Origin: Klebsiella phage KPP2018
Strand: one strand, 5' to 3'
Sequence record: NC_110934.1
Length of the DNA stretch: 64,000 nt
The translations under genes and the position numbers were made by a program. The notes under the pieces were generated by a model. The model searched no databases, had not been told where the DNA came from, and was given only the letters and a program-made list of their open reading frames with translations. Of this stretch, positions 1 through 64,000 are shown in pieces (position 1 is the stretch's first letter; every line of letters begins with the position of its first letter).

Positions 1-64
1 TCTTGTTCTGTCATGTTGCTCCCCCAGTTCAATTTATGTAATTATTATACAGAACTTTTGGAAA

Positions 65-352
65 CTAAGCAACTACATTTTTTAAGAATTTGATGCCTTT
101 CTTTCTCTTCTTATATTTCCACGTTAATGGATTCTGTCGATTATGAACACTTGAGATCTTTGTCTCATCAAAGTTCTTCAATATCATGTAATCACAAGAT
201 AGTTGTTCTAATGGAATGTGATCACCGTCAAAAGCGTGTACATAAGGTTGTTGACTAGCACGATAATGATAGACTTTGTTAATTCTACGTTTCAGCGACT
301 TATCCGCGCAGTAAATAAAGAAGTTTTCAGGATGCATCAGCAGCTCCTTCAA
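65..352 (-). CDS. hypothetical protein (95 aa); duplicated at 29529-29816
   Basis: ORF track; directly upstream (in transcription) of it lie tRNA genes, probably co-transcribed. Confidence 0.5.
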   Translation of the reverse strand: MKELLMHPENFFIYCADKSLKRRINKVYHYRASQQPYVHAFDGDHIPLEQLSCDYMILKNFDETKISSVHNRQNPLTWKYKKRKKGIKFLKNVVA

Positions 353-354
353 TT

Positions 355-429
355 TGGTGCACCCTGTTCGTATCGAACGAACCTCTCAAGCTCTTCAGGC
401 AAGCGCTAATCCATCTCAGCTAAAGGTGC
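355..429 (-). tRNA. tRNA, anticodon loop CUGAAGA (GAA, Phe-like); anticodon stem has two U-U mismatches
   Basis: Reverse complement GCACCUU..GUUCG-UUCGAUA-CGAAC-AGGGUGC-A-CCA: 7-bp acceptor, D-arm, T-arm and encoded CCA. Confidence 0.65.
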
Positions 430-435
430 AAATTT

Positions 436-512
436 TGGCAGGGGTAAAGGTATTCGAAACCTTTTCATGGGTTTTGGAGGCCCATTTGCAACCTATGCGT
501 ACCCCAATTATT
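436..512 (-). ncRNA. tRNA-like remnant (T-arm AAGGU-UUCGAAU-ACCUU, U1-U72 mismatch, 9-nt anticodon loop); possibly pseudo-tRNA
   Basis: T-arm and acceptor recognisable but D-arm and anticodon arm non-canonical. Confidence 0.3.
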
Positions 513-515
513 AAT

Positions 516-590
516 TGGCACACCCAACGAGGATCGAACTCGTGTTCCCACTGTGAAAGAGTGGTGTCCTAACCGCTAGACGATAGGTGC
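516..590 (-). tRNA. tRNA-Glu (UUC)
   Basis: Revcomp has acceptor, D-arm GUCUAGCGGUUAGGAC, anticodon stem CCACU/AGUGG with loop CUUUCAC, T-arm GAGUUCGAUCCUCG, CCA. Confidence 0.85.
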
Positions 591-597
591 ATTAAAT

Positions 598-685
598 TGG
601 TGGGGAAAGATGGAGTCGAACCACCCGAGTCGCAATGACAACTGATTTACAGTCAGCTCTGCTACCACTTACAGAATATTTCCCC
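598..685 (-). tRNA. tRNA-Tyr (GUA), type II with long variable arm
   Basis: Revcomp GGGGAAA..; anticodon loop CUGUAAA; long variable arm; T-arm GGUUCGACUCC; acceptor GGGGAAA/UUUCCCC; CCA. Confidence 0.8.
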
Positions 686-815
686 ATATTTAGAAGTATT
701 CAAAAATTCTCATTTAAACACTTTTAAATATGTTTCCAAATTAGATAAATATTATATCAAGTTTTATAGTATTGGGCAAGTCAAATTTTAAAGAACTTGC
801 CCAATGCTGTATTAG

Positions 816-1091
816 TTAGTCGAACTTAGGAGTGACAGTTAAGGAGAACGGAAGTTCAAAAACTTCTTCGCCCTCATCACTAATAGTGATTACACGACCT
901 TTAAGTTCAGACATTGAAATATCAATATCAGCTTTTGCATCTGGAGCCATGCCAGCTTCAATACATTTAGCTTTAATTTCCGGCAGAAGTTCTACATCGT
1001 AGAAATAAAGCCATTCAATCTCACCTTCCCAGCCTTCCCAGGATTTACAGATTGCACTTTCAATACCAGCAGCTATAACACGATTTTGCAT
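816..1091 (-). CDS. hypothetical protein (91 aa)
   Basis: ORF track; preceded by conserved early promoter/leader; duplicated at 30280-30555. Confidence 0.55.
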   Translation of the reverse strand: MQNRVIAAGIESAICKSWEGWEGEIEWLYFYDVELLPEIKAKCIEAGMAPDAKADIDISMSELKGRVITISDEGEEVFELPFSLTVTPKFD

Positions 1092-1160
1092 TCGTTAACT
1101 CCTTCATCAATTTATATAACTATTATATCAGAAATTTAAAGCAAAAGGCAAGTACATTTT
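1092..1160 (-). promoter_or_regulatory. Conserved T5-type early promoter (-35 TTGCCT, 17 bp, -10 TATAAT) plus conserved leader/RBS
   Basis: Minus-strand reading: ..TTGCCTtttgctttaaatttctgaTATAATagttatataaattgatgaaggag; member of >20-copy element family. Confidence 0.7.
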
Positions 1161-1181
1161 TAAAAATTCTGTTTGGAGGAG

Positions 1182-1388
1182 CTAAACTCCAGATTCTTCA
1201 GCCAAGTCTAGACTAATAAGAGATATAGCCATAATTGCTGCTCCGTGCTCTTTTTCTCCAGTCTCTTTAGCTAGAGTTATAATATCAAGAAATTGCTTAT
1301 GAAAATCTGCAACCTCTTGAGTTATACCTGCCTCAGCAATCATGCCTTTAAGCATGAAGCGTTGTGCGGTAATTTCAGGATTAGCCAT
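1182..1388 (-). CDS. hypothetical protein (68 aa)
   Basis: ORF track; start ATG overlaps stop of upstream small ORF (ATGGCTAA coupling). Confidence 0.5.
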   Translation of the reverse strand: MANPEITAQRFMLKGMIAEAGITQEVADFHKQFLDIITLAKETGEKEHGAAIMAISLISLDLAEESGV

Positions 1389-1548
1389 GTTGTTTCTCCA
1401 GTTTCATCTTTAATAGTCTACAAATAAAATCAATGTCTTCATCCGTGCCTAGATCTCTATCTTCAAGGGTTGCCTTGAAGTTTTTAGTCAATTCCATGAG
1501 AATAACTTCTCTAGAACGACGTGTTGGCGGAGGTGGATGTCTATACAT
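1381..1548 (-). CDS. hypothetical small protein (55 aa, MYRHPPPPTRRSREVILMEL...)
   Basis: Unlisted (<60 aa) ORF; stop overlaps start of 1182-1388 gene, typical translational coupling. Confidence 0.4.
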   Translation of the reverse strand: MYRHPPPPTRRSREVILMELTKNFKATLEDRDLGTDEDIDFICRLLKMKLEKQHG

Positions 1549-1563
1549 CTTATTTCCTTAATT

Positions 1564-1640
1564 TGGTAGGGGTGGTGGGATTCGAACCCACAAAACCTGA
1601 ATTTTAAGTCCAGTACCTATGCCAATTCGATTACACCCCC
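1564..1640 (-). tRNA. tRNA, anticodon loop CUUAAAA (UAA, Leu-like) but type-I length with short variable loop
   Basis: Revcomp GGGGGUG..acceptor pairs with CACCCCU; anticodon stem CUGGA/UUCAG; T-arm GUGGG-UUCGAAU-CCCAC; A-CCA. Confidence 0.6.
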
Positions 1641-1647
1641 ATGTAGT

Positions 1648-1836
1648 TTAGTCAATTACTTTTGAGGCTTCAAGGTAGTCGATATAGTGTACGTTTTCTA
1701 CCGTAATCATATAATCCGCCACTTTATCCATAGCTTGGGCTTCAGAGGTAGCTCTGGCTAACCTATATCCTTTTCTATACTCATCCGGGTATTCTCTATC
1801 TTGAATAAACACAACATAAACTATATATAGATCCAT
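1648..1836 (-). CDS. hypothetical protein (62 aa)
   Basis: ORF track. Confidence 0.45.
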   Translation of the reverse strand: MDLYIVYVVFIQDREYPDEYRKGYRLARATSEAQAMDKVADYMITVENVHYIDYLEASKVID

Positions 1837-1855
1837 TTGTGACCTCTATTTAATT

Positions 1856-1933
1856 TGGTGGCTCCCCGAGGATTCGAACCTACGTACCTTCCGGTTATGA
1901 GCCGGGTGCTCATACCATATGAGCTTGAGAACC
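1856..1933 (-). tRNA. tRNA-Met/Ile2 (CAU)
   Basis: Revcomp GGUUCUC..; anticodon stem CCGG with loop CUCAUAA; T-loop UUCGAAU (T-stem has mismatches); acceptor with two G-U pairs; CCA. Confidence 0.65.
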
Positions 1934-1939
1934 AAAATC

Positions 1940-2028
1940 TGGCGGAAGAAGTGGGAATCGAACCCACAAGGCTATATTTCAAACCGACAGATTAGCAATC
2001 TGCTGCAATACCATTATGCTATTCTTCC
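1940..2028 (-). tRNA. tRNA-Ser (GCU), type II
   Basis: Revcomp GGAAGAA..; anticodon stem GCAGA/UCUGU, loop UUGCUAA; long variable arm; T-arm GUGGG-UUCGAUU-CCCAC; G-CCA. Confidence 0.8.
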
Positions 2029-2049
2029 GAATTTATAAGATATATTATA

Positions 2050-2571
2050 TTAGAAATTTAGCTTCATAGCAAGAAAATTTTTCAAGTTTTCGGTAGACAT
2101 CTCATCCACATCTACAGGAGAAACAAATCCATTTAATTGTCTAGCAAACTTTTCACCAGCAGGATCATTGTCCCCAACAGCTACCAATTTAAAAGGTAGT
2201 AATTTCAGTTGCTTTAATAACGCTTTTCCTGGAGAAGAACCCAACATTGCCAGGGCTGGATAACCCGCATTATGTAATGCAACTGCCTTAAATACAGATT
2301 CAGCAATCAATACTACTTTTTCATCCCCATTGAGAGTTTCTAGTCCCCATACACACTGTGTAGTAGAATAAGTAAAGTATTTAGCTTCAAAGGGGCACTT
2401 ACCATGACCTTTTGGAGCAGAAGGATTATAAGTTTGATAGCCCCTCAACATTCCAGAGAAATCATACAACGGGACTGTTAGCCACCCTTCCGGACTTAAC
2501 CAGCAATGATATTTATCTGTATCAAATCCTCTAGATAAGAGGTGCTGTGTTAGCTCATCAACATTCATATT
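2050..2571 (-). CDS. Toprim-domain protein (DnaG-primase-like Toprim: E in IAES, DxD in AVGDNDPAG)
   Basis: ORF track 2050-2619; real start is Met17 (MNVDELTQ..) because the conserved TATAAT+ATAAATTTGAGAGAGG leader ends there. Confidence 0.6.
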   Translation of the reverse strand, partial: NMNVDELTQHLLSRGFDTDKYHCWLSPEGWLTVPLYDFSGMLRGYQTYNPSAPKGHGKCPFEAKYFTYSTTQCVWGLETLNGDEKVVLIAESVFKAVALHNAGYPALAMLGSSPGKALLKQLKLLPFKLVAVGDNDPAGEKFARQLNGFVSPVDVDEMSTENLKNFLAMKLNF

Positions 2572-2663
2572 TGGTTCCTCTCTCAAATTTATAGATATAT
2601 TATACAGAGAATTTAGCATTCAAGCAATCAAATTTTTTAACTTTTTAGAGGAAAATCATAGGG

Positions 2664-2686
2664 CACTTAAGGGTAGCAGATAAGTG
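2664..2686 (+). promoter_or_regulatory. Inverted repeat CACTTAAG-N7-CTTAAGTG-like (CACTTA..TAAGTG), candidate operator upstream of Gly-rich gene promoter
   Basis: cacttaagggtagcagataagtg: 6-bp arms are reverse complements. Confidence 0.3.
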
Positions 2687-2744
2687 GTGAGGACCAAAAT
2701 TTGTGACCCCACTAAAAATCCAGGGGCAATTTTTAAAGACCCCT

Positions 2745-2772
2745 TGACATTTTCGCTGGGGTAGTGTAAAGT
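2745..2772 (+). promoter_or_regulatory. sigma70-like promoter (TTGACA, 16 bp, TAAAGT) for the Gly-rich protein operon; copy 1
   Basis: cccTTGACAttttcgctggggtagtgTAAAGTatatg; not of the conserved phage early-promoter class. Confidence 0.55.
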
Positions 2773-2834
2773 ATATGTTATGGATGAGTGATCAAAGAGA
2801 CACACATTTTCTATATACTAGGAGGTGTCAAAAA

Positions 2835-3611
2835 ATGACAGAAGAAGTAGCTAAGAGTCCTGAGACCGTCGCTAGCGTTGCAGCAGAACTGCACCGTCAC
2901 GAGGAATCAGATAAGAAAAAGTGGGAGAAGGTCAGAGCCTACGAAGAGAAACATCGTGAACACGATGAAGATGATGAAGAAGATGACGATGATGAGTATT
3001 GTCATAAATATGGAAAACGTAAAATGCAAGAACCAGTAAACGTATTCACTAGTGGCTTCCCTGGCCTAATGGGTGGTTACCCAGCAAACGCAGGTGCTTT
3101 CGGTGGTGAAGGTATGGGACTATTCGGAGCTATCCTAATCGGTGCTCTATTAACAGGCGGATTCGGTGGTTTTGGTGGATTTGGTGGACGTGGTGTAGTT
3201 GGTGAAGGTACCGCAGTTGATGCAGTACTTCAGAACCAAGATACCGCTAGTATTCTAGCAGCTATTAACACTACTCGTACAGAAGCTAACCAGGGTACTG
3301 GAGCTGTTTTAAGCGCAGTTAACAATGGTTTTAGCCAGACATCCCAAAACCAGAGCCGTGATACTCAGTCTGTACTAACTACGATCTATGGTACGGGTGC
3401 TAATCTGTCTAATCAAATCTGCCAGGAAACTCGCAACGTTATTCAGGGTCAGTTCGATCTTTCTCGCCAGATTGATCAATCTTTCGCAGCTAACCAGATA
3501 GCTCGTGCACAAGATAAGTTTGATTCTGCACAGATCGCTTTCCAGCAGACTTTACAAACTAATAACCAGTTTGCCGCTGTTCAGGCTCAGATGTGTGCTA
3601 ACCAGTTATGA
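2835..3611 (+). pseudogene. Truncated copy (258 aa + 1 junction aa) of Gly-zipper/QN-rich membrane protein gene; truncated at repeat boundary 3605/3606
   Basis: RBS AGGAGG 9 nt before ATG 2835; identical to first 257 codons of the 331-aa gene at 32299-33291, then reads L-stop across the junction. Confidence 0.75.
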
Positions 3612-3711
3612 TAATGATCAAATCGATCAGCAAACGGCGGGCTTTTTGCTGGACACGCTGAAAGCGGAACACTGCACTAAAAAGCAAGCGGCAAAAATTA
3701 TTTTAATGTAA
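3607..3711 (+). pseudogene. Orphan C-terminal gene fragment (..YDNDQIDQQTAGFLLDTLKAEHCTKKQAAKIILM*) lacking N-terminus and start
   Basis: Open frame begins exactly at the repeat junction, ends at TAA 3709-3711, followed by hairpin GGGGCG-aaagtaa-CGCCCC. Confidence 0.5.
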
Positions 3712-3759
3712 TTAATAAAGGGGCGAAAGTAACGCCCCACTAACTAGGGAGTATTACAA

Positions 3760-3909
3760 ATGATTATTTTTCGAGCTATTCTGGCGGGTATCTTGGGCGC
3801 TATTTTATCTTTGTTTGCAATAGCTTTCGATGTTCACGCGGTTATTATCGGCGCGGGTATCGCTGCATTTTCTTATCTGCTGGGCTGCATGACTAGTAAA
3901 GGAGAATAA
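3760..3909 (+). CDS. small hydrophobic membrane protein (49 aa, MIIFRAILAGILGAILSLFAIAF...)
   Basis: Unlisted ORF; two predicted TM stretches; GC-richer than surrounding phage DNA. Confidence 0.5.
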   Translation: MIIFRAILAGILGAILSLFAIAFDVHAVIIGAGIAAFSYLLGCMTSKGE

Positions 3910-3911
3910 AA

Positions 3912-4124
3912 ATGATCCGCAACGTTTCTCTTGCACGTTCGAAAGGCTTTAAGCTGGTGGATGCTAACACGTTCGAGCGGGAAGATTGTAAAATCGAATA
4001 TGTAGCACGTAACAAAAATGCCTTTCGTGTTACTGAGAAAAAATTTGATAAGCGCGGCAACGTGATCGCTGAAACGGTTAAGCACTTTGCCACCTTTTAC
4101 GCTGCGTTTCGTGGGGTACTATGA
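3912..4124 (+). CDS. hypothetical protein (70 aa)
   Basis: ORF track; RBS GGAG 8 nt upstream; start 3 nt after previous stop. Confidence 0.55.
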   Translation: MIRNVSLARSKGFKLVDANTFEREDCKIEYVARNKNAFRVTEKKFDKRGNVIAETVKHFATFYAAFRGVL

Positions 4125-4261
4125 AAAGCGTTATCGTTATTGCCCTTGCAATGGTTGGCGGTTTTACCGCCACCTTATTCAAAAATGACCCCATTTCATT
4201 GGGGATCTTTATGTTATTATCTGGCTATCTAATTGGGAGGTTGTCAAATGGTTATTTATGA
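4121..4261 (+). CDS. small membrane protein (46 aa, MKSVIVIALAMVGGFTATLF...)
   Basis: Unlisted ORF; ATGA overlap with upstream stop; hydrophobic. Confidence 0.5.
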   Translation: MKSVIVIALAMVGGFTATLFKNDPISLGIFMLLSGYLIGRLSNGYL

Positions 4262-4592
4262 GGGCAATCGTTTTGTTGCTAATTGCCGTCCTGCATTATT
4301 AGCAAACTACTTAAATCAGCTTTCCCCAGCTTATAAGGGTGTTATTAATATTTATGAGGGCAAGGCGCATTATAAAATCAATGCGGTCGTTGCCCGTGAA
4401 CTAGCATTTCAATTTTTGACCTTTGCATCTTGTGATATTCAGGTCATGGGGGAAGCATTAATTGCAGAAAATGAAGATGATTTTATTAATATTTTCCGCA
4501 AGATATGCACCGAGCGGCTGATAATGAAAGGCGCGTATATTCAATCCACGGCTGATAGTATTGAAACAGCGTTTCGAAAGGTGGCGCAATGA
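4248..4592 (+). CDS. hypothetical protein (114 aa)
   Basis: ORF track 4233-4592; likely start ATG 4248 after RBS GGGAGG. Confidence 0.55.
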   Translation: MVIYEGNRFVANCRPALLANYLNQLSPAYKGVINIYEGKAHYKINAVVARELAFQFLTFASCDIQVMGEALIAENEDDFINIFRKICTERLIMKGAYIQSTADSIETAFRKVAQ

Positions 4593-4747
4593 AAAAGTTT
4601 TTAATAGCTGGCATGTTTCCGTTGTTGCCTTATGTAATTTGCTGGGCTTTATACGCTCATGGCGCTAGTGTTCCCGCTGTGGCTTCATTTGGTGTATCGG
4701 CGGGCTTTCTAGCTGGACTATTAGCAAGCGTATACTTACGCAAATAA
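4589..4747 (+). CDS. small membrane protein (52 aa, MKKFLIAGMFPLLPYVICWALYAHG...)
   Basis: Unlisted ORF; ATGA overlap with stop of previous gene. Confidence 0.5.
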   Translation: MKKFLIAGMFPLLPYVICWALYAHGASVPAVASFGVSAGFLAGLLASVYLRK

Positions 4748-4766
4748 TTAATAATGGGGCGTTATT

Positions 4767-4961
4767 ATGAGCAATAAAATTGTTGTAACCAAAATCAGTA
4801 CAATGGTTGATGTTTTTTACGTGCCCGATACGCCGGAAAACCGACAAGCGGTCGAGCGTGGAGAATATGATAAAGTGATTTATGATCACGATGGTTATTA
4901 TCAGCATTTAGTGGATTCCTACGGGGAGGAGGAGAAGATCACGCATCGACTACCAGACTAA
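4767..4961 (+). CDS. hypothetical protein (64 aa)
   Basis: ORF track; last gene before the non-coding repeat block. Confidence 0.5.
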   Translation: MSNKIVVTKISTMVDVFYVPDTPENRQAVERGEYDKVIYDHDGYYQHLVDSYGEEEKITHRLPD

Positions 4962-5000
4962 TAATCACGGGGCGCAACTATCAGGAAGTGCCCCCAATTC

Positions 5001-5025
5001 TCAAATGAGAATGATTCTCATTTGA
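5001..5025. promoter_or_regulatory. 25-bp palindrome TCAAATGAGAATGATTCTCATTTGA (Fur-box-like GATAATGATAATCATTATC relative)
   Basis: Perfect inverted repeat; half-site AATGAGAAT recurs in the downstream iterons. Confidence 0.4.
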
Positions 5026-5217
5026 CCGCGCCCGCGATGGTTAGCCTGCTAATGGTTAGGGTGTTACGTGTCGCCTTGTGTGATCGTTAGCGTGCTAACT
5101 AATTTTCAAGCCTCCTTCAATTTTGCCCTTGTTTTAGTATCCCCAACAAAATTAAACGCGTTAGAATGCGTTTGAGAGCGTTTTAACGCTATATTAGAAT
5201 TATTCACTGCGTAGGAA

Positions 5218-5237
5218 TACTGTATATTTATACAGTA
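5218..5237. promoter_or_regulatory. LexA (SOS) box TACTGTATATTTATACAGTA
   Basis: Perfect CTGT-N8-ACAG palindrome with AT-rich spacer matching E. coli LexA consensus. Confidence 0.55.
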
Positions 5238-5246
5238 GGATAAGCT

Positions 5247-5255
5247 GTGGATAAG
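5247..5255 (-). promoter_or_regulatory. DnaA box (TTATCCACA on minus strand)
   Basis: tgtggataa; second identical box at 5319-5327 and a 1-mismatch box (tgttgataa) at 5258-5266. Confidence 0.5.
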
Positions 5256-5318
5256 TCTGTTGATAACGCTTCAAAACGGCTAGAATTTTGTCAAGTCAAA
5301 TCGTGCTGTTAGTAAGTC

Positions 5319-5327
5319 TGTGGATAA
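5319..5327 (-). promoter_or_regulatory. DnaA box (TTATCCACA on minus strand), within repeated 13-mer AGTCTGTGGATAA
   Basis: Exact 9-mer consensus. Confidence 0.5.
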
Positions 5328-5350
5328 CTTAAATAACAGTGTTTCTCACT

Positions 5351-5530
5351 TCCGTTCTTAAATGAGAATCATTATCATTTGCATTTCACTATCTAACTAA
5401 TAATCATTCCGCTTTTTAAATGAGAATCATTCCGCTTTTTAAATGAGATTGATTCTCATTCCGCTTTTTAAATGCGAATTATTATCATTCTCATTCCGCT
5501 TTTTAAATGAGAATGATTCTTATTATCATT
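5351..5530. repeat. Iteron array A: 4-5 direct repeats of ~23-33 bp core CATTCCGCTTTTTAAATGAGAAT(CATT)
   Basis: cattccgctttttaaatgagaat repeated head-to-tail at 5405, 5428, 5455, 5488 with Fur-box-like AATCATTATCATT tails. Confidence 0.7.
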
Positions 5531-5538
5531 CGTATTTA

Positions 5539-5564
5539 GCGCAGGGCAATTGCCCTGCGCTTTT
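5539..5564. terminator. 22-bp perfect GC-rich palindrome GCGCAGGGCAATTGCCCTGCGC followed by TTTT (intrinsic-terminator-like or protein-binding site)
   Basis: Perfect dyad with 9-bp GC-rich arms and U-tract. Confidence 0.5.
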
Positions 5565-5787
5565 GTGCAAATCCGACATTGCTCCACGGGTGTTACGTGC
5601 GGGCGTGTATGTGCGAATCCGACAATCTTTGGTAGTGTGCAAATCCGACCCGAAAAATTTTTATAGTGTGCAAATCCGACAATGAATTTTCCCAAAAACT
5701 CCAGCAATCTCGAACTGCGTTCGAATCCTGTGGGGTATGTGCAAATTCGACACGGTTTTTCTAGGATTAAGATGTGCAAATCCGACA
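5565..5787. repeat. Iteron array B: six direct copies of GTGCAAATCCGACA (14 bp; variants GTGCGAATCCGACA, GTGCAAATTCGACA)
   Basis: Copies at 5565, 5611, 5637, 5668, 5739, 5774, irregular 26-71 bp spacing. Confidence 0.75.
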
Positions 5788-6098
5788 AGATTTTTGTGAC
5801 TTCGATTGGAGGGTGTGTGATTGTGTGGGTTTGGGGAGAAGATGAGAGAGCGAGAGAAAATAAGGGAAGAAACTGGAGGAGCAGCATGGGTGGCGTGTAA
5901 CGCCTGATTTGCTGCGTTTTTGGGGAAGAGTTGAGAAGATTTGGGTTAATTGGGCTTGGGGCGAGATAAAGTAAAATTTTATTAGCAAAATGGGGCAAAA
6001 TAGCTTGACAAGTGAAAATTCCTGTGGCTCTAAAAACTCAGGCAATCATGGGCCTTCGGCCCGAAATAATGCTGCTATTTTCAGGAGATTATATGTGC

Positions 6099-6165
6099 CT
6101 AAAAACTTAGGCATTTGTGCAAATCCGACCATAAATTTCTAGAAACACAATGTGCAAATCCGACA
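6099..6165. repeat. Palindrome TGCCTAAAAACTTAGGCA plus two further GTGCAAATCCGAC(A/C) iterons (6117, 6152)
   Basis: Same 14-mer as array B, 35 bp apart. Confidence 0.65.
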
Positions 6166-6204
6166 GTAATTTCTGGAAATGTGTTTTCAAAAAATGTCTC
6201 CTAG

Positions 6205-6295
6205 AAATAACCGCCCTCCCTATAACCGCCCTGTATTAAACCGCCTAGTATATGTTCCTAGAAACTTAGGAGAACCGCCCACTAGAAGCGTGATA
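6205..6295. repeat. Four direct repeats of AACCGCC(C) at ~13-22 bp spacing interleaved with CTAGAAA motifs
   Basis: ataaccgccctcc / ataaccgccctgt / taaaccgcctagt / gaaccgcccact. Confidence 0.5.
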
Positions 6296-6622
6296 TCTCG
6301 TGGGTATTTCGTGAGAACTCTGGAGTTTCTAGGAAAGTGTATGTGATCCTAGAGATGGGGAGCGGCAACAGGTGTATCATCTTGAACACAGATATTGCCT
6401 TTAAATATATTCGTATGTTTTAAAAGTAAATGATCCCCCATTTCATGTGAGATTCCTCGTGGGGCGCGTGAGTATTACGGAAGAACTCTAATATTGGCCC
6501 GCGCTAAGACTAGCCGCTATAGCACAGACGCAAATAGAGTTGTAATAATCATCGCCCCTAGAGTTCACAATAAGAGTTATTGTTAATCTATGAGATTATT
6601 ATAACATACATTTTTAATAACG

Positions 6623-7378
6623 TCAAGAAGATTTTGCTAACGTTTTTGGATTCTTCCTGGCTTTGAGATATATCCCTTTAGATGCTAGGTAAATATATGT
6701 TGCTAGGAATGAAGATTCTGATCCCGATTCCTCATAGGTTAACGTACCTCTAGGGTATTTATTTGTTTTAGGAGCATAGTTAAGCACAGCCGCAGTTAAT
6801 GATCCTAATCCTAGAACATCCGCAAGACGTCTAAAGGTATTCTCTTCATCATGAATAGCATAAAGAATGTTATCTTCAATATCCGTTAATGGAATCTTAC
6901 GGATATGAGATACTGCAATCCGTGCTATCATAGCTCCAATTGTTTTATTAATATCCTCGAAAGAAACACTCTCCATATATTTTAGAGGGGGAAGATGGTC
7001 ATATTTACATTTCTTAGGCGGAATAAGAAGTTGTTCAGGGTAAGCCTCTAGTGCCTGACGAACGTTTGCTTCTGGATATGTTGGCAAAGGTTCATCTATA
7101 ATAACATGTAAAAAGTTAGCTCTATGCCCTTTAGCAGTTGGATCTAAAGACTTGAGTACTTTATTCATATCCACATATGAATATGCTAGGTCTGCTTGAG
7201 GAGCATTAATATCAAACTTAATCTTCTTGCCCTCCCATTTAGCAGGGAACATCTCACAAACAAACATTACTGCATGTTTGACGTCTGGCTCTAGCTCTGA
7301 TAGACATTTGTGATCTGCTGTTACTGCTAAAGCGAGTATATTCTTAAATTTATTAGCTTCTTCAATCATATATCCCAT
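6623..7378 (-). CDS. hypothetical early protein (251 aa)
   Basis: ORF track; first of a long minus-strand early gene block. Confidence 0.6.
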   Translation of the reverse strand: MGYMIEEANKFKNILALAVTADHKCLSELEPDVKHAVMFVCEMFPAKWEGKKIKFDINAPQADLAYSYVDMNKVLKSLDPTAKGHRANFLHVIIDEPLPTYPEANVRQALEAYPEQLLIPPKKCKYDHLPPLKYMESVSFEDINKTIGAMIARIAVSHIRKIPLTDIEDNILYAIHDEENTFRRLADVLGLGSLTAAVLNYAPKTNKYPRGTLTYEESGSESSFLATYIYLASKGIYLKARKNPKTLAKSS

Positions 7379-7707
7379 GCCTGCTGACTAGTATCACTAA
7401 CTTGTGTCTTTTTCTCTCTTCGTGGTTTAAAAGTTCCTGTAGTATTACTTTTACTAGGTTCTAATTTATACCACAGCATTCCTAGCTGGTTAACCATATG
7501 AGCAACATTTCTAGGGGTCAATGGAGGTAGGGATTCACAGTTTGATATCTCTATTAATATATTAAATAATTCTGTCTCTTTAGCCTTACTGTTTACTACC
7601 ACCACGTATTCTAATGTCTCTACCTCAGAATCCTCGTCTTTATAGTAAAGGCTAAGAGTAATTAAATTTTCCCCAGCAGGAGTTATTTTTGTTTTACCAA
7701 ATATCAT
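7366..7707 (-). CDS. hypothetical protein (113 aa)
   Basis: ORF track; overlaps neighbours by a few nt. Confidence 0.55.
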   Translation of the reverse strand: MIFGKTKITPAGENLITLSLYYKDEDSEVETLEYVVVVNSKAKETELFNILIEISNCESLPPLTPRNVAHMVNQLGMLWYKLEPSKSNTTGTFKPRREKKTQVSDTSQQAWDI

Positions 7708-8321
7708 TAATTACCTCTCTTATCTTCATTAAGCGCAGCTCCCAACGCCTCCATAATAGCATCTTCTAAACTTCCATGTTTACTAGGATCATTAAAATGA
7801 ATAGCATAAACAGAACTCCTAGAAACTCCAGCATCCGCAGGTGCTACGCTTCGCATATCAGATTCAAAAGCTTCTTGAGTATGCTTTAACTGTACAGAAG
7901 GGCCGTAATCTTCACCAAACTTGTATGACTGCGTACTACTTATCACACCCCCACAAGGAACATTGTGCATATCCGACATTAATCTTTTATCGGAGTTATT
8001 CAGCATTGCGATTGGCCCTGACTGCCACGGATCTCGAATAGTTACTGGAGTACTGGGGCGGTTCACTTCAGCCTTCACAAGTTTGTACCCTGCATCGATT
8101 AATGCGTTAATTAGATTATCAGCTGGGATGCGAGCCTTGCCAAAAATCTTACGAGCATCTTCGAGCTTATCCTCAAGATCTTTACATGCTCTAAGGTCAG
8201 TGTGTGCAAATGTTAGCTTCATAGATTTAAATTGTACAGTAGCAGTTAAATCTTTAAAGCTATAATCCCATGTGTTCAGTTCATGATCCGGTACTACTTG
8301 AATAGGTTGTTGTGCAAACAT
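7707..8321 (-). CDS. hypothetical protein (204 aa)
   Basis: ORF track. Confidence 0.6.
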   Translation of the reverse strand: MFAQQPIQVVPDHELNTWDYSFKDLTATVQFKSMKLTFAHTDLRACKDLEDKLEDARKIFGKARIPADNLINALIDAGYKLVKAEVNRPSTPVTIRDPWQSGPIAMLNNSDKRLMSDMHNVPCGGVISSTQSYKFGEDYGPSVQLKHTQEAFESDMRSVAPADAGVSRSSVYAIHFNDPSKHGSLEDAIMEALGAALNEDKRGN

Positions 8322-8506
8322 TATATATTCTCCAGTTTGTCTAACAGTTTATGAGCTGCGATGTTATATTGAAAGAGTTCATTATTGAGAATTTCATTCT
8401 CACAGGTTAACTCTAGATTCTTAGTATTGAGGCGACTGCAAATCAGTATCAGTCCCAGGATTATTAGGAGTGAGCCTCCTAGTAATACAAGAAGTAATGT
8501 TTCCAT
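8321..8506 (-). CDS. small membrane protein (61 aa)
   Basis: ORF track; single hydrophobic helix. Confidence 0.5.
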   Translation of the reverse strand: METLLLVLLGGSLLIILGLILICSRLNTKNLELTCENEILNNELFQYNIAAHKLLDKLENI

Positions 8507-8739
8507 TATTTAATTCCCATGTAACGTTTGAGATATCCGATGAAGTCTTCCGCTGTATGCTCTACGCTACCTTGAGCTACGAATAGCTTGAGAGCTTCAC
8601 GTTGTAGTTTGAGAGCAGCTAACTCACCCCGTAATTTTATCAGATCTTCTGCTAGTTCTCTAGCTCTACGCATAATAACAAAAGATACAAGTACTACGAT
8701 GAATAACATAACTACTAAAATAATTGCTATGATTTCCAT
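8506..8739 (-). CDS. membrane protein (77 aa) with C-terminal coiled coil
   Basis: ORF track; N-terminal TM helix IIAIILVVMLFIVVLVSFVIM. Confidence 0.5.
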   Translation of the reverse strand: MEIIAIILVVMLFIVVLVSFVIMRRARELAEDLIKLRGELAALKLQREALKLFVAQGSVEHTAEDFIGYLKRYMGIK

Positions 8740-9017
8740 ATTAACATCCAGCTTTTATCACACATTTGGGCATGGTCTATCAGTTCATTCATTGATGTAT
8801 TGTTATCATAAATGCACTCTAGTATATACCTTCTATCAAATTCGTCAACCAAATATTCTACGTTATTTATTACTACTTTATACAGATCTGGGACTAGAGA
8901 GCATGTATTTGGTACGGGGCGACTGCTTAAGTCTATTTCGTTTTTACCCCATTCTGTTTTAAATAGTTTGTTACTAAGTGCTGCTAATGGGTTTGACCAC
9001 ACAATATAGCTACTCAC
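8727..9017 (-). CDS. hypothetical protein (96 aa)
   Basis: ORF track. Confidence 0.5.
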   Translation of the reverse strand: MSSYIVWSNPLAALSNKLFKTEWGKNEIDLSSRPVPNTCSLVPDLYKVVINNVEYLVDEFDRRYILECIYDNNTSMNELIDHAQMCDKSWMLIWKS

Positions 9018-9453
9018 TATTTATCTCCCTTCTTAACTTTGAAAACTTATTATACCAAACTATATGATTATCGTCAATTACAAATTTATGATAACATGCT
9101 GGCACGGTATAAGTTCCATAATCCGTGACACGCTGCACAACCTTGTGTGCACACAGTCGACAACCATGCCCTTCTAAATGAGATCTAGCAGTTTGCCAGT
9201 AATACCCTTCATGATCTGGGCAATAGATCTCGACTTGCTGTTGCATTGTTTTATAATTTACACGCTCATACCCAAAGAAAGCTCCATGAACTGCAACAGC
9301 TTTCTTGATAAATATAAGGTTTAGTGCTTCTTGCTGAAAGTCGGGATGTAGCTGCTTAATCTTAGTTCTATTAATAGATCCATCCGATTTGATAAACCTA
9401 TTTATTGGGAAGTTGTTAGCTTCCTCGATTAGTAATTCATTTACTTTTTCTCT
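9010..9453 (-). CDS. Cys/His-rich putative zinc-binding protein (possible HNH-like nuclease; ..YCPDHEGYYWQTARSHLEGHGCRLCAH..)
   Basis: ORF track 9010-9558; shortened to Met36 to avoid 100-nt overlap with next gene. Confidence 0.4.
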   Translation of the reverse strand, partial: REKVNELLIEEANNFPINRFIKSDGSINRTKIKQLHPDFQQEALNLIFIKKAVAVHGAFFGYERVNYKTMQQQVEIYCPDHEGYYWQTARSHLEGHGCRLCAHKVVQRVTDYGTYTVPACYHKFVIDDNHIVWYNKFSKLRREINSE

Positions 9454-9457
9454 CATA

Positions 9458-9682
9458 TTAGATATTCTCACACCTAAGGTAGAAACATTCGTAAGCATCA
9501 CCAGTAAACTCTTTACCTTGTAGTATACATTTAGCCTGGTCTTCTGGTACTCCGGCATCTAATAATTGTTGTTTACTTGGCTTTTCAGCGAATACCTTTA
9601 CAAAATATTCACCATCCTGATTATACTCATTTATATCTCTAGTAAGGACATATACTTGCATTTGAAATTCCTTGAAACACAA
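9458..9682 (-). CDS. hypothetical protein (74 aa)
   Basis: ORF track. Confidence 0.45.
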   Translation of the reverse strand: MCFKEFQMQVYVLTRDINEYNQDGEYFVKVFAEKPSKQQLLDAGVPEDQAKCILQGKEFTGDAYECFYLRCENI

Positions 9683-9715
9683 AAGGCCAGAACAATTAAG
9701 TCCTGGCCTCTAGAA

Positions 9716-10153
9716 TTAATGAAGTTGTTTACCACTTCTTAACATAGTGGCCGTTTCCATAAGATTTAACGTTGTATCACGCTTTTTGATTTGTTTGTCG
9801 AGTTCATCGGTGCGTTTGCCAATGTAAGCGTTAATAGCCATATTCATAGCTGAGGCGAGATCTTCTTTGGTTATCTCTTCATCATCTAAGGCTAATTTAG
9901 CCAAAGAATCGAACGCAATAGAAAGTCCTATAAGATCTGAGGTTTCACTAGCTAAGATGGGATCAATATTATCTATTGTTACTTCTAACATAGAGTTAAC
10001 AATATCTTCTCCGTCTACTAGACCAGATTCAATATTACTCTCCCATTCCTTCATCTGCTCCAGCAATGGATTTTTCTTTTCTGTCATGGTAGAGATTTCC
10101 TGTGTCAGTTGGTAAGAAGGACGATTGAGCTTTAGGTGGATGTTGTTTAGCAA
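9716..10153 (-). CDS. hypothetical acidic protein (145 aa; true start probably internal Met)
   Basis: ORF track; overlaps next ORF. Confidence 0.5.
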   Translation of the reverse strand: MLNNIHLKLNRPSYQLTQEISTMTEKKNPLLEQMKEWESNIESGLVDGEDIVNSMLEVTIDNIDPILASETSDLIGLSIAFDSLAKLALDDEEITKEDLASAMNMAINAYIGKRTDELDKQIKKRDTTLNLMETATMLRSGKQLH

Positions 10154-10496
10154 TCCAGTTAAGAATCAGCACACGACTAGGAACAATATCAGTGTTGTAC
10201 CAGAAATCGTGAACCCATTGACGAGCATCCTCAAACTTACCAAATTTATATGCTTTCTTAAACAATTTAAACCCAAAACAATCTGGTGTAAAGTCTACTT
10301 CACGATACTGAACTACTTTAGAACCGGTTAGGTCTTGGATTGCTGCATTAATTTCTGTATGAGAGAATTTTGTTTCGTGAAACTTATTAAAGAATCGGTA
10401 GTTGAAGCGTCCGTTCGTTTCGACAAACAACTGGATAAAGAGATCGTTAAATTGATTATCAAACCAGTAATTCTGTAGTTGTTGTAGTGCTGTCAT
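10035..10496 (-). CDS. hypothetical protein (153 aa)
   Basis: ORF track. Confidence 0.55.
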   Translation of the reverse strand: MTALQQLQNYWFDNQFNDLFIQLFVETNGRFNYRFFNKFHETKFSHTEINAAIQDLTGSKVVQYREVDFTPDCFGFKLFKKAYKFGKFEDARQWVHDFWYNTDIVPSRVLILNWIAKQHPPKAQSSFLPTDTGNLYHDRKEKSIAGADEGMGE

Positions 10497-10693
10497 TTAC
10501 GAACTCCGTTAATTGCCACGATGATGCCTTCGTACATAAAAGGAAGTAGTTCAGAAGTGTAGAAGATATTTTCCGTTATTCCTAGATGTCGAAAAAGTAT
10601 ATTAAATAATGCTGTTAGAAATACAATCTGAGGCAGTAATACAAAATACTCAGTTACAATCTTTGGTGCCTGATAAACAAGACGTTTTATCAT
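10493..10693 (-). CDS. small membrane protein (66 aa)
   Basis: ORF track; hydrophobic. Confidence 0.45.
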   Translation of the reverse strand: MIKRLVYQAPKIVTEYFVLLPQIVFLTALFNILFRHLGITENIFYTSELLPFMYEGIIVAINGVRK

Positions 10694-10792
10694 TGTTTTT
10701 AAGTCTCCTTATTACTTTGGCCTGCTCCACAATAATAAAAACTGCAAGCACTAATAGTGCTATTAGCCCCGCAGTAATTGGTACTAAATCAA

Positions 10793-11119
10793 TCATGGGA
10801 GACGCCATACGTAATTAGCTGTCTGTAGGATCTTAGGTGTGTCATTATGATACATTACTACAGACTTTGGTGAATAACTATCAGCTAGTTCTTTACGAAT
10901 CATCTTACATTCTTCACCAGTATCGATATTTTTAACTATCACTTTCATATTAAGAGGTGTTAATACAGAAAGTGGTTTCCAAGAGTCCTCAATTTCAATT
11001 CCTACCTTTTTCTCGATTAACATGAGAACTTCTAGTGTATCATCTGGAATACTAATATTATTATTCACAAACTGTAATATCTCATGTAAGGTATTTAATT
11101 CATTAAAATTAAGCTTCAT
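10793..11119 (-). CDS. hypothetical protein (108 aa)
   Basis: ORF track. Confidence 0.55.
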   Translation of the reverse strand: MKLNFNELNTLHEILQFVNNNISIPDDTLEVLMLIEKKVGIEIEDSWKPLSVLTPLNMKVIVKNIDTGEECKMIRKELADSYSPKSVVMYHNDTPKILQTANYVWRLP

Positions 11120-11354
11120 CTTTAAGAATATCCTCTACCATATCACAAGACTGTTGCAATTCATCAGCAATACGTTTAATATCGGTTTTTGTTACTTTAC
11201 CAACTAACATCACCAGTAACATAGAAAAGATAATAAGTGGAACTGGAATAACAAATAAAGCTACTTTAGCTACATTCTTTGGTGCCCATGTGTGGTATTT
11301 AGTAACCAGTACACCAACCACAATTAGATAAAACGCTAGAATAAACATCATCAT
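11109..11354 (-). CDS. membrane protein (81 aa, two TM helices)
   Basis: ORF track. Confidence 0.5.
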   Translation of the reverse strand: MMMFILAFYLIVVGVLVTKYHTWAPKNVAKVALFVIPVPLIIFSMLLVMLVGKVTKTDIKRIADELQQSCDMVEDILKDEA

Positions 11355-11632
11355 TTTTTAATCTCCGTAATTATCTGTGCGCGCATTACTTTATTAGGTA
11401 ATTTTGTATTCCCAGCTATTGCTTCAATATTGTTTAGTTTTTCTTTTAGAATATCTGAGCGTCTTTGTGCTAGTTCAATATCTTGTTCTTGTTCTATTAA
11501 GCGGCAGTGAAGTCCACTATTAGTAGTAAGCATACTCTCCATATTTTTTCGCATGCTTACAATACCAATAATCCCACCAATCGCTGCTAGTGTCATAAGA
11601 ACTAGTAGTCCAATGAGAATTTCAGTTAACAT
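11351..11632 (-). CDS. membrane protein (93 aa) with coiled coil
   Basis: ORF track; N-terminal TM. Confidence 0.5.
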   Translation of the reverse strand: MLTEILIGLLVLMTLAAIGGIIGIVSMRKNMESMLTTNSGLHCRLIEQEQDIELAQRRSDILKEKLNNIEAIAGNTKLPNKVMRAQIITEIKK

Positions 11633-11792
11633 TAAATACTCCTACATTTTTCGTTATCTGGGACTAATTTACACATTTCTACTTTCAGTTCTTTTGCTGA
11701 GTTTTCTAGTTTAGAAACTTTATTGTGAATAAGTCCCAAAAATATCGCTTGGAAAACTACCATTATTGCTACTAATGCTAGTTTATTCTCCA

Positions 11793-12062
11793 TTATTTCT
11801 TACCTTTCAGTTGCTTAACTTCACGCTCAAAAGATGCTGCACGACGTTCAGCAGTTGCCTGGTGCTCTTTCGCAAAACGAGCTTCCTGTTTTGCGAGGTT
11901 GAATGCCATAGCATTCTTATTCAGAGAATCATACATCTTTTTCATTGCCGGAATAGACATCTTCATGAGCTGACCCTCAAAACCCTGCATGTCGAGGAGA
12001 ATTGCCAGAACGTTAGCCATTTCGTTTTTAGTCATGTTTTCCATTAGAATTTCCTCTCTCAT
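11793..12062 (-). CDS. hypothetical protein (89 aa)
   Basis: ORF track; conserved promoter/leader directly upstream (12063-12120). Confidence 0.55.
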   Translation of the reverse strand: MREEILMENMTKNEMANVLAILLDMQGFEGQLMKMSIPAMKKMYDSLNKNAMAFNLAKQEARFAKEHQATAERRAASFEREVKQLKGKK

Positions 12063-12122
12063 TAATTTATGAACTTATTATACAGAATTTTAAGGCTTAA
12101 AGCAACTGAATTTTTTAATTAC

Positions 12123-12554
12123 TTACCAATCGTTAACAACGCCGGAGAACTCAGAAGCAAAAACTTTTTCAAATTTCTCTGCAATTTCAGGATGATCTTT
12201 GCAGATCAGCTCAATACAGGCTTCTGGAGTCATTCCTTCATCTTCAGGATCACCATAGTATTTATCCCAAAGATCATCAGGAATGATATGCTCCGCCAAA
12301 TCTTGGAAAGAGATTAACTGATAACGTTCTGCCTCCTCAGCGATAAGAATTTCGCACAGATCTTTATCTATATCGCTACGATAATCAGCAATTAATAGGG
12401 CATTGCAAGCATGACATTCCCAGACCATCAAACGTTCAGAGATAGGATTAGACTTATCTTGAACGTAAGACTGGAACAAGGTTCGGAAAGTTGCCTTAAC
12501 TTGTTCAAACTTATCTGCTGCTGCGAAAACTAGAGCTTTATCAACTTTGTTCAT
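12123..12554 (-). CDS. hypothetical acidic protein (143 aa)
   Basis: ORF track; conserved promoter/leader at 12565-12625. Confidence 0.55.
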   Translation of the reverse strand: MNKVDKALVFAAADKFEQVKATFRTLFQSYVQDKSNPISERLMVWECHACNALLIADYRSDIDKDLCEILIAEEAERYQLISFQDLAEHIIPDDLWDKYYGDPEDEGMTPEACIELICKDHPEIAEKFEKVFASEFSGVVNDW

Positions 12555-12721
12555 TTTGATTCCTTCTCATCAATTTATAAAGTAATTATATAGAAACTTA
12601 AGCATTTTAGCAAATAAAACTTTTAATTAAAATGCCTAATCCTATGCCAATAGCAATACAAATGATTATAAGTATTGCTATCGCTTGTATGATTCGTTTA
12701 ATAATAGCCTCAGCTATATAT

Positions 12722-13243
12722 TCAGACATTTAACATCCAGCTAGTTTTATCATGTGAGGTATACTTACCACTCATGATGTCTTCCAGACGTACTGGTGAT
12801 TTTGCATACTCGACACAAACGTTAATATAACGGGGATCCCCCATTAGCTCAAAGTGAGTATGCCCATGTAAGTTCTTCTTACCTCTCAGCTCCCCATGGT
12901 GTATTGGAGCATGGGAAAGCCAGAAGTTTTTATACTTAACTAGTGATTGTACATTATCTACAATCCCTATTAAGTCTTTGAAAGATAATCCTTCTCGTTC
13001 TAAGTCGTGGTTTCCCAAAACTAACGTAGTTCTAACATTGCCAAAGAGTTTTTCGAACTTCTCCAAACCATTTCTAGATACAAATGCGTCTCCTAAAATA
13101 TAGAATACTGTACGCTTATCTTTCACGGATGTAATAGTATCCATAATAAATTCGTCATGCTCTTCCATAGTAGAGAAGATTGGTCTGAATTTAGTAATAT
13201 TTGCATGCCCCAAGTGGAGGTCACTCCAAAAGCGAACTTTCAT
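12722..13243 (-). CDS. calcineurin-like metallophosphoesterase (173 aa)
   Basis: Motifs DLHLGH, GDAFVSRNG, GNHD, GHTH. Confidence 0.75.
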   Translation of the reverse strand: MKVRFWSDLHLGHANITKFRPIFSTMEEHDEFIMDTITSVKDKRTVFYILGDAFVSRNGLEKFEKLFGNVRTTLVLGNHDLEREGLSFKDLIGIVDNVQSLVKYKNFWLSHAPIHHGELRGKKNLHGHTHFELMGDPRYINVCVEYAKSPVRLEDIMSGKYTSHDKTSWMLNV

Positions 13244-14118
13244 TAAAGAACCCTCTGTACACCACAGCTATCTTCCCGGAGTGTAGTAAATGTGGTGATT
13301 TTACCCGTTTCATCGTTAACTTGCGCAACCGTCAACTGCCCGTTGAAAACACCGCCAGTATCAAGATAAACACGGTTTTTATAAAGAAGTGGGTAAGGAA
13401 CCCCAGTATGTCCGTGAAACACGAAATCTACACCTTTAACTTCTGGCACTTCTACCATGTATTTTTCTTTAAATCCTGCATAACGCTGGAAGTACGGGTG
13501 TTCCTCACCATTTTTGGACAAGTAGAAGCCTATTTCTTGGACTACATCTCGATCCCATAAATATGGTTCAATATGGTATCCAGGATGGTCATGTGGGTCT
13601 TCCTTAGCTGCTTCTACTTGTGCAATAAGATTATCCCATACTGGGGTTTCTACTTCATTACCACATTCTTTGTACGTAAAAGGTACGCCACCGTGAACAA
13701 CACCATACTTCTTACCACGATGTCTAACAGTTAAGAATACTGGCATTTTTTCAGCCATATCTTCGGCAATATTTTTAATGGTGTCTGCATCCAGCTCATC
13801 CATGGCCCACATACCACCGTTATACATCCAATTAGCCCAATCTCCTGCAATCATAAATTGGTCATGATTACCACGGACACTGATAAAATGTGGATTATAC
13901 AGGAATTTGGCTAAAACTTGTAGGTTTTGTGTGCCTCGGTCAATTAAGTCACCAACACATACTAAGCAATCTTTTTTGCCATTATACCTTGCTAATTTCA
14001 ACGCATCTTCTAGCAAATCATTGCATCCATGAATATCACCAACGAAAAATAAGTTGGCGTCATCAGGCACTACTAGAGTTTTATGTACATTAAATTCTTT
14101 TTTCATAATTATTCCCAA
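13243..14118 (-). CDS. Ser/Thr protein phosphatase (lambda-PPase-like, 291 aa)
   Basis: Motifs GDIHGC, GDLIDRG, GNHD; T5-like phages encode such phosphatases. Confidence 0.8.
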   Translation of the reverse strand: MGIIMKKEFNVHKTLVVPDDANLFFVGDIHGCNDLLEDALKLARYNGKKDCLVCVGDLIDRGTQNLQVLAKFLYNPHFISVRGNHDQFMIAGDWANWMYNGGMWAMDELDADTIKNIAEDMAEKMPVFLTVRHRGKKYGVVHGGVPFTYKECGNEVETPVWDNLIAQVEAAKEDPHDHPGYHIEPYLWDRDVVQEIGFYLSKNGEEHPYFQRYAGFKEKYMVEVPEVKGVDFVFHGHTGVPYPLLYKNRVYLDTGGVFNGQLTVAQVNDETGKITTFTTLREDSCGVQRVL

Positions 14119-14354
14119 ATAACAGTTAAAATAGTTGTGCCATAATCATTAGATAGTTGGAGAGTATAACCCTCTTTATAGAGGGCTTTTATAGCTTCAT
14201 AACTAATTTCATCACGATTAAACTGTACAAAAGAACCTCCAATCTCCACGGAAGAAACTATTCTCTTTTTAACGTATTTATATGGTTTCTTTCTACTCTT
14301 AAGGAGTGTAGCTCTATTTATTCTAGCTAAACGTTTTGCTTGTTCCGCTAACAT
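14109..14354 (-). CDS. hypothetical protein (81 aa)
   Basis: ORF track. Confidence 0.5.
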   Translation of the reverse strand: MLAEQAKRLARINRATLLKSRKKPYKYVKKRIVSSVEIGGSFVQFNRDEISYEAIKALYKEGYTLQLSNDYGTTILTVIWE

Positions 14355-14358
14355 TTAA

Positions 14359-14736
14359 TTATCTCCAGTGATTAGTATGCTTCTCAGCTTCCTCATCGTT
14401 AGGCTCAAAGACAACATGGCAGTCAACTGCTTCCCAAAAAGCCTCACGGATTAAAGAGTTTTTAGCTGAAATGTCTAATTCTCCCCACTCTTCTAAAGTC
14501 TCTAGGTCTGTATCAACTTCGGTATCACAGCCAACCAACCCCAAAGAAACAACAATAGTAACGCGATCTTCACGTTGTTCGGGATAAACATCAGCATATT
14601 CCCAAGCAGCTTCTTCAACATAATATTGTTGTTCCTTTTCTGGAAGTGACTTATACTTTTCTTCTGTAATACCCATCTCAACGGCGCGAGTACCACATAC
14701 TACATTATTATTAATAATTAGATATGCATAGTTCAT
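14359..14736 (-). CDS. hypothetical acidic protein (125 aa, MNYAYLIINNN...)
   Basis: ORF track 14359-14793; start moved to Met20 after RBS AGGAG; a 26-aa hydrophobic leader ORF (14734-14814) sits between promoter and gene. Confidence 0.55.
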   Translation of the reverse strand: MNYAYLIINNNVVCGTRAVEMGITEEKYKSLPEKEQQYYVEEAAWEYADVYPEQREDRVTIVVSLGLVGCDTEVDTDLETLEEWGELDISAKNSLIREAFWEAVDCHVVFEPNDEEAEKHTNHWR

Positions 14737-14915
14737 CGTAATACTCCTATTTCTTGAAGGGCAAAGAAAGCCATTAATATGACTAAAATCCATACAAAGA
14801 TATGTGACATAATCATATTAATGTCTCTCATCAATTTATATAAGTATTATACCAAAATTTTTAGCAAAAAGCAAGTAAAATAAAAGCCTGATCAGCTAAG
14901 ATCAGGCTTTGTTTA

Positions 14916-15206
14916 TTAGTCCTCTGGATTATCATCCAGGAAATTTTTAATAGCTTCGTGCATAGTTTCTTTACGAAGCTGACGTCCAATCAGAATATGA
15001 TTAGCTTCTATTCGACCATTAGGTAAGCGATCCGCCAGAACTACTACAGGAACTTGGCGCACACCAAATTTCTGCATTAATTCTGTATTATCAGTCTCTT
15101 TATGGATTTCCAAATTATAGTCATTGACTACTTTATCAAATACTGGCTCAAACATTTTGCAAGGGTTGCAAGTAGAACCTTTCAATAGATATACTAATTT
15201 ACTCAT
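14916..15206 (-). CDS. thioredoxin/glutaredoxin-like protein (CxxC: CNPC)
   Basis: 96 aa, CNPC active-site motif near N-terminus, thioredoxin-fold spacing. Confidence 0.6.
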   Translation of the reverse strand: MSKLVYLLKGSTCNPCKMFEPVFDKVVNDYNLEIHKETDNTELMQKFGVRQVPVVVLADRLPNGRIEANHILIGRQLRKETMHEAIKNFLDDNPED

Positions 15207-15630
15207 AGTTATTAATGGCCTCTAAGAAGTTTCTCATAGTTTTTACGGTTGCAGTGCTTAGATCAAGATTTACACCCAAACACTCGGTTAATGCCTCCTG
15301 ATAAGGAGCCTTCAATCTGCCTTCTGGGACTTCTACCTTTTTATACTCTTTATTTTTGACCTTTTTAATCATAGTCTCTAGTACAAGAAGCGGTAATTTA
15401 GCACCTTCAATATCAGTACCCAAAAGTTCAGTTAAAATTTTATTAAGATCAAGACGAGTTAACTTTTTGCCCTTAGACATAGATGCACCTACCTTTGTAT
15501 CAATAGATTTTTCCGCTTTCTTTTCGAGCTTTTTGTACTCAGGAGAGTCATGATCACGGAGTGCAATGTTTAGCTCGTAATGTGGTATACGAAAATGTTC
15601 CGCCATTTGAGTATAGAAACGATCAGACAT
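15199..15630 (-). CDS. hypothetical protein (143 aa)
   Basis: ORF track. Confidence 0.55.
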   Translation of the reverse strand: MSDRFYTQMAEHFRIPHYELNIALRDHDSPEYKKLEKKAEKSIDTKVGASMSKGKKLTRLDLNKILTELLGTDIEGAKLPLLVLETMIKKVKNKEYKKVEVPEGRLKAPYQEALTECLGVNLDLSTATVKTMRNFLEAINNYE

Positions 15631-15705
15631 AATATATACCTCTCTTAACTAATTTATGTATATATTATATAATAACTAGGGCTAAAAGTCAACTACTTTT
15701 TTATC

Positions 15706-16122
15706 TTAATCTACTACATGTATAAATCTTTTCCTAACTAGATACATAGTTATTGGGTAAATTGAGTACATAAGTATCGGGGAGAAAAGGGTGAAATACG
15801 CTGTAACTCCCCCAGCTAACATCAAAGGTATTAATGCTAGAGTAAGGGCCATAAGAATCATACCGAATGAAACAGCCAAAGCTATGGATATAGGATTCTC
15901 TAGTTCCATCCATAACCAACAATATTTCGTATCTCTATGGCAATTGCATTTACAAACGCCGAATGAACCCATAATTATATACTCTAGTCCGTGAATAACC
16001 TTTATTAATAAGCTATTTCGGGTAGTTAATGCAAGGATAGTAAAGACTATCATTAAAACGAATACTACTAGACTTATTTTCCAGATACCTAGCAGCATCA
16101 TAGTGAATAGTTCTGCAAACAT
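15706..16122 (-). CDS. integral membrane protein (138 aa, CKCNCH motif)
   Basis: ORF track; 3-4 hydrophobic helices. Confidence 0.5.
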   Translation of the reverse strand: MFAELFTMMLLGIWKISLVVFVLMIVFTILALTTRNSLLIKVIHGLEYIIMGSFGVCKCNCHRDTKYCWLWMELENPISIALAVSFGMILMALTLALIPLMLAGGVTAYFTLFSPILMYSIYPITMYLVRKRFIHVVD

Positions 16123-16199
16123 GGCTTTCTCCTATCTTCAAAAATTATTAAAGCCCCCTTTGCCTAAAAAGGCGGGAATACTCCCGCCTCAGTTATTAA

Positions 16200-16613
16200 T
16201 TAAACTAGTTCGACATGACCGCCATCATAGGTACCACGTTTTATTTCATCGTGATAATCTCCCGAAGCATTCCAATCAGCACCAAAGCGAAGTTTAATGC
16301 CTAGTTCTTTACCGGCTTGTTCAAAAGCCTTTTTAACTGCCCAAAATGCTTCTAAATCATTCCAATCAATTTTGCCATTAATGTATGGAGCAAAATCAAG
16401 GGCATCCCCAGTAATATGCTTGCTTTTACTAGGATCTTTTAAAAATGAAGTACCATTAGCAATATTCTGGGCACTTTGTGCTACTGTACGAATACCCTGT
16501 ACGATCGTGAAATCATATGGAGATAATTCTAAAGCTCTACGAGCTACTTTTTGTAGCTCTGGCTTAACGGTAGCTAATTGTTTTTCGCTATTTTTACCAA
16601 ATTTAAAACTCAT
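16200..16613 (-). CDS. lys: endolysin, L-alanyl-D-glutamate peptidase (T5 Lys-type, 137 aa)
   Basis: Sequence matches my recollection of T5 endolysin (MSFKFGKNSEKQLATVKPELQKVARRALEL..HITGDALDFAPY..GGHVELV); Zn-peptidase H..D..H motifs. Confidence 0.85.
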   Translation of the reverse strand: MSFKFGKNSEKQLATVKPELQKVARRALELSPYDFTIVQGIRTVAQSAQNIANGTSFLKDPSKSKHITGDALDFAPYINGKIDWNDLEAFWAVKKAFEQAGKELGIKLRFGADWNASGDYHDEIKRGTYDGGHVELV

Positions 16614-17266
16614 ATTGATCTACCTAAAGATCTCTGTTGTGGGGAACAGAGCTTTGTTAAATACTCGTTAAATTTCTCAGAATCGGCTGCATCTACAGGA
16701 TTATCTTTCCAAGCAATACCAATATATCCAGCATAGATATTGTTTAGATTGAAATACGGACAAGTGTATATGTAATTAAAAGTAACGTTCTTAAACGCAG
16801 GTATATTTAACCCCATGTATTTATTTACTTTTACACTTAAATCCGATGCGTAGTTAAAGCCTTCCAAGTGACGTCTATATAGCTCAGACGTTTTATTTAC
16901 CGCTTTATCGGCCAAGTCAGCCCTATCTAATTGCGCATTGCTTTCCCATGCAATAATGTTAGAATAATCATTAATGGCATCGGGTTTATACTTGACGACA
17001 AAAACAGCATCCGCACCCGTTTGGGAGAAAAGCACCATGCTCTTCTCTCTAGCTACATTAGGAAAGTTATCTATCCTTTGAGTTTGAACATCCTGTAGAA
17101 CCGCAGACGTGGAGAAAGTCTTTAAGAATGACATCACCTCGCTAGTATTACTAACAAATAAGAAAATAATGACAGCAACTAAGATAGTTAGCAGACGTTT
17201 AAGAAGCGATGCTGGATCTTTCGCTTCTTGGAGCAGTACCGTTAATAATTGTAAGAACTTTTCCAA
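16610..17266 (-). CDS. holin (T5 Hol-type, 218 aa)
   Basis: 4-nt overlap with lys; N-terminal TM helix; same size and position as T5 holin. Confidence 0.7.
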   Translation of the reverse strand: MEKFLQLLTVLLQEAKDPASLLKRLLTILVAVIIFLFVSNTSEVMSFLKTFSTSAVLQDVQTQRIDNFPNVAREKSMVLFSQTGADAVFVVKYKPDAINDYSNIIAWESNAQLDRADLADKAVNKTSELYRRHLEGFNYASDLSVKVNKYMGLNIPAFKNVTFNYIYTCPYFNLNNIYAGYIGIAWKDNPVDAADSEKFNEYLTKLCSPQQRSLGRSI

Positions 17267-17422
17267 TTGTAACCTCCTCTAACCAGTACCATTATACTAA
17301 TTTTGGAGGAAAATTACAATGTGTTTTTAAAGATCACTTCTGGAGCATAAAATTTTGTCGTTGTCAAGAAGAATTTTAGATAAAAGAAAAGCCAGGGTCG
17401 TTAAACCCTGGCTTAAAACTAC

Positions 17423-18022
17423 TTACTCTTCGTTGTGCTCCTCGAATTGAGGTAACTGGGCTTTATTATATTGCTCAGATCGATATTTTGCCAAGATTTC
17501 AATACGCTTATGGATTTCTTTGCTATCTAGATAGATATTTTTGTTGTCTTTTACCATCTCGTCGATTTCATCTATTGAGAAGAATGGATAGTAGACATCT
17601 AGCATCATATCTTCTACGAACTTGTTGTAAGATTCATAGGCTTTCTTGATTTCTTGACCTTTCTCACAGAATCCGCCAGAGAACGTGTGTCCCATTAACG
17701 TAGCATGTGGATGTACTACCCATCCATGACAGGATAGGAAAATTGTGCAGTAAGCAGAAGCACTAGGACCAATCAGATGTCCTATAACTGTTCCACGGCA
17801 ATTAGCAATTAAGTTAGATAACTGTGCAGCAGTATCAACATAACCACCCGGGCCATTAATCATCAGATTAATTTCGTCGTCCTCATTTGCCTGCATAAGT
17901 ACCATTGATAAATCACGGTATTCATCCGGCGGGCCTAATTCTTCATCAAAGAAAAAGGTATACTCATTAGATTGGCGAATGGAGTGAAACAGGTTAGTCT
18001 TTTCTTCTTTTTTATTAGTCAT
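17423..18022 (-). CDS. ClpP-like serine peptidase (S14 family) homolog
   Basis: INGPGGYV / IGPSASAYCTIFL / LMGHTF segments parallel ClpP INSPGG / MGQAASMG / MIHQP. Confidence 0.55.
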   Translation of the reverse strand: MTNKKEEKTNLFHSIRQSNEYTFFFDEELGPPDEYRDLSMVLMQANEDDEINLMINGPGGYVDTAAQLSNLIANCRGTVIGHLIGPSASAYCTIFLSCHGWVVHPHATLMGHTFSGGFCEKGQEIKKAYESYNKFVEDMMLDVYYPFFSIDEIDEMVKDNKNIYLDSKEIHKRIEILAKYRSEQYNKAQLPQFEEHNEE

Positions 18023-18034
18023 AGCGATCCTTGA

Positions 18035-18787
18035 TTATCCAACTAGTGGTTCTAGCTCTAAGTCACAGAAGTTATAAACTTCTAGTTTAAGGTTATTGAT
18101 ACCATCGAATTTATTAACTAATTCGTGAGTAATATATTTTGCAGGAATACCACTTTCAGATGGATGATCTGATTTAATAGTGAACTTCTGCTCAGCGGGT
18201 ACTACATTTACTATCAAAGAATCCATATCTAAATGGTTTGTTTCTCTGAGTAGCTCTCCTTCATTGGGGAATCTAACATCTGTTATTACGGCGACGTCTG
18301 GGTCGTCTTTAGCGATGGATTGCTCCAGAATTATGAGCCAAATGCGTTCATGCACCAGCTGCCTTCCTAGCTCTGTTCCTACGAGCTGTAACATTTTTCT
18401 CGGAGAAATAAATAAACTATAAAGACCATCTTCTTTACTCCCTGAGATAAGTTGTTGAGGATTAAGATATTTTTCCTCAAAAATAGGCCAAACGTACGAG
18501 AAGTCTTCAAACTTATCGATACCATACTTAAACCACACATCCCTGGCTCGCTCCAATTGAGATTGTGTGACCGTAAACCATTGGTCAATCTCTTTTCCCC
18601 TGCGCTCTCCTAGAAACTCTGGAGTTACACCGAGGATTACGGATGCAAGTTCATAAACGGGCTTAGCAAAACTGTAACGACAGGGTAAACACATTGGATA
18701 CGTGTCATTACACCAATCAATAATTAATTTTGCAACGGTATCTTTTCCCGAACCAGCTTCACCATGTAAACCGACTAATACTGACAT
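18035..18787 (-). CDS. deoxynucleoside monophosphate kinase
   Basis: P-loop GEAGSGKDT at N-terminus; T5 dNMP kinase-like. Confidence 0.7.
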   Translation of the reverse strand: MSVLVGLHGEAGSGKDTVAKLIIDWCNDTYPMCLPCRYSFAKPVYELASVILGVTPEFLGERRGKEIDQWFTVTQSQLERARDVWFKYGIDKFEDFSYVWPIFEEKYLNPQQLISGSKEDGLYSLFISPRKMLQLVGTELGRQLVHERIWLIILEQSIAKDDPDVAVITDVRFPNEGELLRETNHLDMDSLIVNVVPAEQKFTIKSDHPSESGIPAKYITHELVNKFDGINNLKLEVYNFCDLELEPLVG

Positions 18788-19140
18788 TAATCTTTCCTAT
18801 TTGTAATGGGTGGATAGTAAACTAAGCAACGTTTTTCTTGTAAATCTTGACGATAGAAGCAAACCATACCAGTCAGTCGTGAAATGTAAGAGTAAACTGC
18901 TTCCTCACATTTTGCTTTTGCATTCCAATCTTTGTATGGTATAACAACTACTACGCCATCTTCTCCATTTGTAGCTAATTTCTTTTCAAACCTAAAGTTA
19001 AAGCTACAAGGTTGAAGTCCTTTAGGCCAGTCTACATGAGCTTGCTTTAACTCATGAGATGGCTCTGGTTTTATTTCTTCTGCACAGCCTGTGATCGTGA
19101 TTGTGGCTGCGAGCAGTACTCCAAGTTTCCAGTTAAACAC
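18787..19140 (-). CDS. lipoprotein (lipobox ITGC), candidate o-spanin
   Basis: Signal peptide + Cys lipobox; overlaps upstream coiled-coil TM protein gene by 70 nt. Confidence 0.5.
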   Translation of the reverse strand: MFNWKLGVLLAATITITGCAEEIKPEPSHELKQAHVDWPKGLQPCSFNFRFEKKLATNGEDGVVVVIPYKDWNAKAKCEEAVYSYISRLTGMVCFYRQDLQEKRCLVYYPPITNRKD

Positions 19141-19520
19141 GCTAATCTTTCCTCGAACTCTTTATTCTGCTTTTTAGCAATTAATGTTACCAATCCAGGC
19201 TTTGCAGCGATAACATCTTGACGACTAAGAGCTTTATCTAGCTGCTTAATCTTTTTGTCTAGATCTGCTTGCGAAATATTATTCATTGTGAAATACTGAT
19301 TCATTCTAGTCTCACGAAGTTCGCTTTCAGCTTTCACCTTATTAAGGGAAGTCTCTAGAGAGGAAATCTTTTTAGTAGCTACCGCAAGATCTCCCGCTAA
19401 AGTCTCCACTTTATCTACTAAGTGATAAGCACCGAACCCGATGCCTATCGCTAGACCTGCTCCCAGGATATACCACTTACCGTGCCATATTCCTGAAAGA
19501 AGTTTTTGTATCAAATCCAT
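19071..19520 (-). CDS. N-terminal TM + coiled-coil periplasmic protein, candidate i-spanin
   Basis: TM helix YILGAGLAIGIGFGAY then long coiled coil; overlapping lipoprotein gene downstream. Confidence 0.5.
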   Translation of the reverse strand: MDLIQKLLSGIWHGKWYILGAGLAIGIGFGAYHLVDKVETLAGDLAVATKKISSLETSLNKVKAESELRETRMNQYFTMNNISQADLDKKIKQLDKALSRQDVIAAKPGLVTLIAKKQNKEFEERLACLTGNLEYCSQPQSRSQAVQKK

Positions 19521-20175
19521 GCGCTGCTAACCTGTCTTTATCTGATACTTTAATCATATCAGGCTCACCAGTTCCTAGTACACCAAAGATATACTGTTCG
19601 AGAACTTGGTGTAAACGGTATAAGTTACTTTCAATTTCCTGCCACGGAATACCTGACTGATGGAAACGAATGTTAGTCTGAATCACGAAGTTACGAACAT
19701 CATCGTTATCGTTCTTTTTAATACCTTTCACATATGCAATCGGTACACGCAGTTCGGATAAGATACGTTCTGCTTTAGGTTTTGCTTCAGCGAGCAAATC
19801 ACGCATTGTTTCACGAACATCTCCACGACTCTTATCCATTAAGTAAGAGCGAGCATGCAATCCCATCTCTTCCATTTTATCGAACATAGTGTCGAGATTA
19901 AACGTTTTGAAGCTAAATGCTGGATGCCAGCAGTACAGCTCGTGTAACCAGTAAACTTCACCTGCAACAAATAGTGGGTTTACAAAATATTCGAAATCAC
20001 CACGAAAAGATAGCGAGCCATCACGAAATACCTGGCGAGTATGCACAATGTTCTTTTCTGCATCATCGGTTACTTTAACCAGCAACTCTTCAGTTTTACG
20101 CTCCCAAACACGATCTGGGTCGAACAAACTGTTTTGCAAATCATACACATCGGCGAACTTAGAAATAATCCTCAT
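19477..20175 (-). CDS. hypothetical protein (232 aa)
   Basis: ORF track; promoter element 20190-20250 upstream. Confidence 0.6.
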   Translation of the reverse strand: MRIISKFADVYDLQNSLFDPDRVWERKTEELLVKVTDDAEKNIVHTRQVFRDGSLSFRGDFEYFVNPLFVAGEVYWLHELYCWHPAFSFKTFNLDTMFDKMEEMGLHARSYLMDKSRGDVRETMRDLLAEAKPKAERILSELRVPIAYVKGIKKNDNDDVRNFVIQTNIRFHQSGIPWQEIESNLYRLHQVLEQYIFGVLGTGEPDMIKVSDKDRLAAHGFDTKTSFRNMAR

Positions 20176-20329
20176 ATTTAATCCTCTTGCCTCAATCTAT
20201 AAACATATTATACAAAAGTTTGGGCATCTAAGCAACTAAAATTTTATTATAAAAATAGCCCAGTCGCAAAAGTGCAGGCTGGGCTTTGTCATTATTTGCT
20301 TTTGCTAGTAAGTTGATTTAGTATCAATC

Positions 20330-20710
20330 TTATGTAATATTAGTTTCTCTAGCTTTGCGTAGTACCCCTGCATTTCTCCACAATTTGATGTCAGCAACTG
20401 TTTCTTTATATGGAGCAATGGTAGAACCAATTGGGCCAGCAACTAATAGTCCAAAGAACCCTACAATACGCATGTAGAACAAGCATTCTTTGGCTGTCAT
20501 ATTATTTACTGCTTTTTTCTGCTTTTCATCTTTAAACTTCTGTTCTTGATCATCAATATGTAGATACTTAACAAACCATTCAGCAGAATATTCATCCAAA
20601 TGTCTAATAATAGCTATCGCATATCCAGCACCGATTAAAAACCAGGTTGTAACAAGAATTAGTAATATAGTCATATTATCTCCAGTTAGGGCTAGCAGCC
20701 ATCTCACCAC
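20330..20710 (-). CDS. membrane protein (126 aa)
   Basis: ORF track; three hydrophobic helices. Confidence 0.5.
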   Translation of the reverse strand: MVRWLLALTGDNMTILLILVTTWFLIGAGYAIAIIRHLDEYSAEWFVKYLHIDDQEQKFKDEKQKKAVNNMTAKECLFYMRIVGFFGLLVAGPIGSTIAPYKETVADIKLWRNAGVLRKARETNIT

Positions 20711-20784
20711 TTACCGCACTAAGGGGCACGACTCCCTTATCCGTAACAGTTGCAGGTGACGCAACTCGGTCCTACGCGAGTTCT

Positions 20785-21069
20785 TTAGGTATTCTGCATT
20801 TCAGCTTTAAATTTTTTCATATTACGAGTTTTTCTATAAAAGAAAAACACAGATGTTGGGCCTAGAAGAATATCCACAATAAATATCATAGATCTAGCAC
20901 ATCTGAGTAATGTTTTATCATCAAGAGGAGGCAGATCTAACGGTCGAGTTTTATGTATAACGTATAATATTACATCTTTATTCTTAGAAATATACAGATC
21001 ATCAACCAAGCTGTAAATAGCTACTATAGATCCAATGATGAACCAAAGAGCAAATGGAGAGATAATCAT
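20785..21069 (-). CDS. membrane protein (94 aa)
   Basis: ORF track. Confidence 0.45.
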   Translation of the reverse strand: MIISPFALWFIIGSIVAIYSLVDDLYISKNKDVILYVIHKTRPLDLPPLDDKTLLRCARSMIFIVDILLGPTSVFFFYRKTRNMKKFKAEMQNT

Positions 21070-21404
21070 TTCAGATCCTTTTCATTAATTAGAATATTAG
21101 TAAACAGTGGAGTAACTCCTAGACTCATAGTAGGTCCAAACATATTCATGGCTACCCACAATTGCATAGTGATCATCCCATCTTTAATCTCTGGATCTTT
21201 ATATTCTTCGATACGTTTTTTAGCAAAGGCAATTACATCTGGAGTACTACCGTTCTTTACAACATGATCATGCCAAAACTGGGTATTCTCACTACGTAGG
21301 AATGTTAAAACATCCTTAGTTGCTGGAATCTGCACTGTGCTATTGATGTTTAGTCTTTTCACGTTCTTTTCCATGTTACTCTTCTCCTTCAAAGTCGCAA
21401 TCAT
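21066..21404 (-). CDS. hypothetical protein (112 aa)
   Basis: ORF track. Confidence 0.5.
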   Translation of the reverse strand: MIATLKEKSNMEKNVKRLNINSTVQIPATKDVLTFLRSENTQFWHDHVVKNGSTPDVIAFAKKRIEEYKDPEIKDGMITMQLWVAMNMFGPTMSLGVTPLFTNILINEKDLK

Positions 21405-21669
21405 AACGACAAGTAAAAGAACTGGAGCTATTAGTACGTTGGGTGGTTATTTCACCGCGTTTGCTAATAGTAACGGCTGGAGTAGAGAAGTTTTTATTAG
21501 TATAGATTTCTACTTTACCATTACGTTCTTTAACATCACGAACTTTACCATACTCGGTAATAATGCCGTTCTGTTGGACTTTAACACTGCCATTTTTCAT
21601 AGAAACTTTGGTAGATGCCAGAGAACCGAAACTAACTGCGGAGATCATCAGTGCAATAATAAACTTATT
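21376..21669 (-). CDS. secreted protein with signal peptide (likely start Met38 MNKFIIALMISAVSFGSLAS)
   Basis: ORF track 21376-21783; typical Sec signal after internal Met. Confidence 0.45.
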   Translation of the reverse strand, partial: NKFIIALMISAVSFGSLASTKVSMKNGSVKVQQNGIITEYGKVRDVKERNGKVEIYTNKNFSTPAVTISKRGEITTQRTNSSSSFTCRYDCDFEGEE

Positions 21670-21946
21670 CATCTTCATCCTCCCCACTACAATCACGACA
21701 TACATCATAATCGTTGAAAGAACGTTCGTGAGCTTCACACCACCAAGAACAAGAATCGCAGAGAAACATTTCAGTTTTCTCAATTGCTTGGCCTAAAAGA
21801 TCATCAGCTTCCTCAGCAGTAATCTTCAATCCGCACACATCTGCCACACGTTCTTTAATTAAACGACCTGCTTCGTGGTAAGACATACAGGTTCCCGCAA
21901 CATCATGTTCAAGAACATGAACAGCACAGTCTAGACGAGTTTTCAT
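21665..21946 (-). CDS. Cys-rich small protein (93 aa; CDSCSWWCEAH..CRDC)
   Basis: ORF track; two CxxC pairs, acidic tail. Confidence 0.5.
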   Translation of the reverse strand: MKTRLDCAVHVLEHDVAGTCMSYHEAGRLIKERVADVCGLKITAEEADDLLGQAIEKTEMFLCDSCSWWCEAHERSFNDYDVCRDCSGEDEDE

Positions 21947-22022
21947 TTCAAACCTCTCTCATCAATTTATAAACATATTATAGCAAGAAAAGAGAGGTTT
22001 AGCAAATGAATTATTTCAGAAT

Positions 22023-22370
22023 TTAGTCATAGCACCACCATAATCCACGCTTACGCATGTCATGGTCGCGATTATAATCATAATTTTCTGGATCTTTCAT
22101 CACGCGGTGGAGTTCTTGACGGTTCCCTTGGCGAACCATTTTATTAGAATGCCACTTAACATTCTTACTAATAGAATTCCAGTTATAACCATCCTTTTTC
22201 TCATTACGAATGGTTGCTTCCTTCATTTCTTTTTTGATGTCGTCCCAGGATTTGGCATAAATAACACGAATCCAGTAGCCATTTTCTTTGAGGAAAGAAT
22301 ATTCTTGAGAGAATTGTTCTTTAGACTTCCACCACTGATCACCAGATTGTTTACGATAAGTACGGCTCAT
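22023..22370 (-). CDS. hypothetical basic protein (115 aa)
   Basis: ORF track. Confidence 0.55.
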   Translation of the reverse strand: MSRTYRKQSGDQWWKSKEQFSQEYSFLKENGYWIRVIYAKSWDDIKKEMKEATIRNEKKDGYNWNSISKNVKWHSNKMVRQGNRQELHRVMKDPENYDYNRDHDMRKRGLWWCYD

Positions 22371-22491
22371 ATTACCTCCATTAAGTCTTTTAAATTAACC
22401 TAATGTGGATGAATTTTATTATACATATATTATGTACCTTTATACAGAAAAACCCCAGACTACTTATTCAATAGCTGGGGTTTGTTATTAA

Positions 22492-22797
22492 TTACAGATC
22501 GGGGCGTTCATCTTCGAACGCCACGAAGCCATCAAATTCATCATTTGAAATACCACCAGTATAGGTGATGTCCGCAATCATCGCTTCCATTTTCCGGATC
22601 TCCGAGGTTTTCATGCCTGCTTTACTATTCTTATAGTATTTGCGAGGGTTCCCACACATCCAACAAGAACAGATGCAAGGAGTAGTAGTGACAATACCTA
22701 ACCGCTTAGGGCTTTCTTCATGTGGAAAGATTGTCCAATACTTCTTGCGGTTGTTCTTCACACGTTGCCGGTGATGACGTCTTAATGCTCGATCCAC
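22492..22797 (-). CDS. Cys-rich zinc-ribbon-like basic protein (101 aa; CICSCWMCGN)
   Basis: ORF track. Confidence 0.5.
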   Translation of the reverse strand: MDRALRRHHRQRVKNNRKKYWTIFPHEESPKRLGIVTTTPCICSCWMCGNPRKYYKNSKAGMKTSEIRKMEAMIADITYTGGISNDEFDGFVAFEDERPDL

Positions 22798-22878
22798 ACA
22801 TTTCTCCTAAAACTTGGGAGATAAATGGAGTTTGCTCGACTACCTTGCGTAGTTCGGAGAAACCGTATCCAAACCCCA

Positions 22879-23247
22879 TTACATCGCCTGAGTAAATGTA
22901 CGACTAATAACGTCGTTCTGTTGTTCACGAGTCAGTGCATTAAATCGAACAGCGTAGCCAGAGACACGGATGGTCAACTGATGATATTTTTCAGGATGTT
23001 TCTGCGCATCCAAAAGCTGATCACGGCTTAACACATTGACATTTAGGTGCTGACCACCTTCGATTTGAGGGGCGACTTCCACTTTGACTTCACGGAAGGC
23101 TTCGGGATCGAATTGTGGTGTGATACCTTCTAGATCTTCAACTAGAACTTTCTGTTTAAGTTCACCATTGTCGGAGTATAGCTGAATAATCTGATTTTCA
23201 TGAACAAGGTTAATTACGCCAGATTTAAGATTTTGATATGCTTTCAT
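22879..23247 (-). CDS. grcA: autonomous glycyl radical cofactor GrcA (YfiD) homolog
   Basis: C-terminal half aligns to E. coli GrcA incl. glycyl-radical motif [12 protein letters not shown] and [12 protein letters not shown]. Confidence 0.8.
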
Positions 23248-23289
23248 TAGATCTCCCCGATGTTAGAATTTGGCTCAGCTCTTTATTCT

Positions 23290-23484
23290 TTATACTTTTC
23301 CATAGTATACGGAAACTGTCTTACCAGTTTGGTTCATGACGTATGCTACTTCATCTTCTTTTAAAAAGATGGCTTGATCTACTCCAACTATAGCCAATCT
23401 CTTATTTCTAGGATTAAAGCTTACGCTTTTGCCCGTATGGATATGTTCACCATTCTTGGCTGACATTATTTTAATTGTTAACAT
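23290..23484 (-). CDS. hypothetical protein (64 aa)
   Basis: ORF track. Confidence 0.4.
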   Translation of the reverse strand: MLTIKIMSAKNGEHIHTGKSVSFNPRNKRLAIVGVDQAIFLKEDEVAYVMNQTGKTVSVYYGKV

Positions 23485-23521
23485 AGCTGCTCCTAAATTT
23501 AGCTATCTCTAGCTATTTTAA

Positions 23522-23597
23522 TGGTAGTTAGTAGTGGATTTGAACCACTGTAGTCGCTCCGTATGAGGGAGGTGCATAACCACTCTGCCAACTAACT
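23522..23597 (-). tRNA. tRNA-Met/Ile2 (CAU)
   Basis: Acceptor AGUUAGU/ACUAACU, anticodon loop CUCAUAC, T-arm GGUUCAAAUCC, A-CCA. Confidence 0.75.
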
Positions 23598-23693
23598 GTT
23601 ATGTTTTACTAGACTAAGTAAGTATTCTTTATACTCTTTAGACCAATTAGCTTTTTTAAACTTTCCTGGACGCATAGTCTTAATTCCTAAATT

Positions 23694-23770
23694 TGGTACT
23701 CCGGGAGGGATTTAAACCCCCGATCTCTCGGTTATCAGCCGAGTGCTTTAGATCGCTAAGCTACCGAAGC
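23694..23770 (-). tRNA. tRNA-Ile (GAU)
   Basis: Anticodon stem CUCGG/CCGAG loop CUGAUAA; T-arm GGGGGUUUAAAUCCCUCC; A-CCA. Confidence 0.8.
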
Positions 23771-23771
23771 A

Positions 23772-23978
23772 TTAATATTTAATTGCAGAACGTTTACCAT
23801 TTCTAGGCGCATCTGGAAGTCGTGCACGTTCTGCCATTCTTCGCTTAATCTTTGAGATATTTTCTAGTGTTTGTTCTTCAGGCTTAATACCTGAAACACT
23901 ACACCACTGATTACCATCCCATGCGGTAATGATCATAACACCATTACCCATAATCTTTTCTGTGAAAGTAATTCTCAT
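23772..23978 (-). CDS. hypothetical protein (68 aa)
   Basis: ORF track. Confidence 0.45.
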   Translation of the reverse strand: MRITFTEKIMGNGVMIITAWDGNQWCSVSGIKPEEQTLENISKIKRRMAERARLPDAPRNGKRSAIKY

Positions 23979-24271
23979 TATAGCAACTCATCTAAGCAAG
24001 AGGTATATTTAAGTTTACCATCTTTATCTACTTTGATTTCGACTTCCGCTCGTGGTACTTGACGAACTACACCATGAATCATCTTATAGCGAATGCCTTT
24101 AGCTGGTTCACGATCTTTTGGAAATACTTGCTTAACCGTTACTACCTTGAAACCCTCACGCGGTGTTAACACTACTACTTGATCACCTTCTTTGATCTTC
24201 CAAGAGCTAGGAAATTCATAGGTATAGCGTTGACCACCAGTTTGGAACACAACAGAAAGATAACGTTTCAT
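23978..24271 (-). CDS. hypothetical protein (97 aa)
   Basis: ORF track; promoter element 24280-24340. Confidence 0.5.
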   Translation of the reverse strand: MKRYLSVVFQTGGQRYTYEFPSSWKIKEGDQVVVLTPREGFKVVTVKQVFPKDREPAKGIRYKMIHGVVRQVPRAEVEIKVDKDGKLKYTSCLDELL

Positions 24272-24338
24272 TTGGTTTCCCTCTCATTAATTTATATAAA
24301 TATTATAACAATAAATAAGAGAGAAAGCAAATGAATTT

Positions 24339-24533
24339 TTAATAAAGTTTAGTCACTTCATAAACTATACTACGAGATTCTTTATTACGTTGTATTAAAT
24401 TAGCATATGCTTCTTCAGCTTCATTTTTAGTATTAAAGTCTATAACGTGAGAGGTATTAGCTCTGTTTGATTGGCTATACCAGATAACTACTAGGAGTTT
24501 AAACATACTAATCCTTAAATTGGTGCTGGGCAC
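24339..24533 (-). CDS. hypothetical protein (64 aa)
   Basis: ORF track. Confidence 0.4.
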   Translation of the reverse strand: MPSTNLRISMFKLLVVIWYSQSNRANTSHVIDFNTKNEAEEAYANLIQRNKESRSIVYEVTKLY

Positions 24534-24607
24534 AGGATTCGAACCTGCAACGGGATTACTCCTCCTGATTACAAATCAGGTGCATTCAACCATTCTGCCA
24601 ACCCAGC
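24521..24607 (-). tRNA. tRNA-Thr (UGU) with unusually long (14-nt) variable region
   Basis: Acceptor GCUGGGU/GCCCAGC, anticodon stem CCUGA/UCAGG loop UUUGUAA, T-arm GCAGG-UUCGAAU-CCUGU, A-CCA; 87 nt. Confidence 0.7.
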
Positions 24608-24772
24608 AGAACCCGTTATTTCAACGGGATTTCTTTTTCAATAACAGGGGACTTGTCAGTCATGACTGTCATTGCCATTTGTTGTAGAAATTCAAAGGTG
24701 AAGGCTACACGTTCTTCACCAATCTCTACTTCTACACGTTTCTTTTGTTTATCGATCTTGACTTTCAGATTA

Positions 24773-24994
24773 TCAGCCATCTTCGGGTTCTCGTTGCTGC
24801 GCTACTTCTAGCCAGTCTGGTAGAAGAAACTTTGTACGAAATTCTTCGTAAGTTTCTTTGGGATAAAAGCTAAAACCTCCTTTCTCGTCATTCAGGATAA
24901 CAGAGCCGTCAGTTTGTTCGTATGCTCGGTATGTTTCTCCAATAACAATAACTCGTTTATCGGTACTTTTATTACGAAATTCAAAAACGTGCAT
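24773..24994 (-). CDS. hypothetical protein (73 aa)
   Basis: ORF track. Confidence 0.45.
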   Translation of the reverse strand: MHVFEFRNKSTDKRVIVIGETYRAYEQTDGSVILNDEKGGFSFYPKETYEEFRTKFLLPDWLEVAQQREPEDG

Positions 24995-25010
24995 AACGTT
25001 TCCTTAAAGT

Positions 25011-25086
25011 TGGAGCGGCTAGAGGGAATCGAACCCTACTCAGCGAGGCTTGGAAGGCCTGCGACACAACCCGTGTGCTTAACCGC
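25011..25086 (-). tRNA. tRNA-Gly (UCC)
   Basis: Acceptor GCGGUUA/UAGCCGC, anticodon loop CUUCCAA, T-arm GGGUUCGAUUCCC, U-CCA. Confidence 0.8.
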
Positions 25087-25094
25087 TTATTGTT

Positions 25095-25170
25095 TGGCTG
25101 GAGAAGGAGGAATCGAACCTACCATTAACGGAGTCAAAGGCCGTTGTGCTAACCGTTACACTACTCTCCA
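25095..25170 (-). tRNA. tRNA-Gln (UUG)
   Basis: Acceptor UGGAGAG/UUCUCCA, anticodon loop CUUUGAC, T-arm UUCGAUU, G-CCA. Confidence 0.75.
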
Positions 25171-25176
25171 ATTATT

Positions 25177-25252
25177 TGGCTGGAGTGCCTGGGATCGAAC
25201 CAGGAACCTTCGGAGTCAGAGGCCGACGATCTGCCAATTGATCTACACTCCA
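25177..25252 (-). tRNA. tRNA-Gln (CUG)
   Basis: Acceptor UGGAGUG/CACUCCA, anticodon loop CUCUGAC, T-arm CCUGG-UUCGAUC-CCAGG, G-CCA. Confidence 0.75.
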
Positions 25253-25260
25253 ATAACCCT

Positions 25261-25461
25261 TTACTCTACAGGAACCGTGGCGATTGGTTCTGGATCTTCT
25301 AAACGTTTGCCTTCATGATCTACTCGAATAACTCCGCATCCTTCGCAAATCACAACAGCACCGTAGCCTTCTTTAACTTCAGCTTCTGTAATCAAACCAG
25401 AAAGATCACCAGTATCTCTGCCCCACATATCAATGGAGCATTGTTTGCAGAAATCAGCCAT
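25261..25461 (-). CDS. zinc-ribbon protein (66 aa; CKQC..CEGC)
   Basis: ORF track; two CxxC pairs. Confidence 0.45.
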   Translation of the reverse strand: MADFCKQCSIDMWGRDTGDLSGLITEAEVKEGYGAVVICEGCGVIRVDHEGKRLEDPEPIATVPVE

Positions 25462-25486
25462 ATTTTATTTCCTATTTAAGTTAATT

Positions 25487-25563
25487 TGGGGTGGCTAGTG
25501 GAATTCGAATCCACATAGGCCTGATTCACAATCAGGATCATTAACCAATTATGATATAGCCAC
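25487..25563 (-). tRNA. tRNA-His (GUG)
   Basis: Acceptor GUGGCUA/UAGCCAC, anticodon stem CCUGA/UCAGG loop UUGUGAA, T-arm GUGGA-UUCGAAU-UCCAC, C-CCA. Confidence 0.8.
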
Positions 25564-25931
25564 AATTGAAAACTCGCAGGGTTAGCGAAACCTTCCTCAA
25601 TTAGCATGTTCTAGAATACTAATCAAGTTATCTCCTATTGCACGCAGCTCAAGACGAGTACGAATTTTCAATTGTGGCGGCTCTCCGAAACTCTTCTACT
25701 CTAGCCTTAGCAGCTTACTCCCGAACGCATGTCGGGAAAGTCTTACTAAGAGCATCAAATAGCACCGTTACACTTTGAGCCATAGATATATCAAGAAGCA
25801 GAAGGACTTGAACCTTCACGAGATAGACCATTTATCTCAGCCGCTTTATGAGGTATGTTGCAAGGAGTGGATGTTCCTTATAAACCTTTTAGGCAGCCCC
25901 GTCTACCGATTCCGGCATACTTCAAGAATTT

Positions 25932-26105
25932 TTATAAACCAGCAGAAGCCTCATTTAAAGCATCAACAATAGCCTCACGTTGGGTCATTCCATACCCGGT
26001 GGAATCTAGGTGTGGCAAATAAGCCTTCCATCCCTTATCTGTTTCATGAAGACATGCTTTAAATTTTGTACCATCCTTCATTGTTACAGTAACTGTTTTG
26101 CTCAT
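25932..26105 (-). CDS. hypothetical small protein (57 aa, MSKTVTVTMKDGTKFKACLHETDKGW...)
   Basis: Unlisted ORF between tRNA blocks. Confidence 0.35.
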   Translation of the reverse strand: MSKTVTVTMKDGTKFKACLHETDKGWKAYLPHLDSTGYGMTQREAIVDALNEASAGL

Positions 26106-26125
26106 AAGATTTCCTTATAGTTAAT

Positions 26126-26215
26126 TGGCAGAAGATAATGGAGTCGAACCATCACCGTATCGCTACAGCGGGCTGGTTTTCAAGACCAGTTACGTACCAC
26201 TACGTCCTATCTTCT
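26126..26215 (-). tRNA. tRNA-Ser (UGA), type II
   Basis: Acceptor AGAAGAU/AUCUUCU, anticodon loop CUUGAAA, long variable arm, T-arm GAUGG-UUCGACU-CCAUU, G-CCA. Confidence 0.8.
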
Positions 26216-26221
26216 ATTGTT

Positions 26222-26312
26222 TGGCGGAAGAGGAGAGATTTGAACTCTCAAGCCGTTTTACCAGTCAGCCACTTTCCAAGCGGTTTTCGTCGCCAATTCG
26301 ATTTGCTCTTCC
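26222..26312 (-). tRNA. tRNA-Ser (GGA), type II
   Basis: Acceptor GGAAGAG/CUCUUCC, anticodon loop UUGGAAA, long variable arm, T-arm GAGAG-UUCAAAU-CUCUC, G-CCA. Confidence 0.7.
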
Positions 26313-26349
26313 AATAATAAGATGATGCCTCTATCACACCAGGCAGTTA

Positions 26350-26420
26350 CGCCTCGCTGGGATTCGAACCCATTAAAACAGCTCAACCAAGATAGTAGGT
26401 TTAATTTACTCTGACCATCA
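26350..26420 (-). ncRNA. tRNA-like remnant (T-arm GGGUUCGAAUCCCA present, no pairing acceptor stem)
   Basis: T-arm motif but 5' half lacks complementary acceptor strand; probable pseudo-tRNA. Confidence 0.3.
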
Positions 26421-26424
26421 AATT

Positions 26425-26501
26425 TGGTGCGTGACAAGGGATTCGAACCCTCAAAACCCGACTTCTAAGGACGGTATGTATGCCAATTCCATCAATCACG
26501 C
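26425..26501 (-). tRNA. tRNA, anticodon loop CUUAGAA (UAG, Leu-like) but type-I length; paralog of the UAA tRNA at 1564-1640
   Basis: Acceptor GCGUGAU/GUCACGC, T-arm GAGGG-UUCGAAU-CCCUU, A-CCA; anticodon stem with U-U mismatch. Confidence 0.6.
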
Positions 26502-26506
26502 ATGTT

Positions 26507-26585
26507 TGGTGGAGAATAACGGAATCGAACCGTTCTGATGTCCTCGGTGCAAGCGAGGTGTCCACTCCATGCAGACCCATTCCCC
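26507..26585 (-). tRNA. tRNA-Ala (UGC)
   Basis: Acceptor GGGGAAU/AUUCUCC, anticodon stem CCUCG/CGAGG loop CUUGCAC, T-arm AACGG-UUCGAUU-CCGUU, A-CCA. Confidence 0.75.
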
Positions 26586-26844
26586 AAATTCTTTAGTTTA
26601 CTAAGGCTATTAGCTCGGCGTAACTACAGCACCTTCGCTTCAAGCGGAAGGAACCGCGTCATCTCGCAAACCCGATACACTATTCAGTTGCCGCTGAATC
26701 TAGTGGACTAATCTAGAACTTCTCCCGAATCGTAGGGATCGTGCTTTTTGGCAGCCAGTCCTAGGTCGAGCTAATACCTTAGTGAACTATGATGAGGATT
26801 TCTCCTCATCAATTTATATAAATATTATAACAAGAAATTAAGCA

Positions 26845-27213
26845 TCAAGCAAGTACATTTTTAGCGATTTCTTGTAGTTCCTTTACATCACGAACGTAAA
26901 GGTAATCAGAGCTTCCAGAGTGCATACTTTGCATAACCACACCTTCATCTGGTGCATTATCCTTCAGAGTAATTCCTAACCAGAACTCGGCAAAACTAGG
27001 TGTTATCTCACCTTGACTTGCCTTGAATACATCATATTCTGTAAGTTCTTGACCAGTAGATAATCCCAAATATACAGAACTAAGATCAATCTCTTTATGA
27101 GACTCATAAAACTCCGATAGATCCTTTTCCATATCCCAGCCATGCTGTAGCGCGAACTCCATTGTCACATGACCGAAATAACCTTGAATCTTGCTTGATA
27201 ATTGCATTTGCAA
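26845..27213 (-). CDS. hypothetical protein (122 aa)
   Basis: ORF track; promoter element 26810-26870 downstream-of-stop/upstream-of-next. Confidence 0.55.
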   Translation of the reverse strand: MQMQLSSKIQGYFGHVTMEFALQHGWDMEKDLSEFYESHKEIDLSSVYLGLSTGQELTEYDVFKASQGEITPSFAEFWLGITLKDNAPDEGVVMQSMHSGSSDYLYVRDVKELQEIAKNVLA

Positions 27214-27232
27214 TTCCTTATTTTGAGTTAAT

Positions 27233-27306
27233 TGGTACTCGGTGATAGAATCGAACTATCGCAACCGCCGTGTAAAGACGGGGTTCTCCCATTAAACTAA
27301 CCGAGC
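27233..27306 (-). tRNA. tRNA-Val (UAC)
   Basis: Acceptor GCUCGGU/ACCGAGU, anticodon stem CCGUC/GGCGG loop UUUACAC, T-arm GAUAG-UUCGAUU-CUAUC, A-CCA. Confidence 0.75.
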
Positions 27307-27310
27307 AATT

Positions 27311-27389
27311 TGGTAGATCGCCTGGGACTCGAACCCAGAACCTTCCGATTAAAAGTCGGATGCTACTAAACCTATTGAGCTAGCGATCT
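27311..27389 (-). tRNA. tRNA-Lys (UUU)
   Basis: Acceptor AGAUCGC/GCGAUCU, anticodon stem UCCGA/UCGGA loop CUUUUAA, T-arm CUGGG-UUCGAGU-CCCAG, A-CCA. Confidence 0.8.
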
Positions 27390-27578
27390 ATTAGTAACCA
27401 TTGTATACTTCTTTAATAGAGTGAACCTTCAAGTAAGGGTGATTAGTATTAAACTCTGACATTACTTCATCCCAATTTTTACCATAATGGGCAAGTAAGG
27501 ATTTTGATGTATTCTTACCTGAACGTTTGTCGCTTACTACTAATCGAAATACTTTCATTTCGAAATCCCCTATTAAAA

Positions 27579-27656
27579 TGGAAGCGGGTGCAGGAATCGA
27601 ACCTACCTCTTTCTAGCTTATGAGACTAGTGATCTCTACCAGAGATCTAACCCGCA
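27579..27656 (-). tRNA. tRNA-Met/Ile2 (CAU), with U1-U72 mismatch
   Basis: Anticodon stem CUAGU/GCUAG loop CUCAUAA, T-arm GUAGG-UUCGAUU-CCUGC, U-CCA. Confidence 0.6.
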
Positions 27657-27662
27657 ATTGTT

Positions 27663-27738
27663 TGGTCAGTGCGGCAGGACTCGAACCTGCGACCCGAAGC
27701 ATCCAAGGCTCCCACGCTACCAACTGCGCTACGCACTG
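27663..27738 (-). tRNA. tRNA-Pro (UGG)
   Basis: Acceptor CAGUGCG/CGCACUG, anticodon loop CUUGGAU, T-arm GCAGG-UUCGAGU-CCUGC, A-CCA. Confidence 0.75.
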
Positions 27739-28400
27739 TTAATTCTTTTATTGTGGAGGAATATTAATAATTCGTCCGTCTACACAATAAACGGTACTAG
27801 GAATTGTACTATATATATGTAGAAATTCTTTATATTACTCTCCCCGCCACAGAAATTTTTAGCAAATTCATACTCTTTATTAATGGTTGAGTCAAATTTA
27901 AAACAACCAGTAAGTAGGAATACAGATAGTAATAAAATTTTCTTCATTTAGCTTTCCTTCTCTTCACTTTATAAAATATATTATACAGATAATTAAGCAG
28001 AATAGCAAATGAATTTTTAATAAATTTACTTATTGTGTAGGCCACCTGGAGGCTACCAACCCCACGGCTGACAAAGAAGTTTGCGAGACCTCTCTTAAAT
28101 GCCAGAATAGATCCGCCGATCTATCGGAACCTACATAATAAGTAAACTTTATAGTGTCATTCTAGACAGGACTCGAACCTGTTATCACTTGTGCGGACTT
28201 ACGAGAACCATTCTTTCACTCGAATCGAACGAGCTTCTGCCCTCGCCAAGCTGGTTTCCCCGTCAACCACGCTAGAATGTTTAATTGTTTTCAGTGCAAG
28301 AGTCCGAGTCTTGGACACGACCGCTTCGCAAGTACATAGGCAGCTTATCATGAATCAGCACTTCCGAATTGCTAGCTCCGTGTTCTGCACTGAAATTTTA

Positions 28401-28748
28401 TTAGTTTAACCGTAAAGTATTATCTACTTCACCATTAATTGTTCGGCATTCTTCTGGGATTGCCGGGGTGGCCTTGTATTCCCACCATTCAGAACCGTCA
28501 TATTCACCACGTTCTAACCAAGTTCCATCAGTAAACCATACGTTACCATAAAGCAATTGTCCACCGAAACCAGAATCATATTTAAAGTCTAGATTATTTA
28601 GAAAATCTTCAATATCTTTTTCTGTATAACCTACGGGTAATACCCAAACTTCTTTGTCCCCATAATAACCGAATTCTATCTTAATACACTTAACTTCAGA
28701 CTTAGTATTCTTTAGGGCAAGTAACAACTCTTCTTTAGCATTAATCAT
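28401..28748 (-). CDS. hypothetical protein (115 aa)
   Basis: ORF track. Confidence 0.55.
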   Translation of the reverse strand: MINAKEELLLALKNTKSEVKCIKIEFGYYGDKEVWVLPVGYTEKDIEDFLNNLDFKYDSGFGGQLLYGNVWFTDGTWLERGEYDGSEWWEYKATPAIPEECRTINGEVDNTLRLN

Positions 28749-28774
28749 AACATATTTCTCGTGCTAGTTTAATT

Positions 28775-28851
28775 TGGCGCGACCGATGGGATTCGAACCC
28801 ACATTCTCTCCCGTGACAGGGGAGTACCATTACCAAGCCAGCCCCGGTCGC
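28775..28851 (-). tRNA. tRNA-Asp (GUC)
   Basis: Acceptor GCGACCG/CGGUCGC, anticodon stem CUCCC/GGGAG loop CUGUCAC, T-arm GUGGG-UUCGAAU-CCCAU, G-CCA. Confidence 0.8.
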
Positions 28852-28860
28852 ATAATTCAT

Positions 28861-29046
28861 TTACTCAGCTTTGAGTTTTTCAATAGCTGCATTAAGTTCC
28901 TTAAGAAACTCTTTTCGTACATTAAGACGATTAAGACTTACTAGTATATCATGTTTAAGTTCTTCGATATATTTCTTCTCAACTTCAATATTGTTGATAG
29001 TGCTATCACGATGAACTTCTAGCTGCGCAATTACATTCTTGGACAT
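28861..29046 (-). CDS. hypothetical coiled-coil protein (61 aa)
   Basis: ORF track. Confidence 0.4.
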   Translation of the reverse strand: MSKNVIAQLEVHRDSTINNIEVEKKYIEELKHDILVSLNRLNVRKEFLKELNAAIEKLKAE

Positions 29047-29071
29047 GCTTGTTTCCTCAGTTATTAATAAA

Positions 29072-29147
29072 AATGGTATCTGTGGCTGAATTCGATATCA
29101 GCAATGATAGCTGGTTGGCTACCGGTTTACTTAACTCTACACAGAAT
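29072..29147 (-). ncRNA. tRNA-like gene with aberrant T-loop and U1-U72 mismatch (anticodon arm unclear)
   Basis: Acceptor UUCUGUG/CACAGAU + A-CCA and T-arm GCUGA..UCAGC present, anticodon arm non-canonical. Confidence 0.35.
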
Positions 29148-29148
29148 T

Positions 29149-29231
29149 TGGCGGGCCGTGTAGGATTCGAACCTACGTTGTCTTTCGACATGGATTAACA
29201 GTCCACCGCCAAACCGCTTGGCTAACGACCC
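29149..29231 (-). tRNA. tRNA-Asn (GUU) with extended variable region
   Basis: Acceptor GGGUCGU/ACGGCCC, anticodon stem GUGGA/UCCAU loop CUGUUAA, T-arm GUAGG-UUCGAAU-CCUAC, G-CCA; 83 nt. Confidence 0.65.
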
Positions 29232-29383
29232 TAAATTTATATTGCTGACTAGGATTTTCACCTAGACGGAGTTAGCACCGTAGCGTGTAGCGGCATACCC
29301 CTCCAAACCGTGCCTCATCTTTCAATTACGGAGACAGTGTTCCTACGCGTGCCTGAATTGATTTAACAATTCTTTCAGCAAAT

Positions 29384-29459
29384 TGGACGACCGCATGAGA
29401 TTTGAACTCACATAAGAAGGATTTGCAATCCTTCTCCTAAGCCATTCAGCCAACGGTCG
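29384..29459 (-). tRNA. tRNA-Cys (GCA)
   Basis: Acceptor CGACCGU/GCGGUCG, anticodon stem AAGGA/UCCUU loop UUGCAAA, T-arm GUGAG-UUCAAAU-CUCAU, U-CCA; driven by conserved promoter at 29480-29555. Confidence 0.75.
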
Positions 29460-29528
29460 ATTTATCTTGTTCTGTCATGTTGCTCCCCCAGTTCAATTTA
29501 TGTAATTATTATACAGAACTTTTGGAAA

Positions 29529-29816
29529 CTAAGCAACTACATTTTTTAAGAATTTGATGCCTTTCTTTCTCTTCTTATATTTCCACGTTAATGGATTCTG
29601 TCGATTATGAACACTTGAGATCTTTGTCTCATCAAAGTTCTTCAATATCATGTAATCACAAGATAGTTGTTCTAATGGAATGTGATCACCGTCAAAAGCG
29701 TGTACATAAGGTTGTTGACTAGCACGATAATGATAGACTTTGTTAATTCTACGTTTCAGCGACTTATCCGCGCAGTAAATAAAGAAGTTTTCAGGATGCA
29801 TCAGCAGCTCCTTCAA
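29529..29816 (-). CDS. hypothetical protein (95 aa), repeat copy 2 of 65-352
   Basis: Identical to copy 1. Confidence 0.5.
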   Translation of the reverse strand: MKELLMHPENFFIYCADKSLKRRINKVYHYRASQQPYVHAFDGDHIPLEQLSCDYMILKNFDETKISSVHNRQNPLTWKYKKRKKGIKFLKNVVA

Positions 29817-29818
29817 TT

Positions 29819-29893
29819 TGGTGCACCCTGTTCGTATCGAACGAACCTCTCAAGCTCTTCAGGCAAGCGCTAATCCATCTCAGCTAAAGGTGC
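29819..29893 (-). tRNA. tRNA (GAA, Phe-like), copy 2
   Basis: Identical to 355-429. Confidence 0.65.
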
Positions 29894-29979
29894 AAATTTT
29901 GGCAGGGGTAAAGGTATTCGAAACCTTTTCATGGGTTTTGGAGGCCCATTTGCAACCTATGCGTACCCCAATTATTAAT

Positions 29980-30054
29980 TGGCACACCCAACGAGGATCG
30001 AACTCGTGTTCCCACTGTGAAAGAGTGGTGTCCTAACCGCTAGACGATAGGTGC
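29980..30054 (-). tRNA. tRNA-Glu (UUC), copy 2
   Basis: Identical to 516-590. Confidence 0.85.
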
Positions 30055-30061
30055 ATTAAAT

Positions 30062-30149
30062 TGGTGGGGAAAGATGGAGTCGAACCACCCGAGTCGCAAT
30101 GACAACTGATTTACAGTCAGCTCTGCTACCACTTACAGAATATTTCCCC
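30062..30149 (-). tRNA. tRNA-Tyr (GUA), copy 2
   Basis: Identical to 598-685. Confidence 0.8.
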
Positions 30150-30279
30150 ATATTTAGAAGTATTCAAAAATTCTCATTTAAACACTTTTAAATATGTTTC
30201 CAAATTAGATAAATATTATATCAAGTTTTATAGTATTGGGCAAGTCAAATTTTAAAGAACTTGCCCAATGCTGTATTAG

Positions 30280-30555
30280 TTAGTCGAACTTAGGAGTGAC
30301 AGTTAAGGAGAACGGAAGTTCAAAAACTTCTTCGCCCTCATCACTAATAGTGATTACACGACCTTTAAGTTCAGACATTGAAATATCAATATCAGCTTTT
30401 GCATCTGGAGCCATGCCAGCTTCAATACATTTAGCTTTAATTTCCGGCAGAAGTTCTACATCGTAGAAATAAAGCCATTCAATCTCACCTTCCCAGCCTT
30501 CCCAGGATTTACAGATTGCACTTTCAATACCAGCAGCTATAACACGATTTTGCAT
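30280..30555 (-). CDS. hypothetical protein (91 aa), copy 2
   Basis: Identical to 816-1091. Confidence 0.55.
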   Translation of the reverse strand: MQNRVIAAGIESAICKSWEGWEGEIEWLYFYDVELLPEIKAKCIEAGMAPDAKADIDISMSELKGRVITISDEGEEVFELPFSLTVTPKFD

Positions 30556-30645
30556 TCGTTAACTCCTTCATCAATTTATATAACTATTATATCAGAAATT
30601 TAAAGCAAAAGGCAAGTACATTTTTAAAAATTCTGTTTGGAGGAG

Positions 30646-30852
30646 CTAAACTCCAGATTCTTCAGCCAAGTCTAGACTAATAAGAGATATAGCCATAATT
30701 GCTGCTCCGTGCTCTTTTTCTCCAGTCTCTTTAGCTAGAGTTATAATATCAAGAAATTGCTTATGAAAATCTGCAACCTCTTGAGTTATACCTGCCTCAG
30801 CAATCATGCCTTTAAGCATGAAGCGTTGTGCGGTAATTTCAGGATTAGCCAT
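30646..30852 (-). CDS. hypothetical protein (68 aa), copy 2
   Basis: Identical to 1182-1388. Confidence 0.5.
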   Translation of the reverse strand: MANPEITAQRFMLKGMIAEAGITQEVADFHKQFLDIITLAKETGEKEHGAAIMAISLISLDLAEESGV

Positions 30853-31027
30853 GTTGTTTCTCCAGTTTCATCTTTAATAGTCTACAAATAAAATCAATGT
30901 CTTCATCCGTGCCTAGATCTCTATCTTCAAGGGTTGCCTTGAAGTTTTTAGTCAATTCCATGAGAATAACTTCTCTAGAACGACGTGTTGGCGGAGGTGG
31001 ATGTCTATACATCTTATTTCCTTAATT

Positions 31028-31104
31028 TGGTAGGGGTGGTGGGATTCGAACCCACAAAACCTGAATTTTAAGTCCAGTACCTATGCCAATTCGATTACAC
31101 CCCC
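31028..31104 (-). tRNA. tRNA (UAA, Leu-like, type-I length), copy 2
   Basis: Identical to 1564-1640. Confidence 0.6.
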
Positions 31105-31111
31105 ATGTAGT

Positions 31112-31300
31112 TTAGTCAATTACTTTTGAGGCTTCAAGGTAGTCGATATAGTGTACGTTTTCTACCGTAATCATATAATCCGCCACTTTATCCATAGCTT
31201 GGGCTTCAGAGGTAGCTCTGGCTAACCTATATCCTTTTCTATACTCATCCGGGTATTCTCTATCTTGAATAAACACAACATAAACTATATATAGATCCAT
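31112..31300 (-). CDS. hypothetical protein (62 aa), copy 2
   Basis: Identical to 1648-1836. Confidence 0.45.
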   Translation of the reverse strand: MDLYIVYVVFIQDREYPDEYRKGYRLARATSEAQAMDKVADYMITVENVHYIDYLEASKVID

Positions 31301-31319
31301 TTGTGACCTCTATTTAATT

Positions 31320-31397
31320 TGGTGGCTCCCCGAGGATTCGAACCTACGTACCTTCCGGTTATGAGCCGGGTGCTCATACCATATGAGCTTGAGAACC
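31320..31397 (-). tRNA. tRNA-Met/Ile2 (CAU), copy 2
   Basis: Identical to 1856-1933. Confidence 0.65.
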
Positions 31398-31403
31398 AAA
31401 ATC

Positions 31404-31492
31404 TGGCGGAAGAAGTGGGAATCGAACCCACAAGGCTATATTTCAAACCGACAGATTAGCAATCTGCTGCAATACCATTATGCTATTCTTCC
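31404..31492 (-). tRNA. tRNA-Ser (GCU), copy 2
   Basis: Identical to 1940-2028. Confidence 0.8.
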
Positions 31493-31513
31493 GAATTTAT
31501 AAGATATATTATA

Positions 31514-32035
31514 TTAGAAATTTAGCTTCATAGCAAGAAAATTTTTCAAGTTTTCGGTAGACATCTCATCCACATCTACAGGAGAAACAAATCCATTTAA
31601 TTGTCTAGCAAACTTTTCACCAGCAGGATCATTGTCCCCAACAGCTACCAATTTAAAAGGTAGTAATTTCAGTTGCTTTAATAACGCTTTTCCTGGAGAA
31701 GAACCCAACATTGCCAGGGCTGGATAACCCGCATTATGTAATGCAACTGCCTTAAATACAGATTCAGCAATCAATACTACTTTTTCATCCCCATTGAGAG
31801 TTTCTAGTCCCCATACACACTGTGTAGTAGAATAAGTAAAGTATTTAGCTTCAAAGGGGCACTTACCATGACCTTTTGGAGCAGAAGGATTATAAGTTTG
31901 ATAGCCCCTCAACATTCCAGAGAAATCATACAACGGGACTGTTAGCCACCCTTCCGGACTTAACCAGCAATGATATTTATCTGTATCAAATCCTCTAGAT
32001 AAGAGGTGCTGTGTTAGCTCATCAACATTCATATT
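31514..32035 (-). CDS. Toprim-domain protein, copy 2
   Basis: Identical to 2050-2571. Confidence 0.6.
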   Translation of the reverse strand, partial: NMNVDELTQHLLSRGFDTDKYHCWLSPEGWLTVPLYDFSGMLRGYQTYNPSAPKGHGKCPFEAKYFTYSTTQCVWGLETLNGDEKVVLIAESVFKAVALHNAGYPALAMLGSSPGKALLKQLKLLPFKLVAVGDNDPAGEKFARQLNGFVSPVDVDEMSTENLKNFLAMKLNF

Positions 32036-32208
32036 TGGTTCCTCTCTCAAATTTATAGATATATTATACAGAGAATTTAGCATTCAAGCAATCAAATTTT
32101 TTAACTTTTTAGAGGAAAATCATAGGGCACTTAAGGGTAGCAGATAAGTGGTGAGGACCAAAATTTGTGACCCCACTAAAAATCCAGGGGCAATTTTTAA
32201 AGACCCCT

Positions 32209-32236
32209 TGACATTTTCGCTGGGGTAGTGTAAAGT
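32209..32236 (+). promoter_or_regulatory. sigma70-like promoter (TTGACA-16-TAAAGT) of Gly-rich/Q-rich/Cys-rich operon, copy 2
   Basis: Identical to 2745-2772. Confidence 0.55.
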
Positions 32237-32298
32237 ATATGTTATGGATGAGTGATCAAAGAGACACACATTTTCTATATACTAGGAGGTGTCAAAAA

Positions 32299-33291
32299 AT
32301 GACAGAAGAAGTAGCTAAGAGTCCTGAGACCGTCGCTAGCGTTGCAGCAGAACTGCACCGTCACGAGGAATCAGATAAGAAAAAGTGGGAGAAGGTCAGA
32401 GCCTACGAAGAGAAACATCGTGAACACGATGAAGATGATGAAGAAGATGACGATGATGAGTATTGTCATAAATATGGAAAACGTAAAATGCAAGAACCAG
32501 TAAACGTATTCACTAGTGGCTTCCCTGGCCTAATGGGTGGTTACCCAGCAAACGCAGGTGCTTTCGGTGGTGAAGGTATGGGACTATTCGGAGCTATCCT
32601 AATCGGTGCTCTATTAACAGGCGGATTCGGTGGTTTTGGTGGATTTGGTGGACGTGGTGTAGTTGGTGAAGGTACCGCAGTTGATGCAGTACTTCAGAAC
32701 CAAGATACCGCTAGTATTCTAGCAGCTATTAACACTACTCGTACAGAAGCTAACCAGGGTACTGGAGCTGTTTTAAGCGCAGTTAACAATGGTTTTAGCC
32801 AGACATCCCAAAACCAGAGCCGTGATACTCAGTCTGTACTAACTACGATCTATGGTACGGGTGCTAATCTGTCTAATCAAATCTGCCAGGAAACTCGCAA
32901 CGTTATTCAGGGTCAGTTCGATCTTTCTCGCCAGATTGATCAATCTTTCGCAGCTAACCAGATAGCTCGTGCACAAGATAAGTTTGATTCTGCACAGATC
33001 GCTTTCCAGCAGACTTTACAAACTAATAACCAGTTTGCCGCTGTTCAGGCTCAGATGTGTGCTAACCAGAACTCTCTGGAACGTCAGATCGCTGAATGTT
33101 GCTGTGAACTTCAGACTGCGATCGCTGGTGTAACTACTGCGCGTATCCAGGATGAGTTAGACGCATGTCGCCTACGTGAAGCAATCGCTGCGGGTAGCGG
33201 TGCTAACGGTCAGGTAATTAATCAAATCGCTTTAAGTCTTGGTGCTATCACTCAGACTCTGGCTGGTCTGCAGGCTAAACTGCCGGCTTAA
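32299..33291 (+). CDS. Gly-zipper membrane protein with acidic N-terminus and Q/N/S/T-rich coiled C-terminal domain (331 aa)
   Basis: RBS AGGAGG; acidic DEDDEEDDDDE stretch, hydrophobic GLFGAILIGALLTGGFGGFGGFGG segment, then QN-rich low-complexity domain with CCC motif; ~50% GC vs ~38% background. Confidence 0.65.
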   Translation: MTEEVAKSPETVASVAAELHRHEESDKKKWEKVRAYEEKHREHDEDDEEDDDDEYCHKYGKRKMQEPVNVFTSGFPGLMGGYPANAGAFGGEGMGLFGAILIGALLTGGFGGFGGFGGRGVVGEGTAVDAVLQNQDTASILAAINTTRTEANQGTGAVLSAVNNGFSQTSQNQSRDTQSVLTTIYGTGANLSNQICQETRNVIQGQFDLSRQIDQSFAANQIARAQDKFDSAQIAFQQTLQTNNQFAAVQAQMCANQNSLERQIAECCCELQTAIAGVTTARIQDELDACRLREAIAAGSGANGQVINQIALSLGAITQTLAGLQAKLPA

Positions 33292-33312
33292 TATTAATGG
33301 GAGGAGCCCATT

Positions 33313-33729
33313 ATGAGTAAATATGGTTTTGTAAATAACGGACTTAATCAAAGTATGGGCTCCCAGCAGCCCATTCCGGGTCTGGATAACCCCTACTTAC
33401 AACAATTGCAACAGCGTTTAGCAGAAGCGCAACAGATGCAGCAACAACTCCAGCAAAACCCTGGAAGTGTGAGTCCTATGCAAATGATGCAGCAAATGAG
33501 CGGGCAGTCGCAAATGCCCCAACAAATGCAGCAACAGATGCCGCAGCAGCAAGTTCAGCAACAAACCCAACAACCGCAGGTTTCTGCGGAAGGACAGGCA
33601 GTACTAGCCCTTTTCGAAGACTTCGCAAAGACAGAGGATGGGAAGCAGCTTGTATCACTTATGGGTAAGTTTAATAGCTTCTGCCAAAGCCAAGTTGCAA
33701 AAGCTCAAAATGGTGGTAATAACTCCTAA
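33313..33729 (+). CDS. poly-Q / Q-M-P-rich low-complexity protein (138 aa)
   Basis: RBS GGGAGG; QQLQQRLAEAQQMQQQLQQ..MQQQMPQQQVQQQTQQPQ; structured C-terminal ~45 aa. Confidence 0.6.
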   Translation: MSKYGFVNNGLNQSMGSQQPIPGLDNPYLQQLQQRLAEAQQMQQQLQQNPGSVSPMQMMQQMSGQSQMPQQMQQQMPQQQVQQQTQQPQVSAEGQAVLALFEDFAKTEDGKQLVSLMGKFNSFCQSQVAKAQNGGNNS

Positions 33730-33738
33730 GGAGGAATT

Positions 33739-33933
33739 ATGTGTTGCAGAAAATCTGTTTCGTGCTGCCCAATGCCTGTAGCACGTTGTTGCTCTTCAGC
33801 AATGTTTACACAAATACCGGCGTTCAATCCGTTTGCCTTTAAGCCTACTCTTATCCTGCCCCCTAGAGTAGATTTTCAGTCAAGGTTGGCCTCCCGTATG
33901 GGTGGTTGCTGTAATAAGAGTATATGGTTCTAA
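33739..33933 (+). CDS. Cys-rich peptide (64 aa) with four Cys-Cys doublets (MCCRKSVSCCPMPVARCCSS...GGCCNKSIWF)
   Basis: RBS AAGGAGG 5 nt upstream; followed by intrinsic terminator. Confidence 0.55.
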   Translation: MCCRKSVSCCPMPVARCCSSAMFTQIPAFNPFAFKPTLILPPRVDFQSRLASRMGGCCNKSIWF

Positions 33934-33944
33934 AGAACCAAACA

Positions 33945-33985
33945 ATAAAGCCCCTAGTCGAAAGACTTAGGGGCTTTTCTTTTAT
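33945..33985 (+). terminator. Rho-independent terminator (AGCCCCUAGUC-gaaa-GACUUAGGGGCU + UUUUCUUUU)
   Basis: Perfect 11-bp stem, tetraloop, U-tract. Confidence 0.75.
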
Positions 33986-33999
33986 CTTAAATACAGAAA

Positions 34000-34040
34000 A
34001 ACCCTGCGCTCTTCAGGGAACGCAGGGCTTACTTCAGATG
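34000..34040 (-). terminator. Rho-independent terminator for convergent SPFH gene (CCCUGCG stem, U-tract on minus strand)
   Basis: aaaaaccctgcgctcttcagggaacgcagggctt; hairpin with poly-U when read on minus strand. Confidence 0.65.
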
Positions 34041-34053
34041 TTACATGCGGGTA

Positions 34054-35001
34054 TTATTTATTACGCATATCCATGATCATTTGACCATCGTAGCCAGTAC
34101 CTACCACAGTCTGGGGTACACCACCTTGATATTTCTGAGCACGAATCATTTCGACTTCCAGTTGCTTCCAGCGAATCATCTCAGGAGTAATGGTACGTTG
34201 TAATGCGGCGTTAGCTTCAGCTTCTTTCTTAGCTGCGTATAGTTTAGCATCTGCGTCACGTTCATTGGCAATAGCTTGGTTGTTGCGGGCTTCACGATCT
34301 GCTTCTGCTTGTTTAACTTTTTGCTGTGCTTCCTGCTCAACACGAGCTAATTCAGCTTTAGCAGCATTAACCTGTTCTTCACGAACTTTGGTATTCTGTA
34401 CCTGTTCCATGATTACCGGTGGCAAAGTAATATCCTGAAGGAACACCTGCTTAACTGTGTAACCATATGGGCGTGCATACTCTTCAACTTCCTGTTGAAT
34501 TGCAGTTTGCAATTGAGCCTGAATTTTAGCATCAAACAAATCTTGTGCTTTAGGTACAGACTTACCAAACTCACGAATAGTAGACAGTAATTTTTCAGTT
34601 ACATATTTGTCTAACGCTTGATCCTGAGTACCTGCATTAATACGGTTAATTGGTGCCTTAGAACCATCAAACTGCAACATAACAGTCAGGTCAACAGTGG
34701 ATTTAAACTTATCCTGACTAGGAACCTGAAGTTTATCTAATTTTAGAGCAATATCTTTAGTACTAAAAGTATCGAAAGAAGCAAAAGGATTTACAATATG
34801 AAAGCCGGGTAATACTGGGCTAGGGTCAACTTTACCCAGGAAAGTCTGGGTTTTAACAGTACCGTCTTGAACAACAGTATAGGAGTTAAGGGCCAGAACT
34901 AAACCTACCAAACCAACTGCAGCACCAATACCCCAACGTTTGATATTACGCATCAATTTTTGCTCATAAGTCAGTTCTTTAGTGTTTTTAGTAGCAAACA
35001 T
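34054..35001 (-). CDS. SPFH/band-7 (HflC/HflK/prohibitin-like) membrane protein
   Basis: N-terminal TM helix, core GFHIVNPF..(cf. HflC GLHFKIPF), long Ala/Gln/Glu coiled-coil tail. Confidence 0.75.
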   Translation of the reverse strand: MFATKNTKELTYEQKLMRNIKRWGIGAAVGLVGLVLALNSYTVVQDGTVKTQTFLGKVDPSPVLPGFHIVNPFASFDTFSTKDIALKLDKLQVPSQDKFKSTVDLTVMLQFDGSKAPINRINAGTQDQALDKYVTEKLLSTIREFGKSVPKAQDLFDAKIQAQLQTAIQQEVEEYARPYGYTVKQVFLQDITLPPVIMEQVQNTKVREEQVNAAKAELARVEQEAQQKVKQAEADREARNNQAIANERDADAKLYAAKKEAEANAALQRTITPEMIRWKQLEVEMIRAQKYQGGVPQTVVGTGYDGQMIMDMRNK

Positions 35002-35035
35002 ATATTTCCTTTGTTTTAGTTACAGTTAATAAAAT

Positions 35036-35110
35036 TGGCCGAGGTGACAGGATTCGAACCTGCATAAAGGAATTTAGAAGACTCCTGCCTCTCCCTTAGA
35101 CTACACCCCG
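35036..35110 (-). tRNA. tRNA-Arg (UCU)
   Basis: Acceptor CGGGGUG/CACCUCG, anticodon stem GGAGU/AUUCC loop CUUCUAA, T-arm GCAGG-UUCGAAU-CCUGU, G-CCA. Confidence 0.75.
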
Positions 35111-35599
35111 TTTAAGTATTTTTAAGAACTCTCGTAAAAACTCTTAAAAATACAGACGATACCGGGAGAGTCATAAGTCTCACTCATTAAGTATTTCAAG
35201 ACAAAATACGGTAACGTCTATTATTTTCCAGTTTAAGTCAGGGTGACTTAGTGGTTATGTCCTGCGGTATATTGAGGACTCGGTTAGGCTTGGGGTCATG
35301 ACTTCCCGCCTTCTGCTGCTACTCAACAGGAGTTATCGCGAATTACCTGTGCTATTGTGCACCATTAGTGACATCTCTCACGTCAGCATTTCCCACTTTG
35401 TGGATAGCTTGAAAAACTACTCCGATATGGAGGAAGAACTTCACTATCCTAGAATACCTTCTAAAGTTCTTCTTTAGCCTGGACATAGTTAAATCGTAAT
35501 AAAACTATTCAGCAGACTGGTTGGTTAGTCTGGAACCAACTACCGCGTGGTTTAGGCAGTGCGCAACTAACCTCGGAAGCTTTTACGTTAAAAGCATCA

Positions 35600-35690
35600 G
35601 TTATCCAGTTCTTACCGACCGTAGGATTCGAACCTACATCTTCCACCAGTTACGGCTTGATAATACCAATTATACTAGGACGGCAGTGTT
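35600..35690 (-). ncRNA. tRNA-like element (T-arm GUAGG-UUCGAAU-CCUAC) without CCA and with poor anticodon arm; probable pseudo-tRNA
   Basis: Motif-level similarity only. Confidence 0.3.
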
Positions 35691-35944
35691 ACTACATAAG
35701 TGATTTCCACACCCCACTATTTATAAATTAGAGAAGAGTTTAGGGGAGAGGTTTCAGACGCCTCATTTTACACGTTCTAGCCACTAACCGGGATTGCCGC
35801 CCCCTGTGTACTAGTTTTACAACTAACCCACCGACTCTATTCAATGCGCTCCGGTTAGGATTCTGCACTCAGCGTAATCGGCTCGCTGTTCCCTAATTTA
35901 TGAATATATTATACAGAATTTAAAGGCATTTAGCAAATAAATTT

Positions 35945-36388
35945 TTAATTAAATTCGCCAGCAATCTGAGCAGCAGTACCACCATCATAACGCCCAGGAA
36001 ATTCTTCCTTAATCGCTTTCATCAGCATACCTTTTGTAATTCCAGGGTTTAGCTTAACTAATTCTGCAAAGTATTTACGAATCTCAGTATCAGATAACTG
36101 AGGAGGCAGATACTCCTGCAACCACTTATTTAGAATGTATTCATACTGAGCGGACTGCAAGCTATAACTATCAAGATCTTGACCATGAAGTTTAGCTTTC
36201 ATCTGGTTAATGCTTTTTAGTTGCGCTTTGAGATAAGACACAAATTGTTCAGAAGTGATGAAATCTTTATCAATACGCTGAAGATCCCCGATTATGGTCT
36301 GATAGCTTTTAGCGACTTCTTTATCAGAACCATTAAACTTAGAATCCTGCAAAGCTCTACGCAAAACATCTAAAATATTCTCTTCCAT
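35945..36388 (-). CDS. GatB/YqeY-domain protein
   Basis: C-terminal ..ITKGMLMKAIKEEFPGRYDGGTAAQIAGE resembles YqeY family. Confidence 0.5.
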   Translation of the reverse strand: MEENILDVLRRALQDSKFNGSDKEVAKSYQTIIGDLQRIDKDFITSEQFVSYLKAQLKSINQMKAKLHGQDLDSYSLQSAQYEYILNKWLQEYLPPQLSDTEIRKYFAELVKLNPGITKGMLMKAIKEEFPGRYDGGTAAQIAGEFN

Positions 36389-36626
36389 TATTTCATTCCT
36401 AACGCTTGGTTAAAAGATTGTTCTGTCATAACTGCTGAGACTTTGGCGAAATCAAACTTTTTAGGGTTAGTAGTAATTTCAGCCACGTTAGATGTTTTAA
36501 CAGTTTTCGTAGTACGAATACCGCGAGTGTTAACACCAATAATTACAACTGATTTCATATTTCACTTCCTCTCATTAATTTATGAAAGTATTATACAGAA
36601 ATTTAAGTAGTTAAGCAAGTAAATTT

Positions 36627-37094
36627 TTAAGTTTTAGTGACAACAGGTTTATAGAACGTATGTCCCTTAATCTTAGTTGTTTTCTTAAATTTCTTTGTCC
36701 AGTAAGGTTTATCTTTACCACTATGGAAGTATAGTGCTCCATGTGTAGGATCTTGTGGTAAATCAACGTAGTATATCACTCTAGCTAAATTCTTAGCGGT
36801 TTGCCAAGCCTCATCAGTTTTATCAACTTTTGGTCTCTTAGATACCCAAGAGAACTGGTTAGACTGATATACTACTTTACAGTAGGAATCTGGGAATTTA
36901 CCGGAGTTTACACGGTTTTTAGTAACATGTGCAATCGCCGTCATTCCCTTTATGCCCTCACCACGACTCTCGAAATAGATATTTTTAGCAATGCAATCTA
37001 TTTCTTTTGCATCGTGCGATGCCTGACTACTAAAGCTGAAGGTAAGGGCAGCTACTAAAAGCAAAGCTGCCTTCATTCTTTTTACTCCTGCCAA
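36627..37094 (-). CDS. secreted cell-wall hydrolase (SleB/CwlJ-like Hydrolase_2 domain)
   Basis: Signal peptide; IAKNIYFESRGEG..GMTAIAHVTKNRV..QFSW motifs. Confidence 0.7.
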   Translation of the reverse strand: MAGVKRMKAALLLVAALTFSFSSQASHDAKEIDCIAKNIYFESRGEGIKGMTAIAHVTKNRVNSGKFPDSYCKVVYQSNQFSWVSKRPKVDKTDEAWQTAKNLARVIYYVDLPQDPTHGALYFHSGKDKPYWTKKFKKTTKIKGHTFYKPVVTKT

Positions 37095-37399
37095 TCATAT
37101 TCAACACGATTGGGATTTTCTTTATACCCTAAGTCAAGCAAATCATTACGCATATTTTGCTTAGCTACTGGGTTCGAGGTTACTAGTACCACTTTCTTTG
37201 GTCTCTGCCCAAATTCTAAGAGTAAACGAAGAATTTGATAACCTTCCATACCATCTACAGCCAAGTCATTATCCATATAAACGAAATGGCCTGTGGTATC
37301 AGTTTTATTCAGAAACTCTACAGCGGCTTCTGGGGTTCGAATGATAATGTCCATTCCGTGAAGATTACGCACATCATCAATCAAAATATGAAAAGTCAT
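37082..37399 (-). CDS. stand-alone CheY-like receiver (REC) domain protein
   Basis: ILIDDV.. then FVYMDNDLAVDGMEGYQILRLL (phospho-acceptor Asp + DGMEG loop), VLVTSNP (conserved Thr/Ser), 105 aa. Confidence 0.55.
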   Translation of the reverse strand: MTFHILIDDVRNLHGMDIIIRTPEAAVEFLNKTDTTGHFVYMDNDLAVDGMEGYQILRLLLEFGQRPKKVVLVTSNPVAKQNMRNDLLDLGYKENPNRVEYDWQE

Positions 37400-37841
37400 A
37401 ATAGCCTCGTTTCATCAATTTAAAAATATATTATACATATAATTTAGTGGATTAGCAAATACATTTTTAAATTGTGAAACTAGTAAACCGATAAACAGCC
37501 TAGAGGCGCCACAGGCCATATCTTATGAGCCATGTACCTTTGATCTAGGGTTTGAATCATCAACGAATACTTTGCATCTTTTAGCTTTAGAAGTTTAGAA
37601 GTTTGAGTTCTTTAAACTTTTCAGCTTTCATACTTAAATGTTGATCTTTGAAGTTGTGTCGGTAATATCAACGACGCTTTGTTCTTACGTGTCAGCTTAA
37701 AAGGCTGGTGTAATAAACATAATCTCCAATAGATTATACTTTATAGTATGGTCAGCGGTCTTATTTAACCTCGTATTTCAACCGCTGCTGCGAGGTAAGA
37801 TGCTTGGGCTTTCGTCTACCGATTTACTAGCTTTTAAATTA

Positions 37842-38480
37842 TTACTCTACTTCAATGAAGGTAGAGGCGTTAGACTCGGACAGAACAAAGTCAACATTTG
37901 TTGCAAAGTCCTGATATTCCTCGTCATGCTGCTTAATCAGCTTCTCCAGTTCCAGCGGATCAATCAAGAATGGAGTATTCTTGAGTTCCAGCAGGTTGAG
38001 CTGCATTTTAACTTCATCTTCGGAAGTTTTCTTATCGCGGGTAGCCATGCTATCCTGTAAACGCTCATATTTAGCATCAAACTGTGCTTTCTGCGTATTA
38101 AATTTAACCGTAGCGGCATGGAACTGCTTACGCATGTTAGCCAGCAGTTGAGCTTTAAGCTCCATAGAACGCTTAGCTTCAATTGCTTCCGCAACAGTCA
38201 TTTTACGAGAACCAATCTCAACGATTGTTTCTGCATTGCTCTTAATCAGAGCAGATTTGATACTATCACGCTTAGACATCATATCCAGCAGAGATTGGAA
38301 ATCAGTCTTAATACGAGTAGACAGGGCATCTACTTCGATTGCAGCGCCAACTACAACCTGGTTTTTATCCTTACCTTCACCAACAGCGATCAGAAGCTGT
38401 TGTTCAGTAGCTTTACGGATTTTAGCTTCCAGAGATTTGATAGTTGCCAGAGCGCGAGTTTTAGAAATACGAGTAGTCAT
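37842..38480 (-). CDS. hypothetical coiled-coil protein (212 aa)
   Basis: ORF track. Confidence 0.6.
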   Translation of the reverse strand: MTTRISKTRALATIKSLEAKIRKATEQQLLIAVGEGKDKNQVVVGAAIEVDALSTRIKTDFQSLLDMMSKRDSIKSALIKSNAETIVEIGSRKMTVAEAIEAKRSMELKAQLLANMRKQFHAATVKFNTQKAQFDAKYERLQDSMATRDKKTSEDEVKMQLNLLELKNTPFLIDPLELEKLIKQHDEEYQDFATNVDFVLSESNASTFIEVE

Positions 38481-38533
38481 TATTTGCTTCCTTATATGAG
38501 GTTTGAGATTTGAATTTGTTTAAATTTGGTCTA

Positions 38534-38716
38534 TTACAGACCAATTGCCAGCAGAGTGCGCAGAACAGTATCGTTACTGTTATCAATTTTAGGATTAGCA
38601 CGATTTAGCAGATCAAAGATTTTCTGGACACCTGATTGACGTTCAGCCATACGACGGATACCCAGATTACGAGTAGCTTTCTTACCATTTTTACGAACAT
38701 TTTTAGATACTGGCAT
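38534..38716 (-). CDS. small basic protein (60 aa)
   Basis: ORF track. Confidence 0.45.
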   Translation of the reverse strand: MPVSKNVRKNGKKATRNLGIRRMAERQSGVQKIFDLLNRANPKIDNSNDTVLRTLLAIGL

Positions 38717-38786
38717 ATTTGTTTTCCTTTTATTGTTTTCTCAAATTTATGAATATATTATACAGAATTTTGGGGCCGGAAGCAAA

Positions 38787-39488
38787 TCAAATTTTCATTT
38801 TTTCGATCATAGCTGCAACACAATAGCTTTCAACTAAGGCATCAAATGCAGGATCATGCTTAACCGGATAGATCCCATAACGAATAGTGTCCATCTTCTC
38901 CATTTTAGCTATTGCCCAGCTAATACCTTCGGTCTCTAGAGCTTTATAACTGTATCCAGCTTGCATCCAGAGATTACGAAGAGATCGAACATTACCCAAA
39001 TTCCAGAATTTCCACGGAACTACCTCTTCATTGGTTCCAGCATGGAACGTGTTTGCAGAGTAGATAGTCATATCAAACTCTGGGCCATTGCCATAATACA
39101 AAGCGTTTTCGCCTAGAGCCAACTCCATAATATTTTGGGCCATAGAGAAGGCAGCATAGTTTGAGCCTAATTTATTAGTGCAATGATGTTTACCATTTTG
39201 GAAGGCAATCAGTTTTGGATTACGTTCCTTCATAGCTTCCATAATGTGGATAGCAGACGGGCTATTTTTAGCTTGATCCATCCAGAATGCTAGAGTAGAT
39301 GCTGTAACTTTAGCACCAGAATTAAGCTGATCTTGTACATCCAAAGTAACAAATACTAGATCAGGGTCTTTATCAATTCCATGCATAGCCACAAAAGCGA
39401 AAGAAGGCATTGCGATATGAGTAGTACCACAATCTCCTGGAGTTCCTAGAGATTCAATATCTAGCATACCAAATGGTTTTACTTTCAT
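38787..39488 (-). CDS. DnaQ-like DEDDh 3'-5' exonuclease
   Basis: Exo I LDIESLG, Exo II ..GPEFD.., Exo III VKHDPAFDAL (H-x4-D). Confidence 0.6.
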   Translation of the reverse strand: MKVKPFGMLDIESLGTPGDCGTTHIAMPSFAFVAMHGIDKDPDLVFVTLDVQDQLNSGAKVTASTLAFWMDQAKNSPSAIHIMEAMKERNPKLIAFQNGKHHCTNKLGSNYAAFSMAQNIMELALGENALYYGNGPEFDMTIYSANTFHAGTNEEVVPWKFWNLGNVRSLRNLWMQAGYSYKALETEGISWAIAKMEKMDTIRYGIYPVKHDPAFDALVESYCVAAMIEKMKI

Positions 39489-39516
39489 AACTTATCCTTT
39501 ATTGTGTAGAAAACTA

Positions 39517-39753
39517 TTAAAGAGCTGTCTCTTTAATAGACTCCCACTTCTTGGGGTCTTTAAAACCAGGAAGCATATCCTCACTGACATCCCAGTTCTC
39601 TTCCATAGAGAAGTCGGGCCATTCATTCCAGCTACCTTCCAGCTCTTCATAACAGCTGTCCATTACCTCATGACTAGAAAGTCGTGTATAATCTCTAGCG
39701 GACTTATGAGTGCTAGCACGGTTAAAATCATTCTTTACTACAAAATTACGCAT
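39517..39753 (-). CDS. hypothetical acidic protein (78 aa)
   Basis: ORF track; followed by hairpin GGGGCGAAAGCCCC. Confidence 0.45.
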   Translation of the reverse strand: MRNFVVKNDFNRASTHKSARDYTRLSSHEVMDSCYEELEGSWNEWPDFSMEENWDVSEDMLPGFKDPKKWESIKETAL

Positions 39754-39794
39754 AGTTTCTCCAAATAAGAGGGGCTTTCGCCCCCTGATTTAAA

Positions 39795-40010
39795 TCACTT
39801 GCCCAGCAGTTTAAGGATATTTTCCATAATAGTTTGGGCAGATTTTTCACTCTTGTTGGTTTCAGCCAACTTTAAAGCGAGTTCTTCCTGCTGTTTCTGA
39901 ATATCCGCAGCAATTTTTTGATCAGCCTCAATACGAGCTTGAAGCTCATCAGTGATAGTGGTAAAGGAAGCAACGATTTCAGTAACAGAACGTGGTTTCT
40001 TAGAAAACAT
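39795..40010 (-). CDS. hypothetical coiled-coil protein (71 aa)
   Basis: ORF track. Confidence 0.45.
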   Translation of the reverse strand: MFSKKPRSVTEIVASFTTITDELQARIEADQKIAADIQKQQEELALKLAETNKSEKSAQTIMENILKLLGK

Positions 40011-40074
40011 AAAAATATCCTTGATTAGTTAGAGAATTAGTAGATTGTAGGGGCTTTCGCCCCCTATTTATCTA

Positions 40075-40590
40075 TTACTTCGCTTTACGCTTGCGAGCTG
40101 GTTTAGCAGATTTACGAGCGGAATCACCCGTGAACTTAATGCCTACACCGTAACACAGAGCACGAACATTATCTTTACTATACTCTACGCCAAAGATATT
40201 TGGTTTAACAGAACCAAACTGTCCACGAGTATCACGCAATACATCTGCTGTTGGTTTACGCTTCTGGTTAACTGCCTTCTCATAGTCTTTCATAGACATA
40301 CCATTACGAGAGAACAATTCAGCCCCAGCGTTGAAGCTCAGGGAAACTGGGACAGATTTGTGGCCGTAATTTTCTACATACATAACCATTTTGTAGGATT
40401 TACGGGTCGCATTTTTAGCCTTAGGCTTCTGACGAATCGGAGCCGGATTATTCAGTGCTTGAGCAGCCTGAGCATCGGTAGGATGCTTACGCAGATGGCG
40501 TTCCAGACGAGCTTTGCGATTAGCCTCGGTCTGCGGGAAAGTTTTAACTGCCGGAGCTGCTTGAGTTTTTGCGTTTTTCTGCTTAGCCAT
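40075..40590 (-). CDS. highly basic protein with Lys/Arg-rich termini (171 aa; possible DNA-binding)
   Basis: ORF track; N- and C-terminal KAK/RKRKAK tracts. Confidence 0.5.
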   Translation of the reverse strand: MAKQKNAKTQAAPAVKTFPQTEANRKARLERHLRKHPTDAQAAQALNNPAPIRQKPKAKNATRKSYKMVMYVENYGHKSVPVSLSFNAGAELFSRNGMSMKDYEKAVNQKRKPTADVLRDTRGQFGSVKPNIFGVEYSKDNVRALCYGVGIKFTGDSARKSAKPARKRKAK

Positions 40591-40665
40591 TATTTGTTTT
40601 CCTTTTTGTTTATCAATTTATGAAGTATATTATACGAGAATTTGAAGCGTTTAGCAAATGAATTT

Positions 40666-41115
40666 TTAATTTATTAACTGTAAGCTTCTTTTAATTTCAG
40701 ACCTTACCTGCATCAAAAGAACTCCTAAAGTATTATCCCCGATGCCTCGGCAAACACCCCAATATGTATCTCCCCAGGTATTTCCTTCGATCAAAGTTGC
40801 ATTTTTTGTTGCTAACAGTTTGTCTCTCAAATCAGGAATTGCAAACTTTAACCGTAAAAGCTCTAGCATTACATCATCTTTTACCTTATCCCAGTCATGG
40901 CGCAGAGTTAATTTACGTCCTCTACGTTTGGCAACTCCTGCGTTTAGAGAGCGTAGTACATGAGCTACATCATCTTTTTGGTCTGATTTCATAGCCTGAA
41001 AAGCATGTTCTACAGTATCAGCATGCCATATTTCATTTAGATATTCGAAAGTAATTGGTGATAAATAAAAGTTTGATAAGAAACTATAAGTACCTTTAAA
41101 TTCAGTAATCTTCAT
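40666..41115 (-). CDS. NADAR (YbiA/DUF1768) domain protein
   Basis: N-terminal FKGTYSFLSNFY and ..GNTWGDTYWGVC.. match NADAR family signatures. Confidence 0.65.
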   Translation of the reverse strand: MKITEFKGTYSFLSNFYLSPITFEYLNEIWHADTVEHAFQAMKSDQKDDVAHVLRSLNAGVAKRRGRKLTLRHDWDKVKDDVMLELLRLKFAIPDLRDKLLATKNATLIEGNTWGDTYWGVCRGIGDNTLGVLLMQVRSEIKRSLQLIN

Positions 41116-41396
41116 TTTTTACGCCCCGCATCTTTAGCCTCCTCGGCTGTATAGATATACTGATAAGCCCCTTTGGAGTAGGCTGGAGCAGTACACATTT
41201 TCTTACGCTCAATCTCTTCTTGAGCTTTTCTTTCGCGTTCAGCTAATTCTTCGTCCAGATAAACTAAACGTTGTTCTGGAGGAGGTGGAAGTCGTGTCTC
41301 TGGCTCACCAATATTAGCCTTTCTTATTTGACGAGGTGATTGTGCACGTTTTCTCAATGGTTTAAATCCTAATGAATTTGAGTTATAAATCCACAT
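41112..41396 (-). CDS. hypothetical protein (94 aa)
   Basis: ORF track. Confidence 0.5.
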   Translation of the reverse strand: MWIYNSNSLGFKPLRKRAQSPRQIRKANIGEPETRLPPPPEQRLVYLDEELAERERKAQEEIERKKMCTAPAYSKGAYQYIYTAEEAKDAGRKK

Positions 41397-41472
41397 AAAG
41401 CCCTCCTCACTTTCAATACGAATATTATACTAAATTAGAGGGCTTTAAGCAAGAAAATTTTTAATTTATTTA

Positions 41473-41961
41473 TTACATCTCAGCCATTTCAGCTTCAGTA
41501 ATAACAGTATTACACAATGCATCTACAGCTTCATTACCACTAATACCAGAATGTCCTTTAACCTTAATAAAGGTAGGATTAGTATTATGAAAGTTGATAT
41601 ACTGCTGTGTTAATTTAAATGCTTCCTGCCAAAGTTCTAGATTAAGAGGAACTTCACCATCTGCTTTCTTCCAGCCTTTCCTTTGCCAAGAAAACATCCA
41701 ACTTTCCATGCCGTTTTTGCAATAAGCAGAGTCAGTATAGATAGCAATTGGTCTATTATCTTTTTTAACGGACCAACGTAGAGCTTCTACAATAGCTGTG
41801 AGTTCCATCTCATTATTTGTAGTTTTAGGATTATAACCAGATTTAGAACCTAAACGATCGTCGTTATCATCATAGACAATAAAACCCCAAGCACCTGGAC
41901 CTGGGTTAGACTTACAAGCACCATCTGTGTAAATGTGGAAAACCGATATTATACCTCCCAA
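41473..41961 (-). CDS. rnhA: ribonuclease HI
   Basis: HIYTDGACKSNPGPGAWGF..NNEMELTAIVEAL..YTDS..KGHSGISGNEAVD motifs (DEDD catalytic residues). Confidence 0.85.
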   Translation of the reverse strand: MGGIISVFHIYTDGACKSNPGPGAWGFIVYDDNDDRLGSKSGYNPKTTNNEMELTAIVEALRWSVKKDNRPIAIYTDSAYCKNGMESWMFSWQRKGWKKADGEVPLNLELWQEAFKLTQQYINFHNTNPTFIKVKGHSGISGNEAVDALCNTVITEAEMAEM

Positions 41962-42230
41962 CTAATTTTAAGACCCATGTCTACAAAGGCAGCTTCTCGG
42001 TAGTATTGAGAGATATGATACCCCTTATCCGATAAGGTTTTTAGTACCGATTTAGCTGCTCCTGGCATTTCTCTAGGATTATATAGCCACCTAGCGTAAG
42101 GATTATCTCGAATAATTACTTCTGTATTTCCAGACTTAGCAGCTTCTACAATCTTTTCTTCTATAAACTTTAGAAGTGCGGGTACTTCTGTTAATCCTGC
42201 AAGTTCTTGAGCTTCTTTGGCTGAAATCAT
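41949..42230 (-). CDS. hypothetical protein (93 aa)
   Basis: ORF track. Confidence 0.5.
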   Translation of the reverse strand: MISAKEAQELAGLTEVPALLKFIEEKIVEAAKSGNTEVIIRDNPYARWLYNPREMPGAAKSVLKTLSDKGYHISQYYREAAFVDMGLKISWEV

Positions 42231-42323
42231 TATATACCTCCAATTTATAAAATATATTATATTTAAATTTCACTAAATAAGCAAATGAAATTTGAATATA
42301 ATAGCCCCGAAGGGCTATTTAAA

Positions 42324-43177
42324 TTACACAGTGAATGGATATGCAATAGCAGGGTGGTGTTCGTAACCACGAACAGTAAAATCATCCTTACTTACCCAGG
42401 TCAATACATCCTCCAGAGTTTGGATATTTGGATTGATTTCTAGAGTAGGAGGTGCAAAAGGTTCACGATCGAATTGCTTATGCTCCATCAAAACATTATA
42501 CTGATCCTCATAGATATGAAGATTGATAATCTTCTGGCGTGCAATTCCTGGTTTAAGGCCTGTAATCTGTGCCATTAATGCTAGAAGCGTATAGCACTGA
42601 ACCATGTTAAATACTTGGCCTAACAGGAAGTCATTAGATCTCTGGAAAGAGTTCAGGTATAATGTATCTCCCAAAATAGAGAACTGATGGGTGTGCATAC
42701 ATGGACGTAAGCAACCCTTTGAGAACTCTCCCGGATTCCAGAAGGTTAGAATTTCCCCCGATCATCAATGCCCTTCTTCAGATTATGATAAATCTTGGCT
42801 AGTTGGTCAAACATAAGACCATCGGAATTAGTCCACTGACGTCCTTGAACACCATAGACTCGTCCCATATCATCCTCACCTTTACGGTATGGATTGTCTA
42901 GCCAAGCTAAGTTTTCATTTGCATTAGCATTCCATGTGTTAACACCAATAGCGCGGAATTGTGCTGCTGAGTCATACCCACGTAGATACCCAATCATTTC
43001 CATTATTGCTTGTTTTGCAAACGCCTTACGGGTAGTAATAAGGGGAAATTCACCTGCACCTACGTTAAAAGTAAAATCTGCGTCAATAATAGTGAGGCAA
43101 CGAACCCCTGTTCTAGGATTCGTTACCCACTGACCCTCTGATAGAATACGTTTTCCAACTTCGATATACTGATCCAT
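42324..43177 (-). pseudogene. thyA: thymidylate synthase ThyA interrupted by a frameshift (N-terminal part 42746-43177, C-terminal part 42324-42760 in the -1 frame)
   Basis: N-ORF ends ..DDRGKF*; other frame continues ..[31 protein letters not shown] (ThyA AWNP..PCH..QFYV core); shift at a C5/G5 run 42755-42759. Confidence 0.8.
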
Positions 43178-43710
43178 TAATAAGTAACCAATTCCTGTAC
43201 AAATCGCAGGCTGTTATCACTGTTTGCGCCGGTTGCGTAAACTAAACGAGTAGATTCATAGTTGTAATCTAGAATCGTATTATCCAGATGTACATCTGCC
43301 TCTAGTTTTTGATCACTAAAGATTGTGGATACGAAAGCACTTTCAATATGACCATGAATATACATTTCGTACAGTAATGTTGCGCCACCTAAAACCACTG
43401 TCTGTTGATCTTTTAAGAATGTAGGTAATGTATCCCCAATCTTTGAAATTGGGGTATAGATACCATGTTTAATATCATCAGGCAGAGGACGATCTGCACG
43501 AATAAAGAGGTCAGATTCTCCAATCATACGTTGCCGAACAACTTCTGGAAGTGCTAAATAAGTACCAGCACCAATGATGATGTTATCTGGATTCAACATG
43601 TCCAGTTGAGAATAGAAAGCATCTAGTTCTTCTTTGAAGGAACCCCATGGAAGTTTACCACGGAGGCCGAACTCCCCATTCGGCCCAACTGCATACATTG
43701 CTGTAATCAT
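43177..43710 (-). CDS. folA: dihydrofolate reductase
   Basis: [11 protein letters not shown] and [10 protein letters not shown] motifs; adjacent to thyA as in T-phages. Confidence 0.7.
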
Positions 43711-44852
43711 AAGAAATCTCCAAATTCATTACCCAGATCTTTCAGAGTATCAGTAGAGGTCTCAGTTACCTGACCTACACGATATGCTGCACCAATCTGG
43801 ATTTCTTGTGGAGCAGGCTGTAGAGAAGTAGTATCCAACCAGTTCATGATCCATGGAATGGGGTTCTTGGTGATTACCGGCAGATTACTTGGCCATTCTA
43901 CACCGATGTGCATAAATGCATTACGTCCCACAAAGTACAAATACTCTTCTAGAAGTTCTGCGTTCAAACCAATCAGGCTACGACCTTTGAAAATGAAATG
44001 ACCCCATTCAATTTCAGTTTTCAGAGTTTTCAGGAGCTGTGCTGGTGCTTTAGCCACTGCTTCATCCACCAGGTCTTTGTCAAACTGCTGGAACATAATC
44101 TGGATGATTGCTTTGGACATCTGAGTGTGCAGAGCTTCATCTTTAGCGATTAATTGCAGATTTTTAGCAATACCTTGCAGAATATCGTTCTCTGCTAATG
44201 CAAAGGTACATGCAAAGGATGCGTAAAACTGCATTGCTTCCAGACCATAGATCGCAAAGTAAGCGTCTAATAGTTTAGCCTGAGTTTCACGTTTAACTTC
44301 AGGGAACTCAGTTTCTGGGTATGTATTGTCGCCACGATGATCGCGTACTGCAATGAAATACTGACCTAACTGGTACAGTTCATCGAATAGTTCAACAGAA
44401 TCAGCGATGCGTGCGAATGCTTCTTGGTTTTTGGTTACAGAATCAATAAATTCTGCTGGATCAGTTAACACATTACGAATAATATTGCTATAAGCACGAC
44501 TATGCAGATCTTCAAAATAGCTCCACTGCTTGAGCATACCTTCCAATTCTGGACGACTTACAAGCGGCATAATAGCTGCTTCAGGAGCGCGACTGATAAA
44601 GGAATCAGTTTGAGTCTGCCATGCTAAGTTCAGGAGTGTAATTTCCTGAATTTCACGCGGGAGATTAGGCCATTGTTTCTTATCTGCTTCCAGACTGATT
44701 TCAGTTTCAGTCCAAAATTGAGAGCGTTGCAGAAGTGCCAGACGTTCTAGTTCTGGATGTGCTACACGTACATAATCTGCGATACCGAGAGAATCTCCCA
44801 GGAAAAGGTCAGCGTTAGTATGATCCCAATTCAGGTTTAGTAAAGTAGTCAT
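43707..44852 (-). CDS. nrdB: ribonucleotide reductase class Ia beta subunit
   Basis: 381 aa, ferritin-like di-iron/tyrosyl-radical protein; own TTGCTA-18-TATAAT promoter at 44883-44912. Confidence 0.85.
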   Translation of the reverse strand: MTTLLNLNWDHTNADLFLGDSLGIADYVRVAHPELERLALLQRSQFWTETEISLEADKKQWPNLPREIQEITLLNLAWQTQTDSFISRAPEAAIMPLVSRPELEGMLKQWSYFEDLHSRAYSNIIRNVLTDPAEFIDSVTKNQEAFARIADSVELFDELYQLGQYFIAVRDHRGDNTYPETEFPEVKRETQAKLLDAYFAIYGLEAMQFYASFACTFALAENDILQGIAKNLQLIAKDEALHTQMSKAIIQIMFQQFDKDLVDEAVAKAPAQLLKTLKTEIEWGHFIFKGRSLIGLNAELLEEYLYFVGRNAFMHIGVEWPSNLPVITKNPIPWIMNWLDTTSLQPAPQEIQIGAAYRVGQVTETSTDTLKDLGNEFGDFL

Positions 44853-44920
44853 TGATTTTCCTCTTTCTCACTATTTCAGGAATATTATAGCAAATCTGGT
44901 AGCGATTAGCAAGTAAAATT

Positions 44921-44950
44921 TCAAAGAAAAAGGAGACCCGAAGATCTCCT
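44921..44950. terminator. Bidirectional hairpin terminator between nrdA and nrdB (AAGGAGACCCGAAGAUCUCCUU + U-tract)
   Basis: Palindromic GC-containing stem flanked by A-tract/T-tract. Confidence 0.6.
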
Positions 44951-44958
44951 TGTTTTTA

Positions 44959-47394
44959 TTAAATAGTACAACCACCGGATGCACAACCGGCTGCTTCTTC
45001 TCCAGCACCTCCACCATTTGCGGTATTGAAGTTAGCATAATACCAAGTTTTCCACCCATACTTAACAGCAGTCATGAAATCACGAACTACTACTGGGCCA
45101 GGAATGATTTCATTCTCAAACTTGGTGTAGTCATAGTACATATTCGTACTGATAGACTGACTGAAGAATTTCTGCATAGTTGCTACCCACTTGATCCACT
45201 CGATACGATCTACATCATAAGCCAGTTTATAGCTCATTAACGTTTCCCAATCGGTTGCACCTGGAGCAATTGCAATTACTTTATTAACTGCACTACCCTT
45301 GATAGATACAATCTTACGAGGTGGTTCGATAGAGTTAGTAACACCTAACAGAACAGAAGAACTTTCTCCCGGCATCTGAGCAGTCAGAACAGAGTTACGC
45401 ATACCATATTTCAGAATATCTGCACGTAGAGACTCCCAATCCATTTCTAGACCTACGGATACCAGTTCATCAACAGTTTTCTTGTACGTGTCGATTACCA
45501 GAATTCCTTTAGATGGTTTAGTACGATCAAACCACTCACATGCGCCCTGTTCTTTAGCTAGGCGTACAGAGGCTTTATGCAGGAAGTAAGACAGTTTTTC
45601 AGCCTCACGGTGAATCCAGTTACGAGCTTCAATACCTTCATAAGCCAGACCTTCTGCTGCCATTGCACCTGCTGCGTTCATCAGGCCAATACCCACATTA
45701 CGACGTTTCTTAGCCGTATATTCCATAGTTGGGAACGGATAATCCTGAATTTCAATAATTGTATCAACGAATTTCAGGAGGATGTAGCAAGTTTTTTCCC
45801 ACTCGGCCAGAGATTCCATGCGTCCAAGTACAACACCACCTAAGTTACACAGAGATACTTCACCAATATCCTCCGGCTTCATTTGATCAAGTTGTTCTTT
45901 TGTCTTATACAGTTCCGTGATATGATGGAATGGGCGTGTAGGCTGAGTAATTTCAACACAAAGGTTTGTCATACGGATCGGATCAAGGAAGTTACCGTGA
46001 CGATTAGATTCCCCGATGTGATGAGCATACATACGTCCTGTTTCCATTCGGATACGTAGCCAAGTATCTAGGATTTCTTTTGCAGAGACTTTAGGGGCTG
46101 CAGGAACTGTTTTTCCTTCGTGGTCGATCTTTGTAAGAGATGCCACACGTTTCTCCGCTGCCACGTAGATTTCTTCAAATTTAGCCTCGTCATCACTATA
46201 AAACGCTTCATGAACTTCTGGAGCATAGAAGTATGACATTAGCGTAATATCTTCGTTTTTAAGATAACGTTTTAACAAAAGATTGTTAAAGCTCAGAGAA
46301 TAATCCATCTTATCGATTTTATTCTCATCTGTAGCACGTTGTTGCTTAACCTGCATCAATTGAATGATTTCAGGGTCGAAGTATGGATAAGACACTGTAG
46401 CAGAACCACCACGAGTTTGCTGAGTATTGGCCTTTACTGAGCGGTCAATGTGTCGATAATATGGCAGTTTTCCGGAATGCGGGAATGCCCCATTTCGCAC
46501 CGGATCAGCAATTGATCGGCTTTCAAGATGATACCCGATTCCCGCTCTGGCTGCGACCATTTTGAAGACGATGTGCTCGGCGGTGTCGATTGAATCCAGC
46601 GTGTCAGTGGAATCCACGAGGCAGCAACTAGCAAATCCACGGTCACTAGAGCGCAGACCAACCAGTGGCGGCGTAGGAACGTTGATTTTGTGGAGCGACA
46701 TTGCGTTGTAGAGATCGATTGCATCTAAAATTGTCCAGTTAGGTTGAGATAGCATCGCCATTGCCATACCCATGTAGGCAAACTGCGGAGTTTCATAAAT
46801 TTCACCAGTGGCTATGTTACGACGGGAATACTTATCAAAGAACTGCTTCAGCCCACCACTAGTAAAAAGACGGTCACGATCATGGTCGATAACCTGATTC
46901 AGAGCTTCAAATTGCTCATCGGTAATCCATGCACTCATGTCTTCCCATGCACCTACGCTAACCATGTGGTCATGGAAGAAGCGTAGAGAAGGTGGTTCGA
47001 AGGAATCATAAAGGCGTTTACGCATTTGCGCAAGACGTAATTCCTTTGCTGGCACATCATATGCTGGATTATCTTTAATAAGACTTTCAGCAGCTTTAAT
47101 TAATGCATCCATCAGAGTGTCGGAATCTACAACCCCTTTAGGCAGAGTTTTTTGAGCAGTCATAGTAATGGCTGACCAACTTACATCAACTGTTTTGCAA
47201 CCATACTCTGCCCAACCATTGATTTTTTCAGGAGCAAAATCTTCTACAGTACCGTCACGTTTAATTACTTTTTCAATGCGATGGCTCATTTGGCTTTCCT
47301 TTTTATAGTTATCAGGATTTAAGGAATATTCTACTTTATTATCGGTCATTAGGCAAATAAAATTTTCTGATAGAAAAGGCCCGAGTATTTTCAT
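44959..47394 (-). CDS. nrdA: ribonucleotide reductase class Ia alpha subunit
   Basis: 811 aa, N-terminal ATP-cone (KRDGTVEDFAPEKI), catalytic core, C-terminal Cys pair. Confidence 0.9.
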   Translation of the reverse strand: MKILGPFLSENFICLMTDNKVEYSLNPDNYKKESQMSHRIEKVIKRDGTVEDFAPEKINGWAEYGCKTVDVSWSAITMTAQKTLPKGVVDSDTLMDALIKAAESLIKDNPAYDVPAKELRLAQMRKRLYDSFEPPSLRFFHDHMVSVGAWEDMSAWITDEQFEALNQVIDHDRDRLFTSGGLKQFFDKYSRRNIATGEIYETPQFAYMGMAMAMLSQPNWTILDAIDLYNAMSLHKINVPTPPLVGLRSSDRGFASCCLVDSTDTLDSIDTAEHIVFKMVAARAGIGYHLESRSIADPVRNGAFPHSGKLPYYRHIDRSVKANTQQTRGGSATVSYPYFDPEIIQLMQVKQQRATDENKIDKMDYSLSFNNLLLKRYLKNEDITLMSYFYAPEVHEAFYSDDEAKFEEIYVAAEKRVASLTKIDHEGKTVPAAPKVSAKEILDTWLRIRMETGRMYAHHIGESNRHGNFLDPIRMTNLCVEITQPTRPFHHITELYKTKEQLDQMKPEDIGEVSLCNLGGVVLGRMESLAEWEKTCYILLKFVDTIIEIQDYPFPTMEYTAKKRRNVGIGLMNAAGAMAAEGLAYEGIEARNWIHREAEKLSYFLHKASVRLAKEQGACEWFDRTKPSKGILVIDTYKKTVDELVSVGLEMDWESLRADILKYGMRNSVLTAQMPGESSSVLLGVTNSIEPPRKIVSIKGSAVNKVIAIAPGATDWETLMSYKLAYDVDRIEWIKWVATMQKFFSQSISTNMYYDYTKFENEIIPGPVVVRDFMTAVKYGWKTWYYANFNTANGGGAGEEAAGCASGGCTI

Positions 47395-47431
47395 ACCCAG
47401 GCCCTGTATATTACCAGTCTAGCTTTTTAGC

Positions 47432-47722
47432 TTATTCAATTACTTTAGCTCTAGCTACTTCTTTTAATAGAATATCTATGGAGGTGCTCAGCTCGTTATA
47501 ATTGAATGGTTTATTTGGATTTGAGGTTACAATTTTCCACGCTAGGGTTGTCTTAGGACTTTCTTCCCCTTCCTTACGTGTAATCATATTAGCAGCACTC
47601 AGTGAAGTACGATGTATTTTAGTTTTACGGCTCAGATGAACGACGTTTCCCATATTACACCTTCCCCATGTCTTTAAAAATATCATAGAATGCTTTAGAC
47701 TCAACAGAACGAACGTTATCAA
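47432..47722 (-). CDS. hypothetical protein (96 aa)
   Basis: ORF track. Confidence 0.45.
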   Translation of the reverse strand: MITFVLLSLKHSMIFLKTWGRCNMGNVVHLSRKTKIHRTSLSAANMITRKEGEESPKTTLAWKIVTSNPNKPFNYNELSTSIDILLKEVARAKVIE

Positions 47723-48416
47723 TCAATTCGATCATTGAGAATGGGGCATTTTCGTATTTCTCATAGACTTCCATAAGGAGTGCTAGACCTGAGTCACCTT
47801 TAATGTCTTTCTGAGCTATATCTCCGCAGATAATTAAACGGCAGTCTTGTCCTACACGAGTTAGGAGACAAATCATTGCCTCAACGGAAATATTCTGAGC
47901 TTCATCGACAATTACATAGGAGTTGTTGAAAGTTCTGCCACGAGCATGTTCGATAGCCAAAAATTTAATTTTCTGACGTTCGACATATCCTTTATATGCA
48001 TGATCGCCGATGGCCCATTTCATACCATCAGCTATTGGCTCCAACCAAGGTTCTAGCTTTTCCGCTAGATCACCAGGAAGCATACCAAGAGACTTACCTA
48101 GAGGTTCATTAGGACGTACGAGAATCACTTGCTCAATATCTGAGTGAATGTCTACGAGTTCCTGAGCTGCAAGAACGGACGGAATAAAGGTTTTACCAGT
48201 ACCTGGCTCACCAATACCCACAGTCACTGTGTTGTTCTTGATCATATTGATGTATGATTTTTGCTCGCGGTTTTTACCTACTAGGGATTTAGCAACTGGG
48301 TTAGCGTAATCATTAGAAAAATCAGCCTGAATTACGTTATTCTCATACTTGTTGCCACGCTTTCTTGAACCATTGCGGTTCTCTCTTTTTTGACGTGCTT
48401 TTCCCATAAATAACAC
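47655..48416 (-). CDS. phoH: PhoH-like ATPase
   Basis: Walker A GEPGTGKTF, Walker B IVDEAQN. Confidence 0.85.
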   Translation of the reverse strand: MLFMGKARQKRENRNGSRKRGNKYENNVIQADFSNDYANPVAKSLVGKNREQKSYINMIKNNTVTVGIGEPGTGKTFIPSVLAAQELVDIHSDIEQVILVRPNEPLGKSLGMLPGDLAEKLEPWLEPIADGMKWAIGDHAYKGYVERQKIKFLAIEHARGRTFNNSYVIVDEAQNISVEAMICLLTRVGQDCRLIICGDIAQKDIKGDSGLALLMEVYEKYENAPFSMIELIDNVRSVESKAFYDIFKDMGKV

Positions 48417-48701
48417 TCCTATAGTGTACTTCGCTAACAGAGGATCAACAAAAAGATCTTGTTTATCAACTTACAAATATATTATACCAATATATACAGT
48501 AAAAAGCAACTACAATTTTAAATAAGCCTATGATATTGCATTTAAATAAAAAATTTGCTTGCTTTTAACGTGAGATGTGTGATACTAGATAATCATTTTA
48601 TATCGCGTGCACGAGTGCGTGATTATACAATTTTTAATAGAGATTGGCAAATAAAATTTTTTGACTCAGATCATGTTACAGAACTTTATAGTAAAATATT
48701 G

Positions 48702-48730
48702 TTGACATCCGCCCTCGAATGAGTTATAAT
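48702..48730 (+). promoter_or_regulatory. Perfect-consensus sigma70 promoter (TTGACA-17-TATAAT) upstream of nrdD
   Basis: gTTGACAtccgccctcgaatgagtTATAATag; a second weaker TTGACT..TATAGT promoter 40 bp upstream. Confidence 0.7.
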
Positions 48731-48759
48731 AGTAGTCTTAGTTAGAGAAGGAGAGTATA

Positions 48760-50634
48760 ATGAATCGCAATGAAGAACTAAAGTATAAAGAAATGCAGGC
48801 GTTAATTAGAAACTGCAAAGAGATTATCGAAGGGTCAGCAGATGAAGAGCTGCTGTTTAATAATGCTAATAAACCCTCAGAACGTTTCCCTACACAAAGG
48901 GATATGCTTGCAGGTGAATTGAGTAAGTATCTGATTCTAGAAGAAATGCCAATTCAGATTCGAAATGCTCATATGATTGGGGATATTCATTTCCATGATG
49001 CTGATTATGCTGCATTAGGCATGACTAATTGTTGTCTGGTAGCTCTGGAAGATATGTTGAAGAATGGTATGAAGGTTGGTAATGCTGAAATTAGCACTCC
49101 AAACTCTATCACTACTGCGGCGGCTATTACTGCTCAGATTATCACTCAGGTTAGCTCCCATCAGTATGGTGGTACTTCTGTAGATCGCCTTGATGAAGTA
49201 TTAGCCCCTTATGTTCGTAAATCCTATGACAAAAATCATGCGTTTGCAAAACGTTGGACTAAGGATGAAGCCAAAGCATCCGTAATGGCTACGGAGATGA
49301 CTGAAAAAGAAGTCTATGATGCCTGTCAAGGTCTGGAGTATGAAATCAATACGATGTTCAACTCTAATGGTCAGAGTCCATTTATTACCTTTGGTTTTGG
49401 TCTAGGAACTTCTTGGGAAGCACGTCTAGTACAGAAAGCAATACTGAAAGTACGCATGGATGGTTTAGGTATCAATAAACGTACAGCTATCTTCCCGAAA
49501 CTGGTATTTGTACTTCGTGATGGTGTTAATATGAAACCAGGAGATGTTAATTATGACATCAAGAAGTTAGCTATGAAATGTACTGCTGAACGTATGTATC
49601 CAGACTATATCAGCTATGATAAGGTTGTGGAAGTTACTGGGGACTACAAAGTTTCTATGGGCTGCCGTTCATTCTTAGCTGCTACAGAAGATGGTGAAAC
49701 TGCCGGTCGTAATAACTTAGGTGTTGTTTCTGTAAACTTGCCTAGAATTGCTATCGAAGCTGAAGGAAATATTGACCTATTCTTTGATTTGCTTGAGCTA
49801 CGTGTAGATACAGCATTAAAAGCGTTGGAGTGGAGAGTTGATCGCTTAAAATACATTCAAGCTAAAGCTGCGCCCATCCTCTATATGTCAGGAGCCTTTG
49901 GGTTACGCTTGGAGCCTGATGAATACGTATTCGATCATTTCTATAACCGTGCTTCTGTATCTCTAGGGTATATTGGTTGCCATGAAATGCTACAGTTCAT
50001 GTTTGGCAAAGATGTAGACACAATGTCCGAGACCTGCATCAAGTTTGTTCAGCGTGTATTGCAGTACATGCGGGATAGAGTCGATCAGAAGAAGGAAGAA
50101 ACTAAGTTAGGTTATAGCCTGTATGCTACACCATCAGAATCCCTATGTGACCGTTTTTGTCGTCTAGACCGTGAATATTTCCCGGAACATGAAGATATTC
50201 TGTCCAAAGGATACTACACTAACTCTCACCACCTTGATGTAGAACGTAAAGTTGCTCCCAATGTGAAATTTGATTATGAATCTAACTTTACTCCGATTGC
50301 TTCTGGTGGGTGCATTTCCTATGTAGAACTACCGGATATGAAACGATTCCCAGATGCACTGGAATGGGTTATTAATTATGCTGCTAGTAAGGTTCATTAC
50401 TTCGGTATTAATACCCCAGTGGATTCTTGTGGTAAATGTGGATTCTTAGGTGAAACAATAGCATCCGAAGATGGATTTAAGTGCCCTATCTGTGGTAATC
50501 ATGACCCCGAAACTCTTGAAGTAACTCGTCGAGTTTGTGGGTATCTTGGAAATCCGGGTGCTCGTCCATTTAACCCAGGCAAACAGCACGAGGTGATGGG
50601 CAGAGTGAAACATCAGGATATTCGAGCTAAATAA
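48760..50634 (+). CDS. nrdD: anaerobic (class III) ribonucleotide reductase
   Basis: 624 aa; C-terminal Zn-ribbon CGKCG..CPICG and glycyl-radical motif RVCGYLG. Confidence 0.9.
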   Translation: MNRNEELKYKEMQALIRNCKEIIEGSADEELLFNNANKPSERFPTQRDMLAGELSKYLILEEMPIQIRNAHMIGDIHFHDADYAALGMTNCCLVALEDMLKNGMKVGNAEISTPNSITTAAAITAQIITQVSSHQYGGTSVDRLDEVLAPYVRKSYDKNHAFAKRWTKDEAKASVMATEMTEKEVYDACQGLEYEINTMFNSNGQSPFITFGFGLGTSWEARLVQKAILKVRMDGLGINKRTAIFPKLVFVLRDGVNMKPGDVNYDIKKLAMKCTAERMYPDYISYDKVVEVTGDYKVSMGCRSFLAATEDGETAGRNNLGVVSVNLPRIAIEAEGNIDLFFDLLELRVDTALKALEWRVDRLKYIQAKAAPILYMSGAFGLRLEPDEYVFDHFYNRASVSLGYIGCHEMLQFMFGKDVDTMSETCIKFVQRVLQYMRDRVDQKKEETKLGYSLYATPSESLCDRFCRLDREYFPEHEDILSKGYYTNSHHLDVERKVAPNVKFDYESNFTPIASGGCISYVELPDMKRFPDALEWVINYAASKVHYFGINTPVDSCGKCGFLGETIASEDGFKCPICGNHDPETLEVTRRVCGYLGNPGARPFNPGKQHEVMGRVKHQDIRAK

Positions 50635-50640
50635 GCTAAT

Positions 50641-50680
50641 CAGCCGGGTTGCTAGTCGACCTGGCTTTTATTTTATTTGC
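50641..50680 (+). terminator. Intrinsic terminator after nrdD
   Basis: cagccgggttgctagtcgacctggcttttattttatttg: GC stem + U-tract. Confidence 0.55.
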
Positions 50681-50733
50681 TTTCAGCCAAAAATTTATAT
50701 ATAATAGATTTATAAATTTGAGAGGAGAAAGAT
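50677..50733 (+). promoter_or_regulatory. T5-type early promoter (TTGCTT-17-TATAAT) + conserved leader ATAGATTTATAAATTTGAGAGGAGAAAGAT
   Basis: Plus-strand member of the conserved promoter/leader family. Confidence 0.7.
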
Positions 50734-51114
50734 ATGGAATTAAAGCCCTATATAGTTGAATCTACATGTGGTAGTTTCCATCTGGGTGTGGATGATATTG
50801 CTGAGGCTGTCTTTGCTGCTACAGGTGATTACTCGCATATAGAGGGTGTTGCATACCCTACCATTATTGGCGATTGGGTGGGAACAAATCTAGATGTATC
50901 ACCTTATAACCCATATTGCTTGTTTGATGAAGACAGAGATGAAGTAAAATGTAATCTTGAATTTGTGTATAATAGAGTGTTAAAAGTGTACCAACGTAGC
51001 CCCAATGGGTACGAAGATATTACTTGGAGTATTAAACAGTATCTTAAAGATATATACTCTAGTTTTTCTGACGAAGACCTAGAAACAGTTGCAGTGGAGT
51101 TTAATAATGACTAA
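50734..51114 (+). CDS. hypothetical protein (126 aa)
   Basis: ORF track. Confidence 0.55.
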   Translation: MELKPYIVESTCGSFHLGVDDIAEAVFAATGDYSHIEGVAYPTIIGDWVGTNLDVSPYNPYCLFDEDRDEVKCNLEFVYNRVLKVYQRSPNGYEDITWSIKQYLKDIYSSFSDEDLETVAVEFNND

Positions 51115-51313
51115 GAATGTGAAACACCTTAAATATCGCTTAATTTACAACGGACGTATGGAAACAGAAGATCTGGCCCAATTAGCTATTAATTCTAATG
51201 AGGTTACTGTGCGTGCACTGGCAATTGAAAAGTTGCGTGCCTCTTATGAAAATCGTGTTATGGAATTAGAGGAGAAACTTTATGGCATTCTCGAAGCCGA
51301 TGCTACCAGATAA
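51089..51313 (+). CDS. hypothetical protein (74 aa)
   Basis: ORF track. Confidence 0.45.
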   Translation: MQWSLIMTKNVKHLKYRLIYNGRMETEDLAQLAINSNEVTVRALAIEKLRASYENRVMELEEKLYGILEADATR

Positions 51314-51503
51314 GGGTTTAAACGCCGCTTTGGAAAACGCATTAATGCAGCACTGGGAAACTGGCTATAGGGATGGTGTTGAATCTTGCGCTACTATGCT
51401 AGAAGTTATTGCTAATACCTTAATGGAGAAAGGTAATAAAGAATTAGCTGAGCTGTTAGATAGTATTGTGCAAAACTTTAGAGAACAGGTGAAAAATGCG
51501 TAG
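51282..51503 (+). CDS. hypothetical protein (73 aa)
   Basis: ORF track. Confidence 0.45.
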   Translation: MAFSKPMLPDKGLNAALENALMQHWETGYRDGVESCATMLEVIANTLMEKGNKELAELLDSIVQNFREQVKNA

Positions 51504-52311
51504 ATTAATTATTATTAGCGGTGCAGGTTTGAGTGTTGAAAGTGGTGTACGAGCTTTTCGTACTGATACTGCTAGTGGTAAAGCATTGTGGGATGATTAT
51601 GATCTAGAAGAAGTATGTAATATTCATGCCTTTCGTGGTAATTTTTATCATAAAACCCATATGTTTTACAACAAGCGTCGTGAAGAGCTAAAAACTGTTG
51701 AACCCAATCTTGCGCATTTGCGTATTGGTGAATGGTATAAACAATATCCAGGTCAAATAGTAAACTTGACTACCAATGTTGATGACCTTATTGAGCGTGC
51801 TGGCGTTCCACATAGTGACATTCTGCACATTCACGGATATTTAAAAGAGGTTGTTGTAGCTGATAGCTACAATAGTAGCAATAAACGGATTATTGATGTA
51901 GGATACAATTCTATTGATCCAGATGATTATAAATGGGTTAAACCTAATGTAATCTTCTTTGGAGAGCATGCTCCAGCATATGCGGAGATGTACAATGTTT
52001 TTGATGGTATTACCAGTCAAGATATGATCATTGTGGTTGGTTGCTCTAACCAAGTAATTAACTTCTACTGGGAATTATTTCCTGTTCTTAATTTGACTGC
52101 TGCCAAGCTAATGGTTGTTAACTACTATGATAGTGCCCTAGCGGTGGAACCGGGCTATCAAGGTATGACTCGTAGTGAGATGTACCAGCTGGAAGAACGC
52201 GGTATCCCTTACTGGAGTAAAGGTGCGGTAGATGCTTTCAGTGATCCTGATTTTATTGCTCGTGTAGAAGCTCATTTAGGGGGTAGACCTTATGTATCAG
52301 GAAATAAGTAA
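51496..52311 (+). CDS. Sir2-family (sirtuin-like) NAD-dependent protein
   Basis: N-terminal GAGLSVESGVRAFR (cf. sirtuin GAGIS(A/T)ESGI(P/R)(T/D)FR), ..HG.. and VVGCS (small-domain) motifs. Confidence 0.7.
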   Translation: MRRLIIISGAGLSVESGVRAFRTDTASGKALWDDYDLEEVCNIHAFRGNFYHKTHMFYNKRREELKTVEPNLAHLRIGEWYKQYPGQIVNLTTNVDDLIERAGVPHSDILHIHGYLKEVVVADSYNSSNKRIIDVGYNSIDPDDYKWVKPNVIFFGEHAPAYAEMYNVFDGITSQDMIIVVGCSNQVINFYWELFPVLNLTAAKLMVVNYYDSALAVEPGYQGMTRSEMYQLEERGIPYWSKGAVDAFSDPDFIARVEAHLGGRPYVSGNK

Positions 52312-52804
52312 TACTCCAATTATTTTTCTAGACATTGATGGGGTGCTCAATTCGAGCATCTCCCACCATCATGCACCCGATGATGAAAAGATTTTCTTTG
52401 GAAGTGACTGGGTTTTCAAACCGCTTCTCAAAGCTTTTCAGGACTTTATTCGCCCTTCTCCGATAATGATTGTTGGAGTATCATCTTGGTTCTCTGTTAG
52501 AAATGAGATGGAGAACGTTCAGATTATGACCGGATTAGGTCTTATCGATCGCTTTCTTGGTACAACGGATTTTACTGGGGGTGGATTATCTAGGGGTAAT
52601 TCTGTTCTTCGCTTCGTTGAAAAGCATAGGCTCAAACATTGGTGTGTGCTTGATGATGCGGGTGCTATGATGTATCAGTATCCAACGGTTATAGTCAACG
52701 GTAGGACTGGGATAAATCTTCAAGATTTAAAAGCTGTTAGCTATATGCTAGAATTTAGCCCAGATCTTGAAATGTGTAAGTCCTTACAACAATTTAAGGT
52801 GTAA
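52292..52804 (+). CDS. HAD-superfamily phosphatase-like protein
   Basis: Motif I IIFLDIDGVLN; 20-nt overlap with Sir2 gene. Confidence 0.55.
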   Translation: MYQEISNTPIIFLDIDGVLNSSISHHHAPDDEKIFFGSDWVFKPLLKAFQDFIRPSPIMIVGVSSWFSVRNEMENVQIMTGLGLIDRFLGTTDFTGGGLSRGNSVLRFVEKHRLKHWCVLDDAGAMMYQYPTVIVNGRTGINLQDLKAVSYMLEFSPDLEMCKSLQQFKV

Positions 52805-52806
52805 AT

Positions 52807-53235
52807 ATGTTTAATAATGTATTCTCTAAAGAAGCTAACCCAATTTTGGTTAACTTTTGGCGTACTCTCCCAGCTAGCCTGTATAATGAGGCTATTAACT
52901 CTTTGAAAATATGGTGTGAGAATAACGAAATCTCCTTTGCTTTTAAAGATGATATTGATGAGGCTCCCTGTATTGGTTTAATTGTTCAGGTAGAGGATGG
53001 TCTTGAAGAGATTGTGGGCTGGAAAGAGTTAGACGAAATGGGCTTAGTTTTTGCGTTAAACTATAAGCTGTTTATGCCTGCTAAGCATCGCCTCGTTGTT
53101 AACTATAAAACTAGTGAATCTCCTGGTTTTCAGGTTAATGAACGTTATGGTTGGTCTTACTCACCGGAAGAAGTAAATGAGGGGATTCAGAAACTTCGAC
53201 GTTTCGGGTATATGATCCCAGGTTTAACTGCCTAA
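52807..53235 (+). CDS. hypothetical protein (142 aa), paralog A
   Basis: Shares DEAPCIGLIV..W.ELDEMGLVFALNYKLF.P..GYMIPGL with the next ORF. Confidence 0.55.
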   Translation: MFNNVFSKEANPILVNFWRTLPASLYNEAINSLKIWCENNEISFAFKDDIDEAPCIGLIVQVEDGLEEIVGWKELDEMGLVFALNYKLFMPAKHRLVVNYKTSESPGFQVNERYGWSYSPEEVNEGIQKLRRFGYMIPGLTA

Positions 53236-53244
53236 GGGGGTATA

Positions 53245-53637
53245 ATGGAACAAGTATATTGGCGTCAGATTGACCCTAGTTTGGTGAAACGTGCGGAGAA
53301 GCTGCTACAACGTTGGTTGGGGGTAGGACAAGCCTCCTTCACTTTTCCTGAGCAGCAAATAGATGACCCCTGTATTGGTGTTTTTCTATCCGGCTACGCG
53401 GGGGAATGGGAATTGGATTGGAATGAATTGTCTGCTATGGGCTTGATTGTTGCCCTAAACTTCTCTTTGTTCCACCCACGTGGTTTGGCCATATGTCGTG
53501 TGCCGGATGATGGTTGTTCGCCCCATCTTTTACAGGTGGAAGATGATATTTGGGAGTACACTCCAGGTATTCTCAAAGAAGCTAAAGAACAATTAAATCG
53601 TGTTGGGATTTATGTTCCAGGCCTAAATGATGAATGA
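53245..53637 (+). CDS. hypothetical protein (130 aa), paralog B
   Basis: DDPCIGVFL..WNELSAMGLIVALNFSLFHP..GIYVPGL; tandem duplicate of 52807-53235. Confidence 0.55.
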   Translation: MEQVYWRQIDPSLVKRAEKLLQRWLGVGQASFTFPEQQIDDPCIGVFLSGYAGEWELDWNELSAMGLIVALNFSLFHPRGLAICRVPDDGCSPHLLQVEDDIWEYTPGILKEAKEQLNRVGIYVPGLNDE

Positions 53638-53734
53638 CTTTTATTAGCTGAACTCTGATTACCGAGTCATTTTGGCTCGGTTTTATCCGTACTCAAGACC
53701 AATGCTAGCACCATCCGGAAAATTTTACTTGCAG

Positions 53735-53790
53735 GATGCCCAAAATCTTGATATAATATTTATATTGAATTGAGAGACATTAGTAAAAAT
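53735..53790 (+). promoter_or_regulatory. T5-type early promoter (..TTGCAG..TATAAT) + leader TATTTATATTGAATTGAGAGAC starting a ~470-nt untranslated leader
   Basis: ttacTTGCAGgatgcccaaaatcttgaTATAATatttatattgaattgagagac. Confidence 0.55.
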
Positions 53791-54255
53791 TGATTTTGCT
53801 AATTTTTCTTGTTTACAATCCGCGATACGGAACAGTTAGGCTGCCCCATTAAGGGTTGTTTTAACTATTACTAGTGTTTATATTGCATTAGTTAATCTTC
53901 AATTAAGTGATCTGTGTACCCTGAATTCGGAAAGGTAAATCCAAACCGTGCATATTTAGCTCGTTATATAGGCAGAGTTTTATATGGGGGTGCGAACGAA
54001 AAGAGCAGCGAATGGCGGCACGTACAGTAGTCACCTACCAATAGGATAGTGAGGACAAATAGAATCGGCTTAGCGGCCAATGACCTAGGTTCTATTCTGT
54101 ATATGAGCGAAGAGAGCACAGCACTGAGATATGATAACTTATTCATATTGCTTGATGATAATTGATGTTTACGTAAATAGTAGTAATAGTTGTTCTATTC
54201 TTTCTGAATAGTCCTAAAGAAAAGATTTTCGATTAACCAACACAGGAGTATTGTT

Positions 54256-57045
54256 GTGTTTTCTATTCTTCAAGGTCACGCCGGATTTTCTCGTGATTTA
54301 GCAACAGGTATTTGGCGAGAAATCAAAGCGGAAGATTATACCTTTGCCAAGCGATTCTCGAAAGAGCATCCAGAAGGTAAACCAGCCTCTATGCCCTTCA
54401 AATTTGATGTAATAGAAGAGCATGACCCGCAAAGCCTTGCCGAAATGTTACCACTTATGAGACGTTTAACGTCTGACCCTCATATCGTTGCGGTACGAGG
54501 TCGATGTCTTGCACCTAAAAATAATGTGCGACGTAAGAAAGGTAACTTTAATGTGTCTAACCCTAGCAATATTATTGCTATGGACGTGGATGGTATCCTA
54601 GATACCGGTGGGTACGACAAGTTTAATCTTGTAGGCATGGCCCGCCACATTATTAAGATGTTGAATAGTATTAGTGAGGACATGTTTCCTCTTGATGCAG
54701 GGTTTATTGCTCATGCATCGTCTTCGGCTGGCCTAAAACCAGGTATCCGAATGCACTTAATGCTAGAATCTAACGTCAAGGTAACTCAAGGTCAGTTAAA
54801 GTTCTTATTTACGTCTATCAATGATAGTAGTAAGCAAAAATTCGGTTTTGATATTGCCGACTTAGCTTATTATTCATCTGTCCAGCTTCACTATTTTGCC
54901 GACCCTTTATTTAGCGATGGTATTGTAGATCCGTTTAAAGCGGAGAGTAAGCCACGTCTGGTGTATGTTAAAGGTTCGAAGGTAAATTTGCCCAATAATC
55001 TGGTTGACTATGAAACAACTAGAGGAGAGTTTAAAGAGGAATTCTATTCCTTACTTGACCAAATTAAAGGCAAAAAGATCGCGTCTGATAAAGTAGAAGA
55101 AACCATCAGCGAATTGGAAGAAGCTGAGGATGGGGTGTACTTGCGTATTATCCCTAAACTCTATCATAGAGCTTTGGAGGATGGTGTTGATTTTGCATGG
55201 CTAGAAAAAGAAATTCGTCCAGCCTTATCAGAATATATTGCAACTAAAGATAATAGTCGCAATATTCAAGATTACTTTAATAATGGTCGTAAACAGGCTC
55301 TGAAAGCATTTGTTAATAATTCTAAACGTGAGATTCCATTAAATCTGAAAGGTGTTCCACTCAAGAAATTAGAAGTGGATTCTCCACCAGAAGTTCCATA
55401 CCTGAAGATCAACATTGTGCCCCCAAAAGGCCATATAACATTTGTTAAGGCAAGTCTTGGTACTGGTAAAACTACGGCAGTAACTAAATGGCTGGACGCA
55501 GGTGTTCTTCCTGGCAACTTTTTAGCAGTTACAAATACTAGAGCGCTGGTATCTTCAAATGCCAAGAAATTTAGTGCAGGACAATACGATAAGTCTGTAG
55601 ATATGCTCAACTTTAAACGTGGAGCTATTGATCGTATGTCCACAACTATTCACTCTTTGCATAAGTTCAAAAGTTTTATTGGTCAAATAGACACCATTTT
55701 TATTGATGAATGTGATGCTGTAATGAATGACCTATTATTCGCTCCCGTTGTTAAACAACGTCGCGAATGTATTCAAGTTCTACGTGACATCCTCATGACA
55801 GCTAAAACTGTAATTCTATCAGATGGTGATATTAGTGCTGAGACGATTGAAGCTTACGGTTCTCTAATTGATTTTGATAAGCCAGTTGCATTTTATAATC
55901 ATCACCGTAAGATGCTGTCAAAAGCTCATGCTTATGAGTTCCCTGATGAATCTAGTATTTGGGTTGCACTTCAGACTTCTCTAGAGATGGGTGAGAAATC
56001 TATCTTAGTATCCGACTGTGGGCCGGATGAACTGAATGAGAAGGGCATGGCACTGCGTCGTAATACGGGTGCGTTAGTTAAGGAAATCCACTCAAATTCT
56101 ACATCCGACGTAGATATTAGACGTATTCTGGATTACACAACTAATGAGCTAATTGATCAACAAATTGATTGCTTATTATGTAGTCCATCCGTAACTAGCG
56201 GTGTTGACTTCAACTATTTTGATAACGTATTCGTTATTACTAGAACCTCAAACCAAGCGCCAAACATGCGTTTTCAAGCAATCAGGCGCGACCGTGGCGC
56301 TCAGAACATTTATTATTTTATTGATAAATCTACGAGTGGATTCTCCGCAGGTTCTGAGCAATATAACATTGATGAAGGTTGGCTGGAGTTAGCACAGCAA
56401 TTATACGCACGTCGCAGGGAGCTGGAATCTAGAAACTATACTAGTACTCTACGCTATTACTTGCTTGATCAGGGTGCAACTATTGATATTTTCAGTGAAA
56501 GCTGGGGAACTATCGAAGGTGCTGGGAAGGAATATACGGAAGAGCGAATCAAAGCTATTTTATATTCAACTCCTGATTATTGTGCCCCACGTCATGCTGA
56601 TGCGTATGAAGCTAAACTACTTCTTGTTCGTTATTATCATCTTGAGTCTATTAAAGATGTAACAGTTGAGCATGTTGAACAGTATATCAAGGATAAACCG
56701 AATGATCGAGCGGCATTCTTCCATAAAATGCACGAGATGTTCTGGGAAGATATTAAGAAGTGTTCAAATGTCACTATCAAACCATTCATAGAAGCTCTGA
56801 AAGGTAAGAAGAAAGATTTCTTCCTTAAAACAGGTCAGAGTGCTAACCCAAAATATGCAAGAATGTATCTTGGTATGATGGGTATTGGCAAGGATATGAA
56901 CACGGAGAATATTGTAGACTGGTACAGGACTTATTGTAAAATCGAGTGTATGCCAATCCCATATAAGTTTATGACTGATGAGGAGAAACATATGCATGAT
57001 GAAGCAATGGCGGAGCTAGGTGCTAGAAATGACAGTGAAGAATAA
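54256..57045 (+). CDS. large early ATPase (929 aa) with Walker A SLGTGKTT and DECD box; candidate replication-origin-binding/helicase-like protein; GTG (or TTG 54253) start
   Basis: RBS AGGAG upstream of non-ATG start; P-loop at aa ~405, FIDECD Walker B. Confidence 0.6.
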   Translation: MFSILQGHAGFSRDLATGIWREIKAEDYTFAKRFSKEHPEGKPASMPFKFDVIEEHDPQSLAEMLPLMRRLTSDPHIVAVRGRCLAPKNNVRRKKGNFNVSNPSNIIAMDVDGILDTGGYDKFNLVGMARHIIKMLNSISEDMFPLDAGFIAHASSSAGLKPGIRMHLMLESNVKVTQGQLKFLFTSINDSSKQKFGFDIADLAYYSSVQLHYFADPLFSDGIVDPFKAESKPRLVYVKGSKVNLPNNLVDYETTRGEFKEEFYSLLDQIKGKKIASDKVEETISELEEAEDGVYLRIIPKLYHRALEDGVDFAWLEKEIRPALSEYIATKDNSRNIQDYFNNGRKQALKAFVNNSKREIPLNLKGVPLKKLEVDSPPEVPYLKINIVPPKGHITFVKASLGTGKTTAVTKWLDAGVLPGNFLAVTNTRALVSSNAKKFSAGQYDKSVDMLNFKRGAIDRMSTTIHSLHKFKSFIGQIDTIFIDECDAVMNDLLFAPVVKQRRECIQVLRDILMTAKTVILSDGDISAETIEAYGSLIDFDKPVAFYNHHRKMLSKAHAYEFPDESSIWVALQTSLEMGEKSILVSDCGPDELNEKGMALRRNTGALVKEIHSNSTSDVDIRRILDYTTNELIDQQIDCLLCSPSVTSGVDFNYFDNVFVITRTSNQAPNMRFQAIRRDRGAQNIYYFIDKSTSGFSAGSEQYNIDEGWLELAQQLYARRRELESRNYTSTLRYYLLDQGATIDIFSESWGTIEGAGKEYTEERIKAILYSTPDYCAPRHADAYEAKLLLVRYYHLESIKDVTVEHVEQYIKDKPNDRAAFFHKMHEMFWEDIKKCSNVTIKPFIEALKGKKKDFFLKTGQSANPKYARMYLGMMGIGKDMNTENIVDWYRTYCKIECMPIPYKFMTDEEKHMHDEAMAELGARNDSEE

Positions 57046-57262
57046 AAAATGGGAAACAAGGAAGTTTCCAGTAAAAGAACGTAAAGTTCCTGTTTACGAC
57101 ACTTCGGAAAAGCTATGTAGGGTGGTACCGCATAGATTAGCTGGCATCCCTAACATATCCGAGTGGTTACTTAAACAACGGAAAACTAACGTGTCTCTTC
57201 GCATCGGCTTTGAGTTAGATAAAGTCTATGCTGAACTTGCTTCTTTGCTCAAGGAATCGTAA
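57020..57262 (+). CDS. hypothetical protein (80 aa)
   Basis: ORF track; overlaps end of upstream gene. Confidence 0.45.
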   Translation: MLEMTVKNKKWETRKFPVKERKVPVYDTSEKLCRVVPHRLAGIPNISEWLLKQRKTNVSLRIGFELDKVYAELASLLKES

Positions 57263-57332
57263 AAATTTATTTGCATATTGCAAAAAATTTCTGTATAATA
57301 GATTCATAAATTTGAGAGAGAGGAGTTTAAAT

Positions 57333-58037
57333 ATGGCTGGTTCTCGTAGAAAGAAACATATCCATGAAATCCCAGATGAAGTCTTTAAAAAGGTTATAGA
57401 GCATCTGGAGAACGGTGGTACTAAGAAAGCAGCATGTGAAATGCTCGGCGTATCCTCCAATCCAACTATGGAAAGGATGATTGAAGAGTGGCAAGATCGC
57501 CAAATTCAAGTTGCCGAAATGAAGAAAAAGAAACGTGGCACACTCATTGAAGGCATTGAGTTAGCTAACGTTATTGAGCAGTATTTATCCGGTGATTCTT
57601 TCGAAGAAATTGCCGATCGTAATTACCGCTCTGTAGCAATGGTTAAATCCGTTCTGGAACGATATGGTGCTCTACTTCGTTTGAACGATATTGTAGATCC
57701 ATTAAATCCTCCAATTATTCCTGATGATGCTGTAGCAGAAGAGTTTGCAGTTGGTGAGCTTGTTTGGGTTCCTGGATACCAGTGTATCGGTGAAATCAAA
57801 AAAGCAATGGATAATCCCGTTGGTTGTTACCGTGTATGGCTTTTATCAGAGGGCAAACAACAGAACGTTCATTATATGAATTACGAGCTGGCCTCTGTTA
57901 AACATCTGGAAAAGTTAGGGGTTGACGTAAAATCTCTAGGGTACAAGTGGACTCGTGAAGAAATTATTACGTTGATTAACGAAGCTGTTAAGGCTGCCCT
58001 GAAACTTGATAAAGAAAAAGGAAAACGCCGTGAGTAA
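57333..58037 (+). CDS. putative HTH DNA-binding early protein (234 aa)
   Basis: ORF track 57228-58037; true start ATG 57333 after conserved leader ..ATAAATTTGAGAGAGAGGAGTTTAAAT. Confidence 0.55.
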   Translation: MAGSRRKKHIHEIPDEVFKKVIEHLENGGTKKAACEMLGVSSNPTMERMIEEWQDRQIQVAEMKKKKRGTLIEGIELANVIEQYLSGDSFEEIADRNYRSVAMVKSVLERYGALLRLNDIVDPLNPPIIPDDAVAEEFAVGELVWVPGYQCIGEIKKAMDNPVGCYRVWLLSEGKQQNVHYMNYELASVKHLEKLGVDVKSLGYKWTREEIITLINEAVKAALKLDKEKGKRRE

Positions 58038-58260
58038 GCTAACAGATTTGCTTAAAGATGGAGATGTAAAATATCTCCAACGGGATAGCTGGGAAAATAA
58101 TAAATACTTTACAGTGGTTTTAGAATTTAACGTAGAGCAGGGTACAGTGACCGAACATGTGTGGGAGAACGGTATGGAATCCCCACTTATCCGTCAAGTA
58201 AACCTTACCCTAGACGAGGCTCTGGCTGACGATTGGGAGATTGTTGAACCAGATGTGTAG
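58006..58260 (+). CDS. hypothetical protein (84 aa)
   Basis: ORF track. Confidence 0.5.
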   Translation: MIKKKENAVSKLTDLLKDGDVKYLQRDSWENNKYFTVVLEFNVEQGTVTEHVWENGMESPLIRQVNLTLDEALADDWEIVEPDV

Positions 58261-58366
58261 CAATTACCGAAAAATTTCAGTTGCTTAATCCTATAATTCT
58301 TGATATAATATTCTCATAGTTTGAAAGAACTATTCTGTTTAATTCTTAATTAAGGAAATATAAAAT

Positions 58367-58777
58367 ATGACTACTCCAACTCAGTGGACTGATGAACTGT
58401 TCGAAAAAATGTCTTCCGAATACGTTGCTCGTATGGAGCAATTCCCAGAGGATGAACGTCCGGGTGTTAGCATGGAAATTGTTAGCGAAATTGCCCAGGA
58501 AAATGGTGTAACTCCGAACGGTTTTCGTATGAAGCTGACTAAAGCAGGTTTGTATATTAAGAAAGCTGCTGGCTCTGCTTCTAAATCTAGCGCATCTACT
58601 GGAGAAAAAGCTTCTGGTGGTTCTCGTACTTCCAAAGCCCAAGCTCATGCCGATCTTCGTTCAGCATTCTCTGATGCTGGCCTAGCACCCGATTTTCTGG
58701 ATGATGCAATTATCGACAAACTGACCGGTAAAGCGGCCGCTCATCTGGCAGAAGCAATCCGAGCTATCACTAAGTAA
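58367..58777 (+). CDS. hypothetical protein (136 aa) with Ser/Ala-rich linker
   Basis: ORF track; RBS AAGGAA. Confidence 0.55.
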   Translation: MTTPTQWTDELFEKMSSEYVARMEQFPEDERPGVSMEIVSEIAQENGVTPNGFRMKLTKAGLYIKKAAGSASKSSASTGEKASGGSRTSKAQAHADLRSAFSDAGLAPDFLDDAIIDKLTGKAAAHLAEAIRAITK

Positions 58778-58813
58778 TTTTTAGATAAATCCACCAACAA
58801 AAGGAATACAGTT

Positions 58814-59110
58814 ATGACCAAAGCTGAAATTATCGCACAATGTGAAAAATTTGGTGAGTTTTATCTTCATTACGAGAAACTTCGTCAGAAAGGAACTACG
58901 TACCTTCAGGGTACGATGGAATTTGATCCAGCCCAAGATAAATATCTGGCTGAGCGTATTAAACGTGAACGTATTCGTAAAGCGAAAGATGATGAGATCC
59001 TTGTCTTCTCTCGTACTAATGATAGCTTCCGTTTTATTCCTGTCGAGAAAGTCCGTCGTGTGACTAGCCTCCAATCAGAGTTAGATCGTGCTTCTCCAGT
59101 AGGCCGATAA
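58814..59110 (+). CDS. hypothetical basic protein (98 aa)
   Basis: ORF track; RBS AAGGAA. Confidence 0.55.
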   Translation: MTKAEIIAQCEKFGEFYLHYEKLRQKGTTYLQGTMEFDPAQDKYLAERIKRERIRKAKDDEILVFSRTNDSFRFIPVEKVRRVTSLQSELDRASPVGR

Positions 59111-59160
59111 GAAACCAATTAGCCCCTATATGGGGCTTTTTGTGTATTTGGGATATGTAA

Positions 59161-59469
59161 ATGAGCGAACAGGTAAATCAAAACTATGAAGGACACGTTG
59201 ATGACCAGTCCATCATACTTTGGGAGAAGGAGGGAGAACAAGTAAGATTAACAGTATCTGAATTTCGTGGGAATCTATACATGGGTATTCGTTACTGGCT
59301 TCTTGATATTAATGATGAATGGTTTCCAACGAAATCTGGCTTCTCTTTTCCTTACACCCTAGAAACAACATCACAGCTTTTCTATGCGTTTACACAGATT
59401 CTTAGCGAATCTGAGGTTTTACATGAAGTACAGAAACGAGCTGAAGAACTCAAAGCCAAGAATGCCTAG
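59161..59469 (+). CDS. hypothetical protein (102 aa)
   Basis: ORF track. Confidence 0.55.
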   Translation: MSEQVNQNYEGHVDDQSIILWEKEGEQVRLTVSEFRGNLYMGIRYWLLDINDEWFPTKSGFSFPYTLETTSQLFYAFTQILSESEVLHEVQKRAEELKAKNA

Positions 59470-59554
59470 TTCTTGGCTTTTTCTTTATAAATGTATTTGC
59501 TTTCAACTCAGTTTTGTTATATAATATTTATATAAATTGATGAGAGGATCAATT

Positions 59555-59743
59555 ATGAACATAACACTTCCAAAAATTCAAGCAAAGTTAAACCTATTAT
59601 CGAATGCTAGAAATAACTATCTAGATAACTTTGGCGGAATCAACGATAAAGCGTACAAAGATGCGTGGTTGAAAGAAGCGCAAGAGTTAGCCGATCTCAC
59701 TACTCAGTATAATAAAGAACTACAGGTAGAAATGAATGACTAA
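59555..59743 (+). CDS. hypothetical coiled-coil protein (62 aa)
   Basis: ORF track 59537-; true start ATG 59555 after conserved leader ..ATAAATTGATGAGAGGATCAATT. Confidence 0.5.
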   Translation: MNITLPKIQAKLNLLSNARNNYLDNFGGINDKAYKDAWLKEAQELADLTTQYNKELQVEMND

Positions 59744-60707
59744 TGTAAAAGACTTTATTAAACGTTGTCAAGAAGCGTATTACCAGGGAATGTCTTTAAT
59801 CTCTGACGAAGAATATGATCGTCTGATTAAAAGATTCCCGTTAGAAGAAGAGATCGGGCCTAAGGGTGATATCCCACATCTGTATCGTATGTATTCTTTA
59901 CAGAAAGTTTATTATAATCGTGGGGATAAACCTCCGTTTAACCCATTAGGTCAGGTAGAAACTGATAAGTTAGATGGTTGTGCGATTTCTCTGTTATATA
60001 TTAATGGCGAATTTGTTCAAGCACTAACTCGTGGTAATGGCATTCTAGGGAATGATGTCACAAGCAACGTAAGATTGCTGAATATCCCTAAAAAGATTTC
60101 CCAAAAAGTACCTACTCAAATCACTGGCGAAGTTCTAATTACAAAAGAAGTAGAAAATAAACGTAACTTTGCCTCTGGTGCTATTAACCTCAAAGATAGC
60201 GATGATTTCGTACAACGTATCGGGGAAGGTGGTTTAATCTTTGTTGCATACGGTATCCAGTGTTCTGCTGAATCTGTAGGTATTACAGAATCGTATTTAA
60301 AAGATATGCTTTGGCTAGAGAATGAGAACTTCTTAACAGTTGTTAATGTGCGTTCCTTCTTTAAATGGATTCCGACGGATGGTAAAGTTGTTCGTATTAA
60401 TGACAACAACAAATTCTTCCGAGAAGGCTGGACTAATAAATTCCCTCGTGGAGCATTCGCTATTAAAGAGGATGAAGAAGGCGAGATTACAACTCTTACT
60501 AAAGTTGAGTGGCAGGTAGGGGCTTCTGGTAAAGTAACTCCAGTTGGTTATTTCGAACCGGTAATTATTGATGATGCTACAATTGTTAAAGCGACTCTTA
60601 ATAACGTTGATTATATTAACTCTCTCGATCTAGAGATCGGTTGCCAGATTCGAGTAATTCGTGCTGGTGGTGTAATTCCGTGCATAGTAGAGCGAGTATA
60701 CGATTAA
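59736..60707 (+). CDS. ligA: NAD-dependent DNA ligase, N-terminal part (adenylation + OB-fold domains)
   Basis: KxDG adenylation motif in TDKLDGCAI, TRGNG motif; ends after OB domain. Confidence 0.85.
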   Translation: MTNVKDFIKRCQEAYYQGMSLISDEEYDRLIKRFPLEEEIGPKGDIPHLYRMYSLQKVYYNRGDKPPFNPLGQVETDKLDGCAISLLYINGEFVQALTRGNGILGNDVTSNVRLLNIPKKISQKVPTQITGEVLITKEVENKRNFASGAINLKDSDDFVQRIGEGGLIFVAYGIQCSAESVGITESYLKDMLWLENENFLTVVNVRSFFKWIPTDGKVVRINDNNKFFREGWTNKFPRGAFAIKEDEEGEITTLTKVEWQVGASGKVTPVGYFEPVIIDDATIVKATLNNVDYINSLDLEIGCQIRVIRAGGVIPCIVERVYD

Positions 60708-60909
60708 TACATAACCCTTTGCTACCCATCTACCATATCGGAATTATAAAGTGGTTATTGACATTTTCGCCGCTTAGGTATATACTATTATCATTCAGTT
60801 GAGGGATAGAAAGTTATGGCGAGGGTAAGCAAAGTTAGTTAAAATTGTAGTTGCTAAATGCTTAAATACTTGCTATAATATTTATATAAATTGATAAGGA
60901 AGAAATTTG

Positions 60910-61689
60910 ATGAAAATCGAAATTCCAACACAATGTCCCTCTTGTGGTTCTAAGCTAGATCTTGTCAACGGACAATTATTCTGTAGGAATAAGTCCAACT
61001 GTCCAGCGCAATCAAGTAAGTTAATTGAGAACTTCTGCACAAAAATGAAGTTAAAGGGCTTTGGCCCAAAAACTATTGAGAAGCTGGAGCTGACGAAGAT
61101 TTCAGAACTATTTTACCTAACCGAAGAAGCTTTGGTTAGAGCCGTGGGTAGCAAGGTTGCCGCTAAGTTAATTAGCGAATTAAATACTAAAGTTCGCGGA
61201 GACATTGACTTTGGTTCAGTTCTCGGTTCTTTAGGAATCCCTCTAATTGGAGAGGTTGCAGCAAAGAAATTATCCCAAAATTGCACTAGCTTCCACGATG
61301 TGAAGGCTGACGGCAAGGCTGGAGAAAATTATAAAGCCTGGCTAAATTCCCCACAAGGCAAGGATGTTATCGAACTACCGTGGAAATTCTCAAATGGTAT
61401 TAAGGGTGCTAAAACTGACATCATCATTACAGATGAATTAGTTGCCCAGCCAAACGGAATCGCGGTATGTATTACCGGATCTTTGCAAGATTTTGCAAAT
61501 AGAACGGATGCAACAAACTATTTAGAAAGTCTAGGGTATACGGTTAAGAAATCCGTTACTAGAGACGTCAAATACCTAATCTGTGAGGATGAATCAAAAC
61601 GTTCTTCCTCATCTTATAAGAAAGCCGAAACGAATGGGATAGAAATCCTGTCGATTAAAGAACTATTGGAGAAAAATAATAATGTCTAA
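60910..61689 (+). CDS. ligA: NAD-dependent DNA ligase, C-terminal part (C4 Zn-finger, HhH, BRCT)
   Basis: CPSCGS..CRNKSNCPAQ zinc finger at N-terminus, GFGPKT HhH, C-terminal BRCT-like; own promoter/leader in 60710-60909. Confidence 0.85.
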   Translation: MKIEIPTQCPSCGSKLDLVNGQLFCRNKSNCPAQSSKLIENFCTKMKLKGFGPKTIEKLELTKISELFYLTEEALVRAVGSKVAAKLISELNTKVRGDIDFGSVLGSLGIPLIGEVAAKKLSQNCTSFHDVKADGKAGENYKAWLNSPQGKDVIELPWKFSNGIKGAKTDIIITDELVAQPNGIAVCITGSLQDFANRTDATNYLESLGYTVKKSVTRDVKYLICEDESKRSSSSYKKAETNGIEILSIKELLEKNNNV

Positions 61690-62449
61690 ACTGAACTGGA
61701 ACGTAGAAGGTGTAACCGAGTCTCTGAAAGCAAAAGCCACTGCTCTGGGTGTTGCTGTAATCTCTCAAGAACAAGTAGCTGCTATCGCTGCTGAACTGGC
61801 TGCTGAAACTGGCAAAGATGTTACTGCTCGCTCTGTTGGCTCTAAACTGCGTAAAGAAGGTTTTGAAGTACAAAAAGCTAACGAAGTGCAGAAATCTCCG
61901 TGGACTCCTGAGCAGGAAGCTGAACTGGTTGATTTCCTGAACGCTCATGCTGGTCAGTATACCTATGCTGAAATCGCTGCTGCTGTAGCTGGTGGTCAGT
62001 TTGGTGCTAAGCAGGTACAGGGTAAGATTCTGAGTCTGGAAATGACCGCTTCTGTTAAGCCAACCGAAAAAGCTGCTGCTGTTCGTTCCTTTACTCCGGA
62101 TGAAGAAACTGATTTTGTTAATCAGGTTGTTGCTGGTGCTACTATTGAAGCTATCGCTGCTCACTTCGGTCGCAATATTAAGCAGATCCGTGGTAAAGCT
62201 CTGAGTCTGCTTCGTGAAGGTCGTATTGCTGCTATGCCGGTACAGGAAACTTCAAGTGCTAAAACTCGTGAAGATCTGTTAGAAGGCCTGGATCTGGTTA
62301 ACATGACTGTTGCTGAGATCGCTGAGAAAACTGGTAAGTCTGAGCGTGGTGTTAAATCTATGCTGTCTCGTCGTGGTCTGGTTGCTAAGGACTATGATGG
62401 TGCCGCTAAGCGTGCTAAACTGGATGCAAAAGCTGCGGCTGCTGAATAA
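61682..62449 (+). CDS. Ala-rich early protein with internal ~100-aa duplication (255 aa)
   Basis: Two similar segments (..EIAAAVAGGQFGAKQVQGKILSLE.. / ..IEAIAAHFGRNIKQIRGKALSLL..). Confidence 0.55.
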   Translation: MSKLNWNVEGVTESLKAKATALGVAVISQEQVAAIAAELAAETGKDVTARSVGSKLRKEGFEVQKANEVQKSPWTPEQEAELVDFLNAHAGQYTYAEIAAAVAGGQFGAKQVQGKILSLEMTASVKPTEKAAAVRSFTPDEETDFVNQVVAGATIEAIAAHFGRNIKQIRGKALSLLREGRIAAMPVQETSSAKTREDLLEGLDLVNMTVAEIAEKTGKSERGVKSMLSRRGLVAKDYDGAAKRAKLDAKAAAAE

Positions 62450-62531
62450 TCTGGTAAATTAAACCTAAGGGGAGGGGGCTATGCTCCTTCCCCTTTTTGC
62501 ATTTAGAAGGCACGAAAGCGTGCAAAGGAGA

Positions 62532-64000
62532 ATGACCTTGTTTAACGTGCAAGCTGTAGTGTTGAAGATGCTTCTAGCTTCTGAACAGAAGCAAATAGCA
62601 TTGGAAACATTCTCAAAACTGCATAAAGATCATTTTAATGACGCTTTCTCCTCAATTTACCAAGCCGTCCAGAATTATTATAAAAAATATAACACAATGC
62701 CGTCCATTGACGCACTTATGCTTGAAGCTAATAGGAACGCCCGCCTTTCTCAAGCTCTAGTCGTCTTAGCTAACACTCAAATTCCAGAAGTGAGCATGGA
62801 ACAGGCACTTGAAGTCCTAGAAGCCGAATATACACAGGATTTATTCCTGAAGCTTCTAGAAACAGACGTGCTTCAAGATTTAACAATGCTGGATCAGGGA
62901 GAAATTCTCAACCGAGTTGCCTCCCTTCACTTAAAATTAGAAGAGAAAGTAACGAATACTGGAAAAGTATTCAACGCAGATAACATGCGTATTTTCCAGA
63001 GAGAAGAAGATACCAAACTGAACTTAATAGCTCTTGGTATTTGTAATGAGTTCGACGCTCAAATTGGTTTAGCTCGCACAGAAACGTTACTGCTTGGTGG
63101 TTGGCGTGGTACTGGTAAATCCATTATCTGTTCAAACATACAGGTTCAGCAATATTTGAATGGAGATATTGCTCCATACTTCTCAATTGAGATGAAAGAA
63201 CATGAAGTATTTAGACGTAATCTAGCCATGTTAGCTGGTGTATCAGCACTAGCAATGCGTAATAATACTCTAGAAGGTGCAGCTCTATTGAGATTAGCCA
63301 GAACTAGAGCTAGAATGTTTAATGGTGGTGAAGAGCTTTTTGATAACTTCGTTAAACAATACACAATGGCTAAGATGAGTGATTTCTACGATATGGAAAG
63401 TAAGCTAATAGAGGGGTATGAGCTACATACTCCTATGATTATTGTTTATGACCCTGAGCTGTCTATTACAACAGTTGACGTAGAACTAAATAAATTAGTT
63501 GCTAGATATGGAGATAAAGTTACAGTAGCCTTACTGGACTATATTAACCAAACCCGACTTCCAGACTCTAAAACCATTGATATGTATGACTGGAAAGAAC
63601 AGATGGTTGTTAGCTCGTCTTTCAAATCTATCTGCCAGAAACATAACGTGGCTGGTGTAGCTCCTTACCAGATCGATCAAGATGGTAGAACACGTATGTC
63701 AAAGGGGATTCTTGATTCCGCTGACATGGCTGCTAATCTTAACGCTGCAAAAGCTGATAATGGTCAAGGTGCTATTATGTTTGACTTCGTTAAGACTCGT
63801 TCTTCTGATAGCGTGAAGTTTATGCCTAAAATGAACTGGGAAACTCTGCGAATGGATAACACTACCAACCTAGCAATGGAAGATATATCTCAAATGGAAG
63901 CTGAGTTCGTTATCCCTATTGAGAAGGATAAGCCAGCTCAACCTAAACGTGCTAAGAAAGACAAAGCTGAAAATTCAACAGGTGAACAGGCCAGCGATAT
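62532..64000 (+). CDS. DnaB-like replicative helicase, partial (runs off window end)
   Basis: Open frame from ATG 62532 to 64000 with no stop; Walker A-like LLLGGWRGTGKS; absent from ORF track only because it is unterminated. Confidence 0.65.
   Translation, partial: MTLFNVQAVVLKMLLASEQKQIALETFSKLHKDHFNDAFSSIYQAVQNYYKKYNTMPSIDALMLEANRNARLSQALVVLANTQIPEVSMEQALEVLEAEYTQDLFLKLLETDVLQDLTMLDQGEILNRVASLHLKLEEKVTNTGKVFNADNMRIFQREEDTKLNLIALGICNEFDAQIGLARTETLLLGGWRGTGKSIICSNIQVQQYLNGDIAPYFSIEMKEHEVFRRNLAMLAGVSALAMRNNTLEGAALLRLARTRARMFNGGEELFDNFVKQYTMAKMSDFYDMESKLIEGYELHTPMIIVYDPELSITTVDVELNKLVARYGDKVTVALLDYINQTRLPDSKTIDMYDWKEQMVVSSSFKSICQKHNVAGVAPYQIDQDGRTRMSKGILDSADMAANLNAAKADNGQGAIMFDFVKTRSSDSVKFMPKMNWETLRMDNTTNLAMEDISQMEAEFVIPIEKDKPAQPKRAKKDKAENSTGEQASD

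What the first reader, a model, noticed from the sequence alone, without database searches (positions are those of the whole stretch)
4980..6620. About 1.6 kb of non-coding, repeat-dense DNA resembling a replication origin / injection-stop-signal region
No credible ORFs exist here, but the region is densely structured.
- A 25-bp Fur-box-like palindrome (5001-5025).
- A perfect LexA box (5218-5237).
- Two exact DnaA boxes within a repeated 13-mer (5247-5255 and 5319-5327), plus a one-mismatch box.
- An array of 4-5 iterons of ~23 bp (5351-5530).
- A 22-bp perfect GC palindrome with a T-tract (5539-5564).
- Eight copies of GTGCAAATCCGACA (5565-6165).
- A GGGCC-TTCG-GGCCC hairpin (~6048).
- Four AACCGCC(C) repeats with CTAGAAA motifs (6205-6295).

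This is the grammar of a theta-type plasmid or phage origin: DnaA boxes, iterons and AT-rich DNA. It also matches descriptions of the repeat-rich injection-stop-signal block at the end of the T5 terminal repeat. Host-factor sites for DnaA, LexA and possibly Fur inside a lytic phage imply host-protein-dependent control of DNA entry or replication.
Basis: partly seen in the sequence, partly recalled or inferred. Interest (0 to 1): 0.8.

Follow-up and report, generated by a model that had tools for sequence, protein, structure and literature searches.

The report
T5-type injection-stop region, host-operator-rich
This non-coding block is the already-described "injection stop signal" at the end of the terminal repeat of a T5-like phage, not a replication origin. 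Its conserved core looks like binding sites for the host proteins LexA, DnaA and possibly Fur, which gives testable candidates for the unsolved two-step DNA injection.

Summary
**Observation: confirmed.** Every listed element is present; only three coordinates need small corrections.

**What it is.** The window is a Tequintavirus. Region 4980-6620 is the orthologue of T5 "Repeat Region 3", the injection stop signal (iss). T5 GenBank records already annotate every element. By homology the left terminal repeat ends at about 6030. The GC palindrome carries the T5 7.9% nick motif.

**Origin reading: not supported.**
- The repeats are irregularly spaced.
- No initiator gene is adjacent.
- The GC-skew turn coincides with convergent transcription.
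- Published T5 origins lie mid-genome.

- The LexA-type box matches 19 of 20 consensus positions, better than E. coli recA, sulA or umuDC.
- The module "LexA-type box, 9-11 nt, DnaA-box pair" recurs in every A1/A2-encoding Demerecviridae lineage sampled (Escherichia, Salmonella, Klebsiella, Serratia, Pectobacterium, Proteus, Vibrio), although the flanks have diverged.
- All four Fur-consensus matches of at least 15/19 in the 64 kb lie in 5358-5527, scoring like genuine Fur operators. They are less widely conserved.
- The GTGCAAATCCGAC repeats change with phage lineage, which suggests a phage-encoded binder.

**Literature.** No paper I could read links LexA or Fur to the iss; the DnaA idea is Davison's. 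Function is untested.

**Caveat.** Window 1-3605 is an exact copy of 29465-33069, so upstream context is unreliable.

The parts
5001..5025 (.). Perfect 12-1-12 palindrome TCAAATGAGAAT-G-ATTCTCATTTGA. It is Fur-box-like and is the first copy of the AATGAGAAT/ATTCTCATT motif.
   Evidence: I15. It matches the Fur consensus at 14/19. A near-identical AATGAGAATGAGTCTCATTTGACCGCGC occurs in Vibrio phage ValDsh2.
5086..5106 (+). Position homologous to the T5 'putative rho-independent terminator' (palindrome C). In this phage it is only a weak hairpin followed by TAATTTTC.
   Evidence: T5 9275-9296 maps to window 5091-5106. The fold is -4.4 kcal/mol and is not significant.
5218..5237 (.). LexA-type operator (SOS box) TACTGTATATTTATACAGTA. 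It corresponds to T5 'palindrome D'.
   Evidence: It matches the LexA consensus at 19/20; E. coli K-12 recA scores 16, sulA 17 and umuDC 18. It is unique in 64 kb. T5 annotates it only as palindrome D. It is conserved across Demerecviridae. Mean identity across 17 other iss sequences is 0.96, against 0.77 for the region overall.
5246..5266 (-). DnaA-box pair 1: TGTGGATAA-GTC-TGTTGATAA (T5 direct repeat B copy 1, inside inverted repeat D').
   Evidence: Davison describes such pairs with 3-bp gaps. Mean identity 0.95.
5307..5327 (-). DnaA-box pair 2: TGTTAGTAA-GTC-TGTGGATAA (T5 direct repeat B copy 2, inside inverted repeat C'). The first box is degenerate in this phage.
   Evidence: (D7).
5346..5531 (.). 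Array of AT-rich repeats and palindromes (T5 direct repeat C copies and palindromes E-I). It contains Fur-consensus-like 19-mers at 5358, 5364, 5474 and 5509. The published T5 shear point for first-step DNA (9618) maps to about 5512.
   Evidence: All four sites at 15/19 or better in the 64 kb lie here. In 1000 dinucleotide shuffles the mean count was 0.011 and the maximum 1. The mapping to about 5512 is by eye: T5 palindrome I AATGAGATTGATTCTCATTA corresponds to window 5506-5525.
5538..5565 (+). 24-nt perfect GC-rich palindrome plus TTTT. It corresponds to T5 palindrome J and carries the 7.9% major nick motif CCCTGCGC at 5553-5560. It is terminator-like for rightward transcripts.
   Evidence: (I16).
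5565..5786 (+). Six same-strand copies of GTGCAAATCCGAC (T5 direct repeat D copies 1-6), all inside the terminal repeat.
   Evidence: (D2). Identity is 0.87-0.99 for five of the six copies and 0.62 for the fifth. The repeat sequence differs in the Vibrio phage, where it is GAGTGCGGATTCTATGTG.
5797..5990 (+). G-rich, C-poor tract (73 G against 15 C), with a 47-nt C-free run at 5804-5850. By homology it contains the T5 direct repeat A copies.
   Evidence: (GC skew 0.35-0.375).
6030..6031 (.). Inferred right boundary of the left terminal repeat.
   Evidence: The T5 LTR end (10219) and the phage MM-1 LTR end (10407) both map to window 6030. Flanks 5961-6063 have identity 0.91-0.96. The boundary cannot be measured in this window because the right repeat is absent.
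6051..6063 (.). Conserved GGGCC-TTC-GGCCC hairpin about 20 nt outside the repeat boundary.
   Evidence: (invariant in 4 phages). The fold z-score alone is not significant.
6117..6164 (+). Two further GTGCAAATCCGAC copies (T5 direct repeat D copies 7-8), outside the terminal repeat.
6209..6279 (+). Four AACCGCC(C) repeats interspersed with CTAGAAA.
   Evidence: 4 of the 7 AACCGCC in 64 kb lie here, and CTAGRA occurs 13 times in the region against 115 in the whole window. AACCGCCCT repeats also occur in the Klebsiella phage.
6598..6626 (-). Predicted sigma-70 promoter TTGACG-17-(TG)TATAAT. It starts at the stop codon of the first early gene and points leftward into the non-coding block.
   Evidence: 11/12 matches. 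The hexamer positions are retained in T5 as TTGACA-17-TATCAT, read from the alignment. It is a prediction only, and its transcript is unknown.

Best explanation
The block is the boundary between first-step-transfer and second-step-transfer DNA of a T5-like phage. This is the cis-acting 'injection stop signal' region (T5 Repeat Region 3), which straddles the right end of the left terminal repeat.

**Shown**
- It is orthologous to the annotated T5 region, element by element.
- Its most conserved core is a LexA-type operator followed by two DnaA-box pairs. An array of Fur-box-like palindromes comes next, then the 7.9% nick and terminator palindrome, then GTGCAAATCCGAC repeats that bracket the repeat boundary.

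**Inferred mechanism**
- The pause needs no new protein synthesis. I therefore infer that the last 300 bp or so to enter act as a landing pad for proteins already present in the host: DnaA, as Davison proposed, plus LexA and probably Fur.
- These would assemble a nucleoprotein complex at the cytoplasmic mouth of the entry channel and hold the DNA.
- The downstream 0.5-0.8 kb (the GTGCAAATCCGAC repeats and the repeat end) would then sit in the envelope and tail.
- The GTGCAAATCCGAC repeats change with phage lineage. They are more likely bound by a phage protein, for release or for end formation.

**Confidence by step**
- Identity as the iss region: about 0.97.
- LexA binding to the box: about 0.85.
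- A host-protein complex being the actual cause of the pause: about 0.3.
For: **Identity**
- 94.6% identity to phage Th1 over the full block, and 454 T5-like records with a match.
- T5 records place the 'injection stop signal', the LTR end and the major nick in the aligned gap.
- AY587007 names palindromes C-J and repeats A-D there.
- Davison describes the same architecture in 25 phages.

**LexA-type box**
- 19/20 to the consensus, against 16-18 for the recA, sulA and umuDC operators taken from K-12.
- It is present next to DnaA boxes in lineages retrieved through A2 protein similarity or by accession, not through the motif. These are Proteus Stubb (beside its terminal-repeat end), Vibrio D308, Vibrio Athena and Pectobacterium My1.
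- It is also present in lineages retrieved by DNA similarity: Vibrio ValDsh2, a Klebsiella phage and Serratia Slocum.
- In a scan anchored only on the DnaA pair, the iss copy is CTGT-N8-ACAG or the natural variant CCAG, with a variable AT-rich spacer.

**Fur-like boxes**
- Five sites score 14-16/19, two of them 6 nt apart.
- Genuine fhuA, fepA-fes, fepD-entS and fepB-entC operators score 13-16.

**Lineage-specific repeats**
-.

**Position and state of the field**
- The published shear point falls in the last Fur-like repeat.
- Reported tail lengths are 160-250 nm. At 0.34 nm per bp that is about 470-735 bp; this conversion is my inference.
- The literature states that the mechanism is unresolved and that host components are suspected.
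Against: - No binding or genetic data exist for any of these sites.
- The box does not overlap a conserved promoter, so LexA would not be acting as an ordinary repressor.
- The Fur-like motif has G where Fur-family boxes usually have T (TGAGAAT against TGATAAT). It is absent at 15/19 or better from Slocum, D308 and Athena.
- A2 is conserved in all these phages (about 40% identity in the distant ones). A conserved phage protein could therefore explain the conserved palindromes equally well.
- It is unclear physically how proteins bound inside the cell would stop further DNA entry.
- From general knowledge, T5 plates on recA1 laboratory strains. LexA cleavage therefore cannot be required for release.
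- All sampled hosts are Gammaproteobacteria and share one LexA motif. No co-variation test with the host motif is possible.
Confidence: 0.55

Rival explanations
1. The conserved palindromes and repeats, including the LexA-like and Fur-like ones, are bound by phage-encoded pre-early proteins such as A2 or the A1-A2 complex. They would serve restart of transfer, cutting or circularisation. On this view the resemblance to host operators is coincidence or mimicry.
For: - A1 and A2 occur in every lineage that carries the module.
- A2 is annotated as a DNA-binding protein required for transfer.
- The GTGCAAATCCGAC repeats change with phage lineage, as expected for a phage-encoded binder.
- Davison proposes that A1/A2 act on sites near the iss.
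Against: - The pause happens before any phage protein is made, as stated. Phage proteins can explain release but not arrest.
- A2 is only about 40% identical in Vibrio and Proteus phages, yet the box keeps the exact host LexA consensus, with spacer drift typical of LexA sites.
- No FST-region protein tested, including T5 A2, has a recognisable LexA-type or other DNA-binding Pfam domain.
Confidence: 0.25
2. The block is a replication origin of the theta or iteron type, or oriC-like: DnaA boxes plus iterons plus AT-rich DNA.
For: - DnaA-box pairs lie next to a 65-70% AT repeat array.
- Davison notes the resemblance to oriC.
- The cumulative GC skew peaks at the right edge of the block.
Against: - Repeat spacing is irregular: 23, 23, 29, 35, 35.
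- No initiator gene is nearby.
- The skew turn coincides with convergent gene orientation.
- T5 origins are reported near the genome centre, and replication genes are not available during first-step transfer.
- The same module also occurs in inverted orientation about 3 kb upstream in relatives. That is unlike a single origin.
Confidence: 0.05
3. The arrest is caused by DNA structure alone. Cruciforms, bends or hairpins formed by the many palindromes, or the 7.9% nick, would jam the DNA in the portal, tail or channel without sequence-specific proteins.
For: - The density of perfect palindromes is very high.
- The palindrome J hairpin is exceptionally stable and carries the nick motif.
- Recent literature lists secondary structure as one possibility.
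Against: - Complete genome ejection occurs in vitro into FhuA proteoliposomes (Davison's text), so host cytoplasmic or membrane components seem to be needed.
- In the LexA-type box the CTGT/ACAG half-sites are kept while the spacer loses symmetry in several lineages. This fits protein recognition better than hairpin pairing.
- From memory, unverified here: nick-deficient T5 mutants still show two-step transfer.
Confidence: 0.1
4. The block is mainly a transcription and genome-end boundary. It would hold terminators and roadblocks that separate the rightward pre-early operon from the leftward early operon, plus signals that define the terminal-repeat end during packaging. The pause would then be a by-product.
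For: - The flanking genes converge on the block.
- A terminator is annotated at the homologous T5 position, and palindrome J plus its T-run is terminator-like.
- By homology the repeat boundary lies at 6030, inside the most conserved right-hand segment and bracketed by the GTGCAAATCCGAC repeats.
- From established knowledge: DnaA bound to a DnaA box can block RNA polymerase, as at asnC.
Against: - A boundary would not need about 1.6 kb, nor a module conserved from Vibrio to Escherichia phages.
- The module also occurs between divergent promoters about 3 kb upstream in relatives.
- This reading is compatible with the best explanation rather than exclusive of it.
Confidence: 0.2

Closest known systems
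Bacteriophage T5 injection stop signal / 'Repeat Region 3' (NC_005859 misc_feature 9140-10149; AY587007 palindromes C-J and direct repeats A-D; Heusterspreute et al. 1987, Wang et al. 2005, Davison 2015 and 2020)
   Same: - Same genomic position and same order of elements.
- About 85% nucleotide identity over the core.
- Same paired DnaA boxes, nick motif, repeat D array and repeat-end position.
   Different: - The stretch homologous to T5 palindrome C (a terminator) is replaced by a Fur-like palindrome plus a weak hairpin.
- Palindrome J is perfect, so the nick motif is on both strands.
- There are 8 rather than 9 repeat D copies.
- One DnaA box is degenerate.
- The upstream partner (inverted repeat C-spacer-D) cannot be assessed, because the window's upstream context is broken at 3605/3606.
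E. coli SOS operators (LexA boxes of recA, sulA, umuDC)
   Same: - Same 20-nt palindromic consensus with CTGT-N8-ACAG.
- The match is better than in the three host operators checked.
   Different: - It is not placed over a conserved promoter.
- It sits in a virulent phage, 10 nt from a DnaA-box pair.
- Its function is unknown.
DnaA-box clusters that are not origins (E. coli datA) and oriC
   Same: A cluster of DnaA boxes with a fixed geometry. Davison points out the oriC resemblance.
   Different: - Only two exact boxes plus two degenerate ones.
- No IHF consensus in the region.
- No evidence of titration or unwinding.
Fur operator clusters (fhuA, fepA-fes, fepD-entS, fepB-entC)
   Same: - Overlapping 19-mers score 14-16/19, two of them 6 nt apart. 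This is the pattern Chen et al. describe.
- The half-sites AATCATTCTC and CTTCTCATT are shared with the fhuA and fepB-entC operators.
   Different: - The dominant half-site is TGAGAAT rather than TGATAAT.
- No promoter lies underneath.
- The motif is not conserved in all lineages.
Iteron-type theta origins (plasmids, phage P1 or lambda ori)
   Same: Repeats plus DnaA boxes plus AT-rich DNA.
   Different: - Irregular repeat spacing.
- No initiator gene.
- Published T5 origins lie elsewhere.

Membership tests
T5-type injection stop signal region (Demerecviridae FST/SST boundary) | A non-coding block at the right end of the left terminal repeat, between rightward pre-early genes and leftward early genes. 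| tested here: met
   - ORF layout.
- LTR homology from 3606.
- T5 and MM-1 repeat ends map to 6030.
T5-type injection stop signal region (Demerecviridae FST/SST boundary) | Sequence homology to the annotated T5 iss. | tested here: met
   (85.2% identity over 611 nt to AY587007).
T5-type injection stop signal region (Demerecviridae FST/SST boundary) | Inverted repeat D'-spacer-C' carrying two DnaA-box pairs with 3-nt gaps. | tested here: met
   - Pairs at 5246-5266 and 5307-5327.
- The alignment to T5 has no gap across the spacer.
- Description.
T5-type injection stop signal region (Demerecviridae FST/SST boundary) | AT-rich repeat and palindrome array, palindrome J with the 7.9% nick motif, and a repeat D array spanning the repeat end. 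| tested here: met
   The nick itself is not testable from sequence.
T5-type injection stop signal region (Demerecviridae FST/SST boundary) | An inverted partner (C-spacer-D) about 3 kb upstream. Most members have it, but not all. | tested here: inconclusive
   - It is not found in the window.
- The native sequence upstream of 3606 is missing.
- The close relatives Th1 and MM-1 have it.
T5-type injection stop signal region (Demerecviridae FST/SST boundary) | Cis-acting arrest of DNA transfer at about 8% of the genome. | not testable with these tools
   Needs infection experiments. The literature says functional studies are lacking.
LexA operator (SOS box) | A 20-nt palindrome with CTGT-N8-ACAG and an AT-rich spacer. 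| tested here: met
   19/20 to the consensus. It is the only box of this kind in the region; three weaker CTGT-N8-ACAG matches lie elsewhere in the window.
LexA operator (SOS box) | Overlaps or closely follows a promoter that it represses. | tested here: not met
   The only upstream promoter-like site (5172-5200) has a -35 element that is not conserved in T5, MM-1 or Th1.
LexA operator (SOS box) | Bound by LexA. | not testable with these tools
   Needs EMSA, footprinting or ChIP.
Fur box cluster | Matches to GATAATGATAATCATTATC at the level of genuine operators, in overlapping clusters. | tested here: met
   Sites score 14-16/19, against 13-16 for K-12 operators. The sites at 5358 and 5364 are 6 nt apart.
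Fur box cluster | Canonical TGATAAT half-site, and conservation wherever the function is conserved. | tested here: inconclusive
   - TGAGAAT is the dominant half-site.
- The motif is present in ValDsh2, Stubb, My1 and the Klebsiella phages.
- It is absent at 15/19 or better from Slocum, D308 and Athena.
Iteron-type theta replication origin | Regularly phased iterons with an adjacent initiator gene. | tested here: not met
   Spacing is 23, 23, 29, 35, 35. Neighbouring ORFs have no Rep-like or any other Pfam or PHROG match.
Iteron-type theta replication origin | Initiation of replication at the site. | not testable with these tools
   The literature places T5 origins mid-genome.

The most novel reading that the evidence does not exclude
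The whole A1/A2-encoding family (Demerecviridae) keeps a consensus host SOS operator fused to DnaA-box pairs, with Fur-type boxes in many members, at the exact point where genome entry pauses.

The most novel reading not excluded is this. A virulent phage uses pre-existing global regulators of the host (LexA, DnaA, Fur) as the clamp, or as a host-state sensor, that sets the two-step injection pause. This would extend Davison's DnaA-only model.
Probability: 0.2. Interest if true: 0.75.

Novelty: already known. Interest (0 to 1): 0.4.

Why it matters
The region itself is ordinary for a T5-like phage. It has been annotated in T5 since 2005, and this copy is 94.6% identical to a deposited phage.

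How T5 stops and restarts DNA injection has been open since the 1960s. Papers from 2023 and 2026 still call it unresolved.

A near-perfect LexA operator sits next to the DnaA boxes in every lineage sampled, and Fur-like boxes occur in many. This adds two cheap, specific candidates to test. None of the T5 papers I could read mentions them.

Tried and rejected
- **Rfam scan of 4700-6900:** only sub-threshold hits (rliI 24 bits against a 45-bit cut-off), so no known RNA family.
- **IHF consensus WATCAANNNNTTR:** none in the region.
- **Sigma-54 motif:** none in the window.
- **LexA-controlled promoter:** the 5172-5200 site is not conserved at its -35 element, so I dropped it.
- **Coding capacity:** rejected.
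- **Retracted claim.** I first concluded that this phage lacks the upstream inverted partner of the module. I withdrew this after finding that window 1-3605 duplicates 29465-33069 and that LTR homology starts only at 3606.
- **LexA cleavage as the restart trigger:** rejected on general knowledge that T5 grows on recA1 strains.
- **Transcription-driven entry as in T7:** disfavoured on recalled literature that T5 injection needs no metabolic energy. I did not verify this here.
- **Retrieval of relatives via the T5.018 homologue in IMG/VR:** gave only 3 loci.
- **Papers not held:** Davison 2015 and the supplement of Chen et al. 2007. Heusterspreute 1987 and Wang 2005 were not among the search results and I did not look them up by id. 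An earlier mention of LexA or Fur therefore cannot be excluded.
Full report
**1. What the sequence is**

Region 4980-6620 matches 454 phage records, almost all Salmonella or Escherichia T5-like phages. The best match is Salmonella phage Th1, with 94.6% identity over the full length.

In T5 (NC_005859) the aligned stretch is the non-coding gap between the last rightward pre-early gene and the first leftward early gene. That gap carries three features:
- 'injection stop signal (iss)' at 9140-10149;
- the end of the left terminal repeat at 10219;
- a 'major DNA single-chain interruption' at 9748/9749.

By alignment these map to window 4953-5960, 6030 and 5560/5561. The annotated repeat end of phage MM-1 maps to the same position, 6030.

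The second T5 record (AY587007) names every sub-element: palindromes C-J, inverted repeats D' and C', direct repeats A, B, C and D, and the 7.9% nick. Davison's preprint describes the same 'Repeat Region 3' in 25 T5-like phages. The feature as a whole is therefore already known.

**2. Check of the observation**

All items are present. Three corrections apply:
- The first DnaA box is at 5246-5254.
- The GC palindrome is 24 nt long, at 5538-5561.
- The 'iterons' are irregularly spaced.

Chance is excluded for the main repeats. There are 8 copies of GTGCAAATCCGAC against 0.02 expected. Both exact DnaA boxes of the 64 kb are here.

The ORFs in the block have no significant family match, and the longest is not conserved as an ORF in T5.

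**3. The GC palindrome is the nick site**

T5's first three major nick features all read CCCTGCGC. The window has this motif at 5553-5560, inside the palindrome. It also has it at 18598-18605 and 34002-34009, in the same flanking sequence as T5 nicks 2 and 3.

As RNA the palindrome folds at -24.4 kcal/mol (z = -5.6) and is followed by UUUUG. It is therefore also terminator-like for rightward transcripts.

**4. The LexA-type box**

TACTGTATATTTATACAGTA matches 19 of 20 consensus positions. Operators read from the E. coli K-12 genome score 16 (recA), 17 (sulA) and 18 (umuDC). No other 20-mer in the window reaches 15. T5 annotates the site only as 'palindrome D'.

I then asked whether the box survives where the surrounding DNA has diverged.

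| How the locus was retrieved | Phages in which the box lies next to DnaA boxes |
|---|---|
| A2 protein similarity or accession (unbiased for the motif) | Proteus phage Stubb (box 213-228 nt from its terminal-repeat end), Vibrio phages D308 and Athena, Pectobacterium phage My1 |
| DNA similarity | Vibrio phage ValDsh2, a Klebsiella phage, Serratia phage Slocum |

Further points:
- Two metagenomic contigs with the module also encode A1 and A2.
- A2 is only about 40% identical in the distant lineages.
- Across lineages the spacer drifts (ATATTTAT, ATAAATAT, TTATTTAT, AATTATAT, ATGGATAT, ATATCCAT) while CTGT and ACAG stay fixed.
- In a scan anchored only on the DnaA pair, the only variant of the iss copy is CCAG. 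From memory, that half-site also occurs in genuine LexA operators.
- Among 18 close relatives the box and DnaA pair 1 are at 0.95-0.96 identity, against 0.77 for the region overall.

This pattern is what recognition by LexA predicts. It does not prove that LexA binds.

**5. Fur-like boxes**

Against GATAATGATAATCATTATC the region has sites scoring 14, 15, 15, 15 and 16 of 19. All four sites at 15 or better in the 64 kb lie in 5358-5527. In 1000 dinucleotide shuffles the mean count was 0.011.

Genuine operators taken from K-12 score as follows:

| Operator | Matches to the 19-nt consensus |
|---|---|
| fhuA | 14 |
| fepA-fes | 13 |
| fepD-entS | 16 |
| fepB-entC | 15 |

Similar palindromes occur in ValDsh2, Stubb, My1 and the Klebsiella-type phages, but not in Slocum, D308 or Athena. 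The dominant half-site, TGAGAAT, differs from canonical TGATAAT. The Fur reading is therefore weaker than the LexA reading.

**6. Repeats that change with the phage**

The GTGCAAATCCGAC repeat is the same in Escherichia, Salmonella, Klebsiella and Serratia phages. In Vibrio phage ValDsh2 it is replaced by GAGTGCGGATTCTATGTG at the equivalent place.

This suggests a phage-encoded binder. The copies bracket the repeat end, six inside and two outside.

**7. Origin hypothesis**

- Repeat spacing is irregular.
- No neighbouring ORF resembles an initiator.
- There is no IHF consensus.
- The cumulative GC-skew maximum coincides with the change of coding strand.
- Published origins are mid-genome.

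I rate this reading at about 0.05.

**8. Mechanism**

The pause occurs without phage protein synthesis, and A1 and A2 are needed for restart. The published shear point of first-step DNA, 9618 in AY587007, falls in T5 palindrome I (9612-9631). That corresponds by eye to window 5506-5525, about 5512. The LexA, DnaA and Fur-like cluster at 5218-5530 is therefore the last DNA to enter.

Tail lengths of 160-250 nm correspond to roughly 470-735 bp. This is my conversion. It would place the repeat D array and the repeat end in the tail and envelope during the pause.

The best-supported reading is a host-protein landing pad at the channel mouth, extending Davison's DnaA model. I give only about 0.3 to this being the cause of the arrest. 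The physical blocking step is unexplained, and a conserved phage protein remains a live alternative.

**9. Literature**

Searches for LexA, SOS or Fur together with T5, Tequintavirus or Demerecviridae found nothing relevant. The older key papers were not available to me.

**10. Caveat on the window**

Positions 1-3605 are an exact copy of 29465-33069. Relatives carry that segment only in the tRNA/primase early region, and none has window 1-5000 contiguous. Terminal-repeat homology begins exactly at 3606.

The upstream context of the finding is therefore unreliable, and the presence of the upstream partner repeat cannot be judged.

**Verdict**

The origin idea is not supported. The host-operator content is real, conserved and testable.

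Noticed in passing
window 1-3605 and 29465-33069: An exact 3605-bp direct duplication. Relatives have this segment only in the tRNA/primase early region, and none has window 1-5000 contiguous. Terminal-repeat homology starts exactly at 3606. This is probably a record or assembly artefact, or else a rearrangement. ORF 2775-3611 spans the junction and so looks chimeric.
   Followed up: partly
window 18598-18605 and 34002-34009: CCCTGCGC motifs in the same flanking sequence as T5 major nicks 2 (18.3%) and 3 (32.6%). Together with 5553-5560 they suggest the nick motif is conserved in this phage.
   Followed up: partly
window 5538-5561: In this phage and in Th1 the nick palindrome is perfect, so CCCTGCGC is present on both strands 15 nt apart. 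In T5 the other arm reads CCCTGCTC. Whether both strands are nicked is unknown.
   Followed up: no
L084 (Vibrio phage D308) about 10890-10910 and 11555-11575; L085 (Vibrio phage Athena) about 3660-3680: Sigma-54-type promoter motifs (TGGCAC-N5-TTGC or TGGCAT-N5-TTGC) lie directly beside LexA-type boxes in the first-step region of Vibrio T5-like phages. There are none in the window.
   Followed up: no
window 5165-5185; also T5, Slocum, My1 and Athena: A short motif AGRRCGTTTTA recurs about 35-45 nt upstream of the LexA-type box in several distant lineages. It is unexplained.
   Followed up: no
L001 (T5) 228-252; L060 197-221: Two overlapping Fur-consensus matches lie at the extreme left end of the genome, inside the 3' part of dmp (16/19 in T5, 18/19 and 17/19 in a Klebsiella-type contig). 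This is the first DNA to enter the cell. They are not seen in My1 or Stubb.
   Followed up: no
window 6598-6626 (-): A strong predicted sigma-70 promoter (TTGACG-17-TG-TATAAT) starts at the stop codon of the first early gene and points into the non-coding block. Its hexamers are retained in T5. No ORF lies downstream, so it would make a non-coding transcript.
   Followed up: partly
window 5797-5990: A G-rich, C-poor tract (73 G, 15 C) with a 47-nt C-free run at 5804-5850. This composition explains the long spurious minus-strand ORFs.
   Followed up: partly
window 4980-6620: CTAGRA occurs 13 times here against 115 in the whole 64 kb, about four times the window average.
   Followed up: no

What the first reader, a model, noticed from the sequence alone, without database searches (positions are those of the whole stretch)
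5218..5237. Consensus LexA SOS box inside the phage repeat region
TACTGTATATTTATACAGTA is a textbook CTGT-N8-ACAG LexA operator with an AT-rich spacer. It lies 10 bp from a DnaA box. A LexA site in a virulent phage suggests coupling of a phage process to host SOS status: transcription toward the small membrane genes, or injection/replication control.
Basis: seen in the sequence. Interest (0 to 1): 0.55.

Follow-up and report, generated by a model that had tools for sequence, protein, structure and literature searches.

The report
LexA site in T5 injection-stop region
A near-perfect binding site for the bacterial DNA-damage repressor LexA sits beside DnaA boxes in the non-coding "injection stop" region of this T5-like virulent phage. 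The same site is kept in every relative examined, from E. coli to Vibrio phages, which offers a simple genetic handle on the old puzzle of T5's two-step DNA injection.

Summary
TACTGTATATTTATACAGTA lies at 5218-5237 and matches the LexA consensus at 19 of 20 positions. It scores 29.4 bits on a matrix built from 18 published E. coli SOS boxes, higher than all 18. The next best site in the 64-kb window scores 14.4.

The window is a T5-like phage. The site lies in the untranslated injection-stop (iss) region of the terminal repeat, at the inner end of Davison's IRD'-spacer-IRC' element, 8 bp from a pair of DnaA boxes.

The box is conserved across the family. All 26 T5-like loci that span the region carry it, usually as two inward-facing copies 3-4 kb apart. 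Nine non-Tequintavirus Demerecviridae (Klebsiella, Pectobacterium, Pantoea, Proteus, Vibrio) have 18 sites of at least 18 bits where 0.13 are expected. CTGTAT half-sites are nearly invariant, and the changes are one-sided, so selection acts on sequence rather than on hairpin pairing.

No accessible paper links LexA to this region. The function is inferred: most likely an SOS-sensitive block to RNA polymerase at the boundary of the first-step-transfer DNA, or part of a host-protein complex there. No conserved promoter was found.

The parts
5218..5237 (.). LexA operator (SOS box) TACTGTATATTTATACAGTA. It is the inner, palindromic end of the IRD' arm of the iss element.
   Evidence: Searches give the exact sequence; 29.4 bits, above all 18 published E. 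coli boxes, with 0 of 200 shuffles reaching it. Searches show conservation at the homologous position in all T5-like loci.
5238..5245 (+). Conserved linker GGATAAGC between the LexA box and the first DnaA box. It supplies a third GATAA unit in 11-12 bp phase with the two DnaA boxes.
   Evidence: GGATAA(C/G)C follows the box in Tequinta-, Epseptima-, Sugarland- and Hongcheonvirus and in Pantoea phage AAS21. Mean information content is 0.99 bit per column.
5246..5266 (-). DnaA box pair 1: TTATCCACA (5246-5254, consensus), a 3-bp gap, then TTATCAACA (5258-5266, variant).
   Evidence: (pattern TTWTNCACA). The pairing with a 3-bp gap is as described by Davison.
5307..5327 (-). DnaA box pair 2: a degenerate box (5307-5315, TGTTAGTAA on the plus strand), a 3-bp gap, then consensus TTATCCACA (5319-5327).
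   Evidence: T5 has TGTTGATAA gtc TGTGGATAA at the same place.
5200..5208 (+). DnaA-box-like TTATTCACT (8 of 9 to TTATTCACA), inverted relative to box 5246-5254, so the LexA box is bracketed by opposed DnaA-type boxes.
   Evidence: In the DNA fold of 5195-5275, TTATTCAC pairs with GTGGATAA around the LexA palindrome (z = -4.1). This feature is seen only in the Tequinta/Epseptimavirus versions.
5157..5200 (+). Four phased units of 10-11 bp (cgcGTTAGAAT / gcGTTTGAGAG / cGTTTTAACGC / TATATTAGAAT) upstream of the box. The partner that binds them is unknown.
   Evidence: GCGTTnTAGAG-like units recur upstream of the box in all genera, including Vibrio (GCCTTACAGAG, three copies).
5172..5200 (+). Promoter-like site TTGAGA-17-TAGAAT (10 of 12). 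It would place the LexA box at about +10 to +30.
   Evidence: The -35 element is not kept in T5. Only a YAGNAT hexamer 15-18 nt upstream of the box recurs. Status: inconclusive.
5328..5349 (+). Outer tail of the element (IRC' arm), cttaaataacagtgtttctcac.
   Evidence: conserved in T5, Sugarlandvirus and Pantoea phage AAS21.

Best explanation
The 20-mer is a genuine, selectively maintained, very high-affinity operator for the host LexA repressor. It is the innermost protein-binding site of a conserved composite module: phased 10-11-bp units, then the LexA box, an 8-bp linker, a DnaA box pair, a spacer and further DnaA boxes. Complete T5-like terminal repeats carry this module as two inverted copies with the LexA ends facing each other across a pre-early operon. 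The copy in this window is the one inside the injection stop signal.

Proposed mechanism. When first-step-transfer (FST) DNA enters an undamaged cell, a LexA dimer occupies the box and DnaA occupies its neighbours. LexA then acts in the only way it is known to act, as a steric block to RNA polymerase. It either represses a weak outward-facing promoter 15-25 bp upstream or roadblocks read-through from the pre-early operon into the iss and the DNA not yet injected. The block is lifted when LexA is cleaved. That happens in hosts that are already SOS-induced, or after A1-dependent breakdown of host DNA activates RecA.

What is shown: the sequence, its rank against native sites, family-wide conservation, the module anatomy and the one-sided substitution pattern. 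What is inferred: LexA occupancy (about 0.85 likely) and the consequence for RNA polymerase and SOS coupling (about 0.35-0.4 likely).
For: - The site matches the consensus at 19 of 20 positions and scores 29.4 bits, above all 18 published E. coli SOS boxes. The rest of the 64-kb window stays at the chance level of 14.4.
- T5 itself has TACTGTATAAATATACAGTA at 9409-9428 inside the annotated iss, plus a second copy with an intact CTGT-N8-ACAG core at 6211-6230.
- All 26 T5-like loci that span the region carry a site of at least 18 bits.
- Nine Demerecviridae from other genera, with A1 identity down to about 31%, have 18 such sites in 135 kb where 0.13 are expected. An outgroup phage with only an A1 homologue has none.
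- Over 20 distinct boxes the half-site CTGTAT is nearly invariant (37-40 of 40), while positions 1-2 and 9-10 vary. Nineteen of the 20 are imperfect palindromes with one-sided changes such as CTGG or CCAG, which native LexA sites also show.
- The asymmetric centre occurs in both orientations (TT or AA) among close relatives, as expected for a symmetric dimer.
- 125 tandem DnaA-box contexts from unrelated metagenome contigs have no LexA box beside them, so the pairing is specific to T5-like phages.
- An A2/T6-conserving -10-like hexamer lies 15-18 nt upstream of the box in most modules. It is TAGAAT here and a perfect TATAAT in the second copy of T5 and of L004.
- By Davison's coordinates the element lies inside the FST shear point, so it is in the cell during the pause.
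Against: - No binding or expression data exist.
- No sigma-70 promoter is conserved in position across the modules, and the 10-of-12 promoter of this window loses its -35 in T5.
- The experimentally mapped pre-early promoters are P11, PH22 and PD/E20, none of them in the iss.
- No gene or known RNA lies downstream of the iss copy.
- All hosts of the phages sampled are Gammaproteobacteria, a class I recall (not checked here) as sharing the CTGT-N8-ACAG LexA motif. Conservation therefore cannot separate host LexA from a conserved phage protein with the same specificity.
- From my own recollection (not checked here), T5 plates on recA strains, so LexA cleavage cannot be essential for growth.
- The information-content profile of the box columns is inflated because sites were picked by score.
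Confidence: 0.45

Rival explanations
1. Architectural role. LexA, with DnaA and possibly Fur, assembles a stable host-protein complex on the last few hundred base pairs of FST DNA. The complex helps hold or stop the DNA at the injection stop signal, or loops the two inverted modules together. Transcription is not the target. This extends Davison's model of DnaA-box membrane anchoring.
For: - The site lies inside the annotated iss and inside the shear point.
- It is always 8-9 bp from phased DnaA boxes.
- Fur-box-like sites cluster on the outer side of the module in seven genera.
- No gene or conserved promoter lies downstream.
- The two modules form an inward-facing inverted pair.
Against: - LexA is not known to act architecturally or to bridge DNA.
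- Proteins bound to DNA already inside the cytoplasm do not obviously stop DNA that is still in the channel.
- The second copy lies 3-4 kb from the stop point.
- Some Vibrio and Proteus copies have a LexA box with no adjacent DnaA boxes (L019 9911 and L020 10939).
Confidence: 0.2
2. The palindrome is the operator of a conserved phage protein, for example the dimeric DNA-binding protein A2 that is required for second-step transfer. Its likeness to the LexA box is convergence or mimicry.
For: - The box co-occurs with A1 and A2 in every Demerecviridae sampled and is absent from the outgroup that has only an A1 homologue.
- No promoter is evident.
- All sampled hosts are Gammaproteobacteria, which I recall as sharing one LexA motif (not checked here), so host tracking cannot be tested.
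Against: - The match extends over the whole 20-bp LexA consensus, including the flanking TA, and beats every native E. coli site.
- The tolerated variants (CTGG, CCAG, a variable centre, variable positions 1-2) are those seen in native LexA sites.
- A2 and nine other pre-early proteins show no LexA-like or any other Pfam DNA-binding domain.
- Whatever else binds, host LexA would be expected to occupy such a site.
Confidence: 0.12
3. The site works through DNA structure or recombination. The palindrome extrudes as a hairpin or cruciform, or marks the end-point of the inverted repeats that allow the intervening operon to flip. No sequence-specific repressor is involved.
For: - The region is full of palindromes.
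- Single-stranded DNA of 5195-5275 folds with z = -4.1.
- The operon between the two modules is inverted in Sugarlandvirus relative to T5.
Against: - Nineteen of 20 distinct boxes are imperfect palindromes.
- Arm changes are one-sided, with only one symmetric case, so pairing is not what is conserved.
- A 9-bp AT-rich stem is weak.
- Structure alone does not explain a 19-of-20 match to the LexA consensus.
Confidence: 0.08
4. The module is an oriC-like replication or unwinding element. The DnaA array opens the AT-rich centre of the palindrome, and the likeness to a LexA box is incidental or provides negative control of initiation.
For: The module has phased DnaA boxes in direct orientation immediately next to an AT-rich 8-mer. 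Davison notes the resemblance to oriC.
Against: - T5 origins were mapped near the genome centre, and the replication genes are not expressed during FST (Davison).
- There is no GATC cluster and there are no 13-mer repeats in 5140-5360.
- The AT-rich stretch is only 8-10 bp long.
Confidence: 0.05

Closest known systems
Chromosomal SOS boxes of E. coli (recA, umuDC, sulA, sbmC, istR and others)
   Same: It has the same 20-bp palindromic motif, matching the consensus at 19 of 20 positions. Its score exceeds all 18 published sites used as reference, and it shows the same pattern of tolerated variation.
   Different: It has no demonstrable promoter or downstream gene. It lies in a non-coding region of a virulent phage and is always coupled to DnaA boxes.
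IRD'-spacer-IRC' / IRC-spacer-IRD elements of the T5 injection stop region (Davison, bioRxiv 10.1101/866236; names from Wang et al. 2005)
   Same: This is the same DNA. The box is the inner end of the IRD' arm, next to the paired DnaA boxes that Davison describes in 25 phages.
   Different: Davison's text describes palindromes and DnaA boxes and does not contain 'SOS' or 'promoter'. A search also lists it with 0 occurrences of 'LexA'. Reading the arm end as a LexA operator is not in any paper I could search. Davison 2015, Wang 2005 and Heusterspreute 1987 could not be read.
LexA operators on temperate phages and other mobile elements (coliphage 186 tum, CTXphi rstA, GIL01, colicin promoters). 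These examples come from my own knowledge and were not checked here.
   Same: A mobile element borrows host LexA so that a step in its life cycle responds to DNA damage.
   Different: Those sites overlap defined promoters and control lysogeny switches or toxin genes. T5-like phages are strictly virulent, and here no promoter or regulated gene is identified.
uvrB control region of E. coli, which combines a LexA box with a DnaA box (my own knowledge, not checked here)
   Same: LexA and DnaA sites are combined in one control region.
   Different: It has a single DnaA box and a defined promoter set. Here the DnaA boxes form a phased array, and the module occurs as an inverted pair.

Membership tests
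Gammaproteobacterial LexA operator (SOS box) | CTGT-N8-ACAG core with an AT-rich spacer | tested here: met
   CTGTATATTTATACAG at 5220-5235.
Gammaproteobacterial LexA operator (SOS box) | Similarity to the 20-bp consensus within the range of verified sites | tested here: met
   It matches at 19 of 20 positions and scores 29.4 bits. The 18 published sites range from 13.2 to 28.2 bits.
Gammaproteobacterial LexA operator (SOS box) | Position overlapping or just downstream of a promoter | tested here: inconclusive
   TTGAGA-17-TAGAAT (10 of 12) would put the box at about +10 to +30 in this window. The -35 is not conserved, and no promoter is conserved in position across the modules. The known pre-early promoters lie elsewhere.
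Gammaproteobacterial LexA operator (SOS box) | Conservation at the orthologous position in related genomes | tested here: met
   It is present in 26 of 26 T5-like loci that span the region. Distant genera have 18 sites where 0.13 are expected.
Gammaproteobacterial LexA operator (SOS box) | LexA binding in vitro or in vivo, and SOS-dependent derepression | not testable with these tools
   This needs EMSA or footprinting, ChIP, and a reporter with and without mitomycin C.
T5 injection-stop element (IRD'-spacer-IRC') | Location in the untranslated region at the inner end of the terminal repeat, between the pre-early operon and the early genes | tested here: met
   It is homologous to T5 9409-9428, inside the misc_feature 'injection stop signal' 9140-10149.
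T5 injection-stop element (IRD'-spacer-IRC') | Two pairs of DnaA or DnaA* boxes, each pair separated by 3 bp | tested here: met
   Pairs at 5246-5254/5258-5266 and 5307-5315/5319-5327.
T5 injection-stop element (IRD'-spacer-IRC') | An inverted partner element (IRC-spacer-IRD) 2-4 kb to the left | tested here: not met
   It is absent from this window because homology to the terminal repeat starts only at 3606. It is present in T5 and in all relatives with enough flank.
LexA-controlled switches of temperate phages (186 tum, CTXphi, GIL01 type) | The operator overlaps the promoter of an antirepressor or lytic-switch gene in a temperate element | tested here: not met
   The phage is virulent (Demerecviridae), there is no ORF downstream of the box, and the small ORFs nearby are transcribed toward it.
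oriC-type replication origin | A DnaA-box cluster together with an AT-rich 13-mer unwinding element and GATC clusters | tested here: not met
   The DnaA array is present, but there is no GATC and there are no 13-mer repeats in 5140-5360. T5 origins were mapped elsewhere according to Davison.

The most novel reading that the evidence does not exclude
LexA is the timer or licence for second-step transfer. A LexA (plus DnaA) complex on the iss keeps the remaining DNA from being drawn in. Drawing-in might depend, for example, on read-through RNA polymerase acting as a motor, as in T7. A1-dependent host-DNA breakdown would activate RecA, and LexA would be cleaved. From my own recollection, LexA cleavage takes minutes, similar to the reported 3-5 min pause. 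The block would then be lifted. This would explain why the same gene, A1, is needed both for host DNA degradation and for second-step transfer. With the neighbouring DnaA and Fur-like sites, it would make the FST pause a checkpoint that reads host physiology.
Probability: 0.07. Interest if true: 0.9.

Novelty: new member of a known kind. Interest (0 to 1): 0.6.

Why it matters
The cis-acting injection stop signal of T5 has been described for decades only as a bewildering array of repeats and palindromes, to which DnaA boxes were later added. Papers from 2023 to 2026 still say that functional studies are lacking.

Recognising that the best-conserved 20 bp of this region across the whole family is a consensus operator for a well-understood host repressor turns part of the puzzle into simple experiments. 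These include lexA(Def), lexA(Ind-) and recA hosts, box mutants, and LexA ChIP on arrested FST DNA. It would also be an unusual case of a strictly virulent phage family keeping LexA sites. If so, even lytic phages read the host SOS state at the earliest moment of infection.

Tried and rejected
- **Protein-anchored search.** A search of IMG/VR with the first early gene returned only 3 loci. A DNA anchor there gave 8 loci.
- **Metagenome scan.** The single metagenome scan used the anchor GGATAASCTGKKGATAAGTC, which turned out to be a widespread tandem DnaA-box motif. Only 2 of 127 hits were T5-like. It remained useful as a negative control.
- **First matrix.** My first LexA matrix was built from sites recalled from memory. 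I replaced it with one built from the 18 sites printed in PMC3009722, and the conclusions did not change.
- **Promoter hypothesis.** A systematic scan of 21 modules in both directions found no positionally conserved -35/-10 pair, so I kept the promoter only as one of two ways LexA could block RNA polymerase.
- **Leftward small RNA.** A possible leftward transcript (minus-strand TATACA-16-AATAAT followed by a terminator-like hairpin at 5173-5154) was not pursued. The promoter scores 9 of 12, and Rfam finds nothing there.
- **Other databases.** Pfam scans of A2 and nine other T5 pre-early proteins found no LexA-like DNA-binding domain. A plasmid database search with the module found nothing.
- **Host-tracking test.** I considered looking for alphaproteobacterial LexA motifs next to A1 homologues in Rhizobium and Caulobacter phages. 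I dropped it because those phages are not T5-like and the 8-base motif has no statistical power.
- **Literature.** Searches for LexA or SOS together with T5, T5-like, Tequintavirus, Demerecviridae or the box sequence itself found nothing relevant. One search was wasted on a bad phrase. The Davison 2015 review could not be retrieved. Wang 2005 and Heusterspreute 1987 were not looked up.

Full report
**Observation.** The sequence TACTGTATATTTATACAGTA is at window 5218-5237 exactly as reported. Its CTGT-N8-ACAG core is at 5220-5235. It differs at one central base from the LexA consensus TACTGTATATATATACAGTA, which is printed as the SOS-box consensus in PMC3009722 Table 4.

I built a symmetric weight matrix from the 18 E. 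coli SOS boxes listed in that table. The window site scores 29.4 bits. That is higher than every one of the 18 native sites (best 28.2, recA 22.5) and close to the consensus (30.8). The next best site in the 64-kb window scores 14.4, which equals the mean maximum of 200 shuffles (14.6). No shuffle exceeded 24.8. An earlier matrix built from sites I recalled from memory gave the same picture. The three other CTGT-N8-ACAG matches in the window score at chance level. The nearest consensus DnaA box is at 5246-5254, so the gap is 8 bp rather than 10.

**Where it is.** The window is a T5-like phage. Hundreds of Tequintavirus and Epseptimavirus records match the region at 85-96% identity. In T5 (NC_005859) the homologous site is TACTGTATAAATATACAGTA at 9409-9428. 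That lies inside the left terminal repeat (1-10219) and inside the feature annotated 'injection stop signal' (9140-10149).

Davison's comparison of 25 T5-like phages names this DNA IRD'-spacer-IRC'. It is a 131-bp element with two pairs of DnaA boxes, and an inverted partner (IRC-spacer-IRD) lies about 3 kb to the left. By his coordinates the element lies roughly 200-300 bp inside the calculated shear point of the first-step-transfer (FST) DNA. The LexA box is the inner end of the IRD' arm.

T5's partner element carries CACTGTATAAATATACAGGG at 6211-6230, with an intact CTGT-N8-ACAG core and a score of 21.4 bits. In this window the partner is missing for a trivial reason. Homology to the terminal repeat begins only at 3606, and window 1-3605 is an exact duplicate of 29465-33069.

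**Conservation.** Every T5-like locus that I fetched and that spans the region has a site of at least 18 bits at the homologous place, 26 of 26. The only locus without one, L008, is truncated before the site. Loci with enough flank have two sites 3-4 kb apart, and Yersinia phage phiR201 has a duplicated one.

I then used T5 protein A1 to find distant members of the family. I fetched FST-proximal DNA from Klebsiella (Sugarlandvirus), Pectobacterium (Hongcheonvirus), Pantoea, Proteus (Novosibvirus) and four Vibrio lineages, with A1 identity down to about 31%. All nine phages have at least one strong box. Together they have 18 sites of at least 18 bits in 135 kb, where 0.13 are expected from shuffles. 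Shewanella phage 1/4 has an A1 homologue but no T5-like organisation, and it has none.

The flanks diverge beyond recognition between genera, while the box persists. The high information content of the box columns is partly circular, because sites were chosen by score. The independent evidence is that such sites exist at all, at that place, in every genome.

**Pattern of change.** Over 20 distinct boxes, half-site positions 3-8 (CTGTAT) are nearly invariant (37-40 of 40). Positions 1-2 and 9-10 vary. Nineteen of the 20 boxes are imperfect palindromes. Changes in the arms are one-sided (CTGG, CCAG, CC at positions 1-2), with a single symmetric case. Native E. coli sites show the same variants. 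The asymmetric centre occurs as TT or AA among close relatives. This is what selection for recognition by a symmetric protein dimer predicts. It is not what selection for a hairpin predicts.

**Anatomy of the module.** Printing every copy in one orientation shows a common order:
- three or four phased 10-11-bp units of the type GCGTTnTAGAG (window 5157-5200);
- a YAGNAT hexamer 15-18 nt before the box (TAGAAT at 5195-5200);
- the LexA box;
- the linker GGATAA(C/G)C;
- two DnaA boxes 3 bp apart (5246-5266);
- a spacer of about 40 bp;
- further DnaA boxes (5307-5327) and a conserved tail.

In this phage and its close relatives a DnaA-like TTATTCACT (5200-5208) mirrors the first DnaA box across the LexA palindrome. 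In every two-copy locus the left module points left and the right module points right, so the LexA ends face each other across the intervening operon. That operon is inverted in Sugarlandvirus relative to T5 and Pantoea phage AAS21, while the modules keep their orientation.

As a negative control, 125 tandem DnaA-box contexts from unrelated metagenome contigs have nothing like a LexA box beside them.

**How it most likely works.** Such a site should be occupied by LexA as soon as FST DNA enters an uninduced cell. This is an inference from its rank above all native operators, not a measurement. LexA is known to act only by blocking RNA polymerase.

Two arrangements are possible here. In the first, the box sits at about +10 to +30 of a weak outward promoter. 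This window has TTGAGA-17-TAGAAT at 10 of 12, and the second copies of T5 and L004 have a perfect TATAAT 15 nt before the box. In the second, LexA roadblocks read-through from the pre-early operon, which ends at 4961. Either way the block would be relieved when LexA is cleaved.

I rate LexA occupancy at about 0.85 and this consequence at 0.35-0.4. Several points count against it. No promoter is conserved in position. The mapped pre-early promoters are P11, PH22 and PD/E20. Nothing coding or known as an RNA lies downstream.

**Rivals.**
- *Architectural host-protein complex at the stop signal.* This extends Davison's DnaA model. It fits the location and the neighbouring DnaA and Fur-like sites. 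However, LexA has no known architectural role, and some copies lack DnaA boxes.
- *A phage protein such as A2 as the real binder.* Conservation cannot exclude this, because all sampled hosts are Gammaproteobacteria, a class I recall (not checked here) as sharing one LexA motif. Pfam finds no domain in A2, and the full-length match to the host consensus argues for LexA.
- *A purely structural or recombinational role.* The one-sided substitutions weaken this.
- *An oriC-like origin.* The region lacks GATC clusters and 13-mers, and this reading conflicts with the mapped T5 origins.

**What is known.** Searches of the held literature for LexA or SOS together with T5, T5-like, Tequintavirus or Demerecviridae, and for the box sequences themselves, found no paper making this link. 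Davison's 2020 text does not contain 'SOS' or 'promoter', and a search lists it with 0 occurrences of 'LexA'. Papers from 2023 and 2026 still describe the iss as repeats, palindromes and DnaA boxes without functional study. I could not read Heusterspreute 1987, Wang 2005 or Davison 2015, so earlier recognition cannot be excluded.

The site is a canonical LexA operator in a new place, so I rate it a new member of a known kind. Its fixed coupling to a DnaA array, in inverted pairs on the FST DNA of a virulent phage family, is the unusual part.

**Verdict.** Interest is 0.6. The site itself is ordinary in kind, but it is conserved across the family, apparently unreported, and located in a cis-acting region whose mechanism has been open for decades. 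It suggests direct experiments.

Noticed in passing
window 1-3605 and 29465-33069; junction at 3605/3606: The first 3605 bases of the window are a 100% identical direct copy of 29465-33069 (tRNA-Phe/Glu/Tyr/Leu/Ser cluster and neighbours). Relatives align only from 3606 onward. The left part of the terminal repeat (dmp, A1, A2 and the second LexA/DnaA module) is therefore not upstream of the finding. This is either an assembly mis-join or a real rearrangement.
   Followed up: partly
window 5002-5530 (for example 5004-5022, 5361-5379, 5445-5460, 5471-5492, 5509-5530): The repeated palindromes AAATGAGAATCATTCTCATTT resemble Fur boxes. Eleven of the 12 window matches to the Fur core AATGATAATCATTATC (up to 3 mismatches; best copy 1 mismatch) lie here, where 2.0 are expected in the whole window. 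Similar clusters lie on the outer side of the module in T5, Sugarlandvirus, Pantoea phage AAS21, Proteus phage 1, Pectobacterium phage DU_PP_V and Vibrio phage SJ1, but not in three other Vibrio phages. From my own knowledge (not checked here), T5's receptor FhuA is Fur-regulated.
   Followed up: partly
window 5157-5200; also upstream of the box in L014-L021: Phased 10-11-bp units of the type GCGTTnTAGAG (GCCTTACAGAG in Vibrio) precede the LexA box in all genera. They look like iterons for an unidentified protein, or a bent or UP-like element.
   Followed up: no
window about 5575-5800 and beyond: There are at least six copies of GTGCAAATCCGACA (Davison's DRD repeats) at irregular spacing of about 25-70 bp, to the right of the module. 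Their function is unknown.
   Followed up: no
L016 3037-3972, L017 3434-4348 versus T5 6495-7505 and L018 8255-9196: The operon between the two inverted LexA/DnaA modules (T5.011 homologue) is flipped in Klebsiella Sugarlandvirus relative to T5 and Pantoea phage AAS21, while the modules keep their inward-facing orientation. Pectobacterium phage DU_PP_V has yet another gene order. The modules may be inversion end-points.
   Followed up: partly
L019 9911-9930 and L020 10939-10958: Proteus phage 1 and Vibrio phage 234P1 each have a strong LexA box with no adjacent DnaA boxes. The two share a right flank (ACGCATACGC...CTATT), which suggests a second type of module.
   Followed up: no
L035, L047, L076, L108, L110, L112, L113, L119 (marine and freshwater metagenome contigs): Contigs not shown to be related to T5 carry aaatgagaatcattcgcatttgg right next to tandem DnaA boxes (GGATAACCTGTGGATAAGTC). 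The pairing of a Fur-like palindrome with DnaA boxes therefore appears outside T5-like phages, without a LexA box.
   Followed up: no
L145 3218-3237 and 3319-3338 (Yersinia phage phiR201): Two identical consensus-level LexA boxes lie 101 bp apart. This matches the IRD' duplication that Davison mentions for phiR201.
   Followed up: no
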